From assembly GCA_038058635.1 (NCBI GenBank), contig JBBUAP010000004.1, positions 97,196-158,783 on the forward strand: a DNA stretch of 61,588 bases, given 5' to 3'. Below, piece by piece: positions 1 to 61,588 of the stretch. The translations under genes and the position numbers were made by a program. Within the stretch, counting starts at the first letter, position 1. Each line of letters starts with the position of its first letter. The stretch comes from Patescibacteria group bacterium (lineage in GTDB: Bacteria; Patescibacteriota; UBA1384; 2-12-FULL-50-11). Below the pieces are notes generated by a model, which saw only the letters and a program-made list of their open reading frames with translations, searched no databases and had not been told where the DNA came from.

Positions 1-165
1 TAGCAGTATCACTCCTGGCGATTCGATCGTCGAACCGACCCAAGACCGACCGATTAAGTAGAGTAAGCAACCCAGCAAGAGCACCAAAAAGTAGTCTAGG
101 CCAGTAGCTTTTGAGAGCGACTGGCCAGCGCGAATCTGCCAGTAGCGAGCGGAACTCTTAAGCAT
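1..165 (-). CDS. ABC-2-type transporter permease, N-terminal fragment that runs off the window
   Basis: ATG at 165-163 overlaps the stop of the upstream ATPase gene by 8 nt. My own translation, MLKSSARYWQIRAGQSLSKATGLDYFLVLLLGCLLYLIG..., contains a TM helix. It is absent from the ORF track because it is truncated. Confidence 0.4.
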   Translation of the reverse strand, partial: MLKSSARYWQIRAGQSLSKATGLDYFLVLLLGCLLYLIGRSWVGSTIESPGVILL

Positions 166-880
166 GACCTAGGACCGTTTCCATGACGCCCTTCAGAGAG
201 CGAGTGTGGCTTTTGGTTTGGTTGATGAGTTGTTGTAGAGTGCCCTCAAGTATTTTTTGGCCTTGGTCGAGGACAATTATTTCGTCTGCCAAGCGTTCGG
301 CCAGTTCTAGATTGTTGGTTATCATTACGATCGAACTACCCTCGCGAGCATGGTCAAGCATTAGCTTCTCGACTAGTTCTTGGCCCACAAAGTCTAAGTA
401 TTGGGCTGGCTCGTCCAAAATAATGATTCTCGGACTGTGAATTAAAGCGGCAGCCAGACCTATTTTTTGACGGGTAGCGAGGCTGGCTAGCTCAATCACT
501 CCATAAAGATATGAACCAAGATCAAGCGCCGTTGCCAGTGACTCAATCATTCGGCTCCGGTCCTTTGGTGCTAGATGATAGAGCGAACCGATCAAATCTA
601 AGAGCTCAAAACCAGTTAAGAATTCTTCTAACTCAACGGGATTGGCTAAGTAGCCAGTTTGAATTTGTATTTTCTGCCTGTGGGTACGATGACGGTAGCT
701 ATTGGCCTGAATTTCGCCAGATATAATATGGCCCTTTCCGGCCAAAACTTCGCCCAAGAGATGTTTGCCAGAATCACTTCTACCAACCACCGCTAAAATT
801 TGACCGTTGGGGACTTCAAAGCTGATCCCACTAAGTGTTTCGTTAGGCGAGCGAGCACAGAGATCTTGGACTTTGAGCAT
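158..880 (-). CDS. ABC transporter ATP-binding protein with degenerate motifs
   Basis: Walker A-like GRSDSGKH, Walker B IIILDEP, signature-like LATRQ. I prefer the ATG at 880 (MLKVQDL) over the TTG at 913. Confidence 0.75.
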   Translation of the reverse strand: MLKVQDLCARSPNETLSGISFEVPNGQILAVVGRSDSGKHLLGEVLAGKGHIISGEIQANSYRHRTHRQKIQIQTGYLANPVELEEFLTGFELLDLIGSLYHLAPKDRSRMIESLATALDLGSYLYGVIELASLATRQKIGLAAALIHSPRIIILDEPAQYLDFVGQELVEKLMLDHAREGSSIVMITNNLELAERLADEIIVLDQGQKILEGTLQQLINQTKSHTRSLKGVMETVLGHA

Positions 881-1052
881 TAGACTTCTTTCATAACCAA
901 TTTTAGACGGCAAAAATGGGAGCTACATTTAGCGAAAGACAAGATCTCTTGAGGAGACATAGTCAAGACTATGGTGACGAACGAATCTTGGCTTGTAGCT
1001 AATATAGCCATTTTGGGCAGATCAATTTGGTTGTGAGAGGAGTCTGCACATC

Positions 1053-1553
1053 CTATCTAATGAGGTATTGTTTCGGATCGGCGTCGAGATCGGTAAATTT
1101 GTCCAGACATTCGATCAATTTAGCCGAGGTACTGCGACCGAACGACATTCCTTCCACTCGACAGCCCTTGTTTTCCTTGAGGTACGCCACCAGCGGCGTA
1201 AAATCGCCGTCGCCAGTGACTAGCACCACCACATCGAGACGATCGGCAATTTTGATGGCGTCAACGGCGATGCCGACATCCCAATCTCCTTTTTTGGCTC
1301 CGCCGGCGAAAATCTGAATATCTTTAGAATTCAGTTCAATCCCAAAATTGGCTAGCGCGTCGAAAAACCCCTGTTCCTTCGGAGCATCGGATTTAATGAC
1401 ATAGGCGATTATGCGGATTGGCTGGCGCTTGTCGATTGCCTTCTCGACGATTTTGCCAAAATTAACATAACTTTCGTACATTGCTCGGGCAGAGTAATAC
1501 AAATTCTGGACATCGACGAAAACGCCGACTCGTTGATTATCATAATTAATCAT
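1053..1553 (-). CDS. NYN/LabA-like domain protein
   Basis: RVGVFVDVQNLYYS ... VVLVTGDGDFTPLV is the typical NYN (PIN-like) pattern. Confidence 0.75.
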   Translation of the reverse strand: MINYDNQRVGVFVDVQNLYYSARAMYESYVNFGKIVEKAIDKRQPIRIIAYVIKSDAPKEQGFFDALANFGIELNSKDIQIFAGGAKKGDWDVGIAVDAIKIADRLDVVVLVTGDGDFTPLVAYLKENKGCRVEGMSFGRSTSAKLIECLDKFTDLDADPKQYLIR

Positions 1554-1590
1554 GTAAAAAGTTCCTTTCTATCAAATAGCATATCAGCTT

Positions 1591-2148
1591 TTACTTGACG
1601 CCGTAGAGTATCAAAATATCAAAAAGACCGGCTGTGACCACTTCTTTTAAACTGACCAAGCGATCCGGCATCGCTGACTGGATTTTTTCGGCGTCGGCCT
1701 GCATGCCGGCGCGGTAGCGGATGTAGGTGCGGTCGTAGTCGAACTGGGATTTTTCTAAATTTTCGACTTTGTAACCGAGGGCTTTAAGGTTGCCGACCAA
1801 GCTTTTGACGGCAGAAGACCCGGCACCAGAATCATAGATCTGGACTATCGGTGAGGTGCTTTGGGGTGAAAGAATGCTTTCCTCGGAAGTAACTGGAGTT
1901 GGGGTTGATGCCACGGGAGTCTGTTCGGTGAGCTCTGGAGTCTTTATGGAAGATACGGTAGGTGTAGACGCTATCACAAACTGCCAAATTCCAATGCTAG
2001 CGGCGATTAGCAGTAAGACCAGAACTGCCCACAACATTTTGTTTGAACTGTTCTGACGCCCTACTATCGGACTTTTTACGACCGGCTTCACTGGAGTCGA
2101 AGCGACCTGCTCGGCTCGTCTAACTCTAAAATCAAGGTCTCTGGCCAT
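1591..2148 (-). CDS. Membrane-anchored LytR_C domain protein
   Basis: One TM helix, a Thr/Pro/Ser linker, and a C-terminal IQIYDSGAGSSAVKSLVGNLKALGYKV... LytR_C-like domain. Confidence 0.55.
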   Translation of the reverse strand: MARDLDFRVRRAEQVASTPVKPVVKSPIVGRQNSSNKMLWAVLVLLLIAASIGIWQFVIASTPTVSSIKTPELTEQTPVASTPTPVTSEESILSPQSTSPIVQIYDSGAGSSAVKSLVGNLKALGYKVENLEKSQFDYDRTYIRYRAGMQADAEKIQSAMPDRLVSLKEVVTAGLFDILILYGVK

Positions 2149-2217
2149 GCAAATATCATAGTCGGCGGGATACGCCTCGTAAAGCTCACAAAAGACATTT
2201 TGTTCGCTATAACAGAT

Positions 2218-2472
2218 TTAAAGTTCTGGGATTGGTTGAAGGTCGGAGGGCAGCTCGGGCTGCTTAGTTTTGGTTGGAACAACATCTTTAACTAAACTGG
2301 TCTCGGCATTCTGATTAAAACGCAAAACGATTCTTCGGCGTCGTCGGTCAAATTCCATCGCTACCAACTCCCCTCTTTTGGCACCAATTTCAGTCAGCCA
2401 TTTCTTAGGTAAAAGCATCGCCAAAGAGTAGCGTCCGAACAGAAATAACTTTCGCGCACTCTTTTTGGCCAT
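2218..2472 (-). CDS. AbrB/SpoVT-like small DNA-binding protein
   Basis: SLAMLLPKKWLTEIGAKRGELVAMEFD resembles a swapped-hairpin AbrB/MazE fold. I prefer the internal ATG at 2472 (MAKKSARK) to the 113-aa track ORF. Confidence 0.4.
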   Translation of the reverse strand: MAKKSARKLFLFGRYSLAMLLPKKWLTEIGAKRGELVAMEFDRRRRRIVLRFNQNAETSLVKDVVPTKTKQPELPSDLQPIPEL

Positions 2473-2733
2473 AAACGACATATACCACAGATAAGTTAAA
2501 ACGCAAAAGTCAAAACTAAAACTCAATCCGCCAGTCGGAGGACAAAAGTTGAAACTCAAGGCGAGCCACTACTTTATAATCCGTTCGGTAGATGATAAGA
2601 TTTGGAGACTGTCAGTGGTGATAACCAACTATTGCTAGCCGCGGGGAGCCGTGCTGATAGTTGTTCGGGGTGAAACCCGGATAGGCGTCCGGAGTGGGTA
2701 AGAGCCTCATTTGGCATCGCCCACTCTACACTT

Positions 2734-3336
2734 TTAACTAAATTTCCTGATGACGCCCTTCACTTTGCCTTGGATGGTAACTTTTTTGACGCGAATGGGT
2801 TGGTATTTCTTGTTGGCCGGCTGGAGACGGATATGGTCTTTTTCGCGGTAAAATCGCTTGAGCGTAACATTATCTTTGTCGATGAGGGCCACGACAATAT
2901 CGCCATTTTTAGGATAGTTGCAAGGCTCGATAACGACATAGTCACCCTCAAGAATGCCGTCGTCGATCATCGAGTCCCCTTTTACTTTCAGGGCAAAGAC
3001 ATTTTTCGACATCATATCGCGCGGGATCTCCAGCGATTCGCTGGTTTTAATGGCTTCGATCGGCTTGCCGGCCTGAATAGCGCCAAAGAGCGGGATGTTG
3101 AAGCCCATGAAAGCGCTCGATTCGTCCACTTCAATCGGCTTCAGCGAGCGGTAACCGGTTTCGCCGGTTGCTAGATAGCCCTTAAGCTTTAGGTTGTCGA
3201 CGTGTTCGGCGACGGTTGCCACCGACGAAAAACCGAAGTGATCGGCAATTTCACGATAACTCGGGGCATAGCCGTTGACCTCTAGGTACTTATCGATGAA
3301 ATCTAAAATGTGTTTCTGTTTTGGTGTTAACATCAT
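2734..3336 (-). CDS. lexA: LexA repressor
   Basis: N-terminal wHTH (LTPKQKHILDFIDKYLEVNGYAPSYREIADHFG), an Ala-Gly-like cleavage region, and an S24 peptidase C-terminus (VKGDSMIDDGI ... TLKRF). I prefer the start at MMLTPKQ (3336). Confidence 0.9.
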   Translation of the reverse strand: MMLTPKQKHILDFIDKYLEVNGYAPSYREIADHFGFSSVATVAEHVDNLKLKGYLATGETGYRSLKPIEVDESSAFMGFNIPLFGAIQAGKPIEAIKTSESLEIPRDMMSKNVFALKVKGDSMIDDGILEGDYVVIEPCNYPKNGDIVVALIDKDNVTLKRFYREKDHIRLQPANKKYQPIRVKKVTIQGKVKGVIRKFS

Positions 3337-3372
3337 ATATTCACCGTACCGAACAAAAACCATAACTGTCAA
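3337..3372 (-). promoter_or_regulatory. lexA promoter with a candidate LexA operator in the spacer
   Basis: Minus strand reads TTGACA-GTTATGGTTTTTGTTCGG-TACGGT-GAATAT-ATG. The 12-mer GGTTTTTGTTCG is shared with the dinB-operon promoter at 5366-5401. Confidence 0.5.
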
Positions 3373-3478
3373 GAGCTGATCTTGCAGCAATACTACCCCT
3401 AAAAGAGCGGCATTTTTTACATCTCTGAACCTTATCGCACCCCGGGAGTGCAATAATGGTTGACGTATGTAATTTTTT

Positions 3479-3511
3479 AAAAAAATCCCCGCGGCGGGTG
3501 CCGGACGGGGA
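3479..3511 (-). terminator. Intrinsic terminator ending the dinB operon
   Basis: GC-rich hairpin tccccgcggc/gggt/gccg..cgggga at 3486-3511, followed on the minus strand by a T7 run (A-run 3479-3485 on +). Confidence 0.6.
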
Positions 3512-3574
3512 CGACTTCGATCTTGGGTGTCCCTTCACGTTGGTGGTTCTGGTGACGCGGAGATGACGATACCG

Positions 3575-3769
3575 TCACCTCGCCACTATGACAGGTAGGT
3601 CATCAATGTATATCCAGATAAGTGTTGCGCCGATTATGGCCATCACGATTCCAGCAGTCCACAGTCCAGGTCCATTCTTCCTTGTGTCATATGGTCCATG
3701 TTGGGCAATGCTTAGAAAGACAAATAGTGCCAACGCCATCAAAATTGATCCAACGATGAATCCGATCAT
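3575..3769 (-). CDS. Small two-TM membrane protein
   Basis: 64 aa with two hydrophobic helices; last gene before the terminator. Confidence 0.4.
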   Translation of the reverse strand: MIGFIVGSILMALALFVFLSIAQHGPYDTRKNGPGLWTAGIVMAIIGATLIWIYIDDLPVIVAR

Positions 3770-3845
3770 GTTTTCACCTCTTGCGTCCGTGACGAATCAC
3801 GGTATGAGGTCATTTTAGGTTTTTGTGTTCGAAAAATCAATAGTT

Positions 3846-5105
3846 TCAGACCCGCTTCGTGAAGGGGTTAATGTTGGTTATCTCAGGAATGAACTTGCGT
3901 TTATCCCGGCCGTCGGGCAGGTTGAAGATGCGTTGACGGATTTTGTGCAGGATACCGCGGTGGACCGTCCATTCGCCCCAGCGATTATTGATTTTATCGA
4001 CGGCGTGGGTTAATTGTTCGTTAGCCCTACTGCCCTCAAATAATGGCGCTGTGGCTTCGTATTCGCTGGCTAGATCGCTAACTGTAATTCCGACCTGGCG
4101 AACGGGTTTTAATGACGAGGCGCCGTTTAACAGTCGTTCTCCGGCTCGGTAGATCTGGTAACCATCAAGCAGGTACTCTTTTTGGGTGTGACGCTCACAC
4201 CAACCAGAGCCGTCTTCAAAGCGCAGATAGGCCAGAACGGTTGTGCCAACCAGGTGCTTGCCCCGTAAACGGACGCCAACCCGCTCGGATAGCAGTAGTA
4301 AAACCTTCTTAACATCAGCCATATTGCTGATGTTGTGTGGCAGGGTGTAGGAGTGGCCGATCGATTTTTCTTGCGGTAAGGATCGCCAGGAATGGATGAT
4401 GTTCGAATCCTGACCGTTGCCAATTTGGTGCAACCACGAGCCGGTGTGGTCGCCAAAAACCGCTACCAACATATCTTTGGGCATCCGGCCCAGTTCGGCG
4501 ATAGTGGCAATACCCATACGGTTCAGGCGTGGCCGAAGACGAAAACCGACACCGCACAATTCTTCGATTGGCGTAACGGCAGCGATTCGCGGGAAGTCTT
4601 CTGGCCGGATAACCGTCAGGCCGTCGGGTTTTTGCATCTCACTGGCTAATTTGGCCAGGGTCTTGCCGTACGAGATGCCGATCGAAACGCTGACCCACTC
4701 CCCTATCTCTTGGCGAATCAGGGCTTTAATCCGCTTGGCGATGATGCGAGCATCGTCCCAGCCGATATCCGAATCAAGCTCCAGAAAGGCCTCATCAATC
4801 GAGAAAACATCGACCTTCGGGCCGAAGCGTTCCATTAAGTCAAAAATTCGTTTCGAGGTGAAGCTGTAGCGATCGTAGGTGGCGGGGATGATAATTAACT
4901 GCGGGCAAAGCCGTAAGGCCTCCCAGACGGCCATGCCAGACTTAACACCGAATGTTTTGGCCTCAATTGAAGCGGCGCAGACGACCGTTCGTTCTCCTTT
5001 CCCTTTTCCCGCCACACCGATCGGCTTGCCGCGCAAATTAGGGTGGGCTTGCTGTTCGAGAGTGGCAAAATACGAGTTAACGTCGAGATGTAGAATCTTT
5101 TTCAT
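3846..5105 (-). CDS. dinB: Y-family DNA polymerase IV
   Basis: MKKILHLDVNSYFATLEQ ... SIDEAFLEL shows the Y-family catalytic motifs. The ATG at 5105 forms an ATGA overlap with the stop of the upstream 87-aa ORF. Confidence 0.85.
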   Translation of the reverse strand: MKKILHLDVNSYFATLEQQAHPNLRGKPIGVAGKGKGERTVVCAASIEAKTFGVKSGMAVWEALRLCPQLIIIPATYDRYSFTSKRIFDLMERFGPKVDVFSIDEAFLELDSDIGWDDARIIAKRIKALIRQEIGEWVSVSIGISYGKTLAKLASEMQKPDGLTVIRPEDFPRIAAVTPIEELCGVGFRLRPRLNRMGIATIAELGRMPKDMLVAVFGDHTGSWLHQIGNGQDSNIIHSWRSLPQEKSIGHSYTLPHNISNMADVKKVLLLLSERVGVRLRGKHLVGTTVLAYLRFEDGSGWCERHTQKEYLLDGYQIYRAGERLLNGASSLKPVRQVGITVSDLASEYEATAPLFEGSRANEQLTHAVDKINNRWGEWTVHRGILHKIRQRIFNLPDGRDKRKFIPEITNINPFTKRV

Positions 5106-5365
5106 AGAGCCAGCACGTCTTTCAACTGCCATTCGAGCGTGGTTGGGTCGAAGGTGAGTTGATAGGTATTGCCGAGAGCAGAAACAGCGAAGTTATAAAT
5201 CTGACGGTCGGCATCGCGTTCAATATGAAACAAGTTCATCGAGTCGACTTTATAGGTCCGCCCGCGCCAGCTAAAAAAGTGAATTGTAATCTTAAAACCT
5301 GCGAAACTAGCCAGCACCTTGACCCGCTCTCCTACTTCTTGAACCGTTTCTCGTACTTCCCCCAT
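5102..5365 (-). CDS. Hypothetical 87-aa protein, first gene of the dinB operon
   Basis: Translationally coupled to dinB through an ATGA overlap, and sits behind the SOS-like promoter. I recognise no family. Confidence 0.5.
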   Translation of the reverse strand: MGEVRETVQEVGERVKVLASFAGFKITIHFFSWRGRTYKVDSMNLFHIERDADRQIYNFAVSALGNTYQLTFDPTTLEWQLKDVLAL

Positions 5366-5401
5366 AGTTTTATACTAGCGAACAAAAACCGAACGAGTCA
5401 A
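5366..5401 (-). promoter_or_regulatory. dinB-operon promoter with a candidate LexA operator (GTTC-N7-GTTC)
   Basis: Minus strand reads TTGACT-CGTTCGGTTTTTGTTCGC-TAGTAT-AAAACT-ATG. The geometry is the same as the lexA promoter. Confidence 0.5.
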
Positions 5402-5484
5402 TAGACATTAGTAACTCACCGCTATCAAGCGGACTAGCTTTTCTCGCCACAATCGAATAAAATATCACCACCATTAAGGAGAAG

Positions 5485-5712
5485 GTGAATGATATGGCGA
5501 ACATGAAAGAACACCTAACAAAGCGGGAACAGCAAGTCCTGGAACTGGTTGCAATAGGGTACAGCAATAAGGAGGTGGGAGAGCAGCTTTATATTTCGCA
5601 TCTAACGGTCAAAACCCACCTGACCAGGATCTTCGACAGGCTCCAGGTCAACAATAGGATCCAAGCTGTTCGAAAAGCAATGCGATTAGGTCTAGTTCCG
5701 TTTCCGAACTAG
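5485..5712 (+). CDS. LuxR/GerE-type HTH protein (solo)
   Basis: TKREQQVLELVAIGYSNKEVGEQLYISHLTVKTHLTRIFDRLQV. The start is ambiguous: GTG 5485, ATG 5494 or ATG 5503. Confidence 0.7.
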   Translation: MNDMANMKEHLTKREQQVLELVAIGYSNKEVGEQLYISHLTVKTHLTRIFDRLQVNNRIQAVRKAMRLGLVPFPN

Positions 5713-5858
5713 ACCGACTCAACTGGGTTACGCGAAAGCGCGACCCAGCTTTTTAAATACTGACTCGCTTGTTGACGCTACGGTACAATTTTGATAGACT
5801 GGATATTCGACTGCGGTTAATTCTCGGGGTCGAAGTACTACGGAGGGATAGTTTTGGT

Positions 5859-6161
5859 ATGGGAGTAAGAGAAAGCGATCTGCCTCAAACTTTTTCGCAA
5901 GCGGTTAAGAAGAGGGCTGCCACAAGCAGTGTTCGTCTGACTAGACGAGAGATTGAGGTTCTGGGGCTGAAAGCAATAGGCCACAGCAGTAAGGATGCGG
6001 CCGAAGTCTTGGTTGTCTCGAAGCGAACCGTGGATTTCCATCTGGGGAATGCCTACGACAAGCTTCAGGTCAACAATCTGGTTCAGGCCTGTCGCGCGGC
6101 GACGCGCTTGGGTTTGATTTGTTTCGAGCCAACATTTGGCCGCGCCCGGGGCGAAGCCTAG
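5859..6161 (+). CDS. LuxR/GerE-type HTH protein (solo)
   Basis: LTRREIEVLGLKAIGHSSKDAAEVLVVSKRTVDFHLGNAYDKLQV. I prefer the ATG at 5859, preceded by GGAGGG, over the TTG at 5769. Confidence 0.65.
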   Translation: MGVRESDLPQTFSQAVKKRAATSSVRLTRREIEVLGLKAIGHSSKDAAEVLVVSKRTVDFHLGNAYDKLQVNNLVQACRAATRLGLICFEPTFGRARGEA

Positions 6162-6185
6162 GGCAGAAGGCAACTCAACCACGAA

Positions 6186-6217
6186 GGCCACCTCAACGAC
6201 GAGGTGGCCATTTTTGT
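6186..6217 (+). terminator. Intrinsic terminator after the LuxR pair
   Basis: ggccacctc-aacgac-gaggtggcc hairpin followed by atttttgt. Confidence 0.7.
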
Positions 6218-6360
6218 ATGGTATTTGTGGGGAAAACTATGTGGAAAAGTGGAAAACCGAACAAATGGTGTATTGATAATTACAAAATTGCATAAAATCA
6301 AAACCACCTCCCGCAAGCCCAAACTTACATCCCGGGGGTGTAATCTGGTTGCTGATGTAA

Positions 6361-6405
6361 AATTATAAAGAAAGGCCCCGCTGGCACGAATGCTAGCGGG
6401 GCCTT
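6361..6405 (-). terminator. Intrinsic terminator after the 6412-6822 gene
   Basis: 11-bp stem aaggccccgct / agcggggcctt (6372-6382 / 6395-6405), followed on the minus strand by tttctttataatttt. Confidence 0.65.
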
Positions 6406-6411
6406 GGAAAC

Positions 6412-6822
6412 CTAGCGATGGAGCTTGGGAAGCCGAAGGTCTGCGAGGTAGGCCTTCGTCTTCTCTCCGAGCCGATCGAAGATGTCGATGGGAGCGTCCC
6501 CTTCGAAATCTTCGAGCTGGGACTCTCGCCGCCGCCGGGTGGTCAAGAAATGGCCAGCAATGGCCGCCGCGATCGCGATTGCTCCGAAGAAAACCAAGTC
6601 CTCGCCGTAAGTCTGCGTGACCCAACCGGGAACAGTTTCCCCGCCAAGTTGCCGGTCGAGTTCCGTCTGCGCCTCAAGCGCAGACACTTTACCGAATAGC
6701 TGGAAGCCGTATCCCACAAGGATACTCGCAAAACCTAAGCAAAAGACGAACTTGAATGTCTTCAGCCACAAGGCTTCGACGATCGACTTGAGCCAAAATA
6801 CGATTTTGAATGTCCGTTTCAT
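6412..6822 (-). CDS. Hypothetical membrane protein
   Basis: 136 aa with at least two hydrophobic segments. It is bracketed by a terminator, while the competing ORFs here are Arg-rich antisense artefacts. Confidence 0.45.
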   Translation of the reverse strand: MKRTFKIVFWLKSIVEALWLKTFKFVFCLGFASILVGYGFQLFGKVSALEAQTELDRQLGGETVPGWVTQTYGEDLVFFGAIAIAAAIAGHFLTTRRRRESQLEDFEGDAPIDIFDRLGEKTKAYLADLRLPKLHR

Positions 6823-6958
6823 TTCTGTTCACACCTCCTGTGTAACGGATAAACTCTACCATAAAAGTAGGTAAAAGTCAACCCCAAATAAGGCTAAAAG
6901 CAACTGGCAGCCTGGCATCTAGCTAGGAGCCAGAAGCTAGGAGCTAAGAGCGAAGCGA

Positions 6959-9481
6959 CTACTTAACCAATGCCAGTTTCTCGCCTTTGCGCAGAACGCG
7001 GATTGGGGCTAACTTGTTCAGCTTGCCGGTCAAGAGCAGCTGCGAGAGCGGATCTTCGATGTATTCAGTAATAACTCGACGAACTGGTCGAGCGCCGAAC
7101 TCTGGGTCGAAGCCCTTTTCGGCCAAGAACTCTTTGGCTTTTTCTTCGATTTGAATTTCGATGCCTTCAGGTAAGAGCCGACGAGTTAGTCGGTCAATCT
7201 GTAACTGGACAATCTGCTTGACCTCGTCTTTATTCAGCGGTTTGAAAACAATCGCTTTGTCGAGCCGGTTTATAAACTCCGGTCGGAAATTGTCTTTGAG
7301 TTGAGCTAAAACTTGGGTTTTGATCTCTTCGTAGCGATTTTCAGCCAAAGAAGCGTCTTTTACCTTGAACCCGATCGCTTGCTGACGGTTCATTTCGCTC
7401 AAACCGATATTAGAAGTCATTATTAAGATAGTATTGCGAAAGTTAACGACTCGCCCCTTAGCATCAGTCAGCTGGCCGTCTTCCATAATCTGCAAGAGCA
7501 TATTGAAGACATCGGGGTGGGCTTTTTCGATCTCGTCGAGCAAGACAACCGAATAGGGTTGACGACGAACCGTTTCGGTCAGCTTGCCAGCTTCGTCGTA
7601 GCCAACATAACCCGGAGGCGCTCCGACTAAGCGCGAGACATTGTGGCGCTCCATAAACTCGCTCATATCAACTTTAATTAGCGCCTCGTCCCGGCCAAAA
7701 ACTTCTCGGGCCAAAACTCGAGCGAGCTCTGTCTTACCCACCCCGGTTGGCCCAAGGAAAATAAACGAGCCAAGCGGCCGGTTCGGGTCTGACACTCCGG
7801 CGCTAGAACGACGAATCGCCCCAGAAATGGCGCCGATGGCTTCTTCCTGGCCGACGATATGTTTTTTTAGTACACCTTCCAAGTTCACTAATCGAACTTG
7901 TTGGGTCTTGGCCAGCGCCGTCACCGGCACGCCAGTCCACATTGAGACAACTTTGGCGACATCCTCTCGAGTAATAGAACGGGTTACCGTTCTTTTGGGT
8001 AGTTTAAGTTTAAGCTTCTCGATCTCGTCGAGATAGCGGTACTCCAAAACCCGCCAGCTGGCAGCTTTCTCGTAATCATAAGACTCGGCGGCTTTGGTGT
8101 GTTCTCGATGGGCATCAGAGCGCTTACGCTCCAAATCGGTCATTTTGGTGGATATTTTGATCTGCCCCACTTCCAACTGGGTGGCCGCGGCCGCTTCGTC
8201 GATCAGATCGATGGCTTTGTCAGGCAAGAATCGGTCGCTGATATAACGCTTCGACAAGTCAACGGCGGCTTGAATGGCCTCGTCTTCAATCACCACGCTA
8301 TGATGTTTCTCATAGGCCTTCTTGAGGCCATGAAGAATTTTGACCGAATCCTCGCTTGACGGTTCACCGACATTAATTCTCTGCAGTCGTCGCTCCAGAG
8401 CTGGGTCTTTCTCGATGTGTTTACGGAATTCGTCGTTGGTAGTGGCGCCGATCAGTCGCAACTGCCCCTTCGAGAGAACTGGTTTAAGAATGTGACTTAA
8501 ATCAACCGAACCTTCGGCTGAACCGGCCCCGACGATGGTGTGAAGTTCGTCAATGAATAAGATAATGTTGCCGGCTTTGAGGATTTCGTCGACTAATTTC
8601 TTGGCTCGTTCTTCGAACTGGCCGCGATAAGTCGTGCCGGAAATAAGCAAGGCCAAATCGAGACTAACAATTCTTTTGTCGGCTAATTGAGCCGGAACAT
8701 CTCCGCTGGCAATCTTGGTCGCCAAGCCCTCTACAATCGCTGTCTTACCAACGCCTGGTTCGCCGGTTAGGACGGGGTTATTCTTGACGCGACGGACCAA
8801 AATCTGGCTCATCCGTTGAATCTCTTGTTCACGGCCAATAACGGGGTCGAGTTTTCCGGCCTTGGCCTCCTTGGTCAGGTCATTAGTAAAGTAATCGAGA
8901 GCCGATTTGGATCGACTGGGAGTTCTCGGGCGCCGTTCCGTAAATTGGGCAAATTGCTCGTCGAGATCTTCCATCACGGCTTCTGGGATGGCGTCAGACA
9001 TTTCAACTTCGCCCTCCGGCATACGCTTAAGAGCTTCACCGACGTAGCCAAAGTGATTTTCGAGCTGATCTTTGAGCAGTTTTGGCTCAACCGACAACCC
9101 CGAGAGAATCTTGTAGGCGTTAGTTTCTTTATTGACAGCGATGGCCAGTAGTAAATGCTCGGAATCAACCGTTGGGGTCTGATAAGCGACCGCTCGTTGG
9201 GTAGCGGTTTTGAGTAAACGCTTAAAATCAGCCGAGATCGTATCGGAAGTTTTTAGCTTGAAATCGGGGTTCTGAAGCAGGTAAACAATGCGCTGTGGCG
9301 TTACCATCAGCTCCCGCAACATCTCATAGGCAATCGTCCCCTGGTTTGAAGCCAGGGACACCAGTAGATGCTGGGTGTCGATGCCAGTATCCATCGCGCG
9401 AGCGATCTGCTCGCAATCAAGAACGATCTTCTGGGCAGTCTCGCTTAAACGATTTTTAAGATTGTCGTAATCTTCTTGCAT
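6959..9481 (-). CDS. clpC: ATP-dependent Clp protease ATP-binding subunit ClpC
   Basis: Two Clp_N repeats, two AAA+ modules (GEPGVGKTA; GPTGVGKTE) and a short middle domain. Confidence 0.9.
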
Positions 9482-9577
9482 GGGAGTATTGTACCAGAGT
9501 CAAGCCTGACCGATAGAGTCAAAATGACAAAAAACTAACCAGCATCTAGCAACTAGCTCTATCTTAGGCTTTATAAA

Positions 9578-10828
9578 CTACTTGTCGGCTTTTTTTGTAG
9601 TTTTCTTGACAGTTTTCTTAACAGTCTTGGCTTTGGCTGGCGACTTGGTTTTAGCTACCTTCTTGGGTGCGGTTTCGACCGTTTCGCTGGCAACTGCTTC
9701 AGTTGGCGCAGCTTCTTCGGCTAAAGCTTCCGATGGTAAATCGCCGGACTCTGCCGGCTCAACCTTCTCTACATCGGGTCGGTGGCGAGGATCCTCCCCC
9801 TCTTTAACGATATCGATTTCCCAGCCGGTCAGCTTACTGGCAAGACGAACGTTCTGGCCGTTTTTACCGATCGCTAACGAAAGCTGATCAACAGGAACAT
9901 TAACTGAAGCACTTTCGGCCTTTTTGCGCAAAGTAATTTTATCAATCTTGGCTGGCGACAAAGCATTTGCAATCAACTGCTCGATCGAATCGTTCCAAAG
10001 AATGATGTCGATTTTTTCCTCACCGATTTCCGACAAGACTGCCTGAACACGAGTGCCGCGCTGACCAACGCACGAACCAACTGGGTCGAGACCGGGTTGA
10101 TTAGAGATTACGGCCATCTTAGTGCGGACACCGGCTTCACGGGCAATGGCCTTAACTTCAACGGCGGCGCTGGCAATTTCTGGTACTTCTAGCTCGAAAA
10201 GCTTAGTAATGAAGTCGGCGCTAGAACGGGTCACAAGCACGCGTGGTCCGCGAGGGGTTTCTTCAACGGTGTAAACCAATACTTTCAAGCGCTGACCAGG
10301 GTAATAGTTTTGATTAGGGATTTGGTCGGAGGCGATCATCAAGCCGTTAAGCTTGCCGATATTTAGAATGACATTTGGTCCTTCAACTTGCTGAACATAA
10401 CCGTTTATCAGCTGACCTTGCTTGTCTTTGTACTCGGCGTAAAGAATCTCTTTTTCAGCCTCTCGTAGCCGCTGCGATATAACTTGTTTAGCGGTCATGG
10501 CGGCGATGCGGCCAAAATCTTCGTGTGGTTCGAGCTCGATTTCAATCATATCGCCAATTTTTGCCCCTTTTTGGTACTCCTGGGCTTGGTCGACGGTGAG
10601 TTGGGCGTGAATATTTTCCGGCTCTTCAACCACTTCGAAGTATTGCTTAACATTAAAAACACCCGATTCTTCGTCGAGTTTGGTTTTGATATCTTCGTCC
10701 TGTTGGCCGTAATCCTTACGATAAGCCGCGGCCACCGCCGCTTCAATGGTGTCGATGATTATATCTTTGGGTAGTCCGCGTTCGTCAGCAAGCTGGTTGA
10801 TCGCAGCCGCAAATGGTGAAATAGCCAT
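9578..10828 (-). CDS. nusA: Transcription termination/antitermination factor NusA
   Basis: NusA N-terminal, S1 and two KH regions (CVGQRGTRVQAV; AIGKNGQNVRLASKLTGW), plus a Lys-rich tail. Confidence 0.9.
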   Translation of the reverse strand: MAISPFAAAINQLADERGLPKDIIIDTIEAAVAAAYRKDYGQQDEDIKTKLDEESGVFNVKQYFEVVEEPENIHAQLTVDQAQEYQKGAKIGDMIEIELEPHEDFGRIAAMTAKQVISQRLREAEKEILYAEYKDKQGQLINGYVQQVEGPNVILNIGKLNGLMIASDQIPNQNYYPGQRLKVLVYTVEETPRGPRVLVTRSSADFITKLFELEVPEIASAAVEVKAIAREAGVRTKMAVISNQPGLDPVGSCVGQRGTRVQAVLSEIGEEKIDIILWNDSIEQLIANALSPAKIDKITLRKKAESASVNVPVDQLSLAIGKNGQNVRLASKLTGWEIDIVKEGEDPRHRPDVEKVEPAESGDLPSEALAEEAAPTEAVASETVETAPKKVAKTKSPAKAKTVKKTVKKTTKKADK

Positions 10829-11005
10829 ATAATATATATCTCCTTTTTTCTTTAAAAAAGCCAGGGACTAACCTGGTATGTGGATACTTTAGCACAATGT
10901 TAAAGAAACTTCAACAGACGAAACGATATTTTGCCTCCATCGGCCATTGACCCCTTTTTCAGAAGCAGTTAAAATGCGAACAGCAATTGAAGGAGGGTAT
11001 CTCAG

Positions 11006-11701
11006 ATGCCTAGAATAATTGGTTCCTTAATAGAACGGTTAACTGATGAATGGCTTTCGCCACTCACCAACGACTGTTTGGCCTTGACGAGGGAGGAGAT
11101 AGAACGACGGCTTTGTGTCGCTCCCATTTCTTTCTACAAGCCAGACGCAGTTTGGCTTGTAGCAGGCACGGTCGAACCTGTGCTGAAGCGCATTCAGGTA
11201 GTCTACAATATCCCTGAACCGCACTACGTCACCGCACCGATGGATCACGTCGCCGAAGAACAACAAGTTCGCTGTTACAATCTTGCCGCCTACCTGCTCG
11301 GTGGGCTATTGAGAGATCTCGGTGATCCAAACTTCGACCTGCCTAGGATTGACTCCAAGTGCTTCTTGCTAGTCGAAAAGGACTGGCGGCATCGACGAGC
11401 AGAACCAACCGATGAGCCGTGCACCTTCACCCTGCAGGTGGAAAAAGCCTACAAAAAGGCGGGTGTGGCCTACTACCAGTTCTTCATCGCCTGGGGGTCA
11501 ATCCAAGGTACAATCGGGGTGTTCTACAACCCCAACGGTAGTCAGCAAACTATCGACAAGGAAGTGTATCGGAAGCTCTACCATCGTTGGAATAGGGCCT
11601 GGCAGGAGTTGCCAAGGCTCAAACTGAATACCCTGCGATTGATCGCTCGGCTTTACGCCAGGAAGCAACTCAAGCTCCAACCCGTCCCAATCACGGTCTA
11701 A
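11006..11701 (+). CDS. Hypothetical protein
   Basis: 231-aa ORF with an upstream GGAGGG and a terminator downstream. No family recognised. Confidence 0.5.
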   Translation: MPRIIGSLIERLTDEWLSPLTNDCLALTREEIERRLCVAPISFYKPDAVWLVAGTVEPVLKRIQVVYNIPEPHYVTAPMDHVAEEQQVRCYNLAAYLLGGLLRDLGDPNFDLPRIDSKCFLLVEKDWRHRRAEPTDEPCTFTLQVEKAYKKAGVAYYQFFIAWGSIQGTIGVFYNPNGSQQTIDKEVYRKLYHRWNRAWQELPRLKLNTLRLIARLYARKQLKLQPVPITV

Positions 11702-11749
11702 CACCCGTGATCATGGCTTTTCCCACTGCGTAAGCCAACCTTCACAAGA

Positions 11750-11786
11750 CTCCCAGCCCGATCTGTCACGGCTGGGAGTTATTTTA
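11750..11786 (+). terminator. Intrinsic terminator
   Basis: 9-bp stem ctcccagcc / ggctgggag followed by ttatttta. Confidence 0.6.
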
Positions 11787-11934
11787 TGATCTTGACTGCC
11801 TCTAGCTCTCGTATGCCTTTAAAAGCATATAAGTGTTAGACCTCTCAGTAATCTTGAGATAAGTACAGAATCTCTCGATTGAAATTAAATAGATAACTTG
11901 CACCTAATGCCTTCTAAGGCATAAGATTGCCTTA

Positions 11935-12297
11935 ATGACGAGAAAAACATTACCGTCTCCGGTGAGCGACGACGACAACTATGTCACGCTCGTCACAGGC
12001 GGGCCGACTAAATACTATAATCGTCGACGGGTGCGCAAAGTCTTTGCTCAGTTGGAACGATCACCGCAATTTCAGCCGATCGACTCGGAGTGGTTTAAAA
12101 TATTAATTAGGGACACTGTTTCGGCTCGTCACTACCGGAAAATGACTCAGTTAACACTAGCCGGAATATTAGGAACCAACCAGGCAGCAATCTCTCGGTT
12201 AGAATCGGGTAAATCAAATCCGACCGCCGAACTCCTCGATAGAATCTGGAGCACTTTAGGGGTCTCGCCGACTTTTATTTTGAAAGATAATGACTAG
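11935..12297 (+). CDS. XRE-family HTH protein
   Basis: MTQLTLAGILGTNQAAISRLESGKSNPTAELLDRI. Confidence 0.65.
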   Translation: MTRKTLPSPVSDDDNYVTLVTGGPTKYYNRRRVRKVFAQLERSPQFQPIDSEWFKILIRDTVSARHYRKMTQLTLAGILGTNQAAISRLESGKSNPTAELLDRIWSTLGVSPTFILKDND

Positions 12298-12397
12298 CTC
12301 TTTAATACCTTTAAAACCATATGAGAACTAGAAGTTGTGAGTCCTCACGGCGCTGATTGACTGGACTGAATAAATAGGCGGAGTTACTTACTAATCC

Positions 12398-13120
12398 CTA
12401 ATTTGAGAGTAAGGCCTTGATCGGGAAAATGATTACCGCCCTCCAAATTCGGCCGAAGCGACTGGGTTGGAGGATGAGGCGCCAGAGCCATTCCAAGCGT
12501 AAAGTTCGAAGCAATTGGGGTGCTCGGGGGGTGACGCCAGCCAGCATATCGAAAGTCCCCCCGATACCAACCAATACCTTGGCACCAAGCTCATTTTTGT
12601 GCTGGGCAATCCACTGTTCCTGTTGTGGGGCGCCGTAAGCGACCAAAACAATATCAGCCCCACTGTCTCGTATGGGTTTTAACACATACGGGTCGTTCGG
12701 GTCAGCGCTGGAAGAACCAGCAATCTTCAAGCCAGGACTTAGTTGTTTGAGTCGTTTCCCTGCTTTGGCAGCAATCCCCTCTCGGCCACCTAAGAGGAAA
12801 ATCGACTTGTGATTATCAGCGGCGATACGAGCCAGATGATTAACTAAATCGGCTCCAGAAGTAATTTGTTTAACCGGCTTACCTTTCAGCGCTAGAACCC
12901 AAGCAAGATTGGTTGATTCAGGAATGACCAGATCAGCGCTGTTGAGCGTTTCTCTGTATGAATTGTTCTCGGCGGCTTTGAGCAAAATCTCGCCGTTGGC
13001 AGTGACGATGTGTTTTGGAGAGTCTTCCAAAAGCGCTTGCTGGCAGTATTGATCTAATTCCGTCCAACTCAACCGGTCGATCGTGATTCCGAAAATTCGC
13101 ACCTCACTTTTTTGTTGCAT
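12398..13120 (-). CDS. WecG/TagA/CpsF-family glycosyltransferase
   Basis: IFLLGG ... VLVAYGAPQQEQWI ... GIGGTFDMLAG matches the family pattern. Confidence 0.8.
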   Translation of the reverse strand: MQQKSEVRIFGITIDRLSWTELDQYCQQALLEDSPKHIVTANGEILLKAAENNSYRETLNSADLVIPESTNLAWVLALKGKPVKQITSGADLVNHLARIAADNHKSIFLLGGREGIAAKAGKRLKQLSPGLKIAGSSSADPNDPYVLKPIRDSGADIVLVAYGAPQQEQWIAQHKNELGAKVLVGIGGTFDMLAGVTPRAPQLLRTLRLEWLWRLILQPSRFGRIWRAVIIFPIKALLSN

Positions 13121-14204
13121 CCGTAATTTCTTGCAGGGTTTTTTCCGCCGCCGTCTCCCAAGAAAAATGCTCGGCTTGTTTCACGGCGGTCTGGCTCAAT
13201 CTAGTCGCCAACTCTGGAGTATTTAAAATTCGACTGAAAGCCGAAGCCCAGGAGAGGGCATTAACCGGTGGTAATAAAATCGCCGCCTCGCCCGTCACTT
13301 CTGGTAACGATGAATTGTTACTACAAACAACCGGCACGCCACAAGCCATCGCTTCCAAAACCGATAGGCCAAAACCCTCGTACAGACTCGGGAAGGCGAA
13401 AATGGTGGCGTGTTGGAGGTAGCGAATCATATCGTAACGCGGTAAGTGGCCAGGTTGGAATATTCGATCACGAACGGCTTTAGGTAAGGCGCTGATTTTG
13501 TCTTGGATACCCTCAAAGCCGTAGCCACTGCGACCCCCGAGCACCAAGTTTATCTTCTTTTTCTCCTTGTTTAGCAAAACGAAAGCATCGAGGAGAAGGC
13601 GGATATTTTTTTTATCTTCGATTCGGCCAACAAACAAAATGTACGGTTCGCTTTGAGGAGATATTTCGTTAACCTTGGCAGGTTCAAACAGCTGCTTGTC
13701 GTAGCCGTGGGCGATAACATGAGCTTTTGGTTTAGCGGCCGGGTAGTATTTTATCAGGTCGTTGAGAGTAGCTAATGACGGAACGATCACTTTTTTGGCC
13801 TTAGCCACCGAGACTCCGGTTGAAAAGTTTTGGTATCTACGCTCGAAAGCCGAGTAAGATTGGGGGAAGTACTTAAAGGCCAAATCGTGAATAGTCACAA
13901 CGGTTGGCAGATGGCTGATTAGCGGGACAACATGTGATGGTACAAACAAGACATCGGGTGGGCGACTATTGACCTCGGTAGCTAAGCGAAACTGCGACCA
14001 AAGTCGCTGTTGGGGTAATATCCGCCATTCGATGTTGACCCCGGTTGGCCAACAGTCGCGCGGCTGGTTAGGGGCGTAGAGAATGAAATGATGATCGGAG
14101 TGCAAATTCAAGATCGCTCGAATGATTTCATACGAGTAGTTCTCCGGTCCAGTCCGAATTTTTTTAACCGCTCGTGATGCATCGATACCGATAGTCAATG
14201 ACAT
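13104..14204 (-). CDS. GT4-family (GT-B) glycosyltransferase
   Basis: FAFPSLYEGFGLSVLEAMACGVPVV is the EX7E region. I prefer the start at MSLTIGIDAS (14204). Confidence 0.8.
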   Translation of the reverse strand: MSLTIGIDASRAVKKIRTGPENYSYEIIRAILNLHSDHHFILYAPNQPRDCWPTGVNIEWRILPQQRLWSQFRLATEVNSRPPDVLFVPSHVVPLISHLPTVVTIHDLAFKYFPQSYSAFERRYQNFSTGVSVAKAKKVIVPSLATLNDLIKYYPAAKPKAHVIAHGYDKQLFEPAKVNEISPQSEPYILFVGRIEDKKNIRLLLDAFVLLNKEKKKINLVLGGRSGYGFEGIQDKISALPKAVRDRIFQPGHLPRYDMIRYLQHATIFAFPSLYEGFGLSVLEAMACGVPVVCSNNSSLPEVTGEAAILLPPVNALSWASAFSRILNTPELATRLSQTAVKQAEHFSWETAAEKTLQEITDATKK

Positions 14205-14337
14205 TAGTTGGATTATCCCACGACTTATGCACTTCAGGAAGTAAGTCGTGGGAACACGACGCAACTCTATACCTGATAAGGAAATTGAAGTGCGCAAGTC
14301 GTGTATCCCACCAGTCAAACCTTTTCGCTACAGCTGA

Positions 14338-14964
14338 TCAGACGGTTGGTCGAGCAAATATGTCCATAAAAGCATTCTGCCGCAGGGTTTTGGCTCGAAG
14401 AATATCAGCTACCGTAAATCCAGATTCGGTTAATAACTGGGTAATCTCTGTTTCGGTGTAATTGGCGAAGTATTTCGAGTTGCCAAAGTAGCGTTCTTTG
14501 CTCATCAAGCCCTCTCCCGTTCCCTCGGTAACCGACAGGTATAATAATCCAGAATCATTAAGGACAGTCCGAAATCCAGCTAGGGTTTTACGGGCGTCTG
14601 TCTTTGGTAGGTGTTGAAATGATGCCATCACCCACAAGCCGTCAAAGGTCTTTGGAGGAAATTCCAAAGCCCTCATATCCATTACTTTAAAACTAGCTTT
14701 TGGCGCCGACTGGCCAGCGAATGTTAATAGACTTTTCGACAGATCGATTGCGGTTACTTCTAAACCTTGGGTAGTAAAGTAGGCGGTGTCGTGACCCGGC
14801 CCACAACCGACGTCAAGAATTTTCTTGCCATCAAGATGGGCTAAGAAGTAATCATATAATGGTTGATAGGGCGTCCGGTCGGTGTATTGAGTGATGTAAT
14901 GTGCCGCAAACTTATCGTAAGTTGCAATCGTTGCCTCTACTGGATCGTTGGAGTCCATTAACAT
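14338..14964 (-). CDS. Class I SAM-dependent methyltransferase
   Basis: ILDVGCGPGHDTAYF is motif I. Confidence 0.8.
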   Translation of the reverse strand: MLMDSNDPVEATIATYDKFAAHYITQYTDRTPYQPLYDYFLAHLDGKKILDVGCGPGHDTAYFTTQGLEVTAIDLSKSLLTFAGQSAPKASFKVMDMRALEFPPKTFDGLWVMASFQHLPKTDARKTLAGFRTVLNDSGLLYLSVTEGTGEGLMSKERYFGNSKYFANYTETEITQLLTESGFTVADILRAKTLRQNAFMDIFARPTV

Positions 14965-15005
14965 TTCTTAAATCATTTATCTTAAATCTTGATTCAGTCC
15001 CTTGC

Positions 15006-16013
15006 TTAACTCTTTGCCCACAGCACCGAGCGCAGAAACTCGTCGAGGTGTTCAACGGCGATGCCGGTGCCTTTAGCCACGCAAAGTCGTGGCTCTTCGG
15101 CTAACTGGCACGGGACGCCGGTAACCTTTGTTAGTAATCCATCTAAATTGCGAATCATCGAGCCGCCACCGGTCATGATCATGCCTTTATCCATAATATC
15201 ACTGGCCAGTTCCGGTGGGGTTTTTTGTAAGACGGCTTTGACAGTCGCGATTATTTCTTGCAATTCTTCCTGGACGGCATTGAGAACGTCGTCAGAGAAA
15301 ACAATGATTGATTCGGGCAAGCCGGTGACGAAATTGGATCCGGAAACCTCCATCTGTAATTCTTTTTTCATCGGCAAAACGGTGCCAACTTTAATTTTTA
15401 CTTGCTCGGCCGTTTGTTCGCCGATAACTAAAGAGTATTTTTTACGAATGTAAGCGGCGATGGCGCTGTCAAAACGGTTGCCACCGATTCGGACGCTAGC
15501 TGAAGCAACGACATCACCAAGCGAAATAACGGCCACCTCTGTCGTCCCGCCGCCGATGTCGATAATCAAGTGTCCTTCTGGAGCGGCGATCGGCACGCCG
15601 GCGCCCAAAGCGGCGGCGATGGGCTGTTTAATTAGATAAGCGTTTTTGGCTCCAGCGGCGATACAGGCGTCAACCACCGCTCGTCGTTCAGTCGAGGTGA
15701 CACCAACCGGCACGGCCGCCATAATATCGGGTCGGAACAGGCGCCAACGGCCAGAAACTCGGTTAATAAAGTAGCGCAACATTGCTTCGGTAATTTTAAA
15801 GCTGGCAATCACCCCATCCTTTAACGGGTGGGCGGCTGTGATAGAATCCGGGGTCTTACCAAGCATTTTTCTGGCTTCTTCACCGTAGGCAACGATTTTG
15901 TTGTCGCTGGCGTCGAGCGCCACCACGGCCGGTTCATCGATCACTATCCCATCTACCGGAACATAGACGAGGATATTGGTCGTCCCTAAATCAACACCGA
16001 TTCTTCTGATCAT
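15006..16013 (-). CDS. mreB: Rod-shape determining protein MreB
   Basis: IGVDLGTTNILVY ... IDIGGGTTEVAVIS ... GIIMTGGGS are actin-fold motifs. Confidence 0.9.
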   Translation of the reverse strand: MIRRIGVDLGTTNILVYVPVDGIVIDEPAVVALDASDNKIVAYGEEARKMLGKTPDSITAAHPLKDGVIASFKITEAMLRYFINRVSGRWRLFRPDIMAAVPVGVTSTERRAVVDACIAAGAKNAYLIKQPIAAALGAGVPIAAPEGHLIIDIGGGTTEVAVISLGDVVASASVRIGGNRFDSAIAAYIRKKYSLVIGEQTAEQVKIKVGTVLPMKKELQMEVSGSNFVTGLPESIIVFSDDVLNAVQEELQEIIATVKAVLQKTPPELASDIMDKGMIMTGGGSMIRNLDGLLTKVTGVPCQLAEEPRLCVAKGTGIAVEHLDEFLRSVLWAKS

Positions 16014-16198
16014 GTTAATCGCATTCTAACCTGACGAGCAGGAAATACAATAATCATAAGTCTGAAGGCTCAAGTCTGAAGTCTGATTTAAATCTAAAGT
16101 AACAAGTCCTAAATACTTAATACTTAGAACTTGAAACTTACATTAGACTTTAGCCTTTCGATTTTTGACTTGCTGATATTGGTTGTACACTATCAATA

Positions 16199-16897
16199 AT
16201 GGCACTGAAACATCGACGGTTTATTGCGTTTTTGGCCGGCACTTTAGCGGTTGCGGCTTTTCTGGTAATCTCTTCCGCGGCGGTCGTTTGGGCGAATGGT
16301 TTGCGTTACAACAACTCAACCGGTTCGTTTGAAAAAACTGTTCTGATTGCCATCGATTCGAATCGAGCCGAGCTCACCGTTACTTTGAACGGCGTAAAAG
16401 TGGCCGACCAAATCCCCTATCGAGCGCGCAATCTTTTGCAAAATACTTATGTGGTCGAATTGTCGAAAGTTGGTTTTCAGACCTGGAAACAAATATTTTT
16501 ACTGTCCGAAGGTCAGATCGGCTTGATCAAGGACCCAGTATTAATCGCCCAAATCCCCCTTGTAACTAATGCAGAGGCCGGACTGACACCAATACTAACT
16601 GGTCAGCTCGATTTCGGTTTGAATTTGGCGGACGGTGAATTATCCGATGGCGGGACGTTGGTCACTCGCTTTGGTCGCTCGCCGCTCCAGGTCCACCGCT
16701 TTAACGAATACTATCTTTATCAAGACGGTAACCAGCTTCGACTATTCATACCGGCCGGTACTCAAGACTATTTAATTCATCAATCAGGACAGATCGGTCA
16801 ATTACCGATCGAACTTTTCGAAGACACCTGGCAGGTGGCTATCCAGGACGGAACATCCGTCAAGCTAATTAACCTGACAATACCAACCGCTACCTAG
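16199..16897 (+). CDS. Membrane-anchored PEGA-like domain protein
   Basis: N-terminal TM helix. LTVTLNGVKVADQIPYRARNLLQNTYVVELSKVGFQTW is PEGA-like. Confidence 0.5.
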   Translation: MALKHRRFIAFLAGTLAVAAFLVISSAAVVWANGLRYNNSTGSFEKTVLIAIDSNRAELTVTLNGVKVADQIPYRARNLLQNTYVVELSKVGFQTWKQIFLLSEGQIGLIKDPVLIAQIPLVTNAEAGLTPILTGQLDFGLNLADGELSDGGTLVTRFGRSPLQVHRFNEYYLYQDGNQLRLFIPAGTQDYLIHQSGQIGQLPIELFEDTWQVAIQDGTSVKLINLTIPTAT

Positions 16898-17609
16898 CTG
16901 AAGTAAGTTTCTCGCCCAGAAATGGCTCGGTGGCTTGAGTTGAACCGACTGGGCCGTCGGACAGGGTGGCGACTACGACTAATCGATTGAGGGCGGTGCC
17001 AACTGGGTAGCAAGAGATTAAGGTCAGGGTTGGTGTCGCTGTTCTTTGGAGAACGGTCAGGTTATTGGGTTTGACGATTTTTGATTCTGTAACTTTGTAA
17101 ATATAGCGATTTTGGCCAAACGGTAGGATGATTTCGTCACCAACTGTTAGTTTATCGAGCAAGGCAAAAATGGTTTTATACTGGCCGGTGCTCCAAGGAA
17201 AATCGGAAGAGTGGCCGACGATAACGACATTACCAACCTGGCCCGGGTCAGCTGTGCCCTCGTAACGCACAGCGCCGGTGCGAAGTCGTTCGATAATCGC
17301 GTCAAAATTGGCATCGTAAATTACCGGCGCCCGAACGCCGATTTTGGCGATTATAATTTCTGGATCATAATTGACTGTTGGGGCCGGCGGCGGGATCACG
17401 ACTGGCGGCTGAACAATTGATGAAAAATTGGCTCTCTGCCAAAATGCTGGTCCGTTCATGGCGGCAAAGAAAAAGCCAAAAATGGCGACGAACCAAATGG
17501 TCGTTTTTAAGACTCGACGTGCTCCCCGCCAAAACTTCAGCATCGGCGTGTTAATCCTGAACAGTCTTTTCAGATCTTTCTCGCTAAAAGTTACTGGTTT
17601 AAGAGGCAT
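16890..17609 (-). CDS. Sortase-family transpeptidase
   Basis: TM anchor, VVIVGHSS (catalytic His) and TLTLISCYP (TLxTC Cys). The start is trimmed to ATG 17609 because the track ORF runs into the tRNA-Leu gene. Confidence 0.8.
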   Translation of the reverse strand: MPLKPVTFSEKDLKRLFRINTPMLKFWRGARRVLKTTIWFVAIFGFFFAAMNGPAFWQRANFSSIVQPPVVIPPPAPTVNYDPEIIIAKIGVRAPVIYDANFDAIIERLRTGAVRYEGTADPGQVGNVVIVGHSSDFPWSTGQYKTIFALLDKLTVGDEIILPFGQNRYIYKVTESKIVKPNNLTVLQRTATPTLTLISCYPVGTALNRLVVVATLSDGPVGSTQATEPFLGEKLTSAR

Positions 17610-17612
17610 TTG

Positions 17613-17695
17613 TGGGCAAGGTGGGAGTCGAACCCACATGAGCTTGCGCTCATAGCATTTTGAGTGCTACGTGTAAACCATTCCACCACTTGCCC
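17613..17695 (-). tRNA. tRNA-Leu(CAA), class II
   Basis: Hand-folded: acceptor gggcaag/cttgccc, anticodon arm tagca-ctCAAaa-tgcta, long variable arm gagc-gcaa-gctc, T arm gtggg-ttcgact-cccac. No encoded CCA. Confidence 0.85.
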
Positions 17696-17897
17696 ATAGG
17701 TTAATTCTATCAAATATAGGGTAAAATATCACCTGATGGGCCAGTAGCTCAGTGGGCCGAAACGGTGATGAGAACTAAACTGCTTTAGTTCGAATCGTTG
17801 AGGCGGGTGAGACCCTGTCATACACTTATTATGAGCCGTTAGGAGAAGAATGACTGTAAGGATATGACGGTCGAACCCAGGAAGAGTATAAAAATAG

Positions 17898-17969
17898 GGG
17901 CCAGTAGTTCATCGGTAGAACGCCTCATTCGCATTGAGGAAGTAGCGGGTTCAATTCCCGCCTGGTCCA
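17898..17969 (+). tRNA. tRNA-Ala(CGC)
   Basis: Hand-folded 72 nt: acceptor gggccag/ctggtcc with G3:U70, D arm gttc-atcggta-gaac, anticodon arm cctca-ttCGCat-tgagg, T arm gcggg-ttcaatt-cccgc. Confidence 0.85.
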
Positions 17970-18067
17970 CAGCCTCATTTAATTCGCATTGCAGGGGTCA
18001 GGGGTCCGACTCCCCTCTGGTCCACGATTACTTCTCAAACCCGCTTACTCGTAGTACGCTGATAGTA

Positions 18068-19096
18068 ATGGCGGAGGGGCGGATTGTTGTTGAAGACTCA
18101 GAAAACCTACTGGAGAAAACCATGAGCTTGCCTAGCCAGCTCGAAAACGCCTGGACGAGTAATTGGACTAAGAGTCTACCGATCACGGACGGTGACTTTG
18201 ACAAAGTGATTATCGCCGGTATGGGCGGCTCGGGCATTGCCGGAGCGCTCCTAGTGGATTTGTTTGGTGCTAAAACAAAGCGCCCGATAATTAGTTGGGC
18301 GGATTACGGCTTGCCCGGTTGGACTGACAGCAAGACCCTCCTAATCGCCGTCTCTTACTCTGGCGACACCGAAGAAATACTCGACGGGGTCAAAGTGGCA
18401 GTGGAGCGAAAGATGCCTATCATCGCTATCAGTAGCGGTGGCAAGCTCGAAGAACTGGCCGGTATTCACGGTTTCCCCTTCTTGAAAATTAATTATGTCA
18501 GCCCGCCCCGAGCGGCTTTGGGTCATCTGTACGGTTCGGTCCTCGTCCTCTCGACCAAGTTAGGTCTAATTGATCTGACTGAAAAAGCCTATTTCCAAGC
18601 AGTCGACGAGCTGAAAAAAACTGTTATCCAAAAACATTTCCCAGCCAAGGCCGAAGATTTGGCGGTATCGCTCAATAATAAAGTCCCACTAATTATGGCC
18701 TACTCGCCGCTCTCGGCGGTGGCTAAACGCTTCCAAAATCAGCTCAACGAAAACAGCAAAACCTTTGCGATGGCGGCCGCCTTACCAGATGCTTGTCACA
18801 ATATTATTGTCGGCACCGAATTTGCTGTTGAAGAGAAGTTGCTAATTATATTGCTGGAGTCACAGTACGGCTTCTCCCGGAACATTGCCCGCAAAGCGGC
18901 CTTAGAAAAAGTTTTTGCCGAAAAAGATATCCCATTGGTGCCGCTGGCCGTCAAGTCCGGCTCGTCGCTAGCAGAGCAACTGCTGTTTATCCATTTCGGC
19001 GATCTTTTAAGCTTTTACCTAGCGGGAGTTTACGGCGTCGACCCAACACCGGTCGAGACCATTAATACACTCAAGAGCGAACTGGCGAAACTATAG
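18068..19096 (+). CDS. Bifunctional phosphoglucose/phosphomannose isomerase (SIS domain)
   Basis: IIAGMGGSGIAG plus the SYSGDTEE SIS motifs. The track ORF start (17864) overlaps tRNA-Ala, so ATG 18068 or 18122 is more likely. Confidence 0.75.
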   Translation: MAEGRIVVEDSENLLEKTMSLPSQLENAWTSNWTKSLPITDGDFDKVIIAGMGGSGIAGALLVDLFGAKTKRPIISWADYGLPGWTDSKTLLIAVSYSGDTEEILDGVKVAVERKMPIIAISSGGKLEELAGIHGFPFLKINYVSPPRAALGHLYGSVLVLSTKLGLIDLTEKAYFQAVDELKKTVIQKHFPAKAEDLAVSLNNKVPLIMAYSPLSAVAKRFQNQLNENSKTFAMAAALPDACHNIIVGTEFAVEEKLLIILLESQYGFSRNIARKAALEKVFAEKDIPLVPLAVKSGSSLAEQLLFIHFGDLLSFYLAGVYGVDPTPVETINTLKSELAKL

Positions 19097-19229
19097 AAAT
19101 GAATTTCAAATTTCGAATTTCAAATTTCGAATCAAACTCGAATGTCCTAATTTTAAATTCAATCATTTGTGATTCATTCAAAATTCAAAATTTAAAATTC
19201 AAAATTACTAAATCCGGAGGATTTTGCTG

Positions 19230-20438
19230 ATGTCCAAGATCTTTCGGGTTTGGGGCGATGTGATTCACGATTCTCGGGGCGATCTGACAGTTCAGGCCTC
19301 GGTCCAGACTGACAACAATGTTGTCGGTTCGGCCGCCATTCCAGCTGGCGCTTCCAAGGGACTATTCGAAGCAGCGATTGTCGAAACTAACCTCGCCGTC
19401 AAAAACATTTCCGAATTCATTGAACCGGCTCTTCGTGGTGTCGAAATTACCGATCAACGACTGATTGATCAAAAGATGATTGAGCTTGACGGTACTGGCA
19501 ATAAATCTAAACTCGGCGCTAACAGCATTCTCGGTGTTTCGATGGCAGCCGCCCGCGCTGGCGCCAAAACGACTGACCAGGAACTTTATCGATACATCGC
19601 CCAACTCGACGACCGTCAGTCGTTTACCTTGCCGACCCCAATGTTCAACCTGATTAACGGCGGCAAGCACGCCACCAACAATCTCGACATTCAAGAGTTT
19701 ATGGTTGTTCCCGACCGAATTGGCGGTTATCACAATCAGCTTTCAGCCGGCCAACTGATTTTCAGTACGCTCGGTCAGATCCTGGACGGTGATCACATCA
19801 GCCGGACTTTTGGTGATGAAGGTGGCTACGCCCCAAATTTAGACACCAACGAAATGGCTTGCGACTACTTGGTAAGAGCGATTAAAGATTCGGGCTACAA
19901 GAAGTGGGAAGAAATATCGCTAGGGCTGGATGTCGCCGCTTCCAATGTGCCGCCAACCTTCGATATGACGCCAAGTCGATACTTGGGTTTCTTGCAAGAC
20001 TTCCCGATTCTTTCCCTTGAAGATCCGTTTCCCGAAGAGAGTTGGGAAGATTGGTCGAAGTTCCTACAGCAAATGGAAAAATCTATCGCCACCGACAAGA
20101 AAATCTTGCTAATCGGCGACGACCTTTATGTTACCAACCCCCAAAGGTTGCAGCGCGGCATCGACGAAAAATCCACCAACGCCATTTTGATCAAGCTCAA
20201 TCAAATCGGGTCGGTCAGCGAAACCATGACAGTGATGGAGATGGCTCGTTCAGCCGGTATGGTGACGATTGTTTCTCATCGCTCGGGCGAGACGCTTGAT
20301 GATTTTATCGCCGATTTTGCCGTCGGTATGGGCGCCCAATTCATCAAATCCGGCGCCCCCAACGAAGCCCATCCCGAGCGAATGACCAAATATCGCCGCC
20401 TCTTGACGATTGAACGGCAGCTATTAACCCCGCAGTAA
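19230..20438 (+). CDS. eno: Enolase
   Basis: DSRGDLTVQASV ... SHRSGETLD ... KLNQIGSVSE. GGAGG lies 9 nt upstream of ATG 19230. Confidence 0.9.
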   Translation: MSKIFRVWGDVIHDSRGDLTVQASVQTDNNVVGSAAIPAGASKGLFEAAIVETNLAVKNISEFIEPALRGVEITDQRLIDQKMIELDGTGNKSKLGANSILGVSMAAARAGAKTTDQELYRYIAQLDDRQSFTLPTPMFNLINGGKHATNNLDIQEFMVVPDRIGGYHNQLSAGQLIFSTLGQILDGDHISRTFGDEGGYAPNLDTNEMACDYLVRAIKDSGYKKWEEISLGLDVAASNVPPTFDMTPSRYLGFLQDFPILSLEDPFPEESWEDWSKFLQQMEKSIATDKKILLIGDDLYVTNPQRLQRGIDEKSTNAILIKLNQIGSVSETMTVMEMARSAGMVTIVSHRSGETLDDFIADFAVGMGAQFIKSGAPNEAHPERMTKYRRLLTIERQLLTPQ

Positions 20439-20439
20439 A

Positions 20440-22038
20440 ATGCGACCAAAACCGATTGTTTTGGCAATAATAGACGGTTGGGGAGTAGCACCGCATTGGG
20501 GCGGCAACGCCACCACGCTGGCGAAATTACCGTTTCTTAATTCACTCAAGCTGGTTTATCCCTACGGCACTCTCGAAGCTTCTGGTGAAGCCGTTGGCTT
20601 ACCCAAAGGTGAGCGCGGGAATTCTGAAGTCGGGCATCTAACCATCGGCGCCGGGCAAGTCGTCAACGAATCATTACCAGCCATCACCGCCGCGATTACC
20701 GACGGCTCATTTTTTACTAATCCCCAGCTAGTTCAAGCTTTTGATCGGGCCAAAACCAGCGGCAAAGCCGTCCATATTATGGGTCTGGTTTCTGATGGTG
20801 GCATTCACAGTCACATCAATCATTTGTTTGCCTTGCTCGATATGGCTAAGCAGCGAGGGGTGACTAATGTTTGTCTTCAGGCCATCACCGATGGTCGGGA
20901 TTCCGAACCGTTCGTTGCCCAGGAGCATCTATCGAAAGTCCAGCAGAAGATGACTGAAATCGGTTTCGGTAAGATTTGCACCGTTTCTGGCCGTTATTAC
21001 GCCATGGATCGAGATCATCGCTGGGATCGGATTGAAAAAACTTATCGAGCCATGACCGAAGGGGTTGGACCGTCGGCTCGGACGCCAGCTTCGGCCGTGG
21101 CGTCCTCGTATCGGGACGGTTTTTCCGATGAATTCATTATTCCGACTGTTATTCAGGGTGACGACAACAGCTTTCAACCAATTCAGGACGGTGATTCAGT
21201 CATCTTCTTCAACTTTCGAGGAGACCGGGCCCGAGAAATTACTCAAGCGTTAGTCAAAAAAGATTTTACCGATTTTGCTCGCCCGAAAGTTTTGCAAGAC
21301 CTGTATTTAGTCGGTTTTACTTTCTTTCAGGAAGGTCTGCCGATGGAAGTTGCTTTTCACCCGCGAAATATCACCGAACCATTAGCAGCGATTTTTTCCA
21401 AAGCCGGTTTAACTCAGTTGCATGTGGCGGAATCCGAAAAGTACGCTCATGTCACTTACTTCTTCAACGCCGGCGTCGAAGCGGCGTTCAAAGACGAAGA
21501 ACGGGTCGTTATCCCCTCCCCCAAAGTACCTAGTTATGATCAGGTACCAGAAATGTCGACCAAAGAGATTTCGGAAGCGGTTATTAAGGGTTTGGGCCAG
21601 TTTGATTTCATCGTCCTAAATTACGCCGCACCCGACATGGTTGGTCATACCGGCAATCTTCGTGCGGCCATCCAAGCCTGCGAAGCGGTCGATAGCGGCC
21701 TAAAGTCAATTTTTGAAGCGATGGACCAGCAGAACAGCTTGCTGATTATTACCGCCGATCACGGCAATGTTGAGCAGATGGTCAATCCCAAGACTGGCGA
21801 ACCCGATACCGAGCACACTAACAATCCCGTCCCCTTCTATATCGTCGGTGAGATGGCCAAAGGTTGGCACTTGAGAGCTGGCAAACTGTCGGATGTGGCA
21901 CCGACCATCCTGTCGTTACTCGGTATGCCTATACCCCCCGAAATGACCGGCAAAAATCTCATCGTCCCACCAGAAGTGGCGCCAATGGCTCCAGTTGCAC
22001 CAGCAACGGTTGCCCCTGCCCAACCCGTTGCTGCCTAG
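20440..22038 (+). CDS. gpmI: 2,3-bisphosphoglycerate-independent phosphoglycerate mutase
   Basis: LAIIDGWG ... NSEVGHLTIGAG ... ITADHGN, with a Pro/Ala-rich C-terminal tail. Confidence 0.9.
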   Translation: MRPKPIVLAIIDGWGVAPHWGGNATTLAKLPFLNSLKLVYPYGTLEASGEAVGLPKGERGNSEVGHLTIGAGQVVNESLPAITAAITDGSFFTNPQLVQAFDRAKTSGKAVHIMGLVSDGGIHSHINHLFALLDMAKQRGVTNVCLQAITDGRDSEPFVAQEHLSKVQQKMTEIGFGKICTVSGRYYAMDRDHRWDRIEKTYRAMTEGVGPSARTPASAVASSYRDGFSDEFIIPTVIQGDDNSFQPIQDGDSVIFFNFRGDRAREITQALVKKDFTDFARPKVLQDLYLVGFTFFQEGLPMEVAFHPRNITEPLAAIFSKAGLTQLHVAESEKYAHVTYFFNAGVEAAFKDEERVVIPSPKVPSYDQVPEMSTKEISEAVIKGLGQFDFIVLNYAAPDMVGHTGNLRAAIQACEAVDSGLKSIFEAMDQQNSLLIITADHGNVEQMVNPKTGEPDTEHTNNPVPFYIVGEMAKGWHLRAGKLSDVAPTILSLLGMPIPPEMTGKNLIVPPEVAPMAPVAPATVAPAQPVAA

Positions 22039-22068
22039 CATTCACACAGTCTGTGGTACGATTTATGA

Positions 22069-22734
22069 ATGGACCCGAGTCTAAGAGCAACTGTTCAATC
22101 TTTGCGCGCCGAAGGTTTAACCTTTGCCGAGATTAGTAATCGTTTAGGTACTACACTGTCAAAAAGTACCTTGTCCACCTGGTGTCGGGCTATCACACTT
22201 TCGGACAAGCAAGTTGAAAGGATAGAAGCAATAAAAAAGGATAAGTTAGCCCTAAGTCGTACTAAAGCCTTAATAGTCAATAAAATTGCTAGAGAGAAAT
22301 ACTTAACCGAAATAAGTGCGAGATACAGCTACTTACGACCTCAACTAGAGGGTAGTCTAGACTCCTCTTTGATGGTGCTAGCGACTCTCTACTTGACCGA
22401 AGGAAGCAAGCAGTCCGGTAAGCTCACTTTTGGGAATTCAGACCTCCGAATTATAAAATTATTTCTTAAGCTCTTAAGGATATGCTTTAAGATTGATGAA
22501 AGTAAATTCAGATGTACTGTCCAGAGACGAGCCGATCAGAATGATGAAAATTTATTAAGATATTGGTCTCAAGTTACAGGCATTCCCTCTAAGCAGTTCT
22601 ATGAATCTCGAGTTGACCCTAGAAGTGTAGGTAAACACACTCTCAAAGGGGAATACATGGGCGTCTGTCGTATAGATTATTTCTCGGGATACATTTATAA
22701 TGAATTGCGAGTGATCGCGTCATTGATCACGTAG
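22069..22734 (+). CDS. HTH plus LAGLIDADG-like (homing-endonuclease-like) protein
   Basis: N-terminal HTH (LRAEGLTFAEISNRLGTTLSKSTLSTW). LATLYLTEGSK ... is a LAGLIDADG-type motif. The gene abuts tRNA-Ala(GGC). Confidence 0.4.
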   Translation: MDPSLRATVQSLRAEGLTFAEISNRLGTTLSKSTLSTWCRAITLSDKQVERIEAIKKDKLALSRTKALIVNKIAREKYLTEISARYSYLRPQLEGSLDSSLMVLATLYLTEGSKQSGKLTFGNSDLRIIKLFLKLLRICFKIDESKFRCTVQRRADQNDENLLRYWSQVTGIPSKQFYESRVDPRSVGKHTLKGEYMGVCRIDYFSGYIYNELRVIASLIT

Positions 22735-24339
22735 TTTGGGCCCATAGCTCAGTTGGTAGAGCGTCTGGCTGGCAGTCAGAATGTCGTCGGTTCGAATCCG
22801 TCTGGGTCCACCAAACGTGGCATCTTTTCCATTCAGAGGCAAACAACAGGAGTAACAGTCGTGTATTTTGGTGTTCGAATAGCCGGGGTACGCCCATGGC
22901 ACTCCGATAGGAAATATCGAACACAAGAGCACTCTCTTCTGTTCTAGCGACGACTCTTTATAAGTTTCAGCGAGATCCTCGAACTTGGATTTAATAAAGT
23001 TCGCGACTCGCTCGAGGCTATATTTATCGAGCACGGAATCGCTCTGAGCGATCTTGATAAAGGCGATTTTTTCCTCAAGCCGTCTGTTTTGCTCTTTAAA
23101 TACATCATCGGTGTAGATACCGGCCAGATTCTTCTCAATCAGCGCCTGGCGTAGCTCGTAGAGCTTCTTCAGTTCGACCTCAGCTTCTTCACGCTGTTTC
23201 AGTAAGATTGCCGCCCTACCCTTATAAGTTCGACGGATAAAGGCAATTAGCAATTCAATGGCCTTTGGCCTGAGAGAGATTTCTTTGAGAAAATTTATCA
23301 TCAGTTCATCCATATCCTCCATCTTTACCGATGAACCCCTCCCCTTTTTGCAACGTTTGGGACAGAAGTAGTAGCCGAAGCGTCGGTATTTGCCCTTACT
23401 AAACCCACCGGTAAAGGATCGACCACAGATACCACATTTAATAATCCTTCTAAGCGGAAAATTAGGGTTGTTGGGACTCTTTTTAGCTAGCTGTACCGCC
23501 TTACTAGTATTGCGGCCGGTTACTACAGACTGAACACGATAGAAGAGCTCTTCGGTAATCATCGGCACGTGCTGGCCTTTGACCTCTTCGTTATAGGCCG
23601 CCGAGACGATAAAACCGGCGTAGAACTTGTTTTTGAACATCCGTGACATCGTCTGGTTACTAATTAGAGAGACTTTGCCATGATTTCTCTCCCGAACTCC
23701 CTGCTTATTGAGAATTTCGGCCATCTCTCGCAGAGTCGTCGTGCCAGTGCCCATTCGCTCCCAAGCGGCTTTGATCAGATCCCAGTTTTCCGGATCTTTG
23801 GTGCCGTAGCCGCTCTGATTAACATAGCCGAGCGGTACCGGGCCATTTCGTAATCCACATAGGAATCGAGCCTTCATGCCGTTTCTGGTGCGTTCAGAGC
23901 GGATATCGTTATCCATCTGAGCAAAGCCAGCTAGCATTGTTTCGACAAACCTTTCGGTTGGGCTGTTGCCGGTTGGTTCAGAAGCCGAGATGAGGCGGAT
24001 CTCACACTCACTCAACTTTTTCCGAATCGATAAGTAATCCGAAGTCTGGCGGGAGATTCGATCAAGCCGATAAACAATCACCGCGTCAATAATCTTTTTA
24101 TTCTTACGGCAGTATTCGAGCATTCGAATTAGTTCCGGCCGATTCACCGTTTTAGCCGAACGACCCTCTTCCCGGAATATCTCAACGACTTCGTAACCCC
24201 GTTTCTCCGCTTCCTTGTGGCAGATATCCTTCTGGGTATCCAACGAATAATTCTCGACCTGTTCTTCCGTTGAAACTCGCAGGTATACTACCGCTTTCTC
24301 GACTCTCTTCGCCATCAAATCAACGATCTTGTTATCCAT
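22720..24339 (-). CDS. Large serine recombinase (integrase)
   Basis: N-terminal resolvase domain (VVYLRVSTEEQ ... VYRLDRISR), recombinase domain, Zn ribbon (CGICGRSF ... YYFCPKRC) and coiled coil. AGGAGG precedes ATG 24339. The last ~31 codons are antisense to the tRNA-Ala gene. Confidence 0.85.
   Translation of the reverse strand: MDNKIVDLMAKRVEKAVVYLRVSTEEQVENYSLDTQKDICHKEAEKRGYEVVEIFREEGRSAKTVNRPELIRMLEYCRKNKKIIDAVIVYRLDRISRQTSDYLSIRKKLSECEIRLISASEPTGNSPTERFVETMLAGFAQMDNDIRSERTRNGMKARFLCGLRNGPVPLGYVNQSGYGTKDPENWDLIKAAWERMGTGTTTLREMAEILNKQGVRERNHGKVSLISNQTMSRMFKNKFYAGFIVSAAYNEEVKGQHVPMITEELFYRVQSVVTGRNTSKAVQLAKKSPNNPNFPLRRIIKCGICGRSFTGGFSKGKYRRFGYYFCPKRCKKGRGSSVKMEDMDELMINFLKEISLRPKAIELLIAFIRRTYKGRAAILLKQREEAEVELKKLYELRQALIEKNLAGIYTDDVFKEQNRRLEEKIAFIKIAQSDSVLDKYSLERVANFIKSKFEDLAETYKESSLEQKRVLLCSIFPIGVPWAYPGYSNTKIHDCYSCCLPLNGKDATFGGPRRIRTDDILTASQTLYQLSYGPKLRDQ
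22737..22812 (+). tRNA. tRNA-Ala(GGC), CCA encoded
   Basis: Hand-folded: acceptor gggccca/tgggtcc with G3:U70, D arm gctc-agttggta-gagc, anticodon arm tctgg-ctGGCag-tcaga. The T arm gtcgg-ttcgaat-ccgtc has one U:U mismatch. Confidence 0.85.
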
Positions 24340-24341
24340 CA

Positions 24342-24671
24342 CTATCCTCCTTTCAATAATTCTTTTAATGTTAGGCCGTCAAAGGCCTGTTTTTCATAAA
24401 CGTCAAACCAGGAATCAACCAGGCACTGCAGTTCAGTAATAAATATCTCCACCTCCTCATCCGAGAGGTTAGTTGCTACTTCTTGCAAGATCATCCGGGA
24501 TTTCTGGACTTTTGTCTCTTCAGCGGGGGTTGGAAATATTGAGCCTAGCGTCGTATCTAAGGTTTTGTAAGTGGCCGGGCTAATTAGTGGCCGATCAAGC
24601 TCCATCACTGCCGTTCGACCCGAAGTCGGCAGTGAGTCAGCTCGCCTAATTGTTCCTTCGATTATGGTCAT
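24342..24671 (-). CDS. Hypothetical protein upstream of the recombinase (possible accessory/RDF)
   Basis: 109-aa ORF whose stop abuts the recombinase start. No family recognised. Confidence 0.4.
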   Translation of the reverse strand: MTIIEGTIRRADSLPTSGRTAVMELDRPLISPATYKTLDTTLGSIFPTPAEETKVQKSRMILQEVATNLSDEEVEIFITELQCLVDSWFDVYEKQAFDGLTLKELLKGG

Positions 24672-24686
24672 ATCCCTCCTAAAGAC

Positions 24687-24723
24687 TATCTATATATAGA
24701 TAACACTATCTACATTTAGATAG
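24687..24723. promoter_or_regulatory. Two adjacent palindromic operator-like sites sharing TATCTA/TAGATA half-sites
   Basis: Perfect 16-bp palindrome tatctatatatagata (24687-24702), and ctatcta-catt-tagatag (24706-24723). Confidence 0.45.
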
Positions 24724-24796
24724 TTGTCAAGTGGGTAAATTACCAAGACTTTTACCCGATTTGACTAGTAGTGCCAAACCAAGATAGAAAGAGTAT

Positions 24797-24964
24797 ATGC
24801 TGTATAAAAAGTGTCCGAAATGCCGGGGAACAATGATTGGCGTTAAGGAGAAACCTCCTTTTTACCGCTGTTCCCAGTGTAATTATGAGGCCAAAACCAA
24901 AGAAGACATCGACCAACTCGAAACGTATAAAAATAGCCAGATCCCTCGTTCTACTAACCTTTAG
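24797..24964 (+). CDS. Possible 55-aa Zn-ribbon protein (speculative)
   Basis: My own translation is MLYKKCPKCRGTMIGVKEKPPFYRCSQCNYEAK..., with two CxxC pairs. It is below the ORF-track cutoff and converges on and overlaps the RT stop by 11 nt. Confidence 0.3.
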   Translation: MLYKKCPKCRGTMIGVKEKPPFYRCSQCNYEAKTKEDIDQLETYKNSQIPRSTNL

Positions 24965-25904
24965 AAGCGGAAATTAGCTCGCTGGCCACTTTCTTGCTCC
25001 GAACATGCCCGAGATAGCCAAGGAACGACGGCAAACTCTTTTCGTTTCGTCCCGGGTCGGTTCTCGCCTGCCGCAGAAGGATACGCTTAATCCTTTGCAC
25101 CGTTCTAACTCGCGGGACGCTGTGGTGCGGTCGGGCAACATAGCCAACAAAATCCAGGCCCCAACTTAATTTCCGCAAGGTGACTTTATTGGGATGAACA
25201 TTCAGGGCAAGACGCTCCCGCAAAAACCGATTGATTTCGACAAAGTAGCCCATTAGTTCTTCCGGGTTTTGACCAAGCAAAATAAAATCGTCTGCATAGC
25301 GCAAGTAATGTGGGGCATTTAATTTATGCTTAACAAACTTATCGAACCGATCCATATAAACATTGGCAAAGAGCTGGCTCGTTAAATTACCAAGCGGCAT
25401 TCCTTTGCCCGGGAGAACGGCAAAGCTGTCGATAATCTGACTGAGCAGGCGAAACATCCGTTTGTCGCCAACTCGCTCCCTCAACATCGTTTTAAGAATC
25501 TGATGATCGACACTGTCGAAAAACTTCCTAATGTCACATTTAAGCGCCCAGCACGGTTGGGTGTAGTTTTTACTGACTTGTCGGCCGTGGTCAGCTAGCT
25601 CGCGAAAAGCTCGGTGAGTGCCCATGTTTTTACGGCAAGCGTACGAATCAGAAATGAATGTCGCGTCATAAGGCGGGTAAAGGACTTGGTAGATCGCTTG
25701 ATGGACAAGCCGATCGCGGACGCTAGCTTTGCTGATGATCCGGAGTTTCGGATCGGTGATTTGAAACTGCTGATAACCGCCTGGTCGGTATGCATCCTGT
25801 ATCAAATCTCGGTGGAGAGCGAAGATATTATCTTCCAGATTGAATTCAAAAAGCTGAATATCTTCCTTCCGACGCTTACCCTTGCGGTAATTCCCCCACG
25901 CCAA
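24954..25904 (-). CDS. DGR reverse transcriptase
   Basis: RT motifs including RYADDFILL, and the DGR-typical PLGNLTSQLFANVYM (SQ motif). The compact 316-aa size and the adjacent TR/VR pair also fit. Confidence 0.9.
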   Translation of the reverse strand: MAWGNYRKGKRRKEDIQLFEFNLEDNIFALHRDLIQDAYRPGGYQQFQITDPKLRIISKASVRDRLVHQAIYQVLYPPYDATFISDSYACRKNMGTHRAFRELADHGRQVSKNYTQPCWALKCDIRKFFDSVDHQILKTMLRERVGDKRMFRLLSQIIDSFAVLPGKGMPLGNLTSQLFANVYMDRFDKFVKHKLNAPHYLRYADDFILLGQNPEELMGYFVEINRFLRERLALNVHPNKVTLRKLSWGLDFVGYVARPHHSVPRVRTVQRIKRILLRQARTDPGRNEKSLPSFLGYLGHVRSKKVASELISASKG

Positions 25905-25965
25905 AATGAGATTGTCGATTGAGACGATCTGGTCAAAGTCACCCTCATGCAGTAATAATCTTTTT

Positions 25966-26400
25966 ATGGAGAACTTTCCTCAACAACTCCTGGGTGGAGT
26001 ACCAATTACCCAGAAAACTTATGATTTTTACAGAACCCTTCATCTTCAGGTGCAGCGTTTTCCGAAGATTGAGCGTTATGCTACCGGTCAAACTCTCCAG
26101 AACGAGACCCTAGGCTTGCTAAAGTGTCTGCTGGCCGCCTGCCAAACTTCCGGGTCAGTTAAGGCCGGCCACCTAAGTGACGCCAGTCTCCAGCTCGAAA
26201 CGGTCAAGGTTTTTGTCCGGTTGGCATATGACGTTCGCGCCCTAGATCGACGGGCTTACATTCTCTTGCAAGAATTCTTGCAAGAGATCGGCCGGATGCT
26301 CGGCGGCTGGATCAAGTCGACCCAAAAGTCAAACTCCGAACAGTCAAGTACGAGCAAGCAAAATCTCAGCGACAAAGCTGAGACTGAGCTTATTGAATGA
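25966..26400 (+). CDS. Avd-like four-helix-bundle accessory protein, on the opposite strand to RT/TR/VR
   Basis: KTYDFYRTLHLQVQRFPKIERYATGQTL ... LQEIGRMLGGWIKS is the typical Avd / 23S-IVS four-helix-bundle pattern. I prefer the start at MENFPQQ. Confidence 0.75.
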   Translation: MENFPQQLLGGVPITQKTYDFYRTLHLQVQRFPKIERYATGQTLQNETLGLLKCLLAACQTSGSVKAGHLSDASLQLETVKVFVRLAYDVRALDRRAYILLQEFLQEIGRMLGGWIKSTQKSNSEQSSTSKQNLSDKAETELIE

Positions 26401-26504
26401 TCTGCATGCGCAAATCTTCCCTGCCAACAGATAGTTGGCTGTGAATCATCTGCCCCTGCAGCTGTTCTTCGCCAGCATAGCTGACTATGAATAGTGTGAG
26501 ATTT

Positions 26505-26619
26505 CGGGAGAAGGAGACGCCCAGGTTGTCGTTCGAGTTGTCCGGGTTATCGTTGTCGACGTTCAGGCCGTTGGAGTTGAAGTTGCCAGCATAGACCAAG
26601 TTGCCGTCAGATGAACGCT
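26505..26619 (-). repeat. DGR template repeat (TR)
   Basis: 115 bp colinear with the VR. All 14 differences are A (coding-strand sense) in TR against non-A in VR. Confidence 0.9.
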
Positions 26620-26948
26620 CCTTTGCGTTTCCCCAATCAAATCAACGGCACGATGCACTAAGAAGTAGAGACCGTGCCTGTATAACAATGTGGCGGCAGG
26701 CAAAGCTTCTTTGCCACCCGCGCTAGGAAAACGCAAGCAATCTATTAACTACCCCACACGCTCTAGGTGTGAGGGGAGTGTCAGTTCACTCCATTCGGCC
26801 GGAGTGCGTCCGTAAACGCACTCTCAATGGCAGTTGGATTTTAGCAGTTTTTAGGCGCACTGAATAGGGGTAGGGAGGCATTTTCCAAAATTTCGCTCGA
26901 GTCGGCTTCGCCGACACCCCAGTAAACCAAGGATCCAAGGGCCAAGGT

Positions 26949-29066
26949 TCAAGATTTTTGATTGCGGGAGAAGGAGACGCCCAGGTCGTCGCTCGAGATG
27001 TCCGGGTAAGCGTAGTCGACGCTCAGGCCGCGGGAGAGGAAGTAGCCAGCATAGACCAAGAGGCCGTCAGATGAACGCTGATTAGTCCAAGAGTACATCC
27101 CTTCCATTAAACGAGCTCCCTTAGGATGACTGGCTGATATGGCCCTGTTTGCTTCGAAGAATACCGTCGTGTCGTACATCGCCTCAACAGGGGTCTGGCG
27201 GAATAATTGATTAATTTTTAGTTCCGAGAGTTGTTTGGCGGCTTCCTGCCAGTCGGATCCCATTAGTTTCTCAATTGCCCCGCGTTTTGCGTCGAACTCC
27301 TTAATCGCCTCTGTGTACATTCCTCGCAATAGCGGATCGGAAATATCTGGCCCGACTTGAGTGTCGACGTACTTCGCTAACTCGCCAGTTTGCTGAAGGT
27401 AGTTTTTGCTAGTCGAATCCGGAATGACTTCTCGGCTGGTTAAGGCCCAGCCAGAACGGACGGCTTCTTTTTTGAAGAAATCTTCGTCTTTATACCAATC
27501 CCTGTCATAAAGAACCTTACCATCTTTGTCGCGATCAAATTTTGGCTGAAGAATTTGATCCAGTCGTTCCATTGTTAGCGGGTCGCCTCTTTCGTCTTTA
27601 CCTTGACGATAAATAAGAAACTGTCCGAGCTCCTTAGCGCGTTCCAGCTCTTGCTTGGAGAATGGAATTGGCTCGACTTTTTCTAGATCGATTTTAACCC
27701 CCAGTATTTCCGCAACACGATTAGGAGCGATAACCTGATATTCACCCAGAATTCGCTGTGCTTCAGTAACCTGTTCGAGCAGTTCGCCGGTCAAAGGGGT
27801 TGCTTCAACTCTTGATGCCGTCAAGAGTTCTTCCGCGGTTACGGTAGTTTCTCCGAGCCCTTCTCGCTCCGCCCCGCGGCGTTTGGTTTCTTGCTGTGGA
27901 ACAAAAGCGACGTGGCGAATCAGCTCCTCTAGTTTTTGGCGATCGGCGGTGCCCTCCAGCTTGTTGGAGTAATAATAGCGCAACGCTTTTTGGAAGGTCT
28001 CGTTAATATCGCCGTTGTAAAATTGTTGAACGAACTCGGTCACTCGTCGCGGTTCCATCCGGTCATCGTAGCTAAATTTCTGCGGCTGATCGGCGGCTAC
28101 GGAGCGATTGGCAACCATTTCTTTGGCCGCTCGATGAAACTCTTTGTATTTGCCGAGCACTTCTTCGATACCGGGTATTTCTTTGAGCTGTTCGCGTGGC
28201 AGGGCCTGATCTCTGGTGGTTAGGTAGGACTCTTGCGGCACGGCATTGGTATCGGTTTCTTTGGCTAAGCCGAAGAGTACGTCGGTCGAGTAGGAGAAGG
28301 TTTGTTCTGGCAGATTCGTCACCTCTTTCTGGTAATTCCAGCGTCGAAGTTGAGCCGGATCAAGCGGTTCGCGGCCGATAAAACCCTTGCCCGGCGGATT
28401 CGTTAACCCAACAATCTTTGTTTGGTCTTTATTGACCCCGACCGTCTCCGAAGCATCCTCCGAAAGAACAATTTCGCCGTTTCGCTCCAGGGCATCAAGC
28501 ACCTCGTGAAGACGAATGGTGATGTTCGGTGCGGCCGAGTTGTACTCGTCAAGGACGATAATTTTTCTCTTGCCCTCCTCAATCCGTAGGCCTGATGTAA
28601 CTTTACCGTCGGCAAAAATATACTCCGGATCATCAATCCGTTCTCGGTGAGGATTGGGAATATAGCGACCCATCAGATCCTCTACATCGCTGGCGCCGTT
28701 TAGGTTGACATAGTGAACTTCCCAGCCCAGTTCCGCGGCCATTTTACGAACGGTTGTCGTTTTGCCGATACTGGTTCCGCCCTCTAAAAGAATCGGTTCA
28801 CTTTGCAAGAAACTGACGGCAAACTTTTTTTGCAACTCCAACGAAAAGCGGTCTTGGATGTACTTCTCTCCGGCGTAACTTTCTCGCTTCGGTACGAATT
28901 GACTCTCAACATGAGCTTTTTCTAGTCGGACACCCATGTAGGTAACTGAATTCTCATCTTCAACGACCGGCAGGTTTGGTTGTTGTTCGACTTGCTCAAC
29001 TACGGCATCCTGGACGCCGGTTTCTTCAGCCCCAACTTGATTTTCCGGTGATCCTGGTTCAGGCAT
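26949..29066 (-). CDS. DGR target: MoxR-like (AAA_5) ATPase fused to a C-terminal CLec/FGE-like variable domain
   Basis: Walker A LLEGGTSIGKTTT, Walker B IIVLDEYN, and LDPAQLRRW. The C-terminus YSWTNQ...GVSFSR carries the VR. Confidence 0.85.
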   Translation of the reverse strand: MPEPGSPENQVGAEETGVQDAVVEQVEQQPNLPVVEDENSVTYMGVRLEKAHVESQFVPKRESYAGEKYIQDRFSLELQKKFAVSFLQSEPILLEGGTSIGKTTTVRKMAAELGWEVHYVNLNGASDVEDLMGRYIPNPHRERIDDPEYIFADGKVTSGLRIEEGKRKIIVLDEYNSAAPNITIRLHEVLDALERNGEIVLSEDASETVGVNKDQTKIVGLTNPPGKGFIGREPLDPAQLRRWNYQKEVTNLPEQTFSYSTDVLFGLAKETDTNAVPQESYLTTRDQALPREQLKEIPGIEEVLGKYKEFHRAAKEMVANRSVAADQPQKFSYDDRMEPRRVTEFVQQFYNGDINETFQKALRYYYSNKLEGTADRQKLEELIRHVAFVPQQETKRRGAEREGLGETTVTAEELLTASRVEATPLTGELLEQVTEAQRILGEYQVIAPNRVAEILGVKIDLEKVEPIPFSKQELERAKELGQFLIYRQGKDERGDPLTMERLDQILQPKFDRDKDGKVLYDRDWYKDEDFFKKEAVRSGWALTSREVIPDSTSKNYLQQTGELAKYVDTQVGPDISDPLLRGMYTEAIKEFDAKRGAIEKLMGSDWQEAAKQLSELKINQLFRQTPVEAMYDTTVFFEANRAISASHPKGARLMEGMYSWTNQRSSDGLLVYAGYFLSRGLSVDYAYPDISSDDLGVSFSRNQKS
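26965..27079 (-). repeat. DGR variable repeat (VR), the last ~38 codons of the 705-aa target
   Basis: See TR. VR encodes YAGYFLSRGLSVDYAYPDISSDDLGVSFSR, whereas TR encodes YAGNFNSNGLNVDNDNPDNSNDNLGVSFSR. Confidence 0.9.
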
Positions 29067-29487
29067 TTTGGTAGGTTGCCCCCACTCGGGACAAGAAAGT
29101 TAAGCCGGTTTTTTCAATCTCGGCCAGTTCTCGGCGGGTGACGAGCAAAAGGGTGTGGTTTTCTTCGTATTTGGGCGAGAAAATCGCTTTTTGCATTGTT
29201 ACCTGATCGGATACTTCAATCTGGCCGGTCGGGTATTGGACGACGAAATCATAGGCTTGTTTTAGGGTAAATGGGTGATGGTCGTCTAAAACCAGGTAAT
29301 TCTTCGAGCCTTTGTGAGCGGCGTGAATCAGATGATAAACCGACTCCTGCTCGTCGTGGCCAGCTTTGTTCAGTAGCTGACGAAATTGATGAAGCTCTCT
29401 TTCATCTTCGGCAATAATCAACGGTACTTCTTTCGAAAAACCAGACTGGTTGATGAATTCGGCAAATGAGCTTTCGTCGATAGCCAT
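29059..29487 (-). CDS. Hypothetical 142-aa protein coupled to the DGR target
   Basis: Overlaps the start of the target gene by 8 nt. No family recognised. Confidence 0.5.
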   Translation of the reverse strand: MAIDESSFAEFINQSGFSKEVPLIIAEDERELHQFRQLLNKAGHDEQESVYHLIHAAHKGSKNYLVLDDHHPFTLKQAYDFVVQYPTGQIEVSDQVTMQKAIFSPKYEENHTLLLVTRRELAEIEKTGLTFLSRVGATYQNA

Positions 29488-29500
29488 ATCTTTAGTTTAC

Positions 29501-31768
29501 TCAGAATTGGTCATATCCTTCAATGACCTCCCGGATTAACTCGGCTAACTGATCAGCCATTTCTTTAGCATTGACATTAGCCAGACTGTTTGGGTAGTAG
29601 TGAGCGACATGCTCGGTATTCGGGCCGATCCCTAAACCGATTAGCTTTTGGTTGGTTTCTTCCTGAATGCGTCTGACGGCTACCCCCAGTTCATACTCTG
29701 ACCCTGAATGTTCGTGAGAAGGCTCCGGATTACCATCAGAAAGCGGAATTAGAAACTTTTCGGTTGCCCCTTGTTGGGCTAAGCGCTGTGAGGCTTGCCC
29801 CAACGCCCAACCGTCGTCGTTATAGGCCGCTCGGTCGCTAGACACCTCTTGTAGCATACCGCCCATATGATCACGCACTTCATCGGACATGGCCTCGTGA
29901 AAACCCTTGAAGACGTGAATCCGGTCATTAAAGCCGAGGATTTCGTTATCAATTGAGAGTCGATTGAGTACCTCTGATAGGACAATGGCAGCCTTGAAGG
30001 TTTCGTTAATCTTCTGGCCGCGCATTGAACCCGACAGATCGACAAGTAAGCTAATAGCGTAGTCTTTCTCTCGGGGTGTTTCTCTTCGCTCCCAAGCATG
30101 GCTTTCCATGGCCGGTACGTCCTTGGCTTTCTCCTGAATGCGGCGTTTGATATCAATGTGTTTACCAGATCGAAAACCGCTCTCCCAGTTGTGGGCTCGC
30201 CTGGCCACAAAGATTGCTCGCAGATCGTCCTCAAGTTTATCAATTGTCTCTAACACTTCGCGGCGCTTTTCCTCGTAGATATTAGCGTCTTTGTTGATTG
30301 CTTCCTGGGCAAGATCGTGAAACTTGTCGACTTCCTCCTGTTGTTCTGGCGGCAGTGGTGGTCGATCCGTTTGCTCAGCCAATTTTTTACCGACTGTTTT
30401 GGTTCCCGCCGGTTTCCCTTCGTGTTGTTCGGGATCTTGATTGAGTTTGCCCCGCAGCTCTTCTTTGATAGTTTCTTCGAATTGGCGCAACATCTCTTCC
30501 GCTCGCTGTTGCAAATCTTGCTTAACTTCTTCCGGTAGGCTGTCGATATACTCTCGAATTTTTTGTTTGGTTTCTTCGCTAAGTGATTCCAAGTCAACTG
30601 GACCACTAGGTGGTTCCTGGGTTTCCTGTTCGTCGCCTTCAGTGGGTTTGCCTGGCTGATTGTTGTTCTGTTCTTGTTTTTCCTTGGCCTGATCTATTGC
30701 TTGTTGTAAGGCACCTTGCAGCTCTTGCTGTTGCTCGGGTGTTAGACGATCTTTTAATTCTTGTGGCAGTTGGGGTTGTCCCTGCCCGGACTCACCGCCT
30801 TCAACGAACTGCTTTTGTATGTCCCTCATTTGCTGCTCCATTTTCTCATCCTGAATGTCCTCGTCGACGAGTTTTTTGAATTCCGGCCAGATCTCATCTC
30901 GGTTTATTTCGTAGAATGTTTGGGCGTACTTCTTGATCAACTGTTCGCTTTTGTCGGCCTCCTGTCGGGAGGGGTAGCGCCACCAGGCGTCTTGAGCGGA
31001 AGGCAAGGTTTTAGCGACGACTTCTTTGACGTCGTCGGGCAGATCCTCACTAACTTCACCGAACCCCCCGCTTGACTCCTTCAGCCACTGTTTGATGTAC
31101 TCGAAACTGGCTTGCATAAAGCGTGGTTGATGACCGAGCTTATCTTTGGCTTCTACTTTGAGGACTTTTTCTTTTTCTAGCTCAATGTCGTAGGCGACTT
31201 TCATCTGCTCACGAAACTTCGGATAGTTTTCGGCAACGAAATTGTTGACGCGCGGGTCTTCTATAGCGTTCATCATTGCCCCAAATCCTGGCTGAGCCCA
31301 GGTTTCCAAGGGGATAGACTCCATTCTCGAAATTCGCCTGTGACCACCCTCGTGGGAGATGATACAGCGCAGATAATCCATTGGCTGTTCGAGCAAATCT
31401 TTCGGATCGACCCGGATGATGTTGTCCTTAAAATCCCAATGCCAACCAGTACCGGGTTCATTGAGCCGAACGGGAATCTTAAAGTCCTTGCCGATAAAGT
31501 AAGCTAGCGATGAAAGAAGCTTTTGTTTGGTCTCTATCTCTTTTTGTTGTTTCGGGTTGAATTGGGCGAGAACTTCTTTATCCCTGCCCTGCCGGAGCAT
31601 TTGGAGGGTAGTTTCGGGAGTTTGGCGACTCACGAGTGGTTCTGGTTGAGCTTCCGGTCGTTGAAGCTCGGCCACTTCGGGCTGGGCTCCTTGAGAGGGT
31701 AAATTTAACTCTTGCGCTTCGGTGGGCGCTATTGACCCGTCAGTAAATGTCCCCTCATTCCGTTCCAT
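29501..31768 (-). CDS. vWA-domain protein with an N-terminal HExxH metallopeptidase-like region and an acidic coiled-coil linker
   Basis: IISHEGGHRR ... EDPRVNNF near the N-terminus, an E/Q/K-rich centre, and a C-terminal MIDAS LLVDLSGSMRG ... NDDG ... LSDGNPEP. Confidence 0.8.
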   Translation of the reverse strand: MERNEGTFTDGSIAPTEAQELNLPSQGAQPEVAELQRPEAQPEPLVSRQTPETTLQMLRQGRDKEVLAQFNPKQQKEIETKQKLLSSLAYFIGKDFKIPVRLNEPGTGWHWDFKDNIIRVDPKDLLEQPMDYLRCIISHEGGHRRISRMESIPLETWAQPGFGAMMNAIEDPRVNNFVAENYPKFREQMKVAYDIELEKEKVLKVEAKDKLGHQPRFMQASFEYIKQWLKESSGGFGEVSEDLPDDVKEVVAKTLPSAQDAWWRYPSRQEADKSEQLIKKYAQTFYEINRDEIWPEFKKLVDEDIQDEKMEQQMRDIQKQFVEGGESGQGQPQLPQELKDRLTPEQQQELQGALQQAIDQAKEKQEQNNNQPGKPTEGDEQETQEPPSGPVDLESLSEETKQKIREYIDSLPEEVKQDLQQRAEEMLRQFEETIKEELRGKLNQDPEQHEGKPAGTKTVGKKLAEQTDRPPLPPEQQEEVDKFHDLAQEAINKDANIYEEKRREVLETIDKLEDDLRAIFVARRAHNWESGFRSGKHIDIKRRIQEKAKDVPAMESHAWERRETPREKDYAISLLVDLSGSMRGQKINETFKAAIVLSEVLNRLSIDNEILGFNDRIHVFKGFHEAMSDEVRDHMGGMLQEVSSDRAAYNDDGWALGQASQRLAQQGATEKFLIPLSDGNPEPSHEHSGSEYELGVAVRRIQEETNQKLIGLGIGPNTEHVAHYYPNSLANVNAKEMADQLAELIREVIEGYDQF

Positions 31769-31800
31769 GCTTTCAGGTTACAGATTCTTGGAAAACTTTC

Positions 31801-32007
31801 CTAGCGTGACGTATATTTTTCCAGTTTTCCTAACGCTTTGTCTCGGTACTTACTAACGGTCTGGGTGGAAATGTCGAATTTCTGAGCAATTTCATTCACT
31901 GTGTAGTGCCGATCACCTAAACCGTAATACATAACGATAATTATCTGTTCGCTTGGAGTGAGGATAGAAATAAGCTTGCCGTCGTGATCGGATAATAACG
32001 GTTTCAT
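31801..32007 (-). CDS. Sigma-70 region-4-like HTH mini-protein
   Basis: IIIVMYYGLGDRHYTVNEIAQKFDISTQTVSKYRDKALGKLEK. Confidence 0.6.
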   Translation of the reverse strand: MKPLLSDHDGKLISILTPSEQIIIVMYYGLGDRHYTVNEIAQKFDISTQTVSKYRDKALGKLEKYTSR

Positions 32008-32010
32008 TGT

Positions 32011-33363
32011 TTACTGCGGTTTCGTTATATCTTTAATATTGGATTCGTTCATTCTCCACAAGCCGCCTTCTCGTATTAATGTCCAGGTGCCTTCAAACTC
32101 TCCAGTTTTCCATTCCCAGGTTTCTATATTACGCTCAGTGGCGTAAAAGTGAGCGTTAATGACGTTTGGTTTATCGCTTAACTCAACCGATACCAGGCGA
32201 ATGAAAATGGTTTGTTCCAGGCCTTTGGACCAGTTATCGTAAGGCAGTCTGGCTTTACGGCTTGAGGAGTAAAAGTTGTTGTAGGCGCCTAGAATATCCC
32301 CTCCTCCGAGGGTGGTGTAGTACTTAGCAACGACTTCAGCTTGTTCGGATGGGTAACTGAGCTTGATCTCTTGCGGAGTTGCACCCTCGGCCGTTTTAAT
32401 CATCGTCTGGATGCGATCATTGAGCTGGGAGTACTCAATGGCAAAACCGGCGTTTTCTTGCCCCTGCAGTGTCTGGGTGTTCATACCGACGACTTTGCCG
32501 CAGATATCGACCAGTGGACCACCTGAATTGCCCGGAATAATAGAGGCATCAGTTTGGATGAAACTACGATCGTCGTAGTCGTCTAGTGTCAGAGCCGAAA
32601 CAATGCCTTTGGAGATCGTTAGATTCCGACCAAGCGGATAACCGATGGCATAGACTTCGTCGATCGGAATAACTGGTCTTGTGGCTCCGGTAAGAAAGGG
32701 CATGTCGCTATAGTTTGTTATTTTGATCAGAGCGATATCACGCAGAGAGTCGGTAGCAACGACCCTAGCACCGGAGGCAAGGTCTTGATTGCCAAGATAA
32801 ATTTTGGTGATCGGGTTGTGATCAACGACATGATTATTGGTGACAATAAAATTCTTCTCAACAAAGAAACCACTACCAACACCTTCCTCGCCCTCAATTA
32901 GTACGACTGAATCAGAGGCGGTTTGAACATCTGCTTGGCCGCATTTTAGTTCGTAGTCGAGTTTGCCGGTACGATAACCGTTCCAGTACCAAAGAAGAGC
33001 TACGTTAAGAATGAGCGACGCCAAAATGCTAAGTCGCACAACCCATTTACCAGTAAATAATCCGCCTCTCCATAGCCGCTTTATGATCCTAGCGGCTCGG
33101 CGATATGTCTCAGAGCTAGCAATAGTTTTTACGAATCGATTTTCGGTTAGTCTGCCGGAATGGTGCATCGCGTCCTGTCGTTGTGCGTGAATGAAACCTC
33201 TGTAGGCCAGAAATAAAACGAGAATAACTGCACCAATAGTCCCGATAATACTTGGAGCAAATAGTATGATCGCAGCTATTACCAAGATCCATAATAGTCC
33301 GCGTAGGAATCTACGGAAATTAGCCGACATAGGTTTAGTTAGCTTGCTTACAAATTTCTTCAT
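32011..33363 (-). CDS. Membrane-anchored trypsin-like (S1) serine protease with an extra C-terminal domain
   Basis: N-terminal TM helices. The triad context is VTNNHVV / DIALIKI / GNSGGPLVD. Confidence 0.8.
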   Translation of the reverse strand: MKKFVSKLTKPMSANFRRFLRGLLWILVIAAIILFAPSIIGTIGAVILVLFLAYRGFIHAQRQDAMHHSGRLTENRFVKTIASSETYRRAARIIKRLWRGGLFTGKWVVRLSILASLILNVALLWYWNGYRTGKLDYELKCGQADVQTASDSVVLIEGEEGVGSGFFVEKNFIVTNNHVVDHNPITKIYLGNQDLASGARVVATDSLRDIALIKITNYSDMPFLTGATRPVIPIDEVYAIGYPLGRNLTISKGIVSALTLDDYDDRSFIQTDASIIPGNSGGPLVDICGKVVGMNTQTLQGQENAGFAIEYSQLNDRIQTMIKTAEGATPQEIKLSYPSEQAEVVAKYYTTLGGGDILGAYNNFYSSSRKARLPYDNWSKGLEQTIFIRLVSVELSDKPNVINAHFYATERNIETWEWKTGEFEGTWTLIREGGLWRMNESNIKDITKPQ

Positions 33364-34822
33364 ATATTTTCACCATAGCTAATGTATCGAGTTTGCAGTA
33401 CTCACAAAGGTTGTGGAAGAGAGCCTCTTTATCGATATCTTCCTTGCCTTCCAACACCGCCTGCATCCATAGACGTTGAGCAGTTGCGCCGTCACTGACA
33501 TCTAAATCGGTATATTTTAGATCGGGTATTAAAGTCGGCAATACTTTCTTAATAGATGCGCTTCCCATAAAGCCCTTATCTCTAAACCAGCCTTCGGAAA
33601 ACGGTATCATTAAATCTACGATTCGCTCGTTTACGCTCTCCATAAAACCTGCTTGTTCTGGAACGATTTCGCCCAGTAATTTATTACAGCCCTTCTCAAA
33701 AGTTTCGTACCAAACAAGTACCGTCCCCTTATTGCCAATGTCTGCCTTTAGTTGTTTTATTAATGGCTCTGCAGGGTTGGTTTTATCCAGATGTAAATAT
33801 TCTTTGTGCGAAAGCTTTCCATCTGGTTTATCTAATATATGTAATGAATACTGGAACGGCAGCTGGCTGTAAGGCTTTAATCCATCGTAAGGTGGAACCG
33901 TCGAGCTAAGCGTTTCGTAGTCAAAAAAGTAAAGCGGATACTCCAAGCCTTCCAAAAACTTTTTGATGTTGTGTTTACTAACATACCGCTTCCCAGTCTT
34001 GTTGGTTTCTACTTGCCAGCGTTGTTTTGGTTTTAATACAAACTCGTCCGGAATATCTTTGATCTTTTCGATAAGCAGATCTTCTAACTGCCCGATAACC
34101 GCGCTTGGTGTTGCTAGGTTGTAGATACTGTCCTTTTCAAGCGGACCAACCAGACTTTTGTAAATATCTAGCCACTCACTAAAAGCGCCCATCTTGGCGT
34201 AGCGTGGCGAAATATTCGGAATTTCTGGAGAATCTATAGTTTGGAACGCTTGCTGTATGTTCTGCTCGGTAGCTTTTTCCAACGCTCGTACTTCTTTTGT
34301 GATGTCAGTGATCGCCGCAAATTTATTAACGTCTATAACGCCATCTTTAACGAATTGGTTGTTAACGTGTATCACCGAAATATTTCGTACTTTAAGCCCG
34401 GCTTTTTCTAACACTCTTGTCTGAAACGCTAGGTCGTGTTCGTGCTCTGGCTTGGCTTTGGTACTGGCCTTAATCTCGAATAGATCGAAAGTATCTCCCT
34501 CTACTCTTTTGATCACGTCCACAATACAAGTAATGTTTTCAGTTTCGAAACGTCCCTGGAAAATTGTATCTGCTCCGTCTGCCAAAACTTGTTTTGTCCG
34601 CTCCGGCATAGATATATATGTACTGAAATCTCCTTTATCAAACCCAATTCGTATTCCATCTGGGAATATCTGTTCTGCGTATTCTTCAAACAGGTTTCCA
34701 CTGTCGAATATTGCTTGCGTGTTTGCGTCTACTGCCGGTAACTTGCTTTTGTCGTGCTTCTTAAGCCAGAGCCAAGCGGGGTGTTTGAGAAAAAGAAGAT
34801 ACTCACTTTTCGAGAGAGTCAT
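33335..34822 (-). CDS. DUF2779-like (RecB/Cas4-type PD-(D/E)XK nuclease-like) protein
   Basis: N-terminal LSKSEYLLFLKHPAWLWLKK is typical of DUF2779. DLFEIKAST is a nuclease-like core. Confidence 0.6.
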   Translation of the reverse strand: MTLSKSEYLLFLKHPAWLWLKKHDKSKLPAVDANTQAIFDSGNLFEEYAEQIFPDGIRIGFDKGDFSTYISMPERTKQVLADGADTIFQGRFETENITCIVDVIKRVEGDTFDLFEIKASTKAKPEHEHDLAFQTRVLEKAGLKVRNISVIHVNNQFVKDGVIDVNKFAAITDITKEVRALEKATEQNIQQAFQTIDSPEIPNISPRYAKMGAFSEWLDIYKSLVGPLEKDSIYNLATPSAVIGQLEDLLIEKIKDIPDEFVLKPKQRWQVETNKTGKRYVSKHNIKKFLEGLEYPLYFFDYETLSSTVPPYDGLKPYSQLPFQYSLHILDKPDGKLSHKEYLHLDKTNPAEPLIKQLKADIGNKGTVLVWYETFEKGCNKLLGEIVPEQAGFMESVNERIVDLMIPFSEGWFRDKGFMGSASIKKVLPTLIPDLKYTDLDVSDGATAQRLWMQAVLEGKEDIDKEALFHNLCEYCKLDTLAMVKIYEEICKQAN

Positions 34823-35464
34823 CTAAAGACCTCTCCGTTCTTCTTCTGTTTTTGCTCTTTTTTCGATAGACCACTCTTTATTGATCGTGACCAGATTCTC
34901 TTGCAGGTCGGGAAGCAGCGGGTTATCAACCCACGCTTCTGCTAGCTTGGCGATTAACCGCTGGTAGCGTAATAGTTGTTGCTCTTTGGGTTGATTAAAC
35001 CTTAAGAAAGTTTTTTCGCCTTCCCTCTGGTAGTCTTGGATTTGTTCGCTCATGTTGTGCAAGACGTCGGCAGATTTCACTAACAACGAGTCTGGCAACA
35101 TGCTTGATATGTGCTCTAGGGCCAGCCGCTTTCGTTCTTCCCACGGCAGACTCTTATCTTGTTCGGTAACGTCATTAACAATACGAGCAACTTCCTTCCC
35201 AAACTCCTTCACCAAATAGTCTTCAGTTAATTCTGTGTCTTCAAGAACATCGTGTAATATTCCCGCAACGATAATATCTTCAGTCGCCCCGGTCCTTGCC
35301 AAAATTAAGCCAACGCTTAGTAAGTGGGTAATATACGGCACATTCTTACCTTTTCGCGTTTGACCGTCGTGAGCAACGATGGCTACCTCAATAGCTTTCT
35401 GTATCGCCGGAGGATAAACTGATCCGTTTAGACTTAATTTCCGGAAGCTATCTTCAGTCTTCAT
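34823..35464 (-). CDS. HD-domain (p)ppGpp hydrolase-like protein (SpoT/RelA hydrolase type)
   Basis: AHDGQTRKGKNVPYITHLLSV ... AGILHDVLEDT. Confidence 0.75.
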   Translation of the reverse strand: MKTEDSFRKLSLNGSVYPPAIQKAIEVAIVAHDGQTRKGKNVPYITHLLSVGLILARTGATEDIIVAGILHDVLEDTELTEDYLVKEFGKEVARIVNDVTEQDKSLPWEERKRLALEHISSMLPDSLLVKSADVLHNMSEQIQDYQREGEKTFLRFNQPKEQQLLRYQRLIAKLAEAWVDNPLLPDLQENLVTINKEWSIEKRAKTEEERRGL

Positions 35465-35621
35465 CACGCGTCATATGTTTGCGCATCTGCGAGCGGATCA
35501 ACATCGTTTTGTCATCAGCAATATCAATTTCTCCGCATTTAGGACATGCATTATCTGTGCAAACAGGACAAAACGTTTCTTGACACTTCTTGCACTCTAC
35601 TGACATGAATTGGTGTGGCAT
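35454..35621 (-). CDS. 55-aa Zn-ribbon protein (not in the ORF track)
   Basis: My own translation is MPHQFMSVECKKCQETFCPVCTDNACPKCGEIDIADDK..., with three CxxC pairs. GGGAG lies 4 nt upstream, right after the hsdR stop, and the ORF overlaps the HD gene start. Confidence 0.45.
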   Translation of the reverse strand: MPHQFMSVECKKCQETFCPVCTDNACPKCGEIDIADDKTMLIRSQMRKHMTRDED

Positions 35622-35629
35622 TTTGCTCC

Positions 35630-38458
35630 CTATACCCCCTCGATAAACGTTTCTATGAAAGTATTAAACTTGGTCATCAGCCGCTTTACGACTGACTCCC
35701 GCTCAAGAATTTTTGGTTGAGTTGTTAGCGTCCCAACCAAATCGTTGCCACGTGGTTTGCGGCCGCTATACAAATAGTTATCAATTAAGCCCTGCAACTT
35801 TTCGGTCATGAGCCCCTCTTCGTTACACATCCGTTCAAATGCCTTGGTCTTTTCGTCACTCCAAAACTCTTCGAATTTAGTCTCCACTTCTTCCGAATCA
35901 GTAATCTTGGGAATGGTTTGCTTAATAAACTTCTCAATCAATTCCTTTTTACTACGTAATCTGTCATCGGCCGACATCACATTGAAAATATTGTTCAGAA
36001 TAGACTTTTTAGCATCTTCGGTGGCGTCAATAAGCCGTGCCAACAGTCGAATAATATAATCGACATTGATCTCATCTCGTCTTACTAGCTCCAGCTCAAA
36101 ATCCACATCATCCAAGATCGAGACTTTCTCTTTTTCGTGTTCGCTTCGAACTTTATCGTAAATGTCTAGATACTTACTGCGGAAGTCGACAAATGCTTGG
36201 GCCGAGATTGTAGTATCTTCGATTTTAAAATCGGTGAAGGTGATTAAGATGTTTCTCAGTCTCAATAGCTCCCGGAAATTGGTCACAAATTTTAGTTCTT
36301 GTTCTTCACCAACTAACAGATCAACGTCGGCCGGTGTTGGTGTCAGCTCACGAAGTTGCGCAATAGCTTCATTAAATTTCTCCACGTATTTCTCGTACGG
36401 CTCCATAAAGATTATTTCTTGGGCGTCTTTGTTACTAAACAGTGCGATCGCGTCGTCGGTTGCTTTCTTCAGATTGCGAAACACCACAATATTGCCTTGC
36501 GATTTACGCTCGTCGAGGATCCGATTGGTTCGCGAATACGCCTGCAGTAAGCCGTGATAACGCAAGCTCTTATCCACATACATTGTATTTAGCGTTTTGC
36601 TATCAAAGCCGGTCAAAAACATATTAACCACTAACAGAATATCTACTTGTCGTTTTCTAACCTTATCGGCCACGTCCCTGTAATAGTTGTAGAAACTGCC
36701 GCTATCCTTGGTAGTAAAGTTTGTTCCGAACTGTTCGTTGTAGTCAGCGATATAACTCTCCAGCCTGTCTCTTGAGTGTTGGTTGAGTTTACTGAACAAG
36801 CTCAACTGGATGTCCTCATCTAGCAGCCCGTTAGCGTATTTATCTTCTTCGTTGGCGCCGTAGCTAAATATCGTAGCGATCCTTAGCTTGCTCTCACTCC
36901 CAACTTGCTTGGCTTTAAAAATTTCGTAGTACTTTGTTAATATGTCCACACTTCCGACCGCAAAAATTGCGTTGAACTCCCGTGAATGGGTCTTGCGATC
37001 GTGATTAGCTAAAATATACTCGACAATCTTCTCCAACCTTTTCGGCGACTCCATTAGTTCTTTGATGTCAATCGCCTCCACTTCGATATCAACCTCGTTG
37101 GTAGTTTCCTTCTGGCGATACCGACCAACGTACTCAACCGAAAACTTCAACACATTTTCGTCATTGATAGCGTCGGTAATTACATACTTATGCAGACACT
37201 CACCAAACAAGTCGTGAGTGGTTCGTCGACCCAAAGCGTTACCGCTGGCATTTTCGGCAAATATTGGTGTACCGGTAAAGCCAAAAAGCTGATGGTTGGT
37301 AAAGAACTCAACAATTCGCTTATGGATCTCACCAAACTGACTGCGATGACATTCGTCAAAAATAAAGACAACTTTTTGATTACGGTGTTTATCCATCTTC
37401 AACAAATGCCGTTCGTTAGTAATGGCGTTGTTGAGCTTCTGGATAGTGGTAACGATTAGCTTGCTGTCTGGGTTACCAAACTGTTTTACCAATTGTCGGG
37501 TGTTATCTGTTTGGTCAACGCAATCTTCCTCAAAATTATTGAATTCGCGGATGGTTTGGGTATCTAAGTCGTTGCGGTCAACCACAAATACAACTTTGTA
37601 GATTTCCGGCAAGTCCACCAATATCTGGCTGGCCTTAAACGAAGTCAGTGTCTTTCCGCTACCGGTAGTGTGCCAGATGTAGCTGCCTTTAGTACTATTT
37701 TTAACTCGGTCAATTATCGCCTCAACGGCGTAGTACTGATACGGCCGCAGAATCATTAGTGTTTTGGTCTCGGCCAGAACGGTGTAGTTAGCAATCATCT
37801 TGGAAATGTGGCAGCGCTCCAAGAATGCTTCAGAGAACTTCGCTAAATCAGTAATTTTATTATTTTCTTTGTCGGCCCAGAACGAAGTGAATTTGAACGA
37901 TTGCCGGTGGTTATTGGAGTAGTATTTGGTATTAACACCGTTAGAAATTACAAAAATTTGGATGTATTGAAACAGTCCGTAGCTGGCGTCGTAACTATGG
38001 CGTTGGTAGCGGTTGGTCTGATTGAACGCTTCTTTGAGTTCCAGCCCACGGCGTTTTAACTCGATCTGTACCAATGGCAAGCCGTTAATTAGAATCGTCA
38101 CATCATAGCGGTTCTTGAAACTACCCTCATTTGAAACCTGGTTAGTAACCTGGAATTCGTTCTGACACCACTCGCGGCTATTAAAGAATTCAACATAATA
38201 ATTCGTGCCGTCATCACGGATCAGTCGCATTGTGTCGCGCAAGGTTTTAGCTTTATCAAAAACATTGCCCTTGGCGAGGTGGTTTAGGATTTTCTGAAAT
38301 TCCCCTTCGCTGAAAGCTGTCTCGTTATGTTTCTCGAGCTGGAATTTCAAGTTCGCTATCAGTTCTTTCTCGTCAGCCACAACCACCCGCTCATACTTCA
38401 TTTTTTGAAGCTGGGCGATGAGATTATTCTCTAAAGTTTGTTCGGATTGGATTTTCAT
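35630..38458 (-). CDS. hsdR: Type I restriction enzyme R subunit
   Basis: N-terminal nuclease region plus SF2 helicase motifs (HTTGSGKT, FDECHRSQ) and an HsdR C-terminal domain. Confidence 0.9.
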   Translation of the reverse strand: MKIQSEQTLENNLIAQLQKMKYERVVVADEKELIANLKFQLEKHNETAFSEGEFQKILNHLAKGNVFDKAKTLRDTMRLIRDDGTNYYVEFFNSREWCQNEFQVTNQVSNEGSFKNRYDVTILINGLPLVQIELKRRGLELKEAFNQTNRYQRHSYDASYGLFQYIQIFVISNGVNTKYYSNNHRQSFKFTSFWADKENNKITDLAKFSEAFLERCHISKMIANYTVLAETKTLMILRPYQYYAVEAIIDRVKNSTKGSYIWHTTGSGKTLTSFKASQILVDLPEIYKVVFVVDRNDLDTQTIREFNNFEEDCVDQTDNTRQLVKQFGNPDSKLIVTTIQKLNNAITNERHLLKMDKHRNQKVVFIFDECHRSQFGEIHKRIVEFFTNHQLFGFTGTPIFAENASGNALGRRTTHDLFGECLHKYVITDAINDENVLKFSVEYVGRYRQKETTNEVDIEVEAIDIKELMESPKRLEKIVEYILANHDRKTHSREFNAIFAVGSVDILTKYYEIFKAKQVGSESKLRIATIFSYGANEEDKYANGLLDEDIQLSLFSKLNQHSRDRLESYIADYNEQFGTNFTTKDSGSFYNYYRDVADKVRKRQVDILLVVNMFLTGFDSKTLNTMYVDKSLRYHGLLQAYSRTNRILDERKSQGNIVVFRNLKKATDDAIALFSNKDAQEIIFMEPYEKYVEKFNEAIAQLRELTPTPADVDLLVGEEQELKFVTNFRELLRLRNILITFTDFKIEDTTISAQAFVDFRSKYLDIYDKVRSEHEKEKVSILDDVDFELELVRRDEINVDYIIRLLARLIDATEDAKKSILNNIFNVMSADDRLRSKKELIEKFIKQTIPKITDSEEVETKFEEFWSDEKTKAFERMCNEEGLMTEKLQGLIDNYLYSGRKPRGNDLVGTLTTQPKILERESVVKRLMTKFNTFIETFIEGV

Positions 38459-40116
38459 ATGACTTCGTAATTGTCTTTGCCGATTGAATTGATGAAACAG
38501 GATGTTGGCTTGTCCTTGGTGTTTATCAGGTAAAGGCGTTTCTTTGTTCGTGTCAGCGCGACCAGCATCTGGTAAATTTCGCTCTCGTCCGGAGCGGAAG
38601 TAGTAGGGAGCTTCCCCTGGTCGAATCCTATTAAAAATACGACATCTGCCCCAAGCCCTTTGGATAAAAGTATACTCGTAACTGCGATCTCTAGATTCGC
38701 TAACGGACGTGGGAGGTGGTTAGTCTCTTCTCTTAACTGATTGGTTAGTATTTCCCTATAGTCCAACCTACTGCTGGAGATTAACCCTTCAAGCGAAGCT
38801 ATCGAGCTGTTAGCAATTTTAGTTCTCTCAGATTTAGATTTTTTAGTTAAACCGTTATGTGTTGTGGCAATTTTTTCTGACGTTTTTTTGAAATCCTCTG
38901 GGATAGAATTGATAAAGTTTTGCTTCTCATCTAATGATATCAATATGAGACTTTTTCGAGTTTCCTCGTCCAAGCTCTCTATCATCAATCGCCAAGCCAA
39001 TGTACTCAAAGGACTTTTCTTGAGCAGTTTAAGTCCCTCGATAATATTTGTCTTTAGCTTATAAACGTCATCTGTGAGTTTAGGATTATCGACATGTTTA
39101 AATCCTTTATATCTAAGCTGTTCTGCGATCACGGGGAGTAGATACTTGCACGTCCTAGCTTCGCCAATTACCAATACGGACTTAATCTTCTGACGCTCAA
39201 GAAGCTCGCTCAATTGATGAATAATCTTATTTGCAATGTCCGCAGGAACAACATTTTGCAAAAGAATGATACTGGGGTTCGCCTCGTTATCTTCTTTTTT
39301 CCCGGGAGTGTAGCACAAATATTCTTTTTTTATTCTTTCGTTGCCCAAGTTATTCAGTCCATATGCGTTTGCAATGCGGTGGAATGCGTTAATAATCACA
39401 TCTGTGCAACGAGAACAGAATCTGAGCGTAGTACTTAAATACTCTTCACCCGTAGCCTTATATTTTTCCCGAATAAACTTTGAAAACGAACCCTTGAAGT
39501 CGTAGAGCGCTTGGTCGTCATCTCCTACGATTAATATATTATTCTTTGTTGCTAGCAAGTCGATGAACTTGTCTTCAGTCTCATTCAGGTCTTGATACTC
39601 ATCAACTAAAATTAGATCATAGTCCGACGGAATCTTTTCTGGGAACTTTTCACCAAGCTTCAAAGCGTAGTGAATCGCATCCTTGTCTCCGATTGCCTTG
39701 TAGTAATTGCTCCTCGCTAGATATTCCTTGCTGTCTATTGAAACGTCCCGTAATCCCTGTAACGAGAGGTCGTAAGCAATTACATCATAGATCTGAGGGA
39801 AATATATCCAGCCTTCGCCAAGGAGATCTATCACAAACTTACGTGCGAAGCTGTGTATTGTCCTGGTTTCAGCCAGACCCGCTAGGTCATCAGCAAGCTC
39901 ATCGCATAATTTTCCCATGAAGGTAAGCGCGAGGAACTTTGACTTTCCTTCTTTTTTCTCTTTCCGTATCACTCTTTCAAACAAAAAGCTTTTTCCTGTA
40001 CCGGGTCCAGCGACGACAACCCTTTTTTTATGAACTGAGTTAAGAACCTTAGAGAGATCGTTCTGCCTTTCGGTTTCATGGTCGATTGGCGTCGTCACTA
40101 GCGATTCCGTCGTCAT
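38455..40116 (-). CDS. UvrD/Rep-like SF1 helicase-family ATPase embedded between hsdS and hsdR
   Basis: VVVAGPGTGKS, ILVDEYQDLN, VGDDDQALYDFKG, VVFLIGF and LVALTRTKKRLYLI. ATGA-type 4-nt overlaps occur at both ends. Confidence 0.75.
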   Translation of the reverse strand: MTTESLVTTPIDHETERQNDLSKVLNSVHKKRVVVAGPGTGKSFLFERVIRKEKKEGKSKFLALTFMGKLCDELADDLAGLAETRTIHSFARKFVIDLLGEGWIYFPQIYDVIAYDLSLQGLRDVSIDSKEYLARSNYYKAIGDKDAIHYALKLGEKFPEKIPSDYDLILVDEYQDLNETEDKFIDLLATKNNILIVGDDDQALYDFKGSFSKFIREKYKATGEEYLSTTLRFCSRCTDVIINAFHRIANAYGLNNLGNERIKKEYLCYTPGKKEDNEANPSIILLQNVVPADIANKIIHQLSELLERQKIKSVLVIGEARTCKYLLPVIAEQLRYKGFKHVDNPKLTDDVYKLKTNIIEGLKLLKKSPLSTLAWRLMIESLDEETRKSLILISLDEKQNFINSIPEDFKKTSEKIATTHNGLTKKSKSERTKIANSSIASLEGLISSSRLDYREILTNQLREETNHLPRPLANLEIAVTSILLSKGLGADVVFLIGFDQGKLPTTSAPDESEIYQMLVALTRTKKRLYLINTKDKPTSCFINSIGKDNYEVI

Positions 40117-41291
40117 ACAAACATCTGCTGGAGGAGGGCTTTTTTAAAACGCTTGGCTTGCTCCAGTTTACTTTCTTCTAGCTTGATTTTGTCATCGAGC
40201 GCTGTTAGAAATCCTGAGATTGCCACCTGCTCCATTAGGATGGGTAATAGTACTACTAACTTCAATAAACTACCCCTCTGGATGTTTGGTAATCCTGAGC
40301 CAACTCTCAATCGCATTATTTTCAACTGATAAAATTTCAGCTGTTGGTATAGAAAGGCTTTTTCAACATCAGGGCTCGGCTGGATTGTATAGCAGTGTCC
40401 ACCACTCCAAAACCTCTCAGTTAAATAGCCTACAAATCCACAAGAATTTCCACCTTCGCTTATAGTTATAGTATTTGCCTCCTCATTGAACTTGTCGGTG
40501 TAGCCTGAGGGTCCAATGCCTCCGTTAATCATAGGGTATTTCCCAGTTCTCGTTAGTTCAGATCCGTTCAGTTGAGCTCCCTTCGTTATCATTGCAATAT
40601 TCCCCAGTTTCTTTTCTTCCCAATCTGGGAAAGAATTACCACCTTCGTCCTTGAAGCGGAGTTTTTGGGAAAAGATGGCTTGCATCACCCCTTTTTTGTA
40701 CTTTTTCAGCAGGTCGATTCGTGTCCGCACAAGCTCAATCTTCTCGTCCACCGTAACAAGAAAGCTTCCAACCTTGCTTTGTTCGGCGATACCCGGGAGA
40801 CAAAGAGGGAAAGAGTTGAGGCGTTCTTTCGTTATTGTTTTAAGAGTTCCTCCTGGCGCCTTAACTTTCTCCCGTTCAAACAGCAAATAAACAGCACTGA
40901 TGAAGTAATCGATGTCCACGGGAAGAGTAAAGGAGTTAAACAATAGCAACGTCCTATCTACGTACGCGTCATATTGGGTTTTTGCAATTCGCCCGATTGA
41001 ACCCTGGATGGTTAATACAATCGACCCCTTCTTTACAAATACACTTAGATTTTGTGCAGCTTGGCTAATTTTTCGTTTCGTCGTCTCCTTCAGTTTTAAG
41101 TCAGCACCCACATCAAACACCTGAATGAATGGACTGCCATGTTCGTCGTCATACCATTTTGCGAGACCGTAAGGTTGGGGGAAGCTACCGCGTCTGTACT
41201 TTGCAACGTCGCTTAACTTGTGTTCCTGCCACTCACCACGAAACTCAGGAAACCGCAATTCAGGGGTTCTACTTTTTACTGTTTTTTGCAT
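40113..41291 (-). CDS. hsdS: Type I restriction enzyme S (specificity) subunit
   Basis: Two target-recognition domains separated by conserved helices (LPEFRGEW...; ...LEQAKRFKKALLQQMF). Confidence 0.85.
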   Translation of the reverse strand: MQKTVKSRTPELRFPEFRGEWQEHKLSDVAKYRRGSFPQPYGLAKWYDDEHGSPFIQVFDVGADLKLKETTKRKISQAAQNLSVFVKKGSIVLTIQGSIGRIAKTQYDAYVDRTLLLFNSFTLPVDIDYFISAVYLLFEREKVKAPGGTLKTITKERLNSFPLCLPGIAEQSKVGSFLVTVDEKIELVRTRIDLLKKYKKGVMQAIFSQKLRFKDEGGNSFPDWEEKKLGNIAMITKGAQLNGSELTRTGKYPMINGGIGPSGYTDKFNEEANTITISEGGNSCGFVGYLTERFWSGGHCYTIQPSPDVEKAFLYQQLKFYQLKIMRLRVGSGLPNIQRGSLLKLVVLLPILMEQVAISGFLTALDDKIKLEESKLEQAKRFKKALLQQMFV

Positions 41292-41883
41292 TATTATTTG
41301 CGTTTATTTGCTGTCTAAATTGTGCTATTCTGTATCCGCTGATATTTAGAATTAAAGCTATTTCGGAAGAAGTTCTTCCCTCCTTGATTAGTTGATCAAC
41401 TAACTCGAGGCGCTTCTGCTTAATGAAATATTCTTTGGTCCTGTAGTATTTCGGAAAGTCACTCCATCCTTGCATCTCCGACCACAGAGATGGGATAAAA
41501 TATGGTTCAACCAATTTAGGACCCGCAAATTGACCGTAGCCAAGTAACGTTGCTACTGCCTTTAGTAGTATTATCAGTAAACCTTTCAGGTCGTTTGGAA
41601 TCGACTTGAGAAGTGTTATTTCACTTTTTAGATAACTAAGTTGGTAGCACAGATAGTCGACGAACTTTTCGCTAGCTTGGATCTTTTTTACTTCAGCGAT
41701 AAGTTTGTCGATTAGTTTTAGTATTTGTTTGCGGAAGTAGTTGTCCGAATTGAATGCCGAGGCCATACCATGATAACCTCCATTCTCACCGAACACCGAA
41801 GTGAAGAAATGCTCCGCCATGATCCCGCTGAAGTAAGTTGATTGGGGGGTTTTATCGTTTTTACTATAAACAATCTTATCCAT
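41269..41883 (-). CDS. Hypothetical protein with a C-terminal HTH, embedded in the hsd operon
   Basis: 204 aa with a GRTSSEIALILNISGYRIAQFRQ HTH-like tail. Overlaps the hsdS start by 23 nt. Confidence 0.5.
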   Translation of the reverse strand: MDKIVYSKNDKTPQSTYFSGIMAEHFFTSVFGENGGYHGMASAFNSDNYFRKQILKLIDKLIAEVKKIQASEKFVDYLCYQLSYLKSEITLLKSIPNDLKGLLIILLKAVATLLGYGQFAGPKLVEPYFIPSLWSEMQGWSDFPKYYRTKEYFIKQKRLELVDQLIKEGRTSSEIALILNISGYRIAQFRQQINANNNAKNSKK

Positions 41884-41901
41884 GTAGTTAGTTCGGCAAG
41901 A

Positions 41902-42738
41902 CTATGCCGAGCCCTTCCTAATCAACTCGTCCATCGTTTTATTTTGGGCGTTCGTGAAAGTTAACCATGCATTAACACTCCTGCCGGTCGCGAAACTACC
42001 AGCATGATTTGGGCTTCTGAAGGGGACATTTTCAGTTAATTCAACAGTCTCACCTAAATCTTTACCGTATTTTCGGAATACTTCTTCCCGCTCTGCTAAA
42101 GACTTCGGCCATTCCTTACCCCAACTGGGTGCGTAACTCTTATCTATAAGTGACCCAACCAGAATAACGAATTTATCACCACGAAATTGCGCTTTGATAT
42201 CTGACTTTTTCGCCACACAATACCAAATATCTTCAGCTTTATCCTGTTTGGTTGAAAAAATGCTATAGCCAAGTGATTCTGCAATAAGTGCCACATCATC
42301 AAGAATTCTCTGCAAGCTATGGGTCTTAAATTCGTGCACATTATTACGAGCAGGAACAGTTTTATTAAGTATTTCCATCGCTGCTGACCCCTTAGCTTTT
42401 TCAACCGCTAGCGATTCCAGATACTTAACATCGCTCTTCTCCAAGTGGTTGGCGTTAGAGACAATAGCTAGCGCAATATCCCATAAGCCGGTGAGTTTGT
42501 CGTGGGTTTTAATTCGGTCGTAGAAGTTCTCACTCTCGCCAATATAGAGCTGGTTGTCTCCGGAGTTTATAAGTAAATACAAAGCTGGCTGCCTAAGCTC
42601 GTTGCGCTCCGTAGCATTATTAAGTTTAATTCTGGGAATAACTACTCCCTTGATTTGGCTATCCGATAACTCGATGATTCTCAAGCCCTCAAGGGTTCCG
42701 TCTGGCAAGTATGTTTGGATTAAGCGTGGAGTATTCAT
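41902..42738 (-). CDS. GIY-YIG-like / DUF4357-type protein embedded between hsdM and hsdS
   Basis: LYLLINSGDNQLYIGESENFYDRIKTH is GIY-YIG-like. The C-terminal FRSPNHAGSFATGRSVNAWLTF is DUF4357-like. The gene starts 1 nt after the hsdM stop. Confidence 0.6.
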   Translation of the reverse strand: MNTPRLIQTYLPDGTLEGLRIIELSDSQIKGVVIPRIKLNNATERNELRQPALYLLINSGDNQLYIGESENFYDRIKTHDKLTGLWDIALAIVSNANHLEKSDVKYLESLAVEKAKGSAAMEILNKTVPARNNVHEFKTHSLQRILDDVALIAESLGYSIFSTKQDKAEDIWYCVAKKSDIKAQFRGDKFVILVGSLIDKSYAPSWGKEWPKSLAEREEVFRKYGKDLGETVELTENVPFRSPNHAGSFATGRSVNAWLTFTNAQNKTMDELIRKGSA

Positions 42739-44295
42739 TTAAAATGGTCTATCTATACCAAGCTCCTTGGTAAATTTTTCAATTTTGGAGTTGATTTCCG
42801 ACTCTTGAGTGGTAATTTTTTTGATTTCGGTCGAGACTTCTTTAAGATCGATCTGCTCCTCCTCTTCAAACGTATCGACATATCGTGGGATGTTGAGGTT
42901 GTAATCGTTCTCTTTAATTTCCTCGATTTTGGCGACGTGGCTGTATTTATCTTCGTTCTTTCTGGCCTGATAGGTTTGGATAATTTTATCGATATCTTGA
43001 GCACGTAAATAGTTCTTGTTGCCACGTTTCTCAAAATTTTTTGAGCTGTCGATGAATAAAACATCGTCAGGGTGTTCCCGACATTTTTTAAACACCAAAA
43101 TGCATGCCGAGATTGACGTACCGTAAAATAGGTTTGGGGGCAAACCGATAACGGCATCGAGGTAATTCTTATCTTTAATTACGTACTTCCGTATTTGAGC
43201 TTCTGCGTTGCTATGGAAAAGGGAGCCATTAGACATTACCGTAGCCATGGTGCCGTTGTCGTCTAGCTGGTAGATCATGTGCGTGATAAAGGTATAGTCG
43301 GCACAAGATTTTGGTGCTAATCTACCATACTGACTGAAACGATCCTCTTGCAGGTGGTGCGCATCAGCTGACCAGTCTGAACCAAACGGCGGATTAGCCA
43401 CGATAGCTTCGAACCTGTGTTCTAGGTGTTGCGGATGCTCGAGTGTGTCTTCTTGTTTAATATCAAATCGGTCAAAACGAACATCGTGCAATATCATATT
43501 CATTCGCGCCAAGTTGTAGGTAGTGTTATTTAGTTCTTGACCGTAGAAGTGATCAACATCTTGAACGTGTCGGGCGACTCGAAGTAGTAGCGAACCCGAG
43601 CCGCAAGTGGGGTCGTAAACACTCTTGAGACGTTTTTTGCCGTCCGTAACAATACTTGCCAAAACTTCAGAGACTTCTTGCGGAGTGTAAAATTCACCGG
43701 CTTTTTTGCCTGCCCCAGCCGCAAACTGACCGATTAGGTACTCATAGGCATCACCAAGGACATCAACCTTGGCGTCCTCGAGCTTGAAGTCGATTTTGTC
43801 GAGATGTAACAGGACTTTTGAAATAAGCTTATTTCGGTCGGCAACCGATCTACCAAGTTTAGCGGCGTTGAGATCGATTTCGCTGAAAAGTTTGTCAAAA
43901 TCATCTTCACTGTCGGCACCCATGGTGCTGTGCTCGATGTTGTTAAGAATGCGCTCCAGTTCTTCAATGAGGTTTTTTGAGGTTGGGCTTTGGATGGCAA
44001 TTTGATGAAACAGTTCGCTTGGCTTGAGAAAGTACCCAAGAGTATCTATGGCTGCCTGCTTAACAGCGGTAACCATCTTCGCGTCTTTATCGGTTAACTC
44101 ATTCAGTTCTGCGTACTTTACGCCATCGGCCTTTAGCAACTTATCGGCAAACAGCTCTACCTTTTCAGAAAGGTATTTATAGAAGATGAAGCCTAGGATA
44201 TAGTCGCGAAATTGACCAGCATCCATATTCCCACGCAACTCATTGGCAATATTCCAAAGTTGAGTTTGAAGCTGTTTCTTTTGCTCGTCAGACAT
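42739..44295 (-). CDS. hsdM: Type I restriction enzyme M subunit (N6-adenine methyltransferase)
   Basis: HsdM N-terminal domain, DPTCGSGSLL (motif I) and IVANPPFG (motif IV). Confidence 0.9.
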   Translation of the reverse strand: MSDEQKKQLQTQLWNIANELRGNMDAGQFRDYILGFIFYKYLSEKVELFADKLLKADGVKYAELNELTDKDAKMVTAVKQAAIDTLGYFLKPSELFHQIAIQSPTSKNLIEELERILNNIEHSTMGADSEDDFDKLFSEIDLNAAKLGRSVADRNKLISKVLLHLDKIDFKLEDAKVDVLGDAYEYLIGQFAAGAGKKAGEFYTPQEVSEVLASIVTDGKKRLKSVYDPTCGSGSLLLRVARHVQDVDHFYGQELNNTTYNLARMNMILHDVRFDRFDIKQEDTLEHPQHLEHRFEAIVANPPFGSDWSADAHHLQEDRFSQYGRLAPKSCADYTFITHMIYQLDDNGTMATVMSNGSLFHSNAEAQIRKYVIKDKNYLDAVIGLPPNLFYGTSISACILVFKKCREHPDDVLFIDSSKNFEKRGNKNYLRAQDIDKIIQTYQARKNEDKYSHVAKIEEIKENDYNLNIPRYVDTFEEEEQIDLKEVSTEIKKITTQESEINSKIEKFTKELGIDRPF

Positions 44296-44336
44296 TACCC
44301 AAATTGTACTGCTAAACAGGTTGGATTCATAGCAAA
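44260..44336 (-). repeat. Copy A of the ~77-bp repeat (native hsdM 5' end plus leader)
   Basis: Aligns at a constant offset of 1565 bp with 45825-45901. The first ~50 bp differ at 3 positions. Confidence 0.8.
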
Positions 44337-44357
44337 AATCGTCCGTTCCACTAGCAA

Positions 44358-44645
44358 CTACCGCTTGATCTTTTCTTCAATCTCTAGCTCAGCCCTATTT
44401 AGAATGTTCTCTATCACCCAATATTTAAATTTCCCTATATCAAAATATGTGTATTGCTTGGAGTAAAATTCTTTTGTGTAGCCATTATTACTTATGAAGA
44501 TATTGAATTCATCAAATAGTTTTTTGTCATTTTCTGATAAGTTGTCTCTCACAATATAATAGTGAGGTATCTCGGCCATTGTTTTGGCAAAGACCCATTT
44601 ATTGTTGTCAATGAATTGTTTGAATCTGATTTCGTCGTTATTCAC
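44358..44645 (-). CDS. Hypothetical 95-aa protein
   Basis: ORF directly downstream of the 368-aa nuclease-like gene. No family recognised. Confidence 0.45.
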   Translation of the reverse strand: MNNDEIRFKQFIDNNKWVFAKTMAEIPHYYIVRDNLSENDKKLFDEFNIFISNNGYTKEFYSKQYTYFDIGKFKYWVIENILNRAELEIEEKIKR

Positions 44646-44658
44646 GATATGTTAATTC

Positions 44659-45765
44659 CTAATTCTCGGACGTCAGTGTCTCCTTAATCCAAGAACAGAT
44701 TAAGAAAAATTCACGGCGAGCATCATCTTTGGCGAGTGCACGAAGAGGTAATTTCAATCCGCTGTATCCATCGATATTATCTAAATCAACTATTGCGCCC
44801 GTAACTGATTGCAATCGTTGTAACAACTCCACTCGTTTTTCGGGCCTATCAAATGGTTGCGGGCTTTTGTTCCGTTGATGGGGAGCATTCCATGAAATCA
44901 TCGCGTCACCTGTCACCGCAAATGGATAAAATCCCTTTTTATCGTCAGTATTAAAACCAATAACAAAAGAACCCATTTGGTTTGTCATCCAATAAATTTC
45001 ACAATTATTTTTCCCAGCCCATTCAATAATTTGCTCGGCGGCAAATACTTCTTCTTCCCCGAAATCTTTCAAGCGTTGTTTGAATAATTCCCAATTCCAC
45101 AACTTTCCTGGCATCTTGTTAGTTTTTACGTCTTTTTTAACTTCAACACCAAACAATTTTGGAATCATTATTTCGTACTTTTCGAATTTATAATATTCCA
45201 TTTGGACGGCATAAATATCAAATTGGCTATTTTGGTTGATATAAACAATTAAGTCTTTCAGTCTGTCTTCTATCCCATCCATCAAAACTACAAATTTAAT
45301 GTTGCCTTGTTGAAGATTTCTTTTTATAGCTTCAAAGATTAAGTCACTTTGTTCTTCGTCGATCTCAAAAAACTCTCTTGTTTTTTCCTCGAAGCTGAGT
45401 TTGAATTTATTATTTATTTCATAATTTATTTTATTCATAAATTCGTTGCAATCGCTATGTCGCCAAAGAGAAGCACCATAATCAAGAGCTTGGGCGACCA
45501 CCGTCCTTTTATCGGGGTTTCTATATAATTTTGTTTCAACAACATAAATATCACCGTCTTTATCGATAGCCAATGCGTCAATCGGACCGGATTCGGTTGA
45601 GAATTCTCTTGCTACCACAAAAAGTTTTTTGTCATCTTCTATTTCGTAAACGGGGATCGACTCTGGGTTTTCATGGATATAATTTTGTAGATAACCTTCT
45701 TTTTCGAAGACAGATTTATCTATTTTTTGCGCTTTTTTGCCGTCTTGTGAAATAATAATCGCCAT
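44659..45765 (-). CDS. PD-(D/E)XK nuclease-like protein
   Basis: GPIDALAIDKDGDIYVVETKLYRNPDKR gives the D...E-x-K core. Confidence 0.5.
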   Translation of the reverse strand: MAIIISQDGKKAQKIDKSVFEKEGYLQNYIHENPESIPVYEIEDDKKLFVVAREFSTESGPIDALAIDKDGDIYVVETKLYRNPDKRTVVAQALDYGASLWRHSDCNEFMNKINYEINNKFKLSFEEKTREFFEIDEEQSDLIFEAIKRNLQQGNIKFVVLMDGIEDRLKDLIVYINQNSQFDIYAVQMEYYKFEKYEIMIPKLFGVEVKKDVKTNKMPGKLWNWELFKQRLKDFGEEEVFAAEQIIEWAGKNNCEIYWMTNQMGSFVIGFNTDDKKGFYPFAVTGDAMISWNAPHQRNKSPQPFDRPEKRVELLQRLQSVTGAIVDLDNIDGYSGLKLPLRALAKDDARREFFLICSWIKETLTSEN

Positions 45766-45824
45766 AGTTTCTAACTCTTTATATCGTCAAGGCTGGCTCT
45801 AAGTGTTTTGGAGTGATTCCACGA

Positions 45825-45901
45825 TTGAGTTTGGAGCTGTTTCTTTTGATCGTCAGACATTACCCAAAGTGTACTCCTTATATGGTTAGTTTCATAGCAA
45901 A
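45825..45901 (-). repeat. Copy B of the ~77-bp repeat (orphan hsdM 5' end: ATG 45860 plus ~12 conserved codons)
   Basis: The remnant reads MSDDQKKQLQTQ..., against hsdM MSDEQKKQLQTQ..., then diverges and stops at 45771. Confidence 0.8.
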
Positions 45902-46010
45902 GACCAATGACCTAGTTCGACAGTCAGTAGTCGTTTTGTTATTATTCTCCTAATCATGAGAGAGAACACGAACCTGTGACTTAGTGTCACTGAGCGACGC
46001 CTCTCGTAAG

Positions 46011-47117
46011 TTAAGCGTTTTTGAGTAGTTTTATGTATTCTGGGCAAACGTAAAGAAACCGATTTCTCTTCGGTTGTTTCTTTTTGACTATAACTTGCTC
46101 TTTTTCAAGAATTGCTAAGTACTTACGGGCGGTAACATAAGCGACCTTAAGACCACTTTCGAAGTCCTTTTGGACAAAGTAGGGGTTTAGGTAGAGTAGC
46201 TTTGCGATGTCCCGAGCGTAAGCATGACCAACCAGTTTTTCAAGCTTTTCCTCAAGCTCCTGTTGGAAGTCGTGTATCTTCTGTAGAACTTTAAGGGTGT
46301 ACTTAGCTTGTTTCTCGAGAGCTTTAAGTATGTATAAAACCCATGGCTTCCACTCGCCTTTGTAAGTGACGTTACGAAGCAGGAGGTAGTAGTCGTCCCT
46401 ATTTTCAAGGATAAACTTACTGACAAATAAGAGTGGCAGGTGTAGCGCCCTTTGCTTTGAAAGGTATAGGGGGATAAGCATCCGGCCAGTTCGACCGTTA
46501 CCGTCATGGAATGGGTGGATCGCTTCAAATTGATAGTGTAAAACAGCCGCACGACCAAAAATCTCGTGTTCGGGAGCTTTTTCGTTGAAGTACTTCTCGT
46601 AGTTAGACAACAGTTCCCGGATTAGACCCTCACCTTCGGGCGGCGTGTAGTAGACTACGCCAGTGTGAGGATTCTTCAATTGAGTGCCCGGAAGCTTACG
46701 AATGCCAGACTTCGTTGGCTCTAGCGTCTTCTGAATGGCGATGTATTGGTTGGTGGCAAGAAAGTCTTTCTCGACTAACTCTTTGAAGCCAAAAATTAGA
46801 GCAGCGGTGTAACGCATTACTTCTTTTTCGTGAGGTTTTATCTCGCCTGCTTCCAAGATCTTGGCTTGGTAGATGCGCTCATTAGTAGTGATGATATTTT
46901 CTATTCCAGAGCTTGCCACCGCCTCCGGAACGTACAGGGGAGACATTAGATTCAGACTATGGGTTATATTTTGCTTGTCGGCTCCAAGAATTGTATTCAA
47001 AGAACCGATTGCTTGAGAGGTCGCGATTGAGGCGATAAGAATATCGGGGTCCTTAAAGTCTAGATCAGGCGCCGGAACACCGGCTAGATCGTTGAAGGGT
47101 TTGTTTGGGTTTGCCAT
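46011..47117 (-). CDS. Fic/DOC-family protein
   Basis: Canonical HPFHDGNGRTGR motif with a C-terminal wHTH-like tail. Confidence 0.85.
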   Translation of the reverse strand: MANPNKPFNDLAGVPAPDLDFKDPDILIASIATSQAIGSLNTILGADKQNITHSLNLMSPLYVPEAVASSGIENIITTNERIYQAKILEAGEIKPHEKEVMRYTAALIFGFKELVEKDFLATNQYIAIQKTLEPTKSGIRKLPGTQLKNPHTGVVYYTPPEGEGLIRELLSNYEKYFNEKAPEHEIFGRAAVLHYQFEAIHPFHDGNGRTGRMLIPLYLSKQRALHLPLLFVSKFILENRDDYYLLLRNVTYKGEWKPWVLYILKALEKQAKYTLKVLQKIHDFQQELEEKLEKLVGHAYARDIAKLLYLNPYFVQKDFESGLKVAYVTARKYLAILEKEQVIVKKKQPKRNRFLYVCPEYIKLLKNA

Positions 47118-47393
47118 TACTATATAAACTTAAGACTATTCTATACAGTTGTCAAGGGGTACTTGACAGTAGTTATACAGCGATACCTAGGAATAGGTGT
47201 TTGAGATCTAATAAATTTTTCTCCTGCCCACAGTTCTAAGTATAAGGACAGATCCGACGGCCTCAAGGTCGTCCTTTCTATATTTTTCTAGTTAAGGAAA
47301 GGCTCCACCTTGACCCCGCCGGCGTGCTGTCCTTCCCTTTTTGTCAAAGGGCAGGAGGTCGACACGCCCGGAAGAATAAAGAAAGGAGAGAAG

Positions 47394-47708
47394 ATGAAAA
47401 CAAAAGAATTGTCGAAAGAGGCGCGGATGAACGATCGGTTTCGTGAGTTGGGATTTGGGATGACATTGACGCAGGGAGTCCACAGCTTGAAAAACATCGA
47501 GGGATTACTGCATGCGATTAGAAATTACGACTCGTTCACGGAAGGTAACGATCCGTATGGCGAGCATGACTTCGGCTCGGTTAATTGGTACGGGAAGAAG
47601 ATCTTCTGGAAGATCGACTATCATAACCCGACCTATTCGGGCTGGTGTGATCCGCTCTCGGAGAATTGCAAACGGGTCCTGACAGTAATGTTGGCGGAGG
47701 AGTACTAA
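47394..47708 (+). CDS. DUF3768-like protein
   Basis: NDPYGEHDFGSVNWYGKKIFWKIDYHN. AAAGGAGAG lies upstream of ATG 47394. Confidence 0.6.
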   Translation: MKTKELSKEARMNDRFRELGFGMTLTQGVHSLKNIEGLLHAIRNYDSFTEGNDPYGEHDFGSVNWYGKKIFWKIDYHNPTYSGWCDPLSENCKRVLTVMLAEEY

Positions 47709-47723
47709 GAGAGAGGCTCGGGG

Positions 47724-48470
47724 TTAATTGCCTCGGGCCTTTTTCTTTGGTTGGAGCTCTGCAATAGCCCGATCGGAGATCGCCACACGAAAGCGGAGAT
47801 CGGGCTCGTCAGCGTAGTTTTCTTTGATGTATCGATTCGCGGCCTTATTGGCCGACTTATTGGCGGAAATGATAATAATCTTTGGAAAATCTTTACTAAC
47901 ATTCTCCTGCCACTCGTTGGAGTAATAATACTCGGCGTAGCGCTCGATGTGGTCAATGATGTTTTTCGTTCGAGGGGTGGAGGGAATCTCGACGAAAAAC
48001 CGATCCGCTTCGCTTTTTTGGTTGATGACAATATAGGCGTCGGGTGCTGGTGATATGACGTGACTAATACCGGCCAGATCGGTCTTGGTCCAAAAGCGAA
48101 GTGCCCCTCCCCATTGGGCAAGAAGTTGAAGGTAAAGATCGGCAATAAAGCTACATTTCTCGCGAAAAGTTATTGAATAGCTTGCTTCTCGCCAGATCCG
48201 ATTAAGCGGGAGGGTTTTCTTTACCAACTTCTGCGTAATTAAGTATTTTCTTCCAATTGTTCCGAGCGAGTAATAGGCGGTTACTGTACTTGATGTCTGA
48301 TGTTTACTGACGAGCTTAAGTTTGACCATTTGGTTTAGCCAGACGATGATTTTGCTGTGCGATTTATGAGTGAGAAGGTTTTGGATTTGTAGGCGAGTTA
48401 AGAAGCGGAAGCGATAGAGAAAGATTAGGATTTCAGTTTGACGTTTGTTTATTGTTATTAGTTGTTTCAT
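47724..48470 (-). CDS. Replication-relaxation family protein
   Basis: N-terminal wHTH pattern INKRQTEILIFLYRFRFLTRLQIQNLL. Adjacent to the coupling protein. Confidence 0.6.
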   Translation of the reverse strand: MKQLITINKRQTEILIFLYRFRFLTRLQIQNLLTHKSHSKIIVWLNQMVKLKLVSKHQTSSTVTAYYSLGTIGRKYLITQKLVKKTLPLNRIWREASYSITFREKCSFIADLYLQLLAQWGGALRFWTKTDLAGISHVISPAPDAYIVINQKSEADRFFVEIPSTPRTKNIIDHIERYAEYYYSNEWQENVSKDFPKIIIISANKSANKAANRYIKENYADEPDLRFRVAISDRAIAELQPKKKARGN

Positions 48471-48582
48471 TGATTGAGTCTATTGAGATAAGCATAGGAG
48501 GTAATATATAAAGAAAGCGTCGTGATTTTGATGCTTCCAACCTGCAAAAGCTTAACTTTTGGTGACAGGCATGTCACCGTTT

Positions 48583-51105
48583 TCATGCTAAAGATTCGGA
48601 TTCTTCTACTACTGGGATTGCCATATCTTTCAGCACCTGCTCTGCTTCGGGGTCGGAGTAGCGCTGGGCGTAATTTGTCCGGGAAGATTCTATCAGTCGG
48701 TTAACCAGCTCTTCATTTTTGACCGAACTAATCGGAATCGTGACACCGGAGAACGGGTCTTCTGCTTGAAGGGAAGACAGGCGCATATAGAAGTGATGGC
48801 GCGGCAAATTAGAGATATCTCCAGGCTTAACATACGGGGCGAACTGCGCCAGCATCGTTTCTTCATCGACCGGACTGGCGGTGCGGAAAGTTACGACAAC
48901 GCCGGTGTTGGCCAGAATCACCTCAACCGTGGAGCGGTCAGATTGCTGAGCCGTTGATTGCTCGGCAATCGTAATTCTAAGACCAAACTTTCGCCCGCCG
49001 GACATCAATTTGGTGAATGCAGCGGTGGCAAAATTCTGAAACTCATCGATGAATAGATAAAACGGTTTGCGAGCTGATAGCTCTTTGCGAGCTCGTCGTA
49101 AGGCTGCCTGATGGATCTTGGCAATTATCATCGTACCGAGCAGTTGCGAGGTATCTTCCCCGAGTTTTCCTTCGGCAAAGTTACAGAGCAGAATCTTCTC
49201 GGAATTGAGAATATCCTCAAAATTGATGGTCGATTTAGGTTGCTCCAGAATCCGTTTGGCAATAGGTGAGAATAGTAACCGTCCGATCTTGGCCGTAACA
49301 CCGGAAACCATTTTGACGATTTGGTAATTTCCGGCCTTACCAAACTCATTCTTCCAAAAGTTTTTCAGATTCTGGTCTTTGAGACGACTAATAACCTGCT
49401 TTTGGAACTTAGGGTTATTGAGTAACTCGTAAACGGTAAAGATTGTCGCGTTCTCAACTGTGAAAGCAGTATGGATGGTGTTTCGCAGGACATACTCGAT
49501 GCGATGCGCGTCGTTATTATCATCTTTGTTAAATATCCTTCGAAAGACCGAGACGACGCTCTCACAAGTTAGTTCTTTCTCCAGCTCCAGATCGTCTCCA
49601 TCCAACCCTTCCGGTAACTCTAGTAAGTTAATACCGACCGGGTACTTGATATCAAACGGATTAAAGTAAATCAGATCATTGATCCGTGATTCCGGCACAG
49701 TGGCTAGTAAGTCTTCTGCTAAATCGCCATGAGGATCGATAACTGCCAGGCCTCGACCGCGGCGAATGTCGCCACTGGCCATGTGATACATGGCGGTTGA
49801 TTTTCCAGAGCCGGTCTGACCGATCAAATACATATGCCGGGAGCGCTCATCATCGGTTAAGCCGATATCGGTGGAGTTATTGCCATAATTGTTGACGGCA
49901 AATACTGTATCCAATTCATGATTGTTTTTTAAAGATAGCGGCGCTGGTAATTCGCGACTTTTTGACTTAACCAGATCCTCCGTCCGAAAGGTTCTGGAAT
50001 ACGGGAAGTGATAGAGAGCTCCGACTTCGGCTGACGAAAGTAGTAATCGCTCGGTGTTGAGCCGGTTTCTGAACTGCCACCAACGCAAGCGCTGACCGAC
50101 TCTACCGAACCAATTTTTTCGGCTGACTAGAGACTGTCCTGCCGGGTGGGTGAAACTCATAAATGAGGCCAGCAAGCCGCGTTGGCGGGCTTTAAGTTGC
50201 TGTGGCTCGTTAATTAGGAGAGCTCGAACCGAAGTCTCGAAAAGCGGCTGATCCAACTTGGTCTTAACTGATTGTGCCAGTTCTTGGTGCTCCGGCGTTT
50301 CAGTCTCTGTTGTGATTTTGCGGCCGGTTGGGGGTGGCTTTTGGCTGGTAACAAATTCAGCTGTAGCAAGCAGTGGAATCATTATTATTCCGACAACGGT
50401 TTCAACGATATTAGCAACCCGATCTACAGTTCGTTGGGTTACCAGAGCTGCGGGCTGAAGTTTGGCTGCTTTATTCCTGATACGTTTCTGTTGGGTGTGA
50501 CTGACCGGCTGAACGACAAGCTGGAGAGTGAGGAGCTCCCCCTCACTTAGCTGAGTCATATTACCGGTTATATAAGACAGCGGATCGTGTCGCCCTAGAT
50601 CGGTCTGGTAGTTGAGCGGCAGTATTGAATGACCAGCTAAGCCAAATTCAATCACGGCTGTTTTTAATTCCGTCGGGAGATCGGTTGGTAGGTATTCTAC
50701 TGTTTCACGGACCTTTAGCGCCGGTAAGTAAGCACGCAGACTCCGCTCGGTCGTTTCAGCCATCGATTTGGGCACCCTCAAGACGTAACGAATGCCGCTC
50801 TCTTTGCTGGAGACAATCTCCAGTGAGCAGGTTGGTTGTCGCTGCAAGAAACGATCCGCCAAAGAGCGTTGGCGCAACAAGCCATAGACCAGGGTGAAGA
50901 GTTGGGCGGTCGAGACTGCCGGTATCTCCGTATCAGTTGGCGGTATCACTTCAAGCAAAACCGTTTCCTGGCGTAGCCGTTGGTAGAGAGCGAGTAACCG
51001 GGTGACACAGGCGAGAACCGCCCACAGCAGGACAAGTGCCAGGGCGTACAGCCCAAAAAGGCGGATTGTTTCAAGATTGATAGTGACGGAGGGAAATCTA
51101 TTCAT
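48583..51105 (-). CDS. Type IV secretion coupling protein (VirD4/TraG-like, FtsK/HerA-fold ATPase)
   Basis: N-terminal TM helices, Walker A IGQTGSGKST and Walker B FYLFIDEFQNF. Confidence 0.8.
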   Translation of the reverse strand: MNRFPSVTINLETIRLFGLYALALVLLWAVLACVTRLLALYQRLRQETVLLEVIPPTDTEIPAVSTAQLFTLVYGLLRQRSLADRFLQRQPTCSLEIVSSKESGIRYVLRVPKSMAETTERSLRAYLPALKVRETVEYLPTDLPTELKTAVIEFGLAGHSILPLNYQTDLGRHDPLSYITGNMTQLSEGELLTLQLVVQPVSHTQQKRIRNKAAKLQPAALVTQRTVDRVANIVETVVGIIMIPLLATAEFVTSQKPPPTGRKITTETETPEHQELAQSVKTKLDQPLFETSVRALLINEPQQLKARQRGLLASFMSFTHPAGQSLVSRKNWFGRVGQRLRWWQFRNRLNTERLLLSSAEVGALYHFPYSRTFRTEDLVKSKSRELPAPLSLKNNHELDTVFAVNNYGNNSTDIGLTDDERSRHMYLIGQTGSGKSTAMYHMASGDIRRGRGLAVIDPHGDLAEDLLATVPESRINDLIYFNPFDIKYPVGINLLELPEGLDGDDLELEKELTCESVVSVFRRIFNKDDNNDAHRIEYVLRNTIHTAFTVENATIFTVYELLNNPKFQKQVISRLKDQNLKNFWKNEFGKAGNYQIVKMVSGVTAKIGRLLFSPIAKRILEQPKSTINFEDILNSEKILLCNFAEGKLGEDTSQLLGTMIIAKIHQAALRRARKELSARKPFYLFIDEFQNFATAAFTKLMSGGRKFGLRITIAEQSTAQQSDRSTVEVILANTGVVVTFRTASPVDEETMLAQFAPYVKPGDISNLPRHHFYMRLSSLQAEDPFSGVTIPISSVKNEELVNRLIESSRTNYAQRYSDPEAEQVLKDMAIPVVEESESLA

Positions 51106-51294
51106 TTAATAACTTCCGTCTTCCCCTCCGTTAACGGAATGGTGTTAATTACCCAATGCTTAACACAATAGAATATGTTAGTAAAGATAATATTTGTTGT
51201 TAAGTCTCTTTTGGATGATGATTAGCGACAAGTTGCTTTTATCGTTCTCAATCCATATAATGCTTGGAGAAATCTTCGGATAGGGGGTGCTCGA

Positions 51295-51636
51295 TTGGAG
51301 CGCGAAATTACACGACGCACATTTTTCATCGGCACTGTCGGTGCCATCGGTACGGTTCTGGCTGGTTGCGGCGGTGGCGGAGTAGCTGTTCAGACTCACT
51401 CCGTTCTTGAGCGGACTCAAGATCAGTATGGCATCAGTGGTGTTGACCTCGATGGCGATAAAGTCGTCAGGGTTGGTAGCCTCCAAGAGGATCCGAGCTT
51501 GGATAAAGGCCTAATCTTCAAGGTCAACGGGTTGTACCCGCCCAGGGATCTGGCCGACTTTCGCCACGCTCGAATCTATATGGTTGCTGAAACAGACCGA
51601 ATTAGCTGGCACCTCGTACAAAACGATGGCCACTAA
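51295..51636 (+). CDS. Putative Tat-signal lipoprotein
   Basis: TRRTFFIGTVGAIGTVLAGCGGGG is a twin-arginine signal plus lipobox. TTG start. Confidence 0.45.
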   Translation: MEREITRRTFFIGTVGAIGTVLAGCGGGGVAVQTHSVLERTQDQYGISGVDLDGDKVVRVGSLQEDPSLDKGLIFKVNGLYPPRDLADFRHARIYMVAETDRISWHLVQNDGH

Positions 51637-51650
51637 CAACAGACATTCCA

Positions 51651-51704
51651 AAGGAGGACGAAGAATCGCTGAAAAAGCTGCTCTTGTCCTCCCCTTTGTT
51701 TTTC
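51651..51704 (+). terminator. Possible intrinsic terminator
   Basis: ggaggac ... gtcctcc stem followed by cctttgtttttctc. The loop is long. Confidence 0.35.
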
Positions 51705-51721
51705 TCTACAAAGAAGAAACT

Positions 51722-53173
51722 GTGATTAAGCGTTTTTTATTCATTTCCGTTTTCATACTTGGTCTACTCGTGCCGGTTTTGGTGATCAAAGCCCAGGCGA
51801 ATGGTTTTGCCCTAGTCGCAATTAGTCCGAGCGGTCAAAAAACAGTTTGTGTCAAAGGGTCTGAAAACTCTGTCATGTCGGCGCTCCAAAATCAGGGCTT
51901 TAACCCCAAACAAGACGACACTGGGTTCATTTACTCACTGATCGGTTACGATGGCCCACTCTCAAGTGATCCAGCCGCCGAACAGAACTTCTGGGGCTTC
52001 TGGATTAGCGACGACCTCTCTTTCAGCAGTCTCGGCCCGGCTCAAGTTAAACCCCAAAACGGCGAACTCTATCTTCTTCATTTCGGTAACGGTACTAAAC
52101 CGGCGACAAGTATTAAGTATGCGGATGTTTGTGTAGAGGCATCGGCGCCAACTCCGGCACCAATAAGTTCTTCTACCGAACATCCAACGGGCACTCCTAC
52201 GGAATCGCAACAAGTCGGAACCAACCAAAGCAGCTTCTTTACCAGCTTCCAGTACTTGCGAAACAATTACACCAATCAAGGTCAGAGTGCTAAAGACTGG
52301 GCAGCGATGGCACTGGGCAGCCAGAATCAAAGTATTGAAACCAGTAGTAACGACTCGGAGTCCGTTCTCAGTCTTTCGAGAAATGCGTTATCTAGGGCAG
52401 CTCAGGGGCTGGATCGAACGACTCAAGTCAACAAGATTAAGGATAGTTATCGGGAGAATCAGCTTGGTAACCCGGGTTTAATTAATGATGATATTTTCGG
52501 TATTTTGGCTATTCAGAGCACCGACCCAGCGTGGCTAAAGGATCACCAGGCGGTCTTTGACACAATCCTTTCCTCTCAGCGATCAGATGGCAGTTTCGGA
52601 TTTTCCAAAAGCAGCGACGGCGACGTCGATATAACCGCTGCGACAATCTGGGCTCTCGTTTACAAACAGGATTTGCCAACAGATTCACTCAATAAAGCCT
52701 CAGCCTACATTGCAGGCGCCCACAACAGTGATGGCGGCTTCGGTTTTAAGCCCAATCAAATGTCAAATGTTGCTTCGACAAGTTGGGCAATTCTGGCTTA
52801 TCGATCAATTGATAAGAGTGTGACTCAAGCCGAAAACTATCTCATTAATAATAAGCAAAGTGGTGGCTACTGGCTCTTCGGCGGTGAGCCAAATTATCTA
52901 AATACCGCTTACGCCGTTCTGGCACTGTCCGACAAAAAAATGCCGATCGTTGCAAATCCGCCTACTAACCCCATCCCGACCCCACCGCCCACAATAAAAC
53001 CAAAGCCTCGAACGATTATTGAGACAACATGGATGTTTACTGAAGTTGAAGAAACAGCAAGCTCCGAGAGTCACTCATGGTCCGGTTCATGTTCGGCCTC
53101 AGCCAGCGCCTCAGCATCGGCCAGTGGCGGGAACGCTTCTGCAACGGCATCCGCCAGTGCGAGTTGTAATTAG
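51722..53173 (+). CDS. Secreted DUF4430-like plus prenyltransferase/terpene-cyclase-repeat protein with a Ser/Ala-repeat tail
   Basis: Signal peptide after GTG 51722 (VIKRFLFISVFILGLLVPVLVIKAQA). Repeats SQRSDGSFGF, HNSDGGFGF and KQSGGYWLF. Tail SASASASASASGGNASATASASAS. Confidence 0.6.
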   Translation: MIKRFLFISVFILGLLVPVLVIKAQANGFALVAISPSGQKTVCVKGSENSVMSALQNQGFNPKQDDTGFIYSLIGYDGPLSSDPAAEQNFWGFWISDDLSFSSLGPAQVKPQNGELYLLHFGNGTKPATSIKYADVCVEASAPTPAPISSSTEHPTGTPTESQQVGTNQSSFFTSFQYLRNNYTNQGQSAKDWAAMALGSQNQSIETSSNDSESVLSLSRNALSRAAQGLDRTTQVNKIKDSYRENQLGNPGLINDDIFGILAIQSTDPAWLKDHQAVFDTILSSQRSDGSFGFSKSSDGDVDITAATIWALVYKQDLPTDSLNKASAYIAGAHNSDGGFGFKPNQMSNVASTSWAILAYRSIDKSVTQAENYLINNKQSGGYWLFGGEPNYLNTAYAVLALSDKKMPIVANPPTNPIPTPPPTIKPKPRTIIETTWMFTEVEETASSESHSWSGSCSASASASASASGGNASATASASASCN

Positions 53174-53203
53174 CCTCGACCGTCCATTATAGAAGCCGAA
53201 TAT

Positions 53204-53232
53204 TTGACAACATATGCTAGTCATGGTATGAA
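53204..53232 (+). promoter_or_regulatory. Candidate sigma-70-type promoter of the T4SS operon
   Basis: TTGACA (53204-53209), a 17-nt spacer, then TATGAA (53227-53232), upstream of the pilin-like gene. Confidence 0.3.
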
Positions 53233-53325
53233 AATGGCAAGTGATAGTTTGATTGTTAATTAATATAAATATTTAACAACGAGCGACGAGAGATCGTCCT
53301 CGTTCGGAGGGGAAAGGAGTTTTTC

Positions 53326-53655
53326 ATGCTCAGCCGCCTTCGAACTTTAGGTCTTTCGCTGTTATTGACGCTTGTCTTGGTGACCCCTGCGCTGGCCGCC
53401 TCTGAAGACGTGGCCAAAGTTCAGAACTTTATCCAGAACGCGATTCAAATTCTGGTAACGTTTGCCGGACTACTAGCGGCCGGGTTCTTCGTGATGGGTG
53501 GTATTGGCTACATCACCAGTTCCGGTAACCCGGAACATCTTGACCGCTCGAAACGAACGATAATTTATTCGGGAATCGGGTTAGCGGTCGCCATTGGAGC
53601 GTTTGTCCTAAGTAACGCCATCTCGGAGTTGGCGTCCACTGCCTTTGGTGGATAA
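53326..53655 (+). CDS. VirB2/TrbC-like T4SS pilin candidate
   Basis: Signal peptide (..TPALA/AS), two TM helices separated by a short polar loop, 109 aa. Confidence 0.55.
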   Translation: MLSRLRTLGLSLLLTLVLVTPALAASEDVAKVQNFIQNAIQILVTFAGLLAAGFFVMGGIGYITSSGNPEHLDRSKRTIIYSGIGLAVAIGAFVLSNAISELASTAFGG

Positions 53656-53657
53656 TA

Positions 53658-54938
53658 ATGAACAGGCTTGTTTCCGCAATTATCTTGGCGGGAACGACCT
53701 TGCTCCTGCCGACCGTCGCCTTCGCCGCCTCTAACGGTGAGGTTGCTCACTTTACCCAGGACACCCTAACGGTCCTAATTTCGGTTGCCGGATTGGCCGC
53801 TGCCTTCTTCCTAATACGGGGCGGCTATGTCTATATAACATCAACCGGTAAACCGGAGGCTCTGGCAGAAGCTAAGCGAACGATTCGACAGGCCTTAATC
53901 GGTCTGGTGATTGTCATTGCCGCTGCTGTATTTTCGTCGATGCTCTCTGGGGCGTTCAACGAACCAAATACTCCAGCTCTGGGTACGGCGATTAATTTGG
54001 CTCCGATTCAACCGGCTCCGGACGACGGCTCGCTGGCCCGGATTATATTGAATGCTATTGCTGGATTCCTTCAAAACATCGTCCAGTCAGCCACCCGACC
54101 GATTATCGACGGCGTAATTCACTTCCTAACAACGACCCCAATGCTTTCAACTAATTCGGTTGTCTTTAACTTCTGGCTGATAATGGTCGGTATTACTGAC
54201 TCACTCTTCGCACTGGGAATCGCCTTACTTGGCTTTCAAGTGATGAGCGCCTCAACCTTTGGCTTTGAGGATGTGCCACTGAAGCAGTTGATGCCGAGAA
54301 TCGGGCTGGCATTTCTGGTTGCCAACACATCCATCTTTACTATCGACTGGATAATTAAGCTTTGCCAGGTGTTGATTGATGCGGTTATCCATGCCACAGG
54401 TGGGATCGGTCAGGCCTGGATACTTAATGCCTTTGATCCGGCCGCACTAGCAACTGGAGGAACACTGCTGATTACGCTCATTTTTATGCTTGTATTCACT
54501 CTGCTGGCGGTTGTCTTGCTACTGTTTTATATCAGCCGCTTGATGATCCTGGCTTTTGGGGCGGTAATGGCGCCGTTGGTCTGTTTATTATGGCTGATGC
54601 CCAAGATGAGTGATTTTGCCGAAGCGGCGGCTAAATCCTACCTCGTGATGATTTTCAGTCTTTTTATTCACGTTGTTATCATTCAACTGGCCTCGGCGTT
54701 TCTAACGGTACCAAACCAGGTCAATACCAACCCGTTTATCTCGATTCTGATCGGAATCGCCCTCTTTTCGATTCTGCTTAAGAGTACGGCGATGACGGTG
54801 CAATTGGCGCTGGCTTCGCAAGCAACGGGAGTGTTTAAGAAATTCGGCGGTCAGTTCCTCAACGTTGTTAGTCCAGCTCCTGCTGCAGTCAGCTCAACGC
54901 GCTCTAGTGCTGCCCTAGCCAAGAAAGCAGCCGGATGA
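53658..54938 (+). CDS. VirB6/TrbL-like polytopic membrane protein with an N-terminal pilin-like module
   Basis: Residues ~1-100 are clearly paralogous to the preceding pilin-like ORF, followed by at least 6 TM helices. Confidence 0.6.
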   Translation: MNRLVSAIILAGTTLLLPTVAFAASNGEVAHFTQDTLTVLISVAGLAAAFFLIRGGYVYITSTGKPEALAEAKRTIRQALIGLVIVIAAAVFSSMLSGAFNEPNTPALGTAINLAPIQPAPDDGSLARIILNAIAGFLQNIVQSATRPIIDGVIHFLTTTPMLSTNSVVFNFWLIMVGITDSLFALGIALLGFQVMSASTFGFEDVPLKQLMPRIGLAFLVANTSIFTIDWIIKLCQVLIDAVIHATGGIGQAWILNAFDPAALATGGTLLITLIFMLVFTLLAVVLLLFYISRLMILAFGAVMAPLVCLLWLMPKMSDFAEAAAKSYLVMIFSLFIHVVIIQLASAFLTVPNQVNTNPFISILIGIALFSILLKSTAMTVQLALASQATGVFKKFGGQFLNVVSPAPAAVSSTRSSAALAKKAAG

Positions 54939-55441
54939 GAACAACCGTTGTCCCAGCCCAAATTACGACAGTTGAAGACCGAATTGCTGGTAACTTCACT
55001 TTTATCCAGATTTTCTTGCTGATTGTGGCGTTAGTTGTTGGAACAATTATTTATGCTGTCGCCCCGCCTCAGATGAAGCTTGGCTCTATAAAGCTTTCAG
55101 CAATTGTTTTCCAATTCTTCGTCTTCGGCGGACTGGCAATTAGAATCAACGGCAAGATCGTTGCCGACTGGCTGGTAACCTACATGCGTTACTCAAAACG
55201 ACCCCGCTATTACGTTTTCACTAAAAATGATGAACTGAGCCGGGAAAAGTATATAGCAACCAAAGAACCCAAAAAGGTTACCGGTGAGCAAAAACAAGTA
55301 GCTAAGTCGGTAGCTCCATCTATCCCGGCCGCTGAACAGGCCAGGGTTACTAAATTACTTACCAATCCAACCGTGACAGTTTCGTTTGAATTAGCTAAGA
55401 AAGGTGGCATAGATGTTTCACTCACGCCAGTCAAAGAGTAA
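54935..55441 (+). CDS. PrgI/VirB3-like small membrane protein
   Basis: VPAQITTVEDRIAGNFTFIQIFLLIVALVVG. Lies immediately upstream of VirB4. Confidence 0.5.
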   Translation: MRTTVVPAQITTVEDRIAGNFTFIQIFLLIVALVVGTIIYAVAPPQMKLGSIKLSAIVFQFFVFGGLAIRINGKIVADWLVTYMRYSKRPRYYVFTKNDELSREKYIATKEPKKVTGEQKQVAKSVAPSIPAAEQARVTKLLTNPTVTVSFELAKKGGIDVSLTPVKE

Positions 55442-56030
55442 CGGTTCGGCCAGATCACAAATCGCAATTAAAGGCGTTCGCGATAATATTTTAATTCTGC
55501 CTGATAATCGCTACAGGGCCGTTCTGACTACTTCATCAGTTAATTTTGAATTGCAGAGTGCCGACGAGCAGGACGCGTTGGTCGATACCTTCCAGTCATT
55601 CCTCAACTCTCTCACTACCCCGATTCAGATATTAGTCCGAATTCGTGAGTTGGACGTCGATCGCTACATTGAGGACTTCCAGGAAGCTAGGGCAAGCGAA
55701 ACTCAGGCCATATATAAGAAACAGATGGAAAGCTACGGGGAATTTATCCGTCAGCTTGTCTCTGGTAATAAAATCCTATCCCGGCGCTTTTACGTTGTCA
55801 TCCCCTACGAGAGCCGCAATGTGACTGACTTCCCTCTAATTCGAGAGCAGCTGCAACTGGAGCAAGAGATCATTATTAAAGGCTTGGAAAAACTAGGCAT
55901 GACGGCGCGGCCACTGACCAGTCTGGAGATTCTCGACCTGTTCTACAGCTTCTACCGACCACAACACGCTAAAACCCAGCCGTTAACACAGGAGTTAATC
56001 AAACACACCCATGCCACGAATTATCTCTAA
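55413..56030 (+). CDS. VirB4/PrgJ-like ATPase, N-terminal part (separate ORF)
   Basis: IAIKGVRDNILILPDNRYRAVLTTSSVNFELQSADEQDALVDTFQSFLNSL is a typical VirB4 N-domain. Overlaps the next ORF by 20 nt in a different frame. Confidence 0.65.
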   Translation: MFHSRQSKSNGSARSQIAIKGVRDNILILPDNRYRAVLTTSSVNFELQSADEQDALVDTFQSFLNSLTTPIQILVRIRELDVDRYIEDFQEARASETQAIYKKQMESYGEFIRQLVSGNKILSRRFYVVIPYESRNVTDFPLIREQLQLEQEIIIKGLEKLGMTARPLTSLEILDLFYSFYRPQHAKTQPLTQELIKHTHATNYL

Positions 56031-57789
56031 ACTTAAAAAGCGCCTGACCGGCTGGAGAAAGCAGCGCCGGGAAAAACCGAAGAAACTGGCTTTTCACGTT
56101 GGCGAACAAGATCAACTGGACTTTGTTACCTACTCCGGACTTGAAGAGCAGATAAAACACCTGGTGATTGATGGGCGCTATGTTCGAACGCTCTATGTTT
56201 CCGGCTATCCGTACACTGCTTCCAGCGGTTGGCTCAATCACTTGATCAACTTCAACTACAACGTCGATATTTCCTTTCACATCGAACCGGTCGATGCAAC
56301 GTTCGCTTTGCCGAAGTTGAACCGTAAGATTACGGAGATGACTTCGACAAAACGGGCGATGGAGCGAGCCGGTCGGATTATTGGAGCCGAATTGCTTGAC
56401 CCGTTGGAATCGGCGATTGAGCTACGGGACAAGATTCAGCGCGGCCAGGAAAACCTCTTCCAGATCTCGCTCTACATTACAATCTCGGCCGATTCGGTGG
56501 TGGAGTTGGAGAAGACGGTCAAATTACTGGAAACTTTACTGGCGACACGGCTGTTTTATACAAAAAACGCTATTTTCCAGCAACTGGAAGGGCTCCAGTC
56601 CACTCTGCCACGGGGAGACAATCTTTTGAGCCAGAAACGAAACCTCGATAGTTCGTCAGCGGCCTTGATGTTTCCGTTTATCTCTTCGGAATTAGTCCAG
56701 GAATCTGGTGTACTGTACGGAATCAACAAATCAAACAGTTCGCTCGTGATTCTTGACCGATTCTCGTTACCAAATGCCAACAGCATTCTCTTTGCTCAAT
56801 CTGGAGCCGGCAAGAGCTACACAGCCAAAGTCGAAATATTGCGTCACTTGATGCAAGGCACGAAAGTAATCGTAATTGACCCGGAACGTGAGTATCGACA
56901 GTTGGCCGAGTCGGTCAAGGGAACTTATATCAAACTGTCGGTTCACTCGAAAGAGAAGATCAATCCGTTCGACTTGTCGGTTAACGCCTACAACGAGGCA
57001 GACAGTTTTACTGACCACATCCAGTCGCTGACAGAAATTATCTCCTTGATGGCCGATGGCCTCCACGCCGAAGAGAAGTCGGTGGTAGATCGGGCGCTTT
57101 TATTGACCTATAAAAAATTCGGCTGGGCGAAGAAAGCCAATAAACCCGGTAGCAAGTACCCACTGTTAAGTGACTTTTTTAAAGTTCTGAAATCGTTAAA
57201 GCAGCCGCGTCTCTGTCAGCGCTTGGAGAAATACATCAGAGGCTCGCTTTCCGAAGTCTTTAATTCCCAAACCAATATCCAACTCGATAATCGTTTGGTT
57301 GTTTTTGACACTAAAGACCTGCCAGAGTCATTGCGGCAGATTATGCACTTGGTCGTCGCTCAGTTTACTCAAAACCAGGTTAAATCTGACCCAACGAAGC
57401 GCATTTTGGTGATTGATGAGGCTTGGCTGATGCTGGAGCACGAAGAGTCGGCACGATTCATTGCCGGATTAGTTCGACGGGCACGGAAATATTATCTTGG
57501 TGTCAGTATCATTTCTCAGCAAGCCAGTGACTTTCTGCAAAATGCTTACGGTCGAGCAATCGCCTCCCAAAGCGCTCTGCGCATTCTGATGCGCCAAGAC
57601 ACAACCACGATCAAGAACGTCGCCTCCGAGTTTCGTTTAAGCGAATATGAGCAGCGCTTTCTACTAACATGCGAGCGCGGTGAGGCCTTGATTATTGCCA
57701 ATCAGCACCACGTGGCGGTCAAGGTGACGGCATCCGAGTCCGAACATCCGTTGATTACAACTGACCCGTCGGAACGACGAAAAGAATGA
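56011..57789 (+). CDS. VirB4/PrgJ-like ATPase, C-terminal ATPase part
   Basis: Walker A FAQSGAGKSY and Walker B LVIDEAWLML. Confidence 0.8.
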   Translation: MPRIISKLKKRLTGWRKQRREKPKKLAFHVGEQDQLDFVTYSGLEEQIKHLVIDGRYVRTLYVSGYPYTASSGWLNHLINFNYNVDISFHIEPVDATFALPKLNRKITEMTSTKRAMERAGRIIGAELLDPLESAIELRDKIQRGQENLFQISLYITISADSVVELEKTVKLLETLLATRLFYTKNAIFQQLEGLQSTLPRGDNLLSQKRNLDSSSAALMFPFISSELVQESGVLYGINKSNSSLVILDRFSLPNANSILFAQSGAGKSYTAKVEILRHLMQGTKVIVIDPEREYRQLAESVKGTYIKLSVHSKEKINPFDLSVNAYNEADSFTDHIQSLTEIISLMADGLHAEEKSVVDRALLLTYKKFGWAKKANKPGSKYPLLSDFFKVLKSLKQPRLCQRLEKYIRGSLSEVFNSQTNIQLDNRLVVFDTKDLPESLRQIMHLVVAQFTQNQVKSDPTKRILVIDEAWLMLEHEESARFIAGLVRRARKYYLGVSIISQQASDFLQNAYGRAIASQSALRILMRQDTTTIKNVASEFRLSEYEQRFLLTCERGEALIIANQHHVAVKVTASESEHPLITTDPSERRKE

Positions 57790-58415
57790 ATCCGAAAACG
57801 CTCCAGGTAATTTTCGGTCTCTTTTCAATGAAAAGCGAGATCAAGTATATTTTCTATACCTTCCTGACCATTCTCCTTGTTCCAATTTTGATTGTCATCA
57901 TCCTGACACAGGCCGGATTCAACATTATATCTGATGCCTTAGCGACCAGTGACCCTCAAACTCAAGAAGTCATTATTCATAATCCAGCCAATGGTGAGAC
58001 ACTCGATCGTATTGCGGAAAAACGAATGTGGCCAACTAACGGGGTCGTTACTTTAGAGTTTGGTGAGCCAAACCTACCCTTCTATCTATTTCACACGGGG
58101 ATAGATATTGCCGATCCACATGGTCAAATCGGTTCAGAAGTTGTCGCATTTATGGCCGGAAAAGTTAAAACCGTCAAACACGACGAAGATGGGTATGGTA
58201 ACCACGTCGTTATCCAGCATCGAAGCTATCTCGTTTCCCTTTATGGCCACCTTGATTCAATCTTGGTAGAGGAAGGACAAGATCTAATAATGGGCGATAC
58301 AATTGGTTTTATGGGCACTACCGGCACTTCATCCGGTCCGCACTTACATTTTGAAATTCGGATATTTTATATCCCAATAAACCCTCGGATCTTTCTGACT
58401 GGTGACCCGCCATAA
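57786..58415 (+). CDS. M23-family peptidoglycan hydrolase (T4SS wall-lytic factor)
   Basis: TM anchor, HTGIDIA and GPHLHFE. ATGA overlap with VirB4. Confidence 0.8.
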   Translation: MNPKTLQVIFGLFSMKSEIKYIFYTFLTILLVPILIVIILTQAGFNIISDALATSDPQTQEVIIHNPANGETLDRIAEKRMWPTNGVVTLEFGEPNLPFYLFHTGIDIADPHGQIGSEVVAFMAGKVKTVKHDEDGYGNHVVIQHRSYLVSLYGHLDSILVEEGQDLIMGDTIGFMGTTGTSSGPHLHFEIRIFYIPINPRIFLTGDPP

Positions 58416-58420
58416 AACAC

Positions 58421-58729
58421 CTAAACAGTATTTTTCTTTAGCTTCTGGATTGCTCGCTGTTCAACAATCCGAATTGCCGAGCCGGTAACTTCATACATTT
58501 TTCCGATTTCTTCCAGAGTTTTTGATGGTTCTTCAAAACCATAGTGCGCCCTTAAGATTGTCTGCTCGCGGGGTGATAAAATATTAAAGTATTCATAACG
58601 TTTCTCTAAGAACCCCCTGATATCTTCCATAATTAGAGGATAGGACGAGTTTCGCTCGTTGTCGAGCTCAATCCTCAGGAATTGTTGAACGAAATCCGTA
58701 AATATCCTAGATAATAAAAGTGTTGACAT
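58421..58729 (-). CDS. Sigma-70 region-4-like HTH mini-protein
   Basis: REQTILRAHYGFEEPSKTLEEIGKMYEVTGSAIRIVEQRAIQKLKK. Confidence 0.6.
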   Translation of the reverse strand: MSTLLLSRIFTDFVQQFLRIELDNERNSSYPLIMEDIRGFLEKRYEYFNILSPREQTILRAHYGFEEPSKTLEEIGKMYEVTGSAIRIVEQRAIQKLKKNTV

Positions 58730-58816
58730 ATGCTTTATATGTTAATAAAATGACGGAGGAAATTTAGGGAGGGTTATTGCTATTTCTATTAAATAAATTA
58801 ACTGGAGAAAGTATAA

Positions 58817-59698
58817 ATGGACAATCAAAGAGTAAAAACGGTCAGTTACGGATTACGCGATCTGCCCATCGGTGTCGTTGAATGTGATGGTGAGCAGCCT
58901 CGCCGAGACCTAGATACTGAAATTATGGTTGCTAACCTTAAGCCTTCGATTGCCCACCATGGCATTCAGCAGCCAATTACAGTTACAGAGTACAAGACGG
59001 GTAAATATCGAATTATTGACGGTCACCGGCGTTATAAATGTGCCAAAGATTTGGGTTTCACTTTAATCCCTTGTTTGATCTACCCGGACCTGGATCCTGG
59101 TGAAATGGAAGTGCGCCGTTATGAGATGCAGAATCTTCGTCGGCCCTGGAAGCCTCTTGAACGTTCCGACGCTTTCTTGCGTATGAAAGAAAAGTTGGGC
59201 TTCCGTTCAATTCGAGAGATGGCTGAGTACATCGGTATCTCTGAGGGTTCGGTTGCTAATTATCTTGAATTGCGTAATCAACAGCTCCATCTTTTGAGCC
59301 GATTTGAGAAGAATAACCTCGGTGAGTCATATCAGACCGAGATCGTCCGTCTCAAACCCCATCTCTGTAAGGTAGGCGATTTTGAGGCCAATGAGATCAT
59401 TGATAATATTATGGAGCGAATTGTTAACGATAAAATTCGCAACTCCAAAGAAATTCGAGTCCTAAAGAGCGCTTTCATCCGAATCGACCTCTATGCTGAC
59501 TTGATTGCAAATTATCTTCAAAATCCGGACATGAAACTTCGCGAACTCGAGGAGCAAATTCTACGAACCGGTTTCTCATGGAACGTCCAAAAAGTTGTGG
59601 CTGATATCGCCAAAAAGAAGTCCAAAGGGGAGAAACTGACCGAAAAGGAGCAGGACGCCCTCAAACAACTTCGAAAATTAATCGAAGAAGTTCTCTAA
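58817..59698 (+). CDS. ParB/Srx-like nuclease-domain protein
   Basis: GIQQPITVTEYKTGKYRIIDGHRRYKCAKDLG, plus a central HTH. Confidence 0.75.
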   Translation: MDNQRVKTVSYGLRDLPIGVVECDGEQPRRDLDTEIMVANLKPSIAHHGIQQPITVTEYKTGKYRIIDGHRRYKCAKDLGFTLIPCLIYPDLDPGEMEVRRYEMQNLRRPWKPLERSDAFLRMKEKLGFRSIREMAEYIGISEGSVANYLELRNQQLHLLSRFEKNNLGESYQTEIVRLKPHLCKVGDFEANEIIDNIMERIVNDKIRNSKEIRVLKSAFIRIDLYADLIANYLQNPDMKLRELEEQILRTGFSWNVQKVVADIAKKKSKGEKLTEKEQDALKQLRKLIEEVL

Positions 59699-59699
59699 A

Positions 59700-61103
59700 A
59701 TGATCCATCTTTTTGGAGAAGATAAACTTAGGGCAGTAGCCTACTATCGTCACTCGGCCGAAGACAAGCAAGAAAACTCAGTTGGCAATCAGCGCGAACA
59801 GGTTGAGGAATTTGCCGCTAAGGTTGATGTTGAGATTCTCGAGCATTTCCAAGACGAGGGCTTTACCGGTACTAACGCTAACCGTCCAGGCTTCCAAGCG
59901 ATGCTAAATAAATGGGTGCATGACCCGAACGCTCCGAAGATTGACTACATCCTTGTCTATGACGCTTCCCGCTTTGGCCGGTTTCAAAGTCGACCGGAAG
60001 CATGGGAGCTATTAGTTCAACTAGATAAACGAGGCACAAAACTCGCTACCGTTAATCGCGGTCTGCCAAAGCCTGGGTCCAATGTAATGGATGACATTAT
60101 GCTCGTCCTGGATTTTGCCCAAGCTGGCGAACAGAGCGCTTTGCTTAGTGAGAAAGTGTTTTACGGCTGCAACAAAATATCGGGGCAAGGTTACTCGGCT
60201 GGAGGCTGCGCTCCTTATGGTTATGTTCGAATATTACTCAACGAGCAACGAGATCGTGTCGATGTATTAAACCTTGGGGAGAGGAAAATGATTTCGAACC
60301 AGCGAGTTAGTTTTGAACCCGCAATTAACGGCGAAGCCGAGGTGGTCAAGCGAATATTCAGAGAGTTTGTTTCCAGAGGCTATTTCCCGGATGAAATTAC
60401 TGACCGACTTAACCACGATAAAATAGTAACTGCTAAGCAAAATGAGTGGACAACGCACGGTATTATTAACGTCTTAAGTAACGAAACGTACATAGGAACC
60501 AGAGTTTATAACAAAGTTTCAAGCCGGCTCAATCAGGAGAAGCGTCGCAATCGTCCTAGTGTGTGGACTCGCTGCTTAAACGCTCACCCAGCTATTATTG
60601 ACGAGCTGACATTTCGCAAGGCTCAGGAGAGGCTGTATTGGCTCCGACCCGCCAGTCACGGACAATCAATCCGTCAATTTCGCTCAACACAGTCCTATGT
60701 CTGGCGGTATTTTACCGAAATATTCCAGCGCTTTACGGAAGACCAACAGTTCTACCTTCGTAGTAATCTGCCGGTGGTGTTTGGCAATACTTACGTGGTT
60801 GGTGACGAGAAACGATCCTGTTTCTATATACCCAGCAAGGCAAAGAGGTTTGGCAAACTGTTCGCAATCACTATCGACAATGCTTCCGAGAAGCCATCTG
60901 TCGATAGTATTAATTTGGTCGATGTGCAGGAAATCGGCTGGTCGAACTTTTTTATTACTAGCCAAAATGACGAACGACCAGTTATTGACGCCAACAAGAT
61001 TGATGCAACGCTAGAAAACGTCTGTGAAGAAGTGCTAGCACAGTGTAGTCCATGGCTCAAAGTTGCTCCTGAGGCAGTAATCGCTCCGCCAGTCGCAGTC
61101 TAA
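59700..61103 (+). CDS. Large serine recombinase (second copy)
   Basis: AVAYYRHSAEDKQENS ... VYDASRFGR is the resolvase catalytic domain, followed by a recombinase domain. Confidence 0.8.
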   Translation: MIHLFGEDKLRAVAYYRHSAEDKQENSVGNQREQVEEFAAKVDVEILEHFQDEGFTGTNANRPGFQAMLNKWVHDPNAPKIDYILVYDASRFGRFQSRPEAWELLVQLDKRGTKLATVNRGLPKPGSNVMDDIMLVLDFAQAGEQSALLSEKVFYGCNKISGQGYSAGGCAPYGYVRILLNEQRDRVDVLNLGERKMISNQRVSFEPAINGEAEVVKRIFREFVSRGYFPDEITDRLNHDKIVTAKQNEWTTHGIINVLSNETYIGTRVYNKVSSRLNQEKRRNRPSVWTRCLNAHPAIIDELTFRKAQERLYWLRPASHGQSIRQFRSTQSYVWRYFTEIFQRFTEDQQFYLRSNLPVVFGNTYVVGDEKRSCFYIPSKAKRFGKLFAITIDNASEKPSVDSINLVDVQEIGWSNFFITSQNDERPVIDANKIDATLENVCEEVLAQCSPWLKVAPEAVIAPPVAV

Positions 61104-61204
61104 CCGAGCTTTCAAGACGATTAGCGCCGATTGATTGGGTGCATGCCCTATTAATTCTCTAGCACGCAGATAAGTGGCGCTAATCGGCTTGGAAGCGTCG
61201 ACTG

Positions 61205-61450
61205 CTAGTCTATATCGAGTGATTTGACGTTTAAGACCTTCAGTATTTTTTGGAGCTTTTCGTACGAGGGGTTATTTTCGCCTCGCTCGATCGTAGCGTA
61301 GTAGTTATCGTTGACGCCGGCTTTTTCAGCTAGCTCGGCTTGAGTAAGTCCAGCCTGCTCCCGAGCTTTCCGGAGTTTGTTTCCTAAATCTTTGCGTATT
61401 TTTTTACTTCTTGGACTATCCATATGCCGATAGTAGCAGTTATTAGCCAT
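61205..61450 (-). CDS. XRE-family HTH protein
   Basis: AREQAGLTQAELAEKAGVNDNYYATIERGENNPS. Confidence 0.65.
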   Translation of the reverse strand: MANNCYYRHMDSPRSKKIRKDLGNKLRKAREQAGLTQAELAEKAGVNDNYYATIERGENNPSYEKLQKILKVLNVKSLDID

Positions 61451-61588
61451 ATCATCTAGCCTCTTCAGGCCGATAGACTCTTTCTATAGTATCAAACCAT
61501 TGTAAAAAGAGTTCGAATGAAACATCATGAAGGCCACCAAACGAAACATTGTCGGAATTAAGAAAACGGAGCGATTTTGCGGGAGCCA

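Follow-up and report, generated by a model that had tools for sequence, protein, structure and literature searches.

Embedding additional genes in R-M operons is a known way of stacking defenses. In the EcoprrI locus, the genes are ordered hsdM-hsdS-prrC-hsdR. PrrC, which carries an ABC ATPase domain, is found almost exclusively embedded, and the PDC candidate set derives from genes that lie within R-M and BREX systems (Payne et al., bioRxiv 10.1101/2024.01.29.577857). TgvAB, which is type IV and GmrSD-like, lies inside a type I R-M system on VPI-2 of V. cholerae (PMC11411939), and DarTG2 and RptR lie inside one of E. coli (EPEC) (PMC12255303).

Structure of the operon

In the window, which is the whole stretch of 61,588 nucleotides that was analyzed, an ORF scan identified an hsd operon of six co-directional genes at 35630 to 44295, all on the minus strand, in the order hsdM, 278-aa gene, 204-aa gene, hsdS, 553-aa helicase gene, and hsdR (Table 1). 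Junction arithmetic from hsdM to hsdR yielded 0, +18, -23, -4, and -4 nt. The TAA of hsdM is followed directly by the ATG of the 278-aa gene, the 204-aa gene overlaps hsdS, and both borders of the helicase gene are ATGA overlaps. Gene order, strand, overlaps, and gaps of 18 nt or less were all as given in the first-pass annotation. An external gene caller chose Met40 as the start of the 204-aa gene, giving 165 aa, and placed the hsdS start 11 codons further in. We retained the long forms, and hence the 23-nt overlap, because residues preceding Met40 are conserved among homologues of the 204-aa protein (S15, M22, E24, F31, and G32) and the alignment to PADLOC HsdS models begins at residue 1 of the long hsdS product. 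Such close ATGA coupling of the helicase gene to hsdS and hsdR would not be required of a passive passenger and fits an accessory subunit equally well.

Table 1. Features of the array, listed in the direction of transcription
Feature	Position	Strand	Description
Duplicated hsdM leader and first ~45 nt of hsdM	45816-45901	-	86 nt, 85% identical
368-aa ORF	44659-45765	-	No Pfam family; weak partial PADLOC PDC-S11 matches (2e-16)
95-aa ORF	44358-44645	-	No family; 13 nt after 368-aa ORF, 62 nt before hsdM
hsdM	42739-44295	-	518 aa, type I N6-adenine methyltransferase; N6_Mtase 1e-109, TIGR00497 460 bits
278-aa GIY-YIG nuclease	41902-42738	-	C-terminal DUF4357; full-length PADLOC PDC-S14 match, 2e-61
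204-aa protein	41269-41883	-	Helical N-terminal domain without family; C-terminal sigma-70 region 4/LuxR-type HTH
hsdS	40113-41291	-	392-aa specificity subunit; two Methylase_S domains (two target-recognition domains)
553-aa SF1A helicase	38455-40116	-	UvrD/PcrA/Rep fold, no nuclease domain; ATGA-joined to hsdS and hsdR
hsdR	35630-38458	-	942-aa type IC-like restriction subunit; HSDR_N nuclease, SWI2_SNF2 (SF2 motor), T1R_D3, EcoR124_C
55-aa ORF	35454-35621	-	Two CxxC pairs, Zn-ribbon-like; 9 nt after hsdR
214-aa HD-domain protein (HD_4)	34823-35467	-	Overlaps 55-aa ORF; no gap to DUF2779 gene
DUF2779 protein	33335-34822	-	495 aa; N-terminal Cas4/RecB-like PD-(D/E)xK, C-terminal RNase H-like 3'-5' exonuclease

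Judged by domains and motifs, the R-M system is complete and type IC-like, in agreement with the earlier description of extra genes inside a type I R-M operon. HsdM contains NPPF at residue 301, and HsdR contains D119...E133-x-K135, GSGKT, and DECH. The predicted enzyme (HsdM2S1R2) would methylate host DNA and cleave unmodified incoming DNA.

The tightly packed array exceeds these six genes, spanning about 33335 to 45901. Upstream, it includes the 95-aa and 368-aa ORFs and ends at the duplicated hsdM leader; downstream, it includes the 55-aa Zn-ribbon ORF, the HD protein, and the DUF2779 nuclease, and perhaps continues through a trypsin-like gene to 32011. The duplicated leader, whose remnant ORF reaches a stop after 29 codons, brackets the 368-aa and 95-aa ORFs and forms the upstream boundary of 1565 bp inserted at the operon 5' end. 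The 368-aa ORF is extra cargo upstream of hsdM. The host element is an ICE with a relaxase-like gene, T4CP, T4SS, and serine recombinases, and the operon is located in its defense-rich cargo zone, with SoFic directly upstream.

Exchange of cargo between sister operons

A sister operon (L091) shares with the window hsdM (86% amino acid identity), PDC-S14, which is the 278-aa gene (84%), hsdR (92%), and the 55-aa ORF (64%). Its 204-aa slot holds a KilA-N protein matching PADLOC PDC-S22 (3.5e-124), and its helicase slot holds an AriA-like AAA_15 ABC ATPase. Homology in blastn covered window positions 44310-41902, 40753-40592, 40214-40115, and 38452-35424. It was interrupted at the cargo genes and across the target-recognition domains of hsdS, only the conserved regions of hsdS being common to both operons, and the 55-aa ORF fell inside the shared block. 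Cargo has therefore been exchanged between the sister operons, and since DNA homology breaks at gene borders, the operon can be regarded as a scaffold with exchangeable cargo. The first-pass annotation had suggested one composite set of three inserts. This was not supported: L091 keeps PDC-S14 while the other two slots differ, and each insert also occurs outside hsd operons.

On balance, we lean toward the reading that the type IC-like operon in the ICE cargo region is a scaffold on which self-contained defense genes were recombined at gene borders. Through shared transcription and overlapping stop and start codons, the cargo would be expressed together with the R-M genes; we infer this co-expression as well as any anti-phage activity of the cargo.

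Embedded proteins and a candidate nuclease partner

The full-length PDC-S14 match confirmed the GIY-YIG/DUF4357 assignment of the 278-aa protein, in which Y54, Y65-I-G-E68, R75, and H79 are invariant among 18 homologues. One homologue, in Mycosynbacter, is solitary and lies beside a prophage recombinase, and no published validation of PDC-S14 was found, the three papers listed as mentioning it bearing titles on genome description and surveys of defense systems. Domains of the DUF4357 kind are found as fusions with McrB and GmrSD enzymes. For this reason, PDC-S14 is probably aimed at DNA that escapes type I restriction, for example modified DNA, on which it would act as a GIY-YIG endonuclease.

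The 204-aa protein had been described as lacking a recognized family and having an HTH tail. This proved correct, as only the HTH was matched and searches returned no Pfam family and no PADLOC match. Its family has few members (90 representatives among 1.84 billion), and hsd genes are missing from two of its four known contexts. The predicted structure is poor (pLDDT 63.9), which makes any assignment of its role guesswork. Its sigma-4/LuxR-type HTH suggests that it may bind DNA, and a regulatory or sensing role is more likely than an effector one.

As annotated earlier, the 553-aa protein is a helicase with intact motifs and without a nuclease domain. GPGTGKS, DEYQD, VGDDDQ, and TRTK are invariant across its conserved family of ~545 aa, as are C234-x2-C237 and C323. 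Foldseek aligned it to D. radiodurans and E. coli UvrD (TM 0.69), its score was far under the equivalog cut-offs of UvrD, Rep, PcrA, and helicase IV (55 bits versus >900), and its best PADLOC match was partial, to GajB (110 bits). Neither the helicase nor the 204-aa protein matched any PDC or HEC model in PADLOC; the two are uncatalogued cargo families, the embedding itself being already known.

Co-occurrence with hsd genes, which the first-pass annotation had named as a check, was enriched for the helicase family. Clear type I neighbors were found in 5 of 16 informative loci (non-redundant, close-family, with at least two genes on each side) versus 0 of 54 generic UvrD-like loci (Fisher p = 3.6e-4), a comparison of different collections in which the controls are genomes and most family loci are metagenome contigs, and for which the hsd HMMs had been derived from the very loci being counted, giving a false positive at least once (UvrB in L088). 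An N6-MTase or hsd-like neighbor was present in nine of the 16, the L088 UvrB being one of the nine. Among 100 helicase neighbors, the top Pfam families were N6_Mtase, Methylase_S, and Eco57I (8 each) and HsdM_N (5). Within type I operons, the helicase gene stood directly before hsdS in 7/8 loci. The prrC slot ascribed to it, between hsdS and hsdR, applies to the window, whereas elsewhere the usual order is hsdM-helicase-hsdS. Genes embedded alongside it elsewhere include PDC-S05, S13, S47, and that of a PD-T7-5-like protein. The helicase also occurs in other R-M and defense islands and adjoins type ISP/IIG-like methyltransferases in L169 (with Type_ISP_C), L083 (with Eco57I), L005, and L157.

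These neighborhoods, in which R-M components dominate, together with the position before hsdS and the ATGA overlaps with hsdS and hsdR, would also suit an accessory motor added to ATP-dependent N6-adenine R-M systems (type I and type ISP/IIG). Such a motor could process their few double-strand breaks in place of RecBCD/AddAB, or strip stalled HsdR from host DNA (restriction alleviation). We consider this unlikely. In 11 of the 16 informative loci, no clear type I system lies within four genes, one helicase copy is solitary between uvrB and thrS, and L091 does without the helicase, its slot there being filled by an unrelated ABC ATPase. To our knowledge, type I systems generally require no helicase factor of this sort.

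Under the exchangeable-scaffold reading, a nuclease for the helicase may be encoded nearby. The DUF2779 gene lies three genes downstream of the helicase gene, with hsdR, the 55-aa ORF, and the HD gene between. DUF2779 proteins combine a Cas4-like domain with a 3'-5' exonuclease domain (PMC13621843, PMC3985635), and the motifs of both are intact in the window protein (D113-x2-E-x-K in the N-terminal domain; FDYET, FQYSLH, and CKLDTLAM in the C-terminal one). DUF2779 was a neighbor in 5/39 close-family helicase loci versus 0/66 controls (p = 0.006), the difference in collections applying here too. It lay directly downstream of the helicase in L103, L109, and L122 (gaps of 15 to 100 nt), and L109 holds the closest relatives of both the helicase and the DUF2779 protein (53% and 51% identity). 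Given a dual nuclease three genes downstream that is also a recurrent neighbor of the helicase family, we propose the DUF2779 protein, although outside the six-gene operon, as the candidate for the missing nuclease. The helicase would act as a UvrD-type 3'-5' DNA motor with this nuclease in trans. As a helicase-nuclease resembling AddA/RecB, the pair would both unwind and degrade foreign DNA in linear or nicked form, possibly including HsdR cleavage fragments. The helicase-DUF2779 neighborhood holds in just 13% of close-family loci. Other nucleases paired with the helicase are SduA_C (L171) and a DUF3644 HEPN protein (L083), and some loci have none.

Guard and non-defense readings, and known systems

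Taking the inserts as defense genes is reasonable in view of the PDC-S14 match, the helicase beside hsd genes, and the defense-rich ICE zone. The further proposal that they sense R-M inactivation in the manner of PrrC was not supported. As latent effectors, they would be restrained by the R-M complex and freed upon phage inhibition. Embedding guarantees joint expression with the guarded enzyme, the window helicase occupies the slot used by prrC, and the ABC ATPase found there in L091 recalls that of PrrC (Payne et al.). However, the helicase has no ABC ATPase, anticodon nuclease, or other toxic domain, and it is usually found between hsdM and hsdS. Copies of all three inserts are also found apart from hsd genes, in contrast to PrrC (Payne et al.), and cargo varies on near-identical scaffolds, which argues against co-adapted protein contacts. 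We therefore regard such guarding as quite improbable. It is similarly hard to credit that the inserts act for the mobile element or in DNA repair (for example, as a conjugative or rolling-circle helicase, an ICE HTH regulator, or a selfish homing-type GIY-YIG nuclease): the conjugation genes of the ICE, the homing enzymes among GIY-YIG nucleases with a weak TIGR01453 match of the 278-aa protein, the many housekeeping roles of UvrD-like helicases, and the serine recombinases and transposases recurring near helicase loci are compatible with this, but 2.9 million viral contigs hold just 1 helicase and 3 PDC-S14 loci, the helicase is absent from 72,556 plasmids and falls far below the housekeeping equivalog cut-offs, and neighbors are overwhelmingly R-M and defense rather than conjugation genes.

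The exchangeable scaffold itself resembles type IC R-M of the EcoR124I family in the EcoR124_C and T1R_D3 domains of HsdR, the order hsdM...hsdS...hsdR, and target-recognition domains that differ between sister operons; it differs in being split at three internal borders and lengthened at both ends by cargo. The helicase shares the fold and motifs of UvrD, Rep, and PcrA, but its low score and CxxC...C motif set its family apart. As in AddA and RecB of AddAB, RecBCD, and AdnAB-type systems, a PD-(D/E)xK nuclease is encoded near the helicase, here as a separate protein that also has a DEDD-type exonuclease. GajB of Gabija is a poor structural match (TM 0.37), and GajA is missing.

Compared with PrrC of EcoprrI, the extra gene between hsdS and hsdR and its presumed co-expression with the R-M enzyme are alike. 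The window protein, however, is an SF1 helicase rather than a fusion of ABC ATPase and anticodon nuclease and is found beyond this slot and beyond hsd operons, and it shows no sign of latency or of activation by anti-restriction factors. With TgvAB and DarTG2, the locus shares independent defense modules within a type I operon and a proposed complementary target range. The protein families differ, PDC-S14 being GIY-YIG plus DUF4357 rather than DUF262/DUF1524. A small DNA-binding regulator, RptR, accompanies the DarTG2 island; for the 204-aa protein, a putative regulator whose gene lies inside the operon, the sole family-level match is the HTH. A further likeness is to the PDC genes, which are found inside type I R-M, BREX, and DISARM systems (Payne et al.). 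The window cargo is likewise nested between hsd genes, and PDC members recur as PDC-S14 here, PDC-S22 in L091, and PDC-S05, S13, and S47 in other helicase operons. In contrast to that set, two of the families here fall outside the PDC and HEC models, one operon carries three to five cargo genes, and L091 gives direct evidence of slot-by-slot exchange.

Operon organization and cargo exchange

The array at 35630 to 44295 is best read as a type IC-like restriction-modification (R-M) scaffold that carries independent, exchangeable candidate defense genes (cargo) beside its hsd genes. An ORF scan and the junction lengths reproduced the gene order, the single strand, and the junctions reported by the first-pass annotation, the intervals from hsdM to hsdR being 0, +18, -23, -4 (ATGA), and -4 (ATGA) nt. 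Judged from sequence, the R-M genes are complete, and the system is labeled type IC-like because of the HsdR domains listed in the table. HsdM matched PF02384 (1e-109) and the TIGR00497 hsdM equivalog (460 bits versus a cut-off of 243), with NPPF at residue 301. HsdS was matched by PF01420 in two stretches and by PADLOC Specificity_I models over its full length, and its conserved regions were common to the window and to L091, a sister operon with different genes in two slots. The PD-(D/E)xK nuclease residues D119...E133-x-K135 of HsdR and the GSGKT and DECH motifs of its SF2 motor were intact. In independent gene calls, the 204-aa gene and hsdS both began at later codons. Since the residues upstream of those starts are kept in homologues and the HsdS models of PADLOC cover the protein from residue 1 onward, we retain the long forms and with them the 23-nt overlap.

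Features of the operon and its surroundings (window coordinates unless L091 is indicated)
Feature	Position	Strand	Evidence or remark
Serine recombinase	22720-24342		One end of the putative integrative conjugative element
tRNA-Ala	22738-22813		Same end as the recombinase at 22720-24342
DGR reverse transcriptase	24954-25904	-	
DGR bAvd	25906-26400	+	
DGR template repeat	26500-26619		
DGR variable repeat	26960-27079		88% identical to template repeat
705-aa AAA_5 (MoxR-like) protein	26949-29066		Contains the variable repeat
vWA-domain protein	29501-31768		Adjoins the 705-aa protein gene
Trypsin-like peptidase	32011-33363		29-nt overlap with the end of the DUF2779 gene
DUF2779 gene	33335-34822		495 aa
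55-aa ORF	35454-35621; L091 12516-12680		Two CxxC pairs; 9 nt after window hsdR, in shared block
hsdR	35630-38458	-	ORF scan; HSDR_N, SWI2_SNF2, T1R_D3, EcoR124_C
553-aa ORF	38455-40116	-	ORF scan; SF1 helicase
hsdS	40113-41291	-	ORF scan; two Methylase_S domains
204-aa ORF	41269-41883	-	ORF scan; C-terminal HTH
278-aa ORF	41902-42738	-	ORF scan; PADLOC PDC-S14
hsdM	42739-44295	-	ORF scan; N6_Mtase PF02384
86-nt direct repeat	44251-44336 and 45816-45901		85% identical; hsdM leader and first ~45 nt
SoFic (Fic-domain) defense gene	46011-47117		Full-length PADLOC match, 4e-88; immediately upstream of array
Second serine recombinase	59700-61103		Other end of the putative element
479-aa AAA_15 ABC ATPase	L091 8244-9683		AriA/NsnB-like matches; hsdS-hsdR slot
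232-aa PDDEXK_1 nuclease	L091 12670-13368		Just after hsdR and small ORF

Compared with the window, L091 was 86% identical in HsdM, 84% in PDC-S14, 92% in HsdR, and 64% in a small Zn-ribbon ORF; its HsdS was 35% identical, and the target-recognition domains differed. Between PDC-S14 and hsdS, L091 encodes a 280-aa KilA-N protein (PDC-S22, 3.5e-124), and an ABC ATPase fills its hsdS-hsdR slot. DNA homology of 77 to 81% covered window positions 44310-41902, 40753-40592, 40214-40115, and 38452-35424 and ended at the borders of cargo genes. The two operons, ~80% identical in DNA with different fillings in two slots and breaks at gene borders, constitute direct comparative evidence of cargo exchange, and the slots therefore behave as exchange sites. 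Past the shared block, the window carries HD and DUF2779 genes, whereas L091 carries the PDDEXK_1 nuclease. With ATPase and PDDEXK_1 nuclease in one operon and helicase and DUF2779 in the other, a motor in the slot is therefore matched by a nuclease after hsdR in both. The 55-aa ORF may encode a small partner protein, so far unrecognized, of the type IC lineage to which both operons belong.

Upstream of hsdM, at the 5' end, the two copies of the 86-nt repeat bracket 1565 bp that encode a 368-aa ORF (weak PDC-S11 matches) and a second one of 95 aa. The upstream copy, a dead hsdM start, runs into a stop after 29 codons, and the repeat looks like a recombination scar of cargo insertion. With this bracketed insertion and the slot differences to L091, the scaffold thus has three or more exchange points.

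The window derives from a groundwater metagenome, and the operon lies within the cargo part of what looks like an integrative conjugative element (22720-61103). The region from 47.7 to 61.1 kb encodes a replication-relaxation protein (Replic_Relax), T4CP, a T4SS pilin, a VirB4/TraG-like ATPase, and the second serine recombinase. GC content was ~0.41 to 0.44 over 33 to 46 kb versus ~0.48 elsewhere in the window, and the relatives of two cargo genes came mostly from Patescibacteria, so that a candidate-phyla-radiation bacterium may be the host.

Separately from the operon, we observed a complete diversity-generating retroelement (DGR) at 24954-29066. All 15 mismatches between its repeats fall at template adenines (minus strand), and the variable repeat spans the final ~40 codons of the 705-aa AAA_5 protein, next to which the vWA-domain protein is encoded. 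Homologues of the trypsin-like peptidase were also seen near the helicase in two other loci, L114 (12592-14241) and L132 (2049-3593).

The PDC-S14 and HTH proteins

The 278-aa protein is a full-length match to PDC-S14, a PADLOC defense candidate (PDLC04925, 2.2e-61, residues 1-273 versus model 13-295 of 301). Its Pfam GIY-YIG match of 23.4 bits was barely above the gathering score, and its DUF4357 match of 26.5 bits was under the cut-off of 38.4; DUF4357 is recorded for most homologues. The GIY-YIG residues Y54, Y65-I-G-E68, R75, and H79 were invariant across 18 aligned homologues. The GIY-YIG/DUF4357-like assignment of the first-pass annotation is in line with these matches, and its description of the 204-aa product as unknown with an HTH tail likewise agreed with a matched C-terminal HTH and an N-terminal domain without a family. 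Among 288 relatives of the 278-aa protein, the best 120 were at least 63% identical, and the named ones among the matches listed were largely Saccharibacteria and Patescibacteria. Known fusion partners of McrB GTPases and GmrSD enzymes include DUF4357 (PMC11090510, PMC4619093), and because of these fusions it may plausibly serve modification-dependent restriction enzymes as a DNA-reading module. PDC-S14 belongs to a set of 145 candidates derived from genes nested within BREX, DISARM, and type I R-M systems (bioRxiv 10.1101/2024.01.29.577857); we looked for validation of its anti-phage activity and found none in the literature searched. It also occurs as a stand-alone gene in Candidatus Mycosynbacter, beside a serine recombinase and a terminase and 4.4 kb from a type I operon.

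Three homologues of the 204-aa protein were returned by a word-indexed search, and an exhaustive profile search among 1.84 billion proteins yielded a family of 90 representatives, all of ~170 to 250 aa and matched across most of their length. The C-terminal 40 residues form an HTH, of the sigma-70 region 4, HTH_23, or GerE type in many members. The helical N-terminal domain matched no family, profile searches of the PDB returned the HTH only, and the structure model (pLDDT 63.9) had no Foldseek match below E = 0.1. A divergent ECF-sigma-like architecture is a possible lead.

Four genomic contexts of the 204-aa family are known. Besides the window, these are L090, in which the homologue immediately precedes and overlaps hsdS, following hsdM and an unrelated 171-aa membrane protein, and two short contigs on which no hsd gene was seen. 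Membership of the 204-aa protein in PDC-S14 was rejected: L091 has PDC-S14 without it, and the L090 homologue follows the unrelated 171-aa protein. The protein is independent of PDC-S14, and our best guess is a DNA-binding regulator or sensor.

The helicase family and its neighborhoods

By sequence, the predicted 553-aa helicase belongs to a well-defined family with more than 1,600 relatives, mostly from uncultivated bacteria. The search gave 1,638 matches, of which the best 120 were 45 to 55% identical over their full length of ~545 aa, many of them from candidate-phyla-radiation bacteria. SF1 motifs I, II, III, and VI were all invariant in the family, and the four-subdomain fold was present. 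C234-x2-C237 and C323 were also invariant, H246 was nearly so, and C155, C268, and C480 were each present in most members. This conserved pattern, which is not known from UvrD, Rep, or PcrA, suggests a family-specific metal site. The AF2 model (pLDDT 89.9, pTM 0.84) superposed on UvrD, PcrA, and Rep over its whole length (Foldseek TM 0.69) with no extra domain, which rejects a hidden nuclease domain. With its motifs intact, the protein agrees with the first-pass description of a UvrD/Rep-like ATPase in which no nuclease domain could be recognized.

No orthology to a named housekeeping helicase was found at NCBIfam equivalog cut-offs, the best scores being 53 to 57 bits versus 543 to 1168. Assignment to Gabija GajB was rejected on a partial match (110 bits in three stretches), a TM of 0.37, and no GajA in the array. 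The apparent excess length of distant relatives, considered as a sign of domain fusions, came from over-long ORF starts. No PDC or HEC model in PADLOC matched the helicase, and the family is absent from PADLOC 2.0, which makes it a candidate overlooked by current catalogues. It was absent from plasmids of cultured organisms (72,556 plasmids scanned) and was found in 1 of 2.9 million viral contigs; neither the operon nor the helicase had a relative in E. coli genomes or on the plasmids.

Co-occurrence with hsd genes was surveyed for the helicase. A first genome scan with the whole-helicase alignment was swamped by generic UvrD motifs and yielded ~12 true relatives, the rest serving as the control set. 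Sixty-eight metagenome loci were taken with a family-specific sub-alignment (CSRC motif), to which the true relatives from the genome scan and look-ups of individual homologues were added. ORFs were called mechanically, hsdM, hsdS, and hsdR were found with iterated HMMs, helicases were clustered at 90% identity, and a locus was considered informative with at least two genes on each side. Clear type I genes lay within four genes of the helicase in 5 of the 16 informative close-family loci (36 nonredundant) versus 0 of the 54 informative controls (66 nonredundant; Fisher's exact P = 3.6e-4). The corresponding counts for any hsd- or N6-MTase-like neighbor were 9, one of them a UvrB false positive, and 0. 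The family is clearly enriched beside type I genes. In a Pfam scan of 100 neighbors within two genes, N6_Mtase, Methylase_S, and Eco57I (8 each) and HsdM_N (5) were the commonest domains.

Of the eight type I-embedded loci, seven (L112, L114, L115, L118, L120, L127, and L130) have the helicase gene immediately 5' of hsdS; in L116, one gene intervenes, and the window is the sole case of a helicase between hsdS and hsdR. Co-embedded genes vary and include RhuM (PDC-S05), Bro-N (PDC-S13), Abi_alpha (PDC-S47), PD-T7-5-like, and proteins without a known family. Other settings were a helicase alone between uvrB and thrS, one adjoining an Eco57I-type enzyme and a DUF3644 HEPN protein, and one that shares its island with genes for a GmrSD-HNH protein and an Mrr-type enzyme. 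In L171 (7001-9825), there is a 4-nt overlap between the helicase gene and that of a Shedu-type SduA_C nuclease. The helicase gene of L169 (3783-8689) follows the gene of a type ISP-like 1024-aa protein (N6_Mtase, MmeI_Mtase, Type_ISP_C), which probably lacks the helicase-nuclease half that complete type ISP enzymes have. As side observations, YgjP-like metallopeptidase genes occurred around helicase-bearing type I operons in five loci (L114, L115, L117, L124, and L127) and RadC-like JAB genes in four (L118, L124, L155, and L158).

The product of the DUF2779 gene of the window is Cas4-like in its N-terminal part and carries the DUF2779 domain at its C terminus, with both motif sets intact. DUF2779 has been described as a PD-(D/E)xK domain joined to a 3'-5' exonuclease of the RNase H-like type and lately as a "solo Cas4" immunity candidate (PMC3985635, PMC13621843). 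It directly follows the helicase in L103, L109, and L122 (gaps of 15 to 100 nt), lies three genes downstream in the window, and has a homologue four called ORFs downstream in a Woesebacteria locus. A DUF2779 neighbor was present in 5 of 39 close-family loci versus 0 of 66 controls (P = 0.006), and L109 holds the nearest relative of both proteins (53% identity for the helicase and 51% for DUF2779). On plasmids of cultured bacteria, DUF2779 genes occur in defense-like clusters beside other ATPases and helicases. The helicase-DUF2779 link suggested by these gene neighborhoods would make the widespread "solo Cas4 plus exonuclease" a candidate partner for a helicase without an effector.

Cargo function and comparison with known systems

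Under the reading of a scaffold with exchangeable cargo, tight coupling to the hsd genes would provide coexpression. PDC-S14 would act as a second nuclease with different targeting from that of the R-M system, and the helicase would be the motor of an AddA/RecB-like helicase-nuclease pair, formed in trans with DUF2779. If true, this pairing gives DUF2779 a role and suggests how lineages with few repair nucleases complete the destruction of restricted DNA. Rather improbable in our estimation is a further proposal, namely that the ~545-aa CxxC helicase and DUF2779 form an undescribed defense module, found mainly inside type I or ISP R-M loci, that would act on R-M-cleaved or R-M-resistant DNA as one layered machine with the R-M system, the 204-aa HTH protein serving as operon-internal regulator of such stacks. 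A role of the helicase as an R-M accessory factor is a serious rival because the gene is coupled to the hsd genes by ATGA overlaps and its family is broadly associated with ATP-dependent N6-adenine R-M enzymes.

Defense genes embedded in R-M operons are an accepted route to new immune systems. Known embedded genes include PrrC, TgvAB, DarTG2, and the candidates of Payne et al. (bioRxiv 10.1101/2024.01.29.577857). One of the inserts described here is already catalogued; new are the recurrent embedding of the helicase family in type I operons, the 204-aa family, which is rare, the evidence of slot exchange, and the possible helicase-DUF2779 module. A PrrC-style guard, in line with the first-pass suggestion that components of the set may sense R-M inactivation, is unsupported by domain content, slot usage, or exclusivity. 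PrrC joins an ABC ATPase N-domain to a C-terminal anticodon nuclease and is nearly exclusive to that slot, whereas SF1 helicase accounts for the entire 553-aa protein, whose family is usually placed between hsdM and hsdS or lies away from hsd loci.
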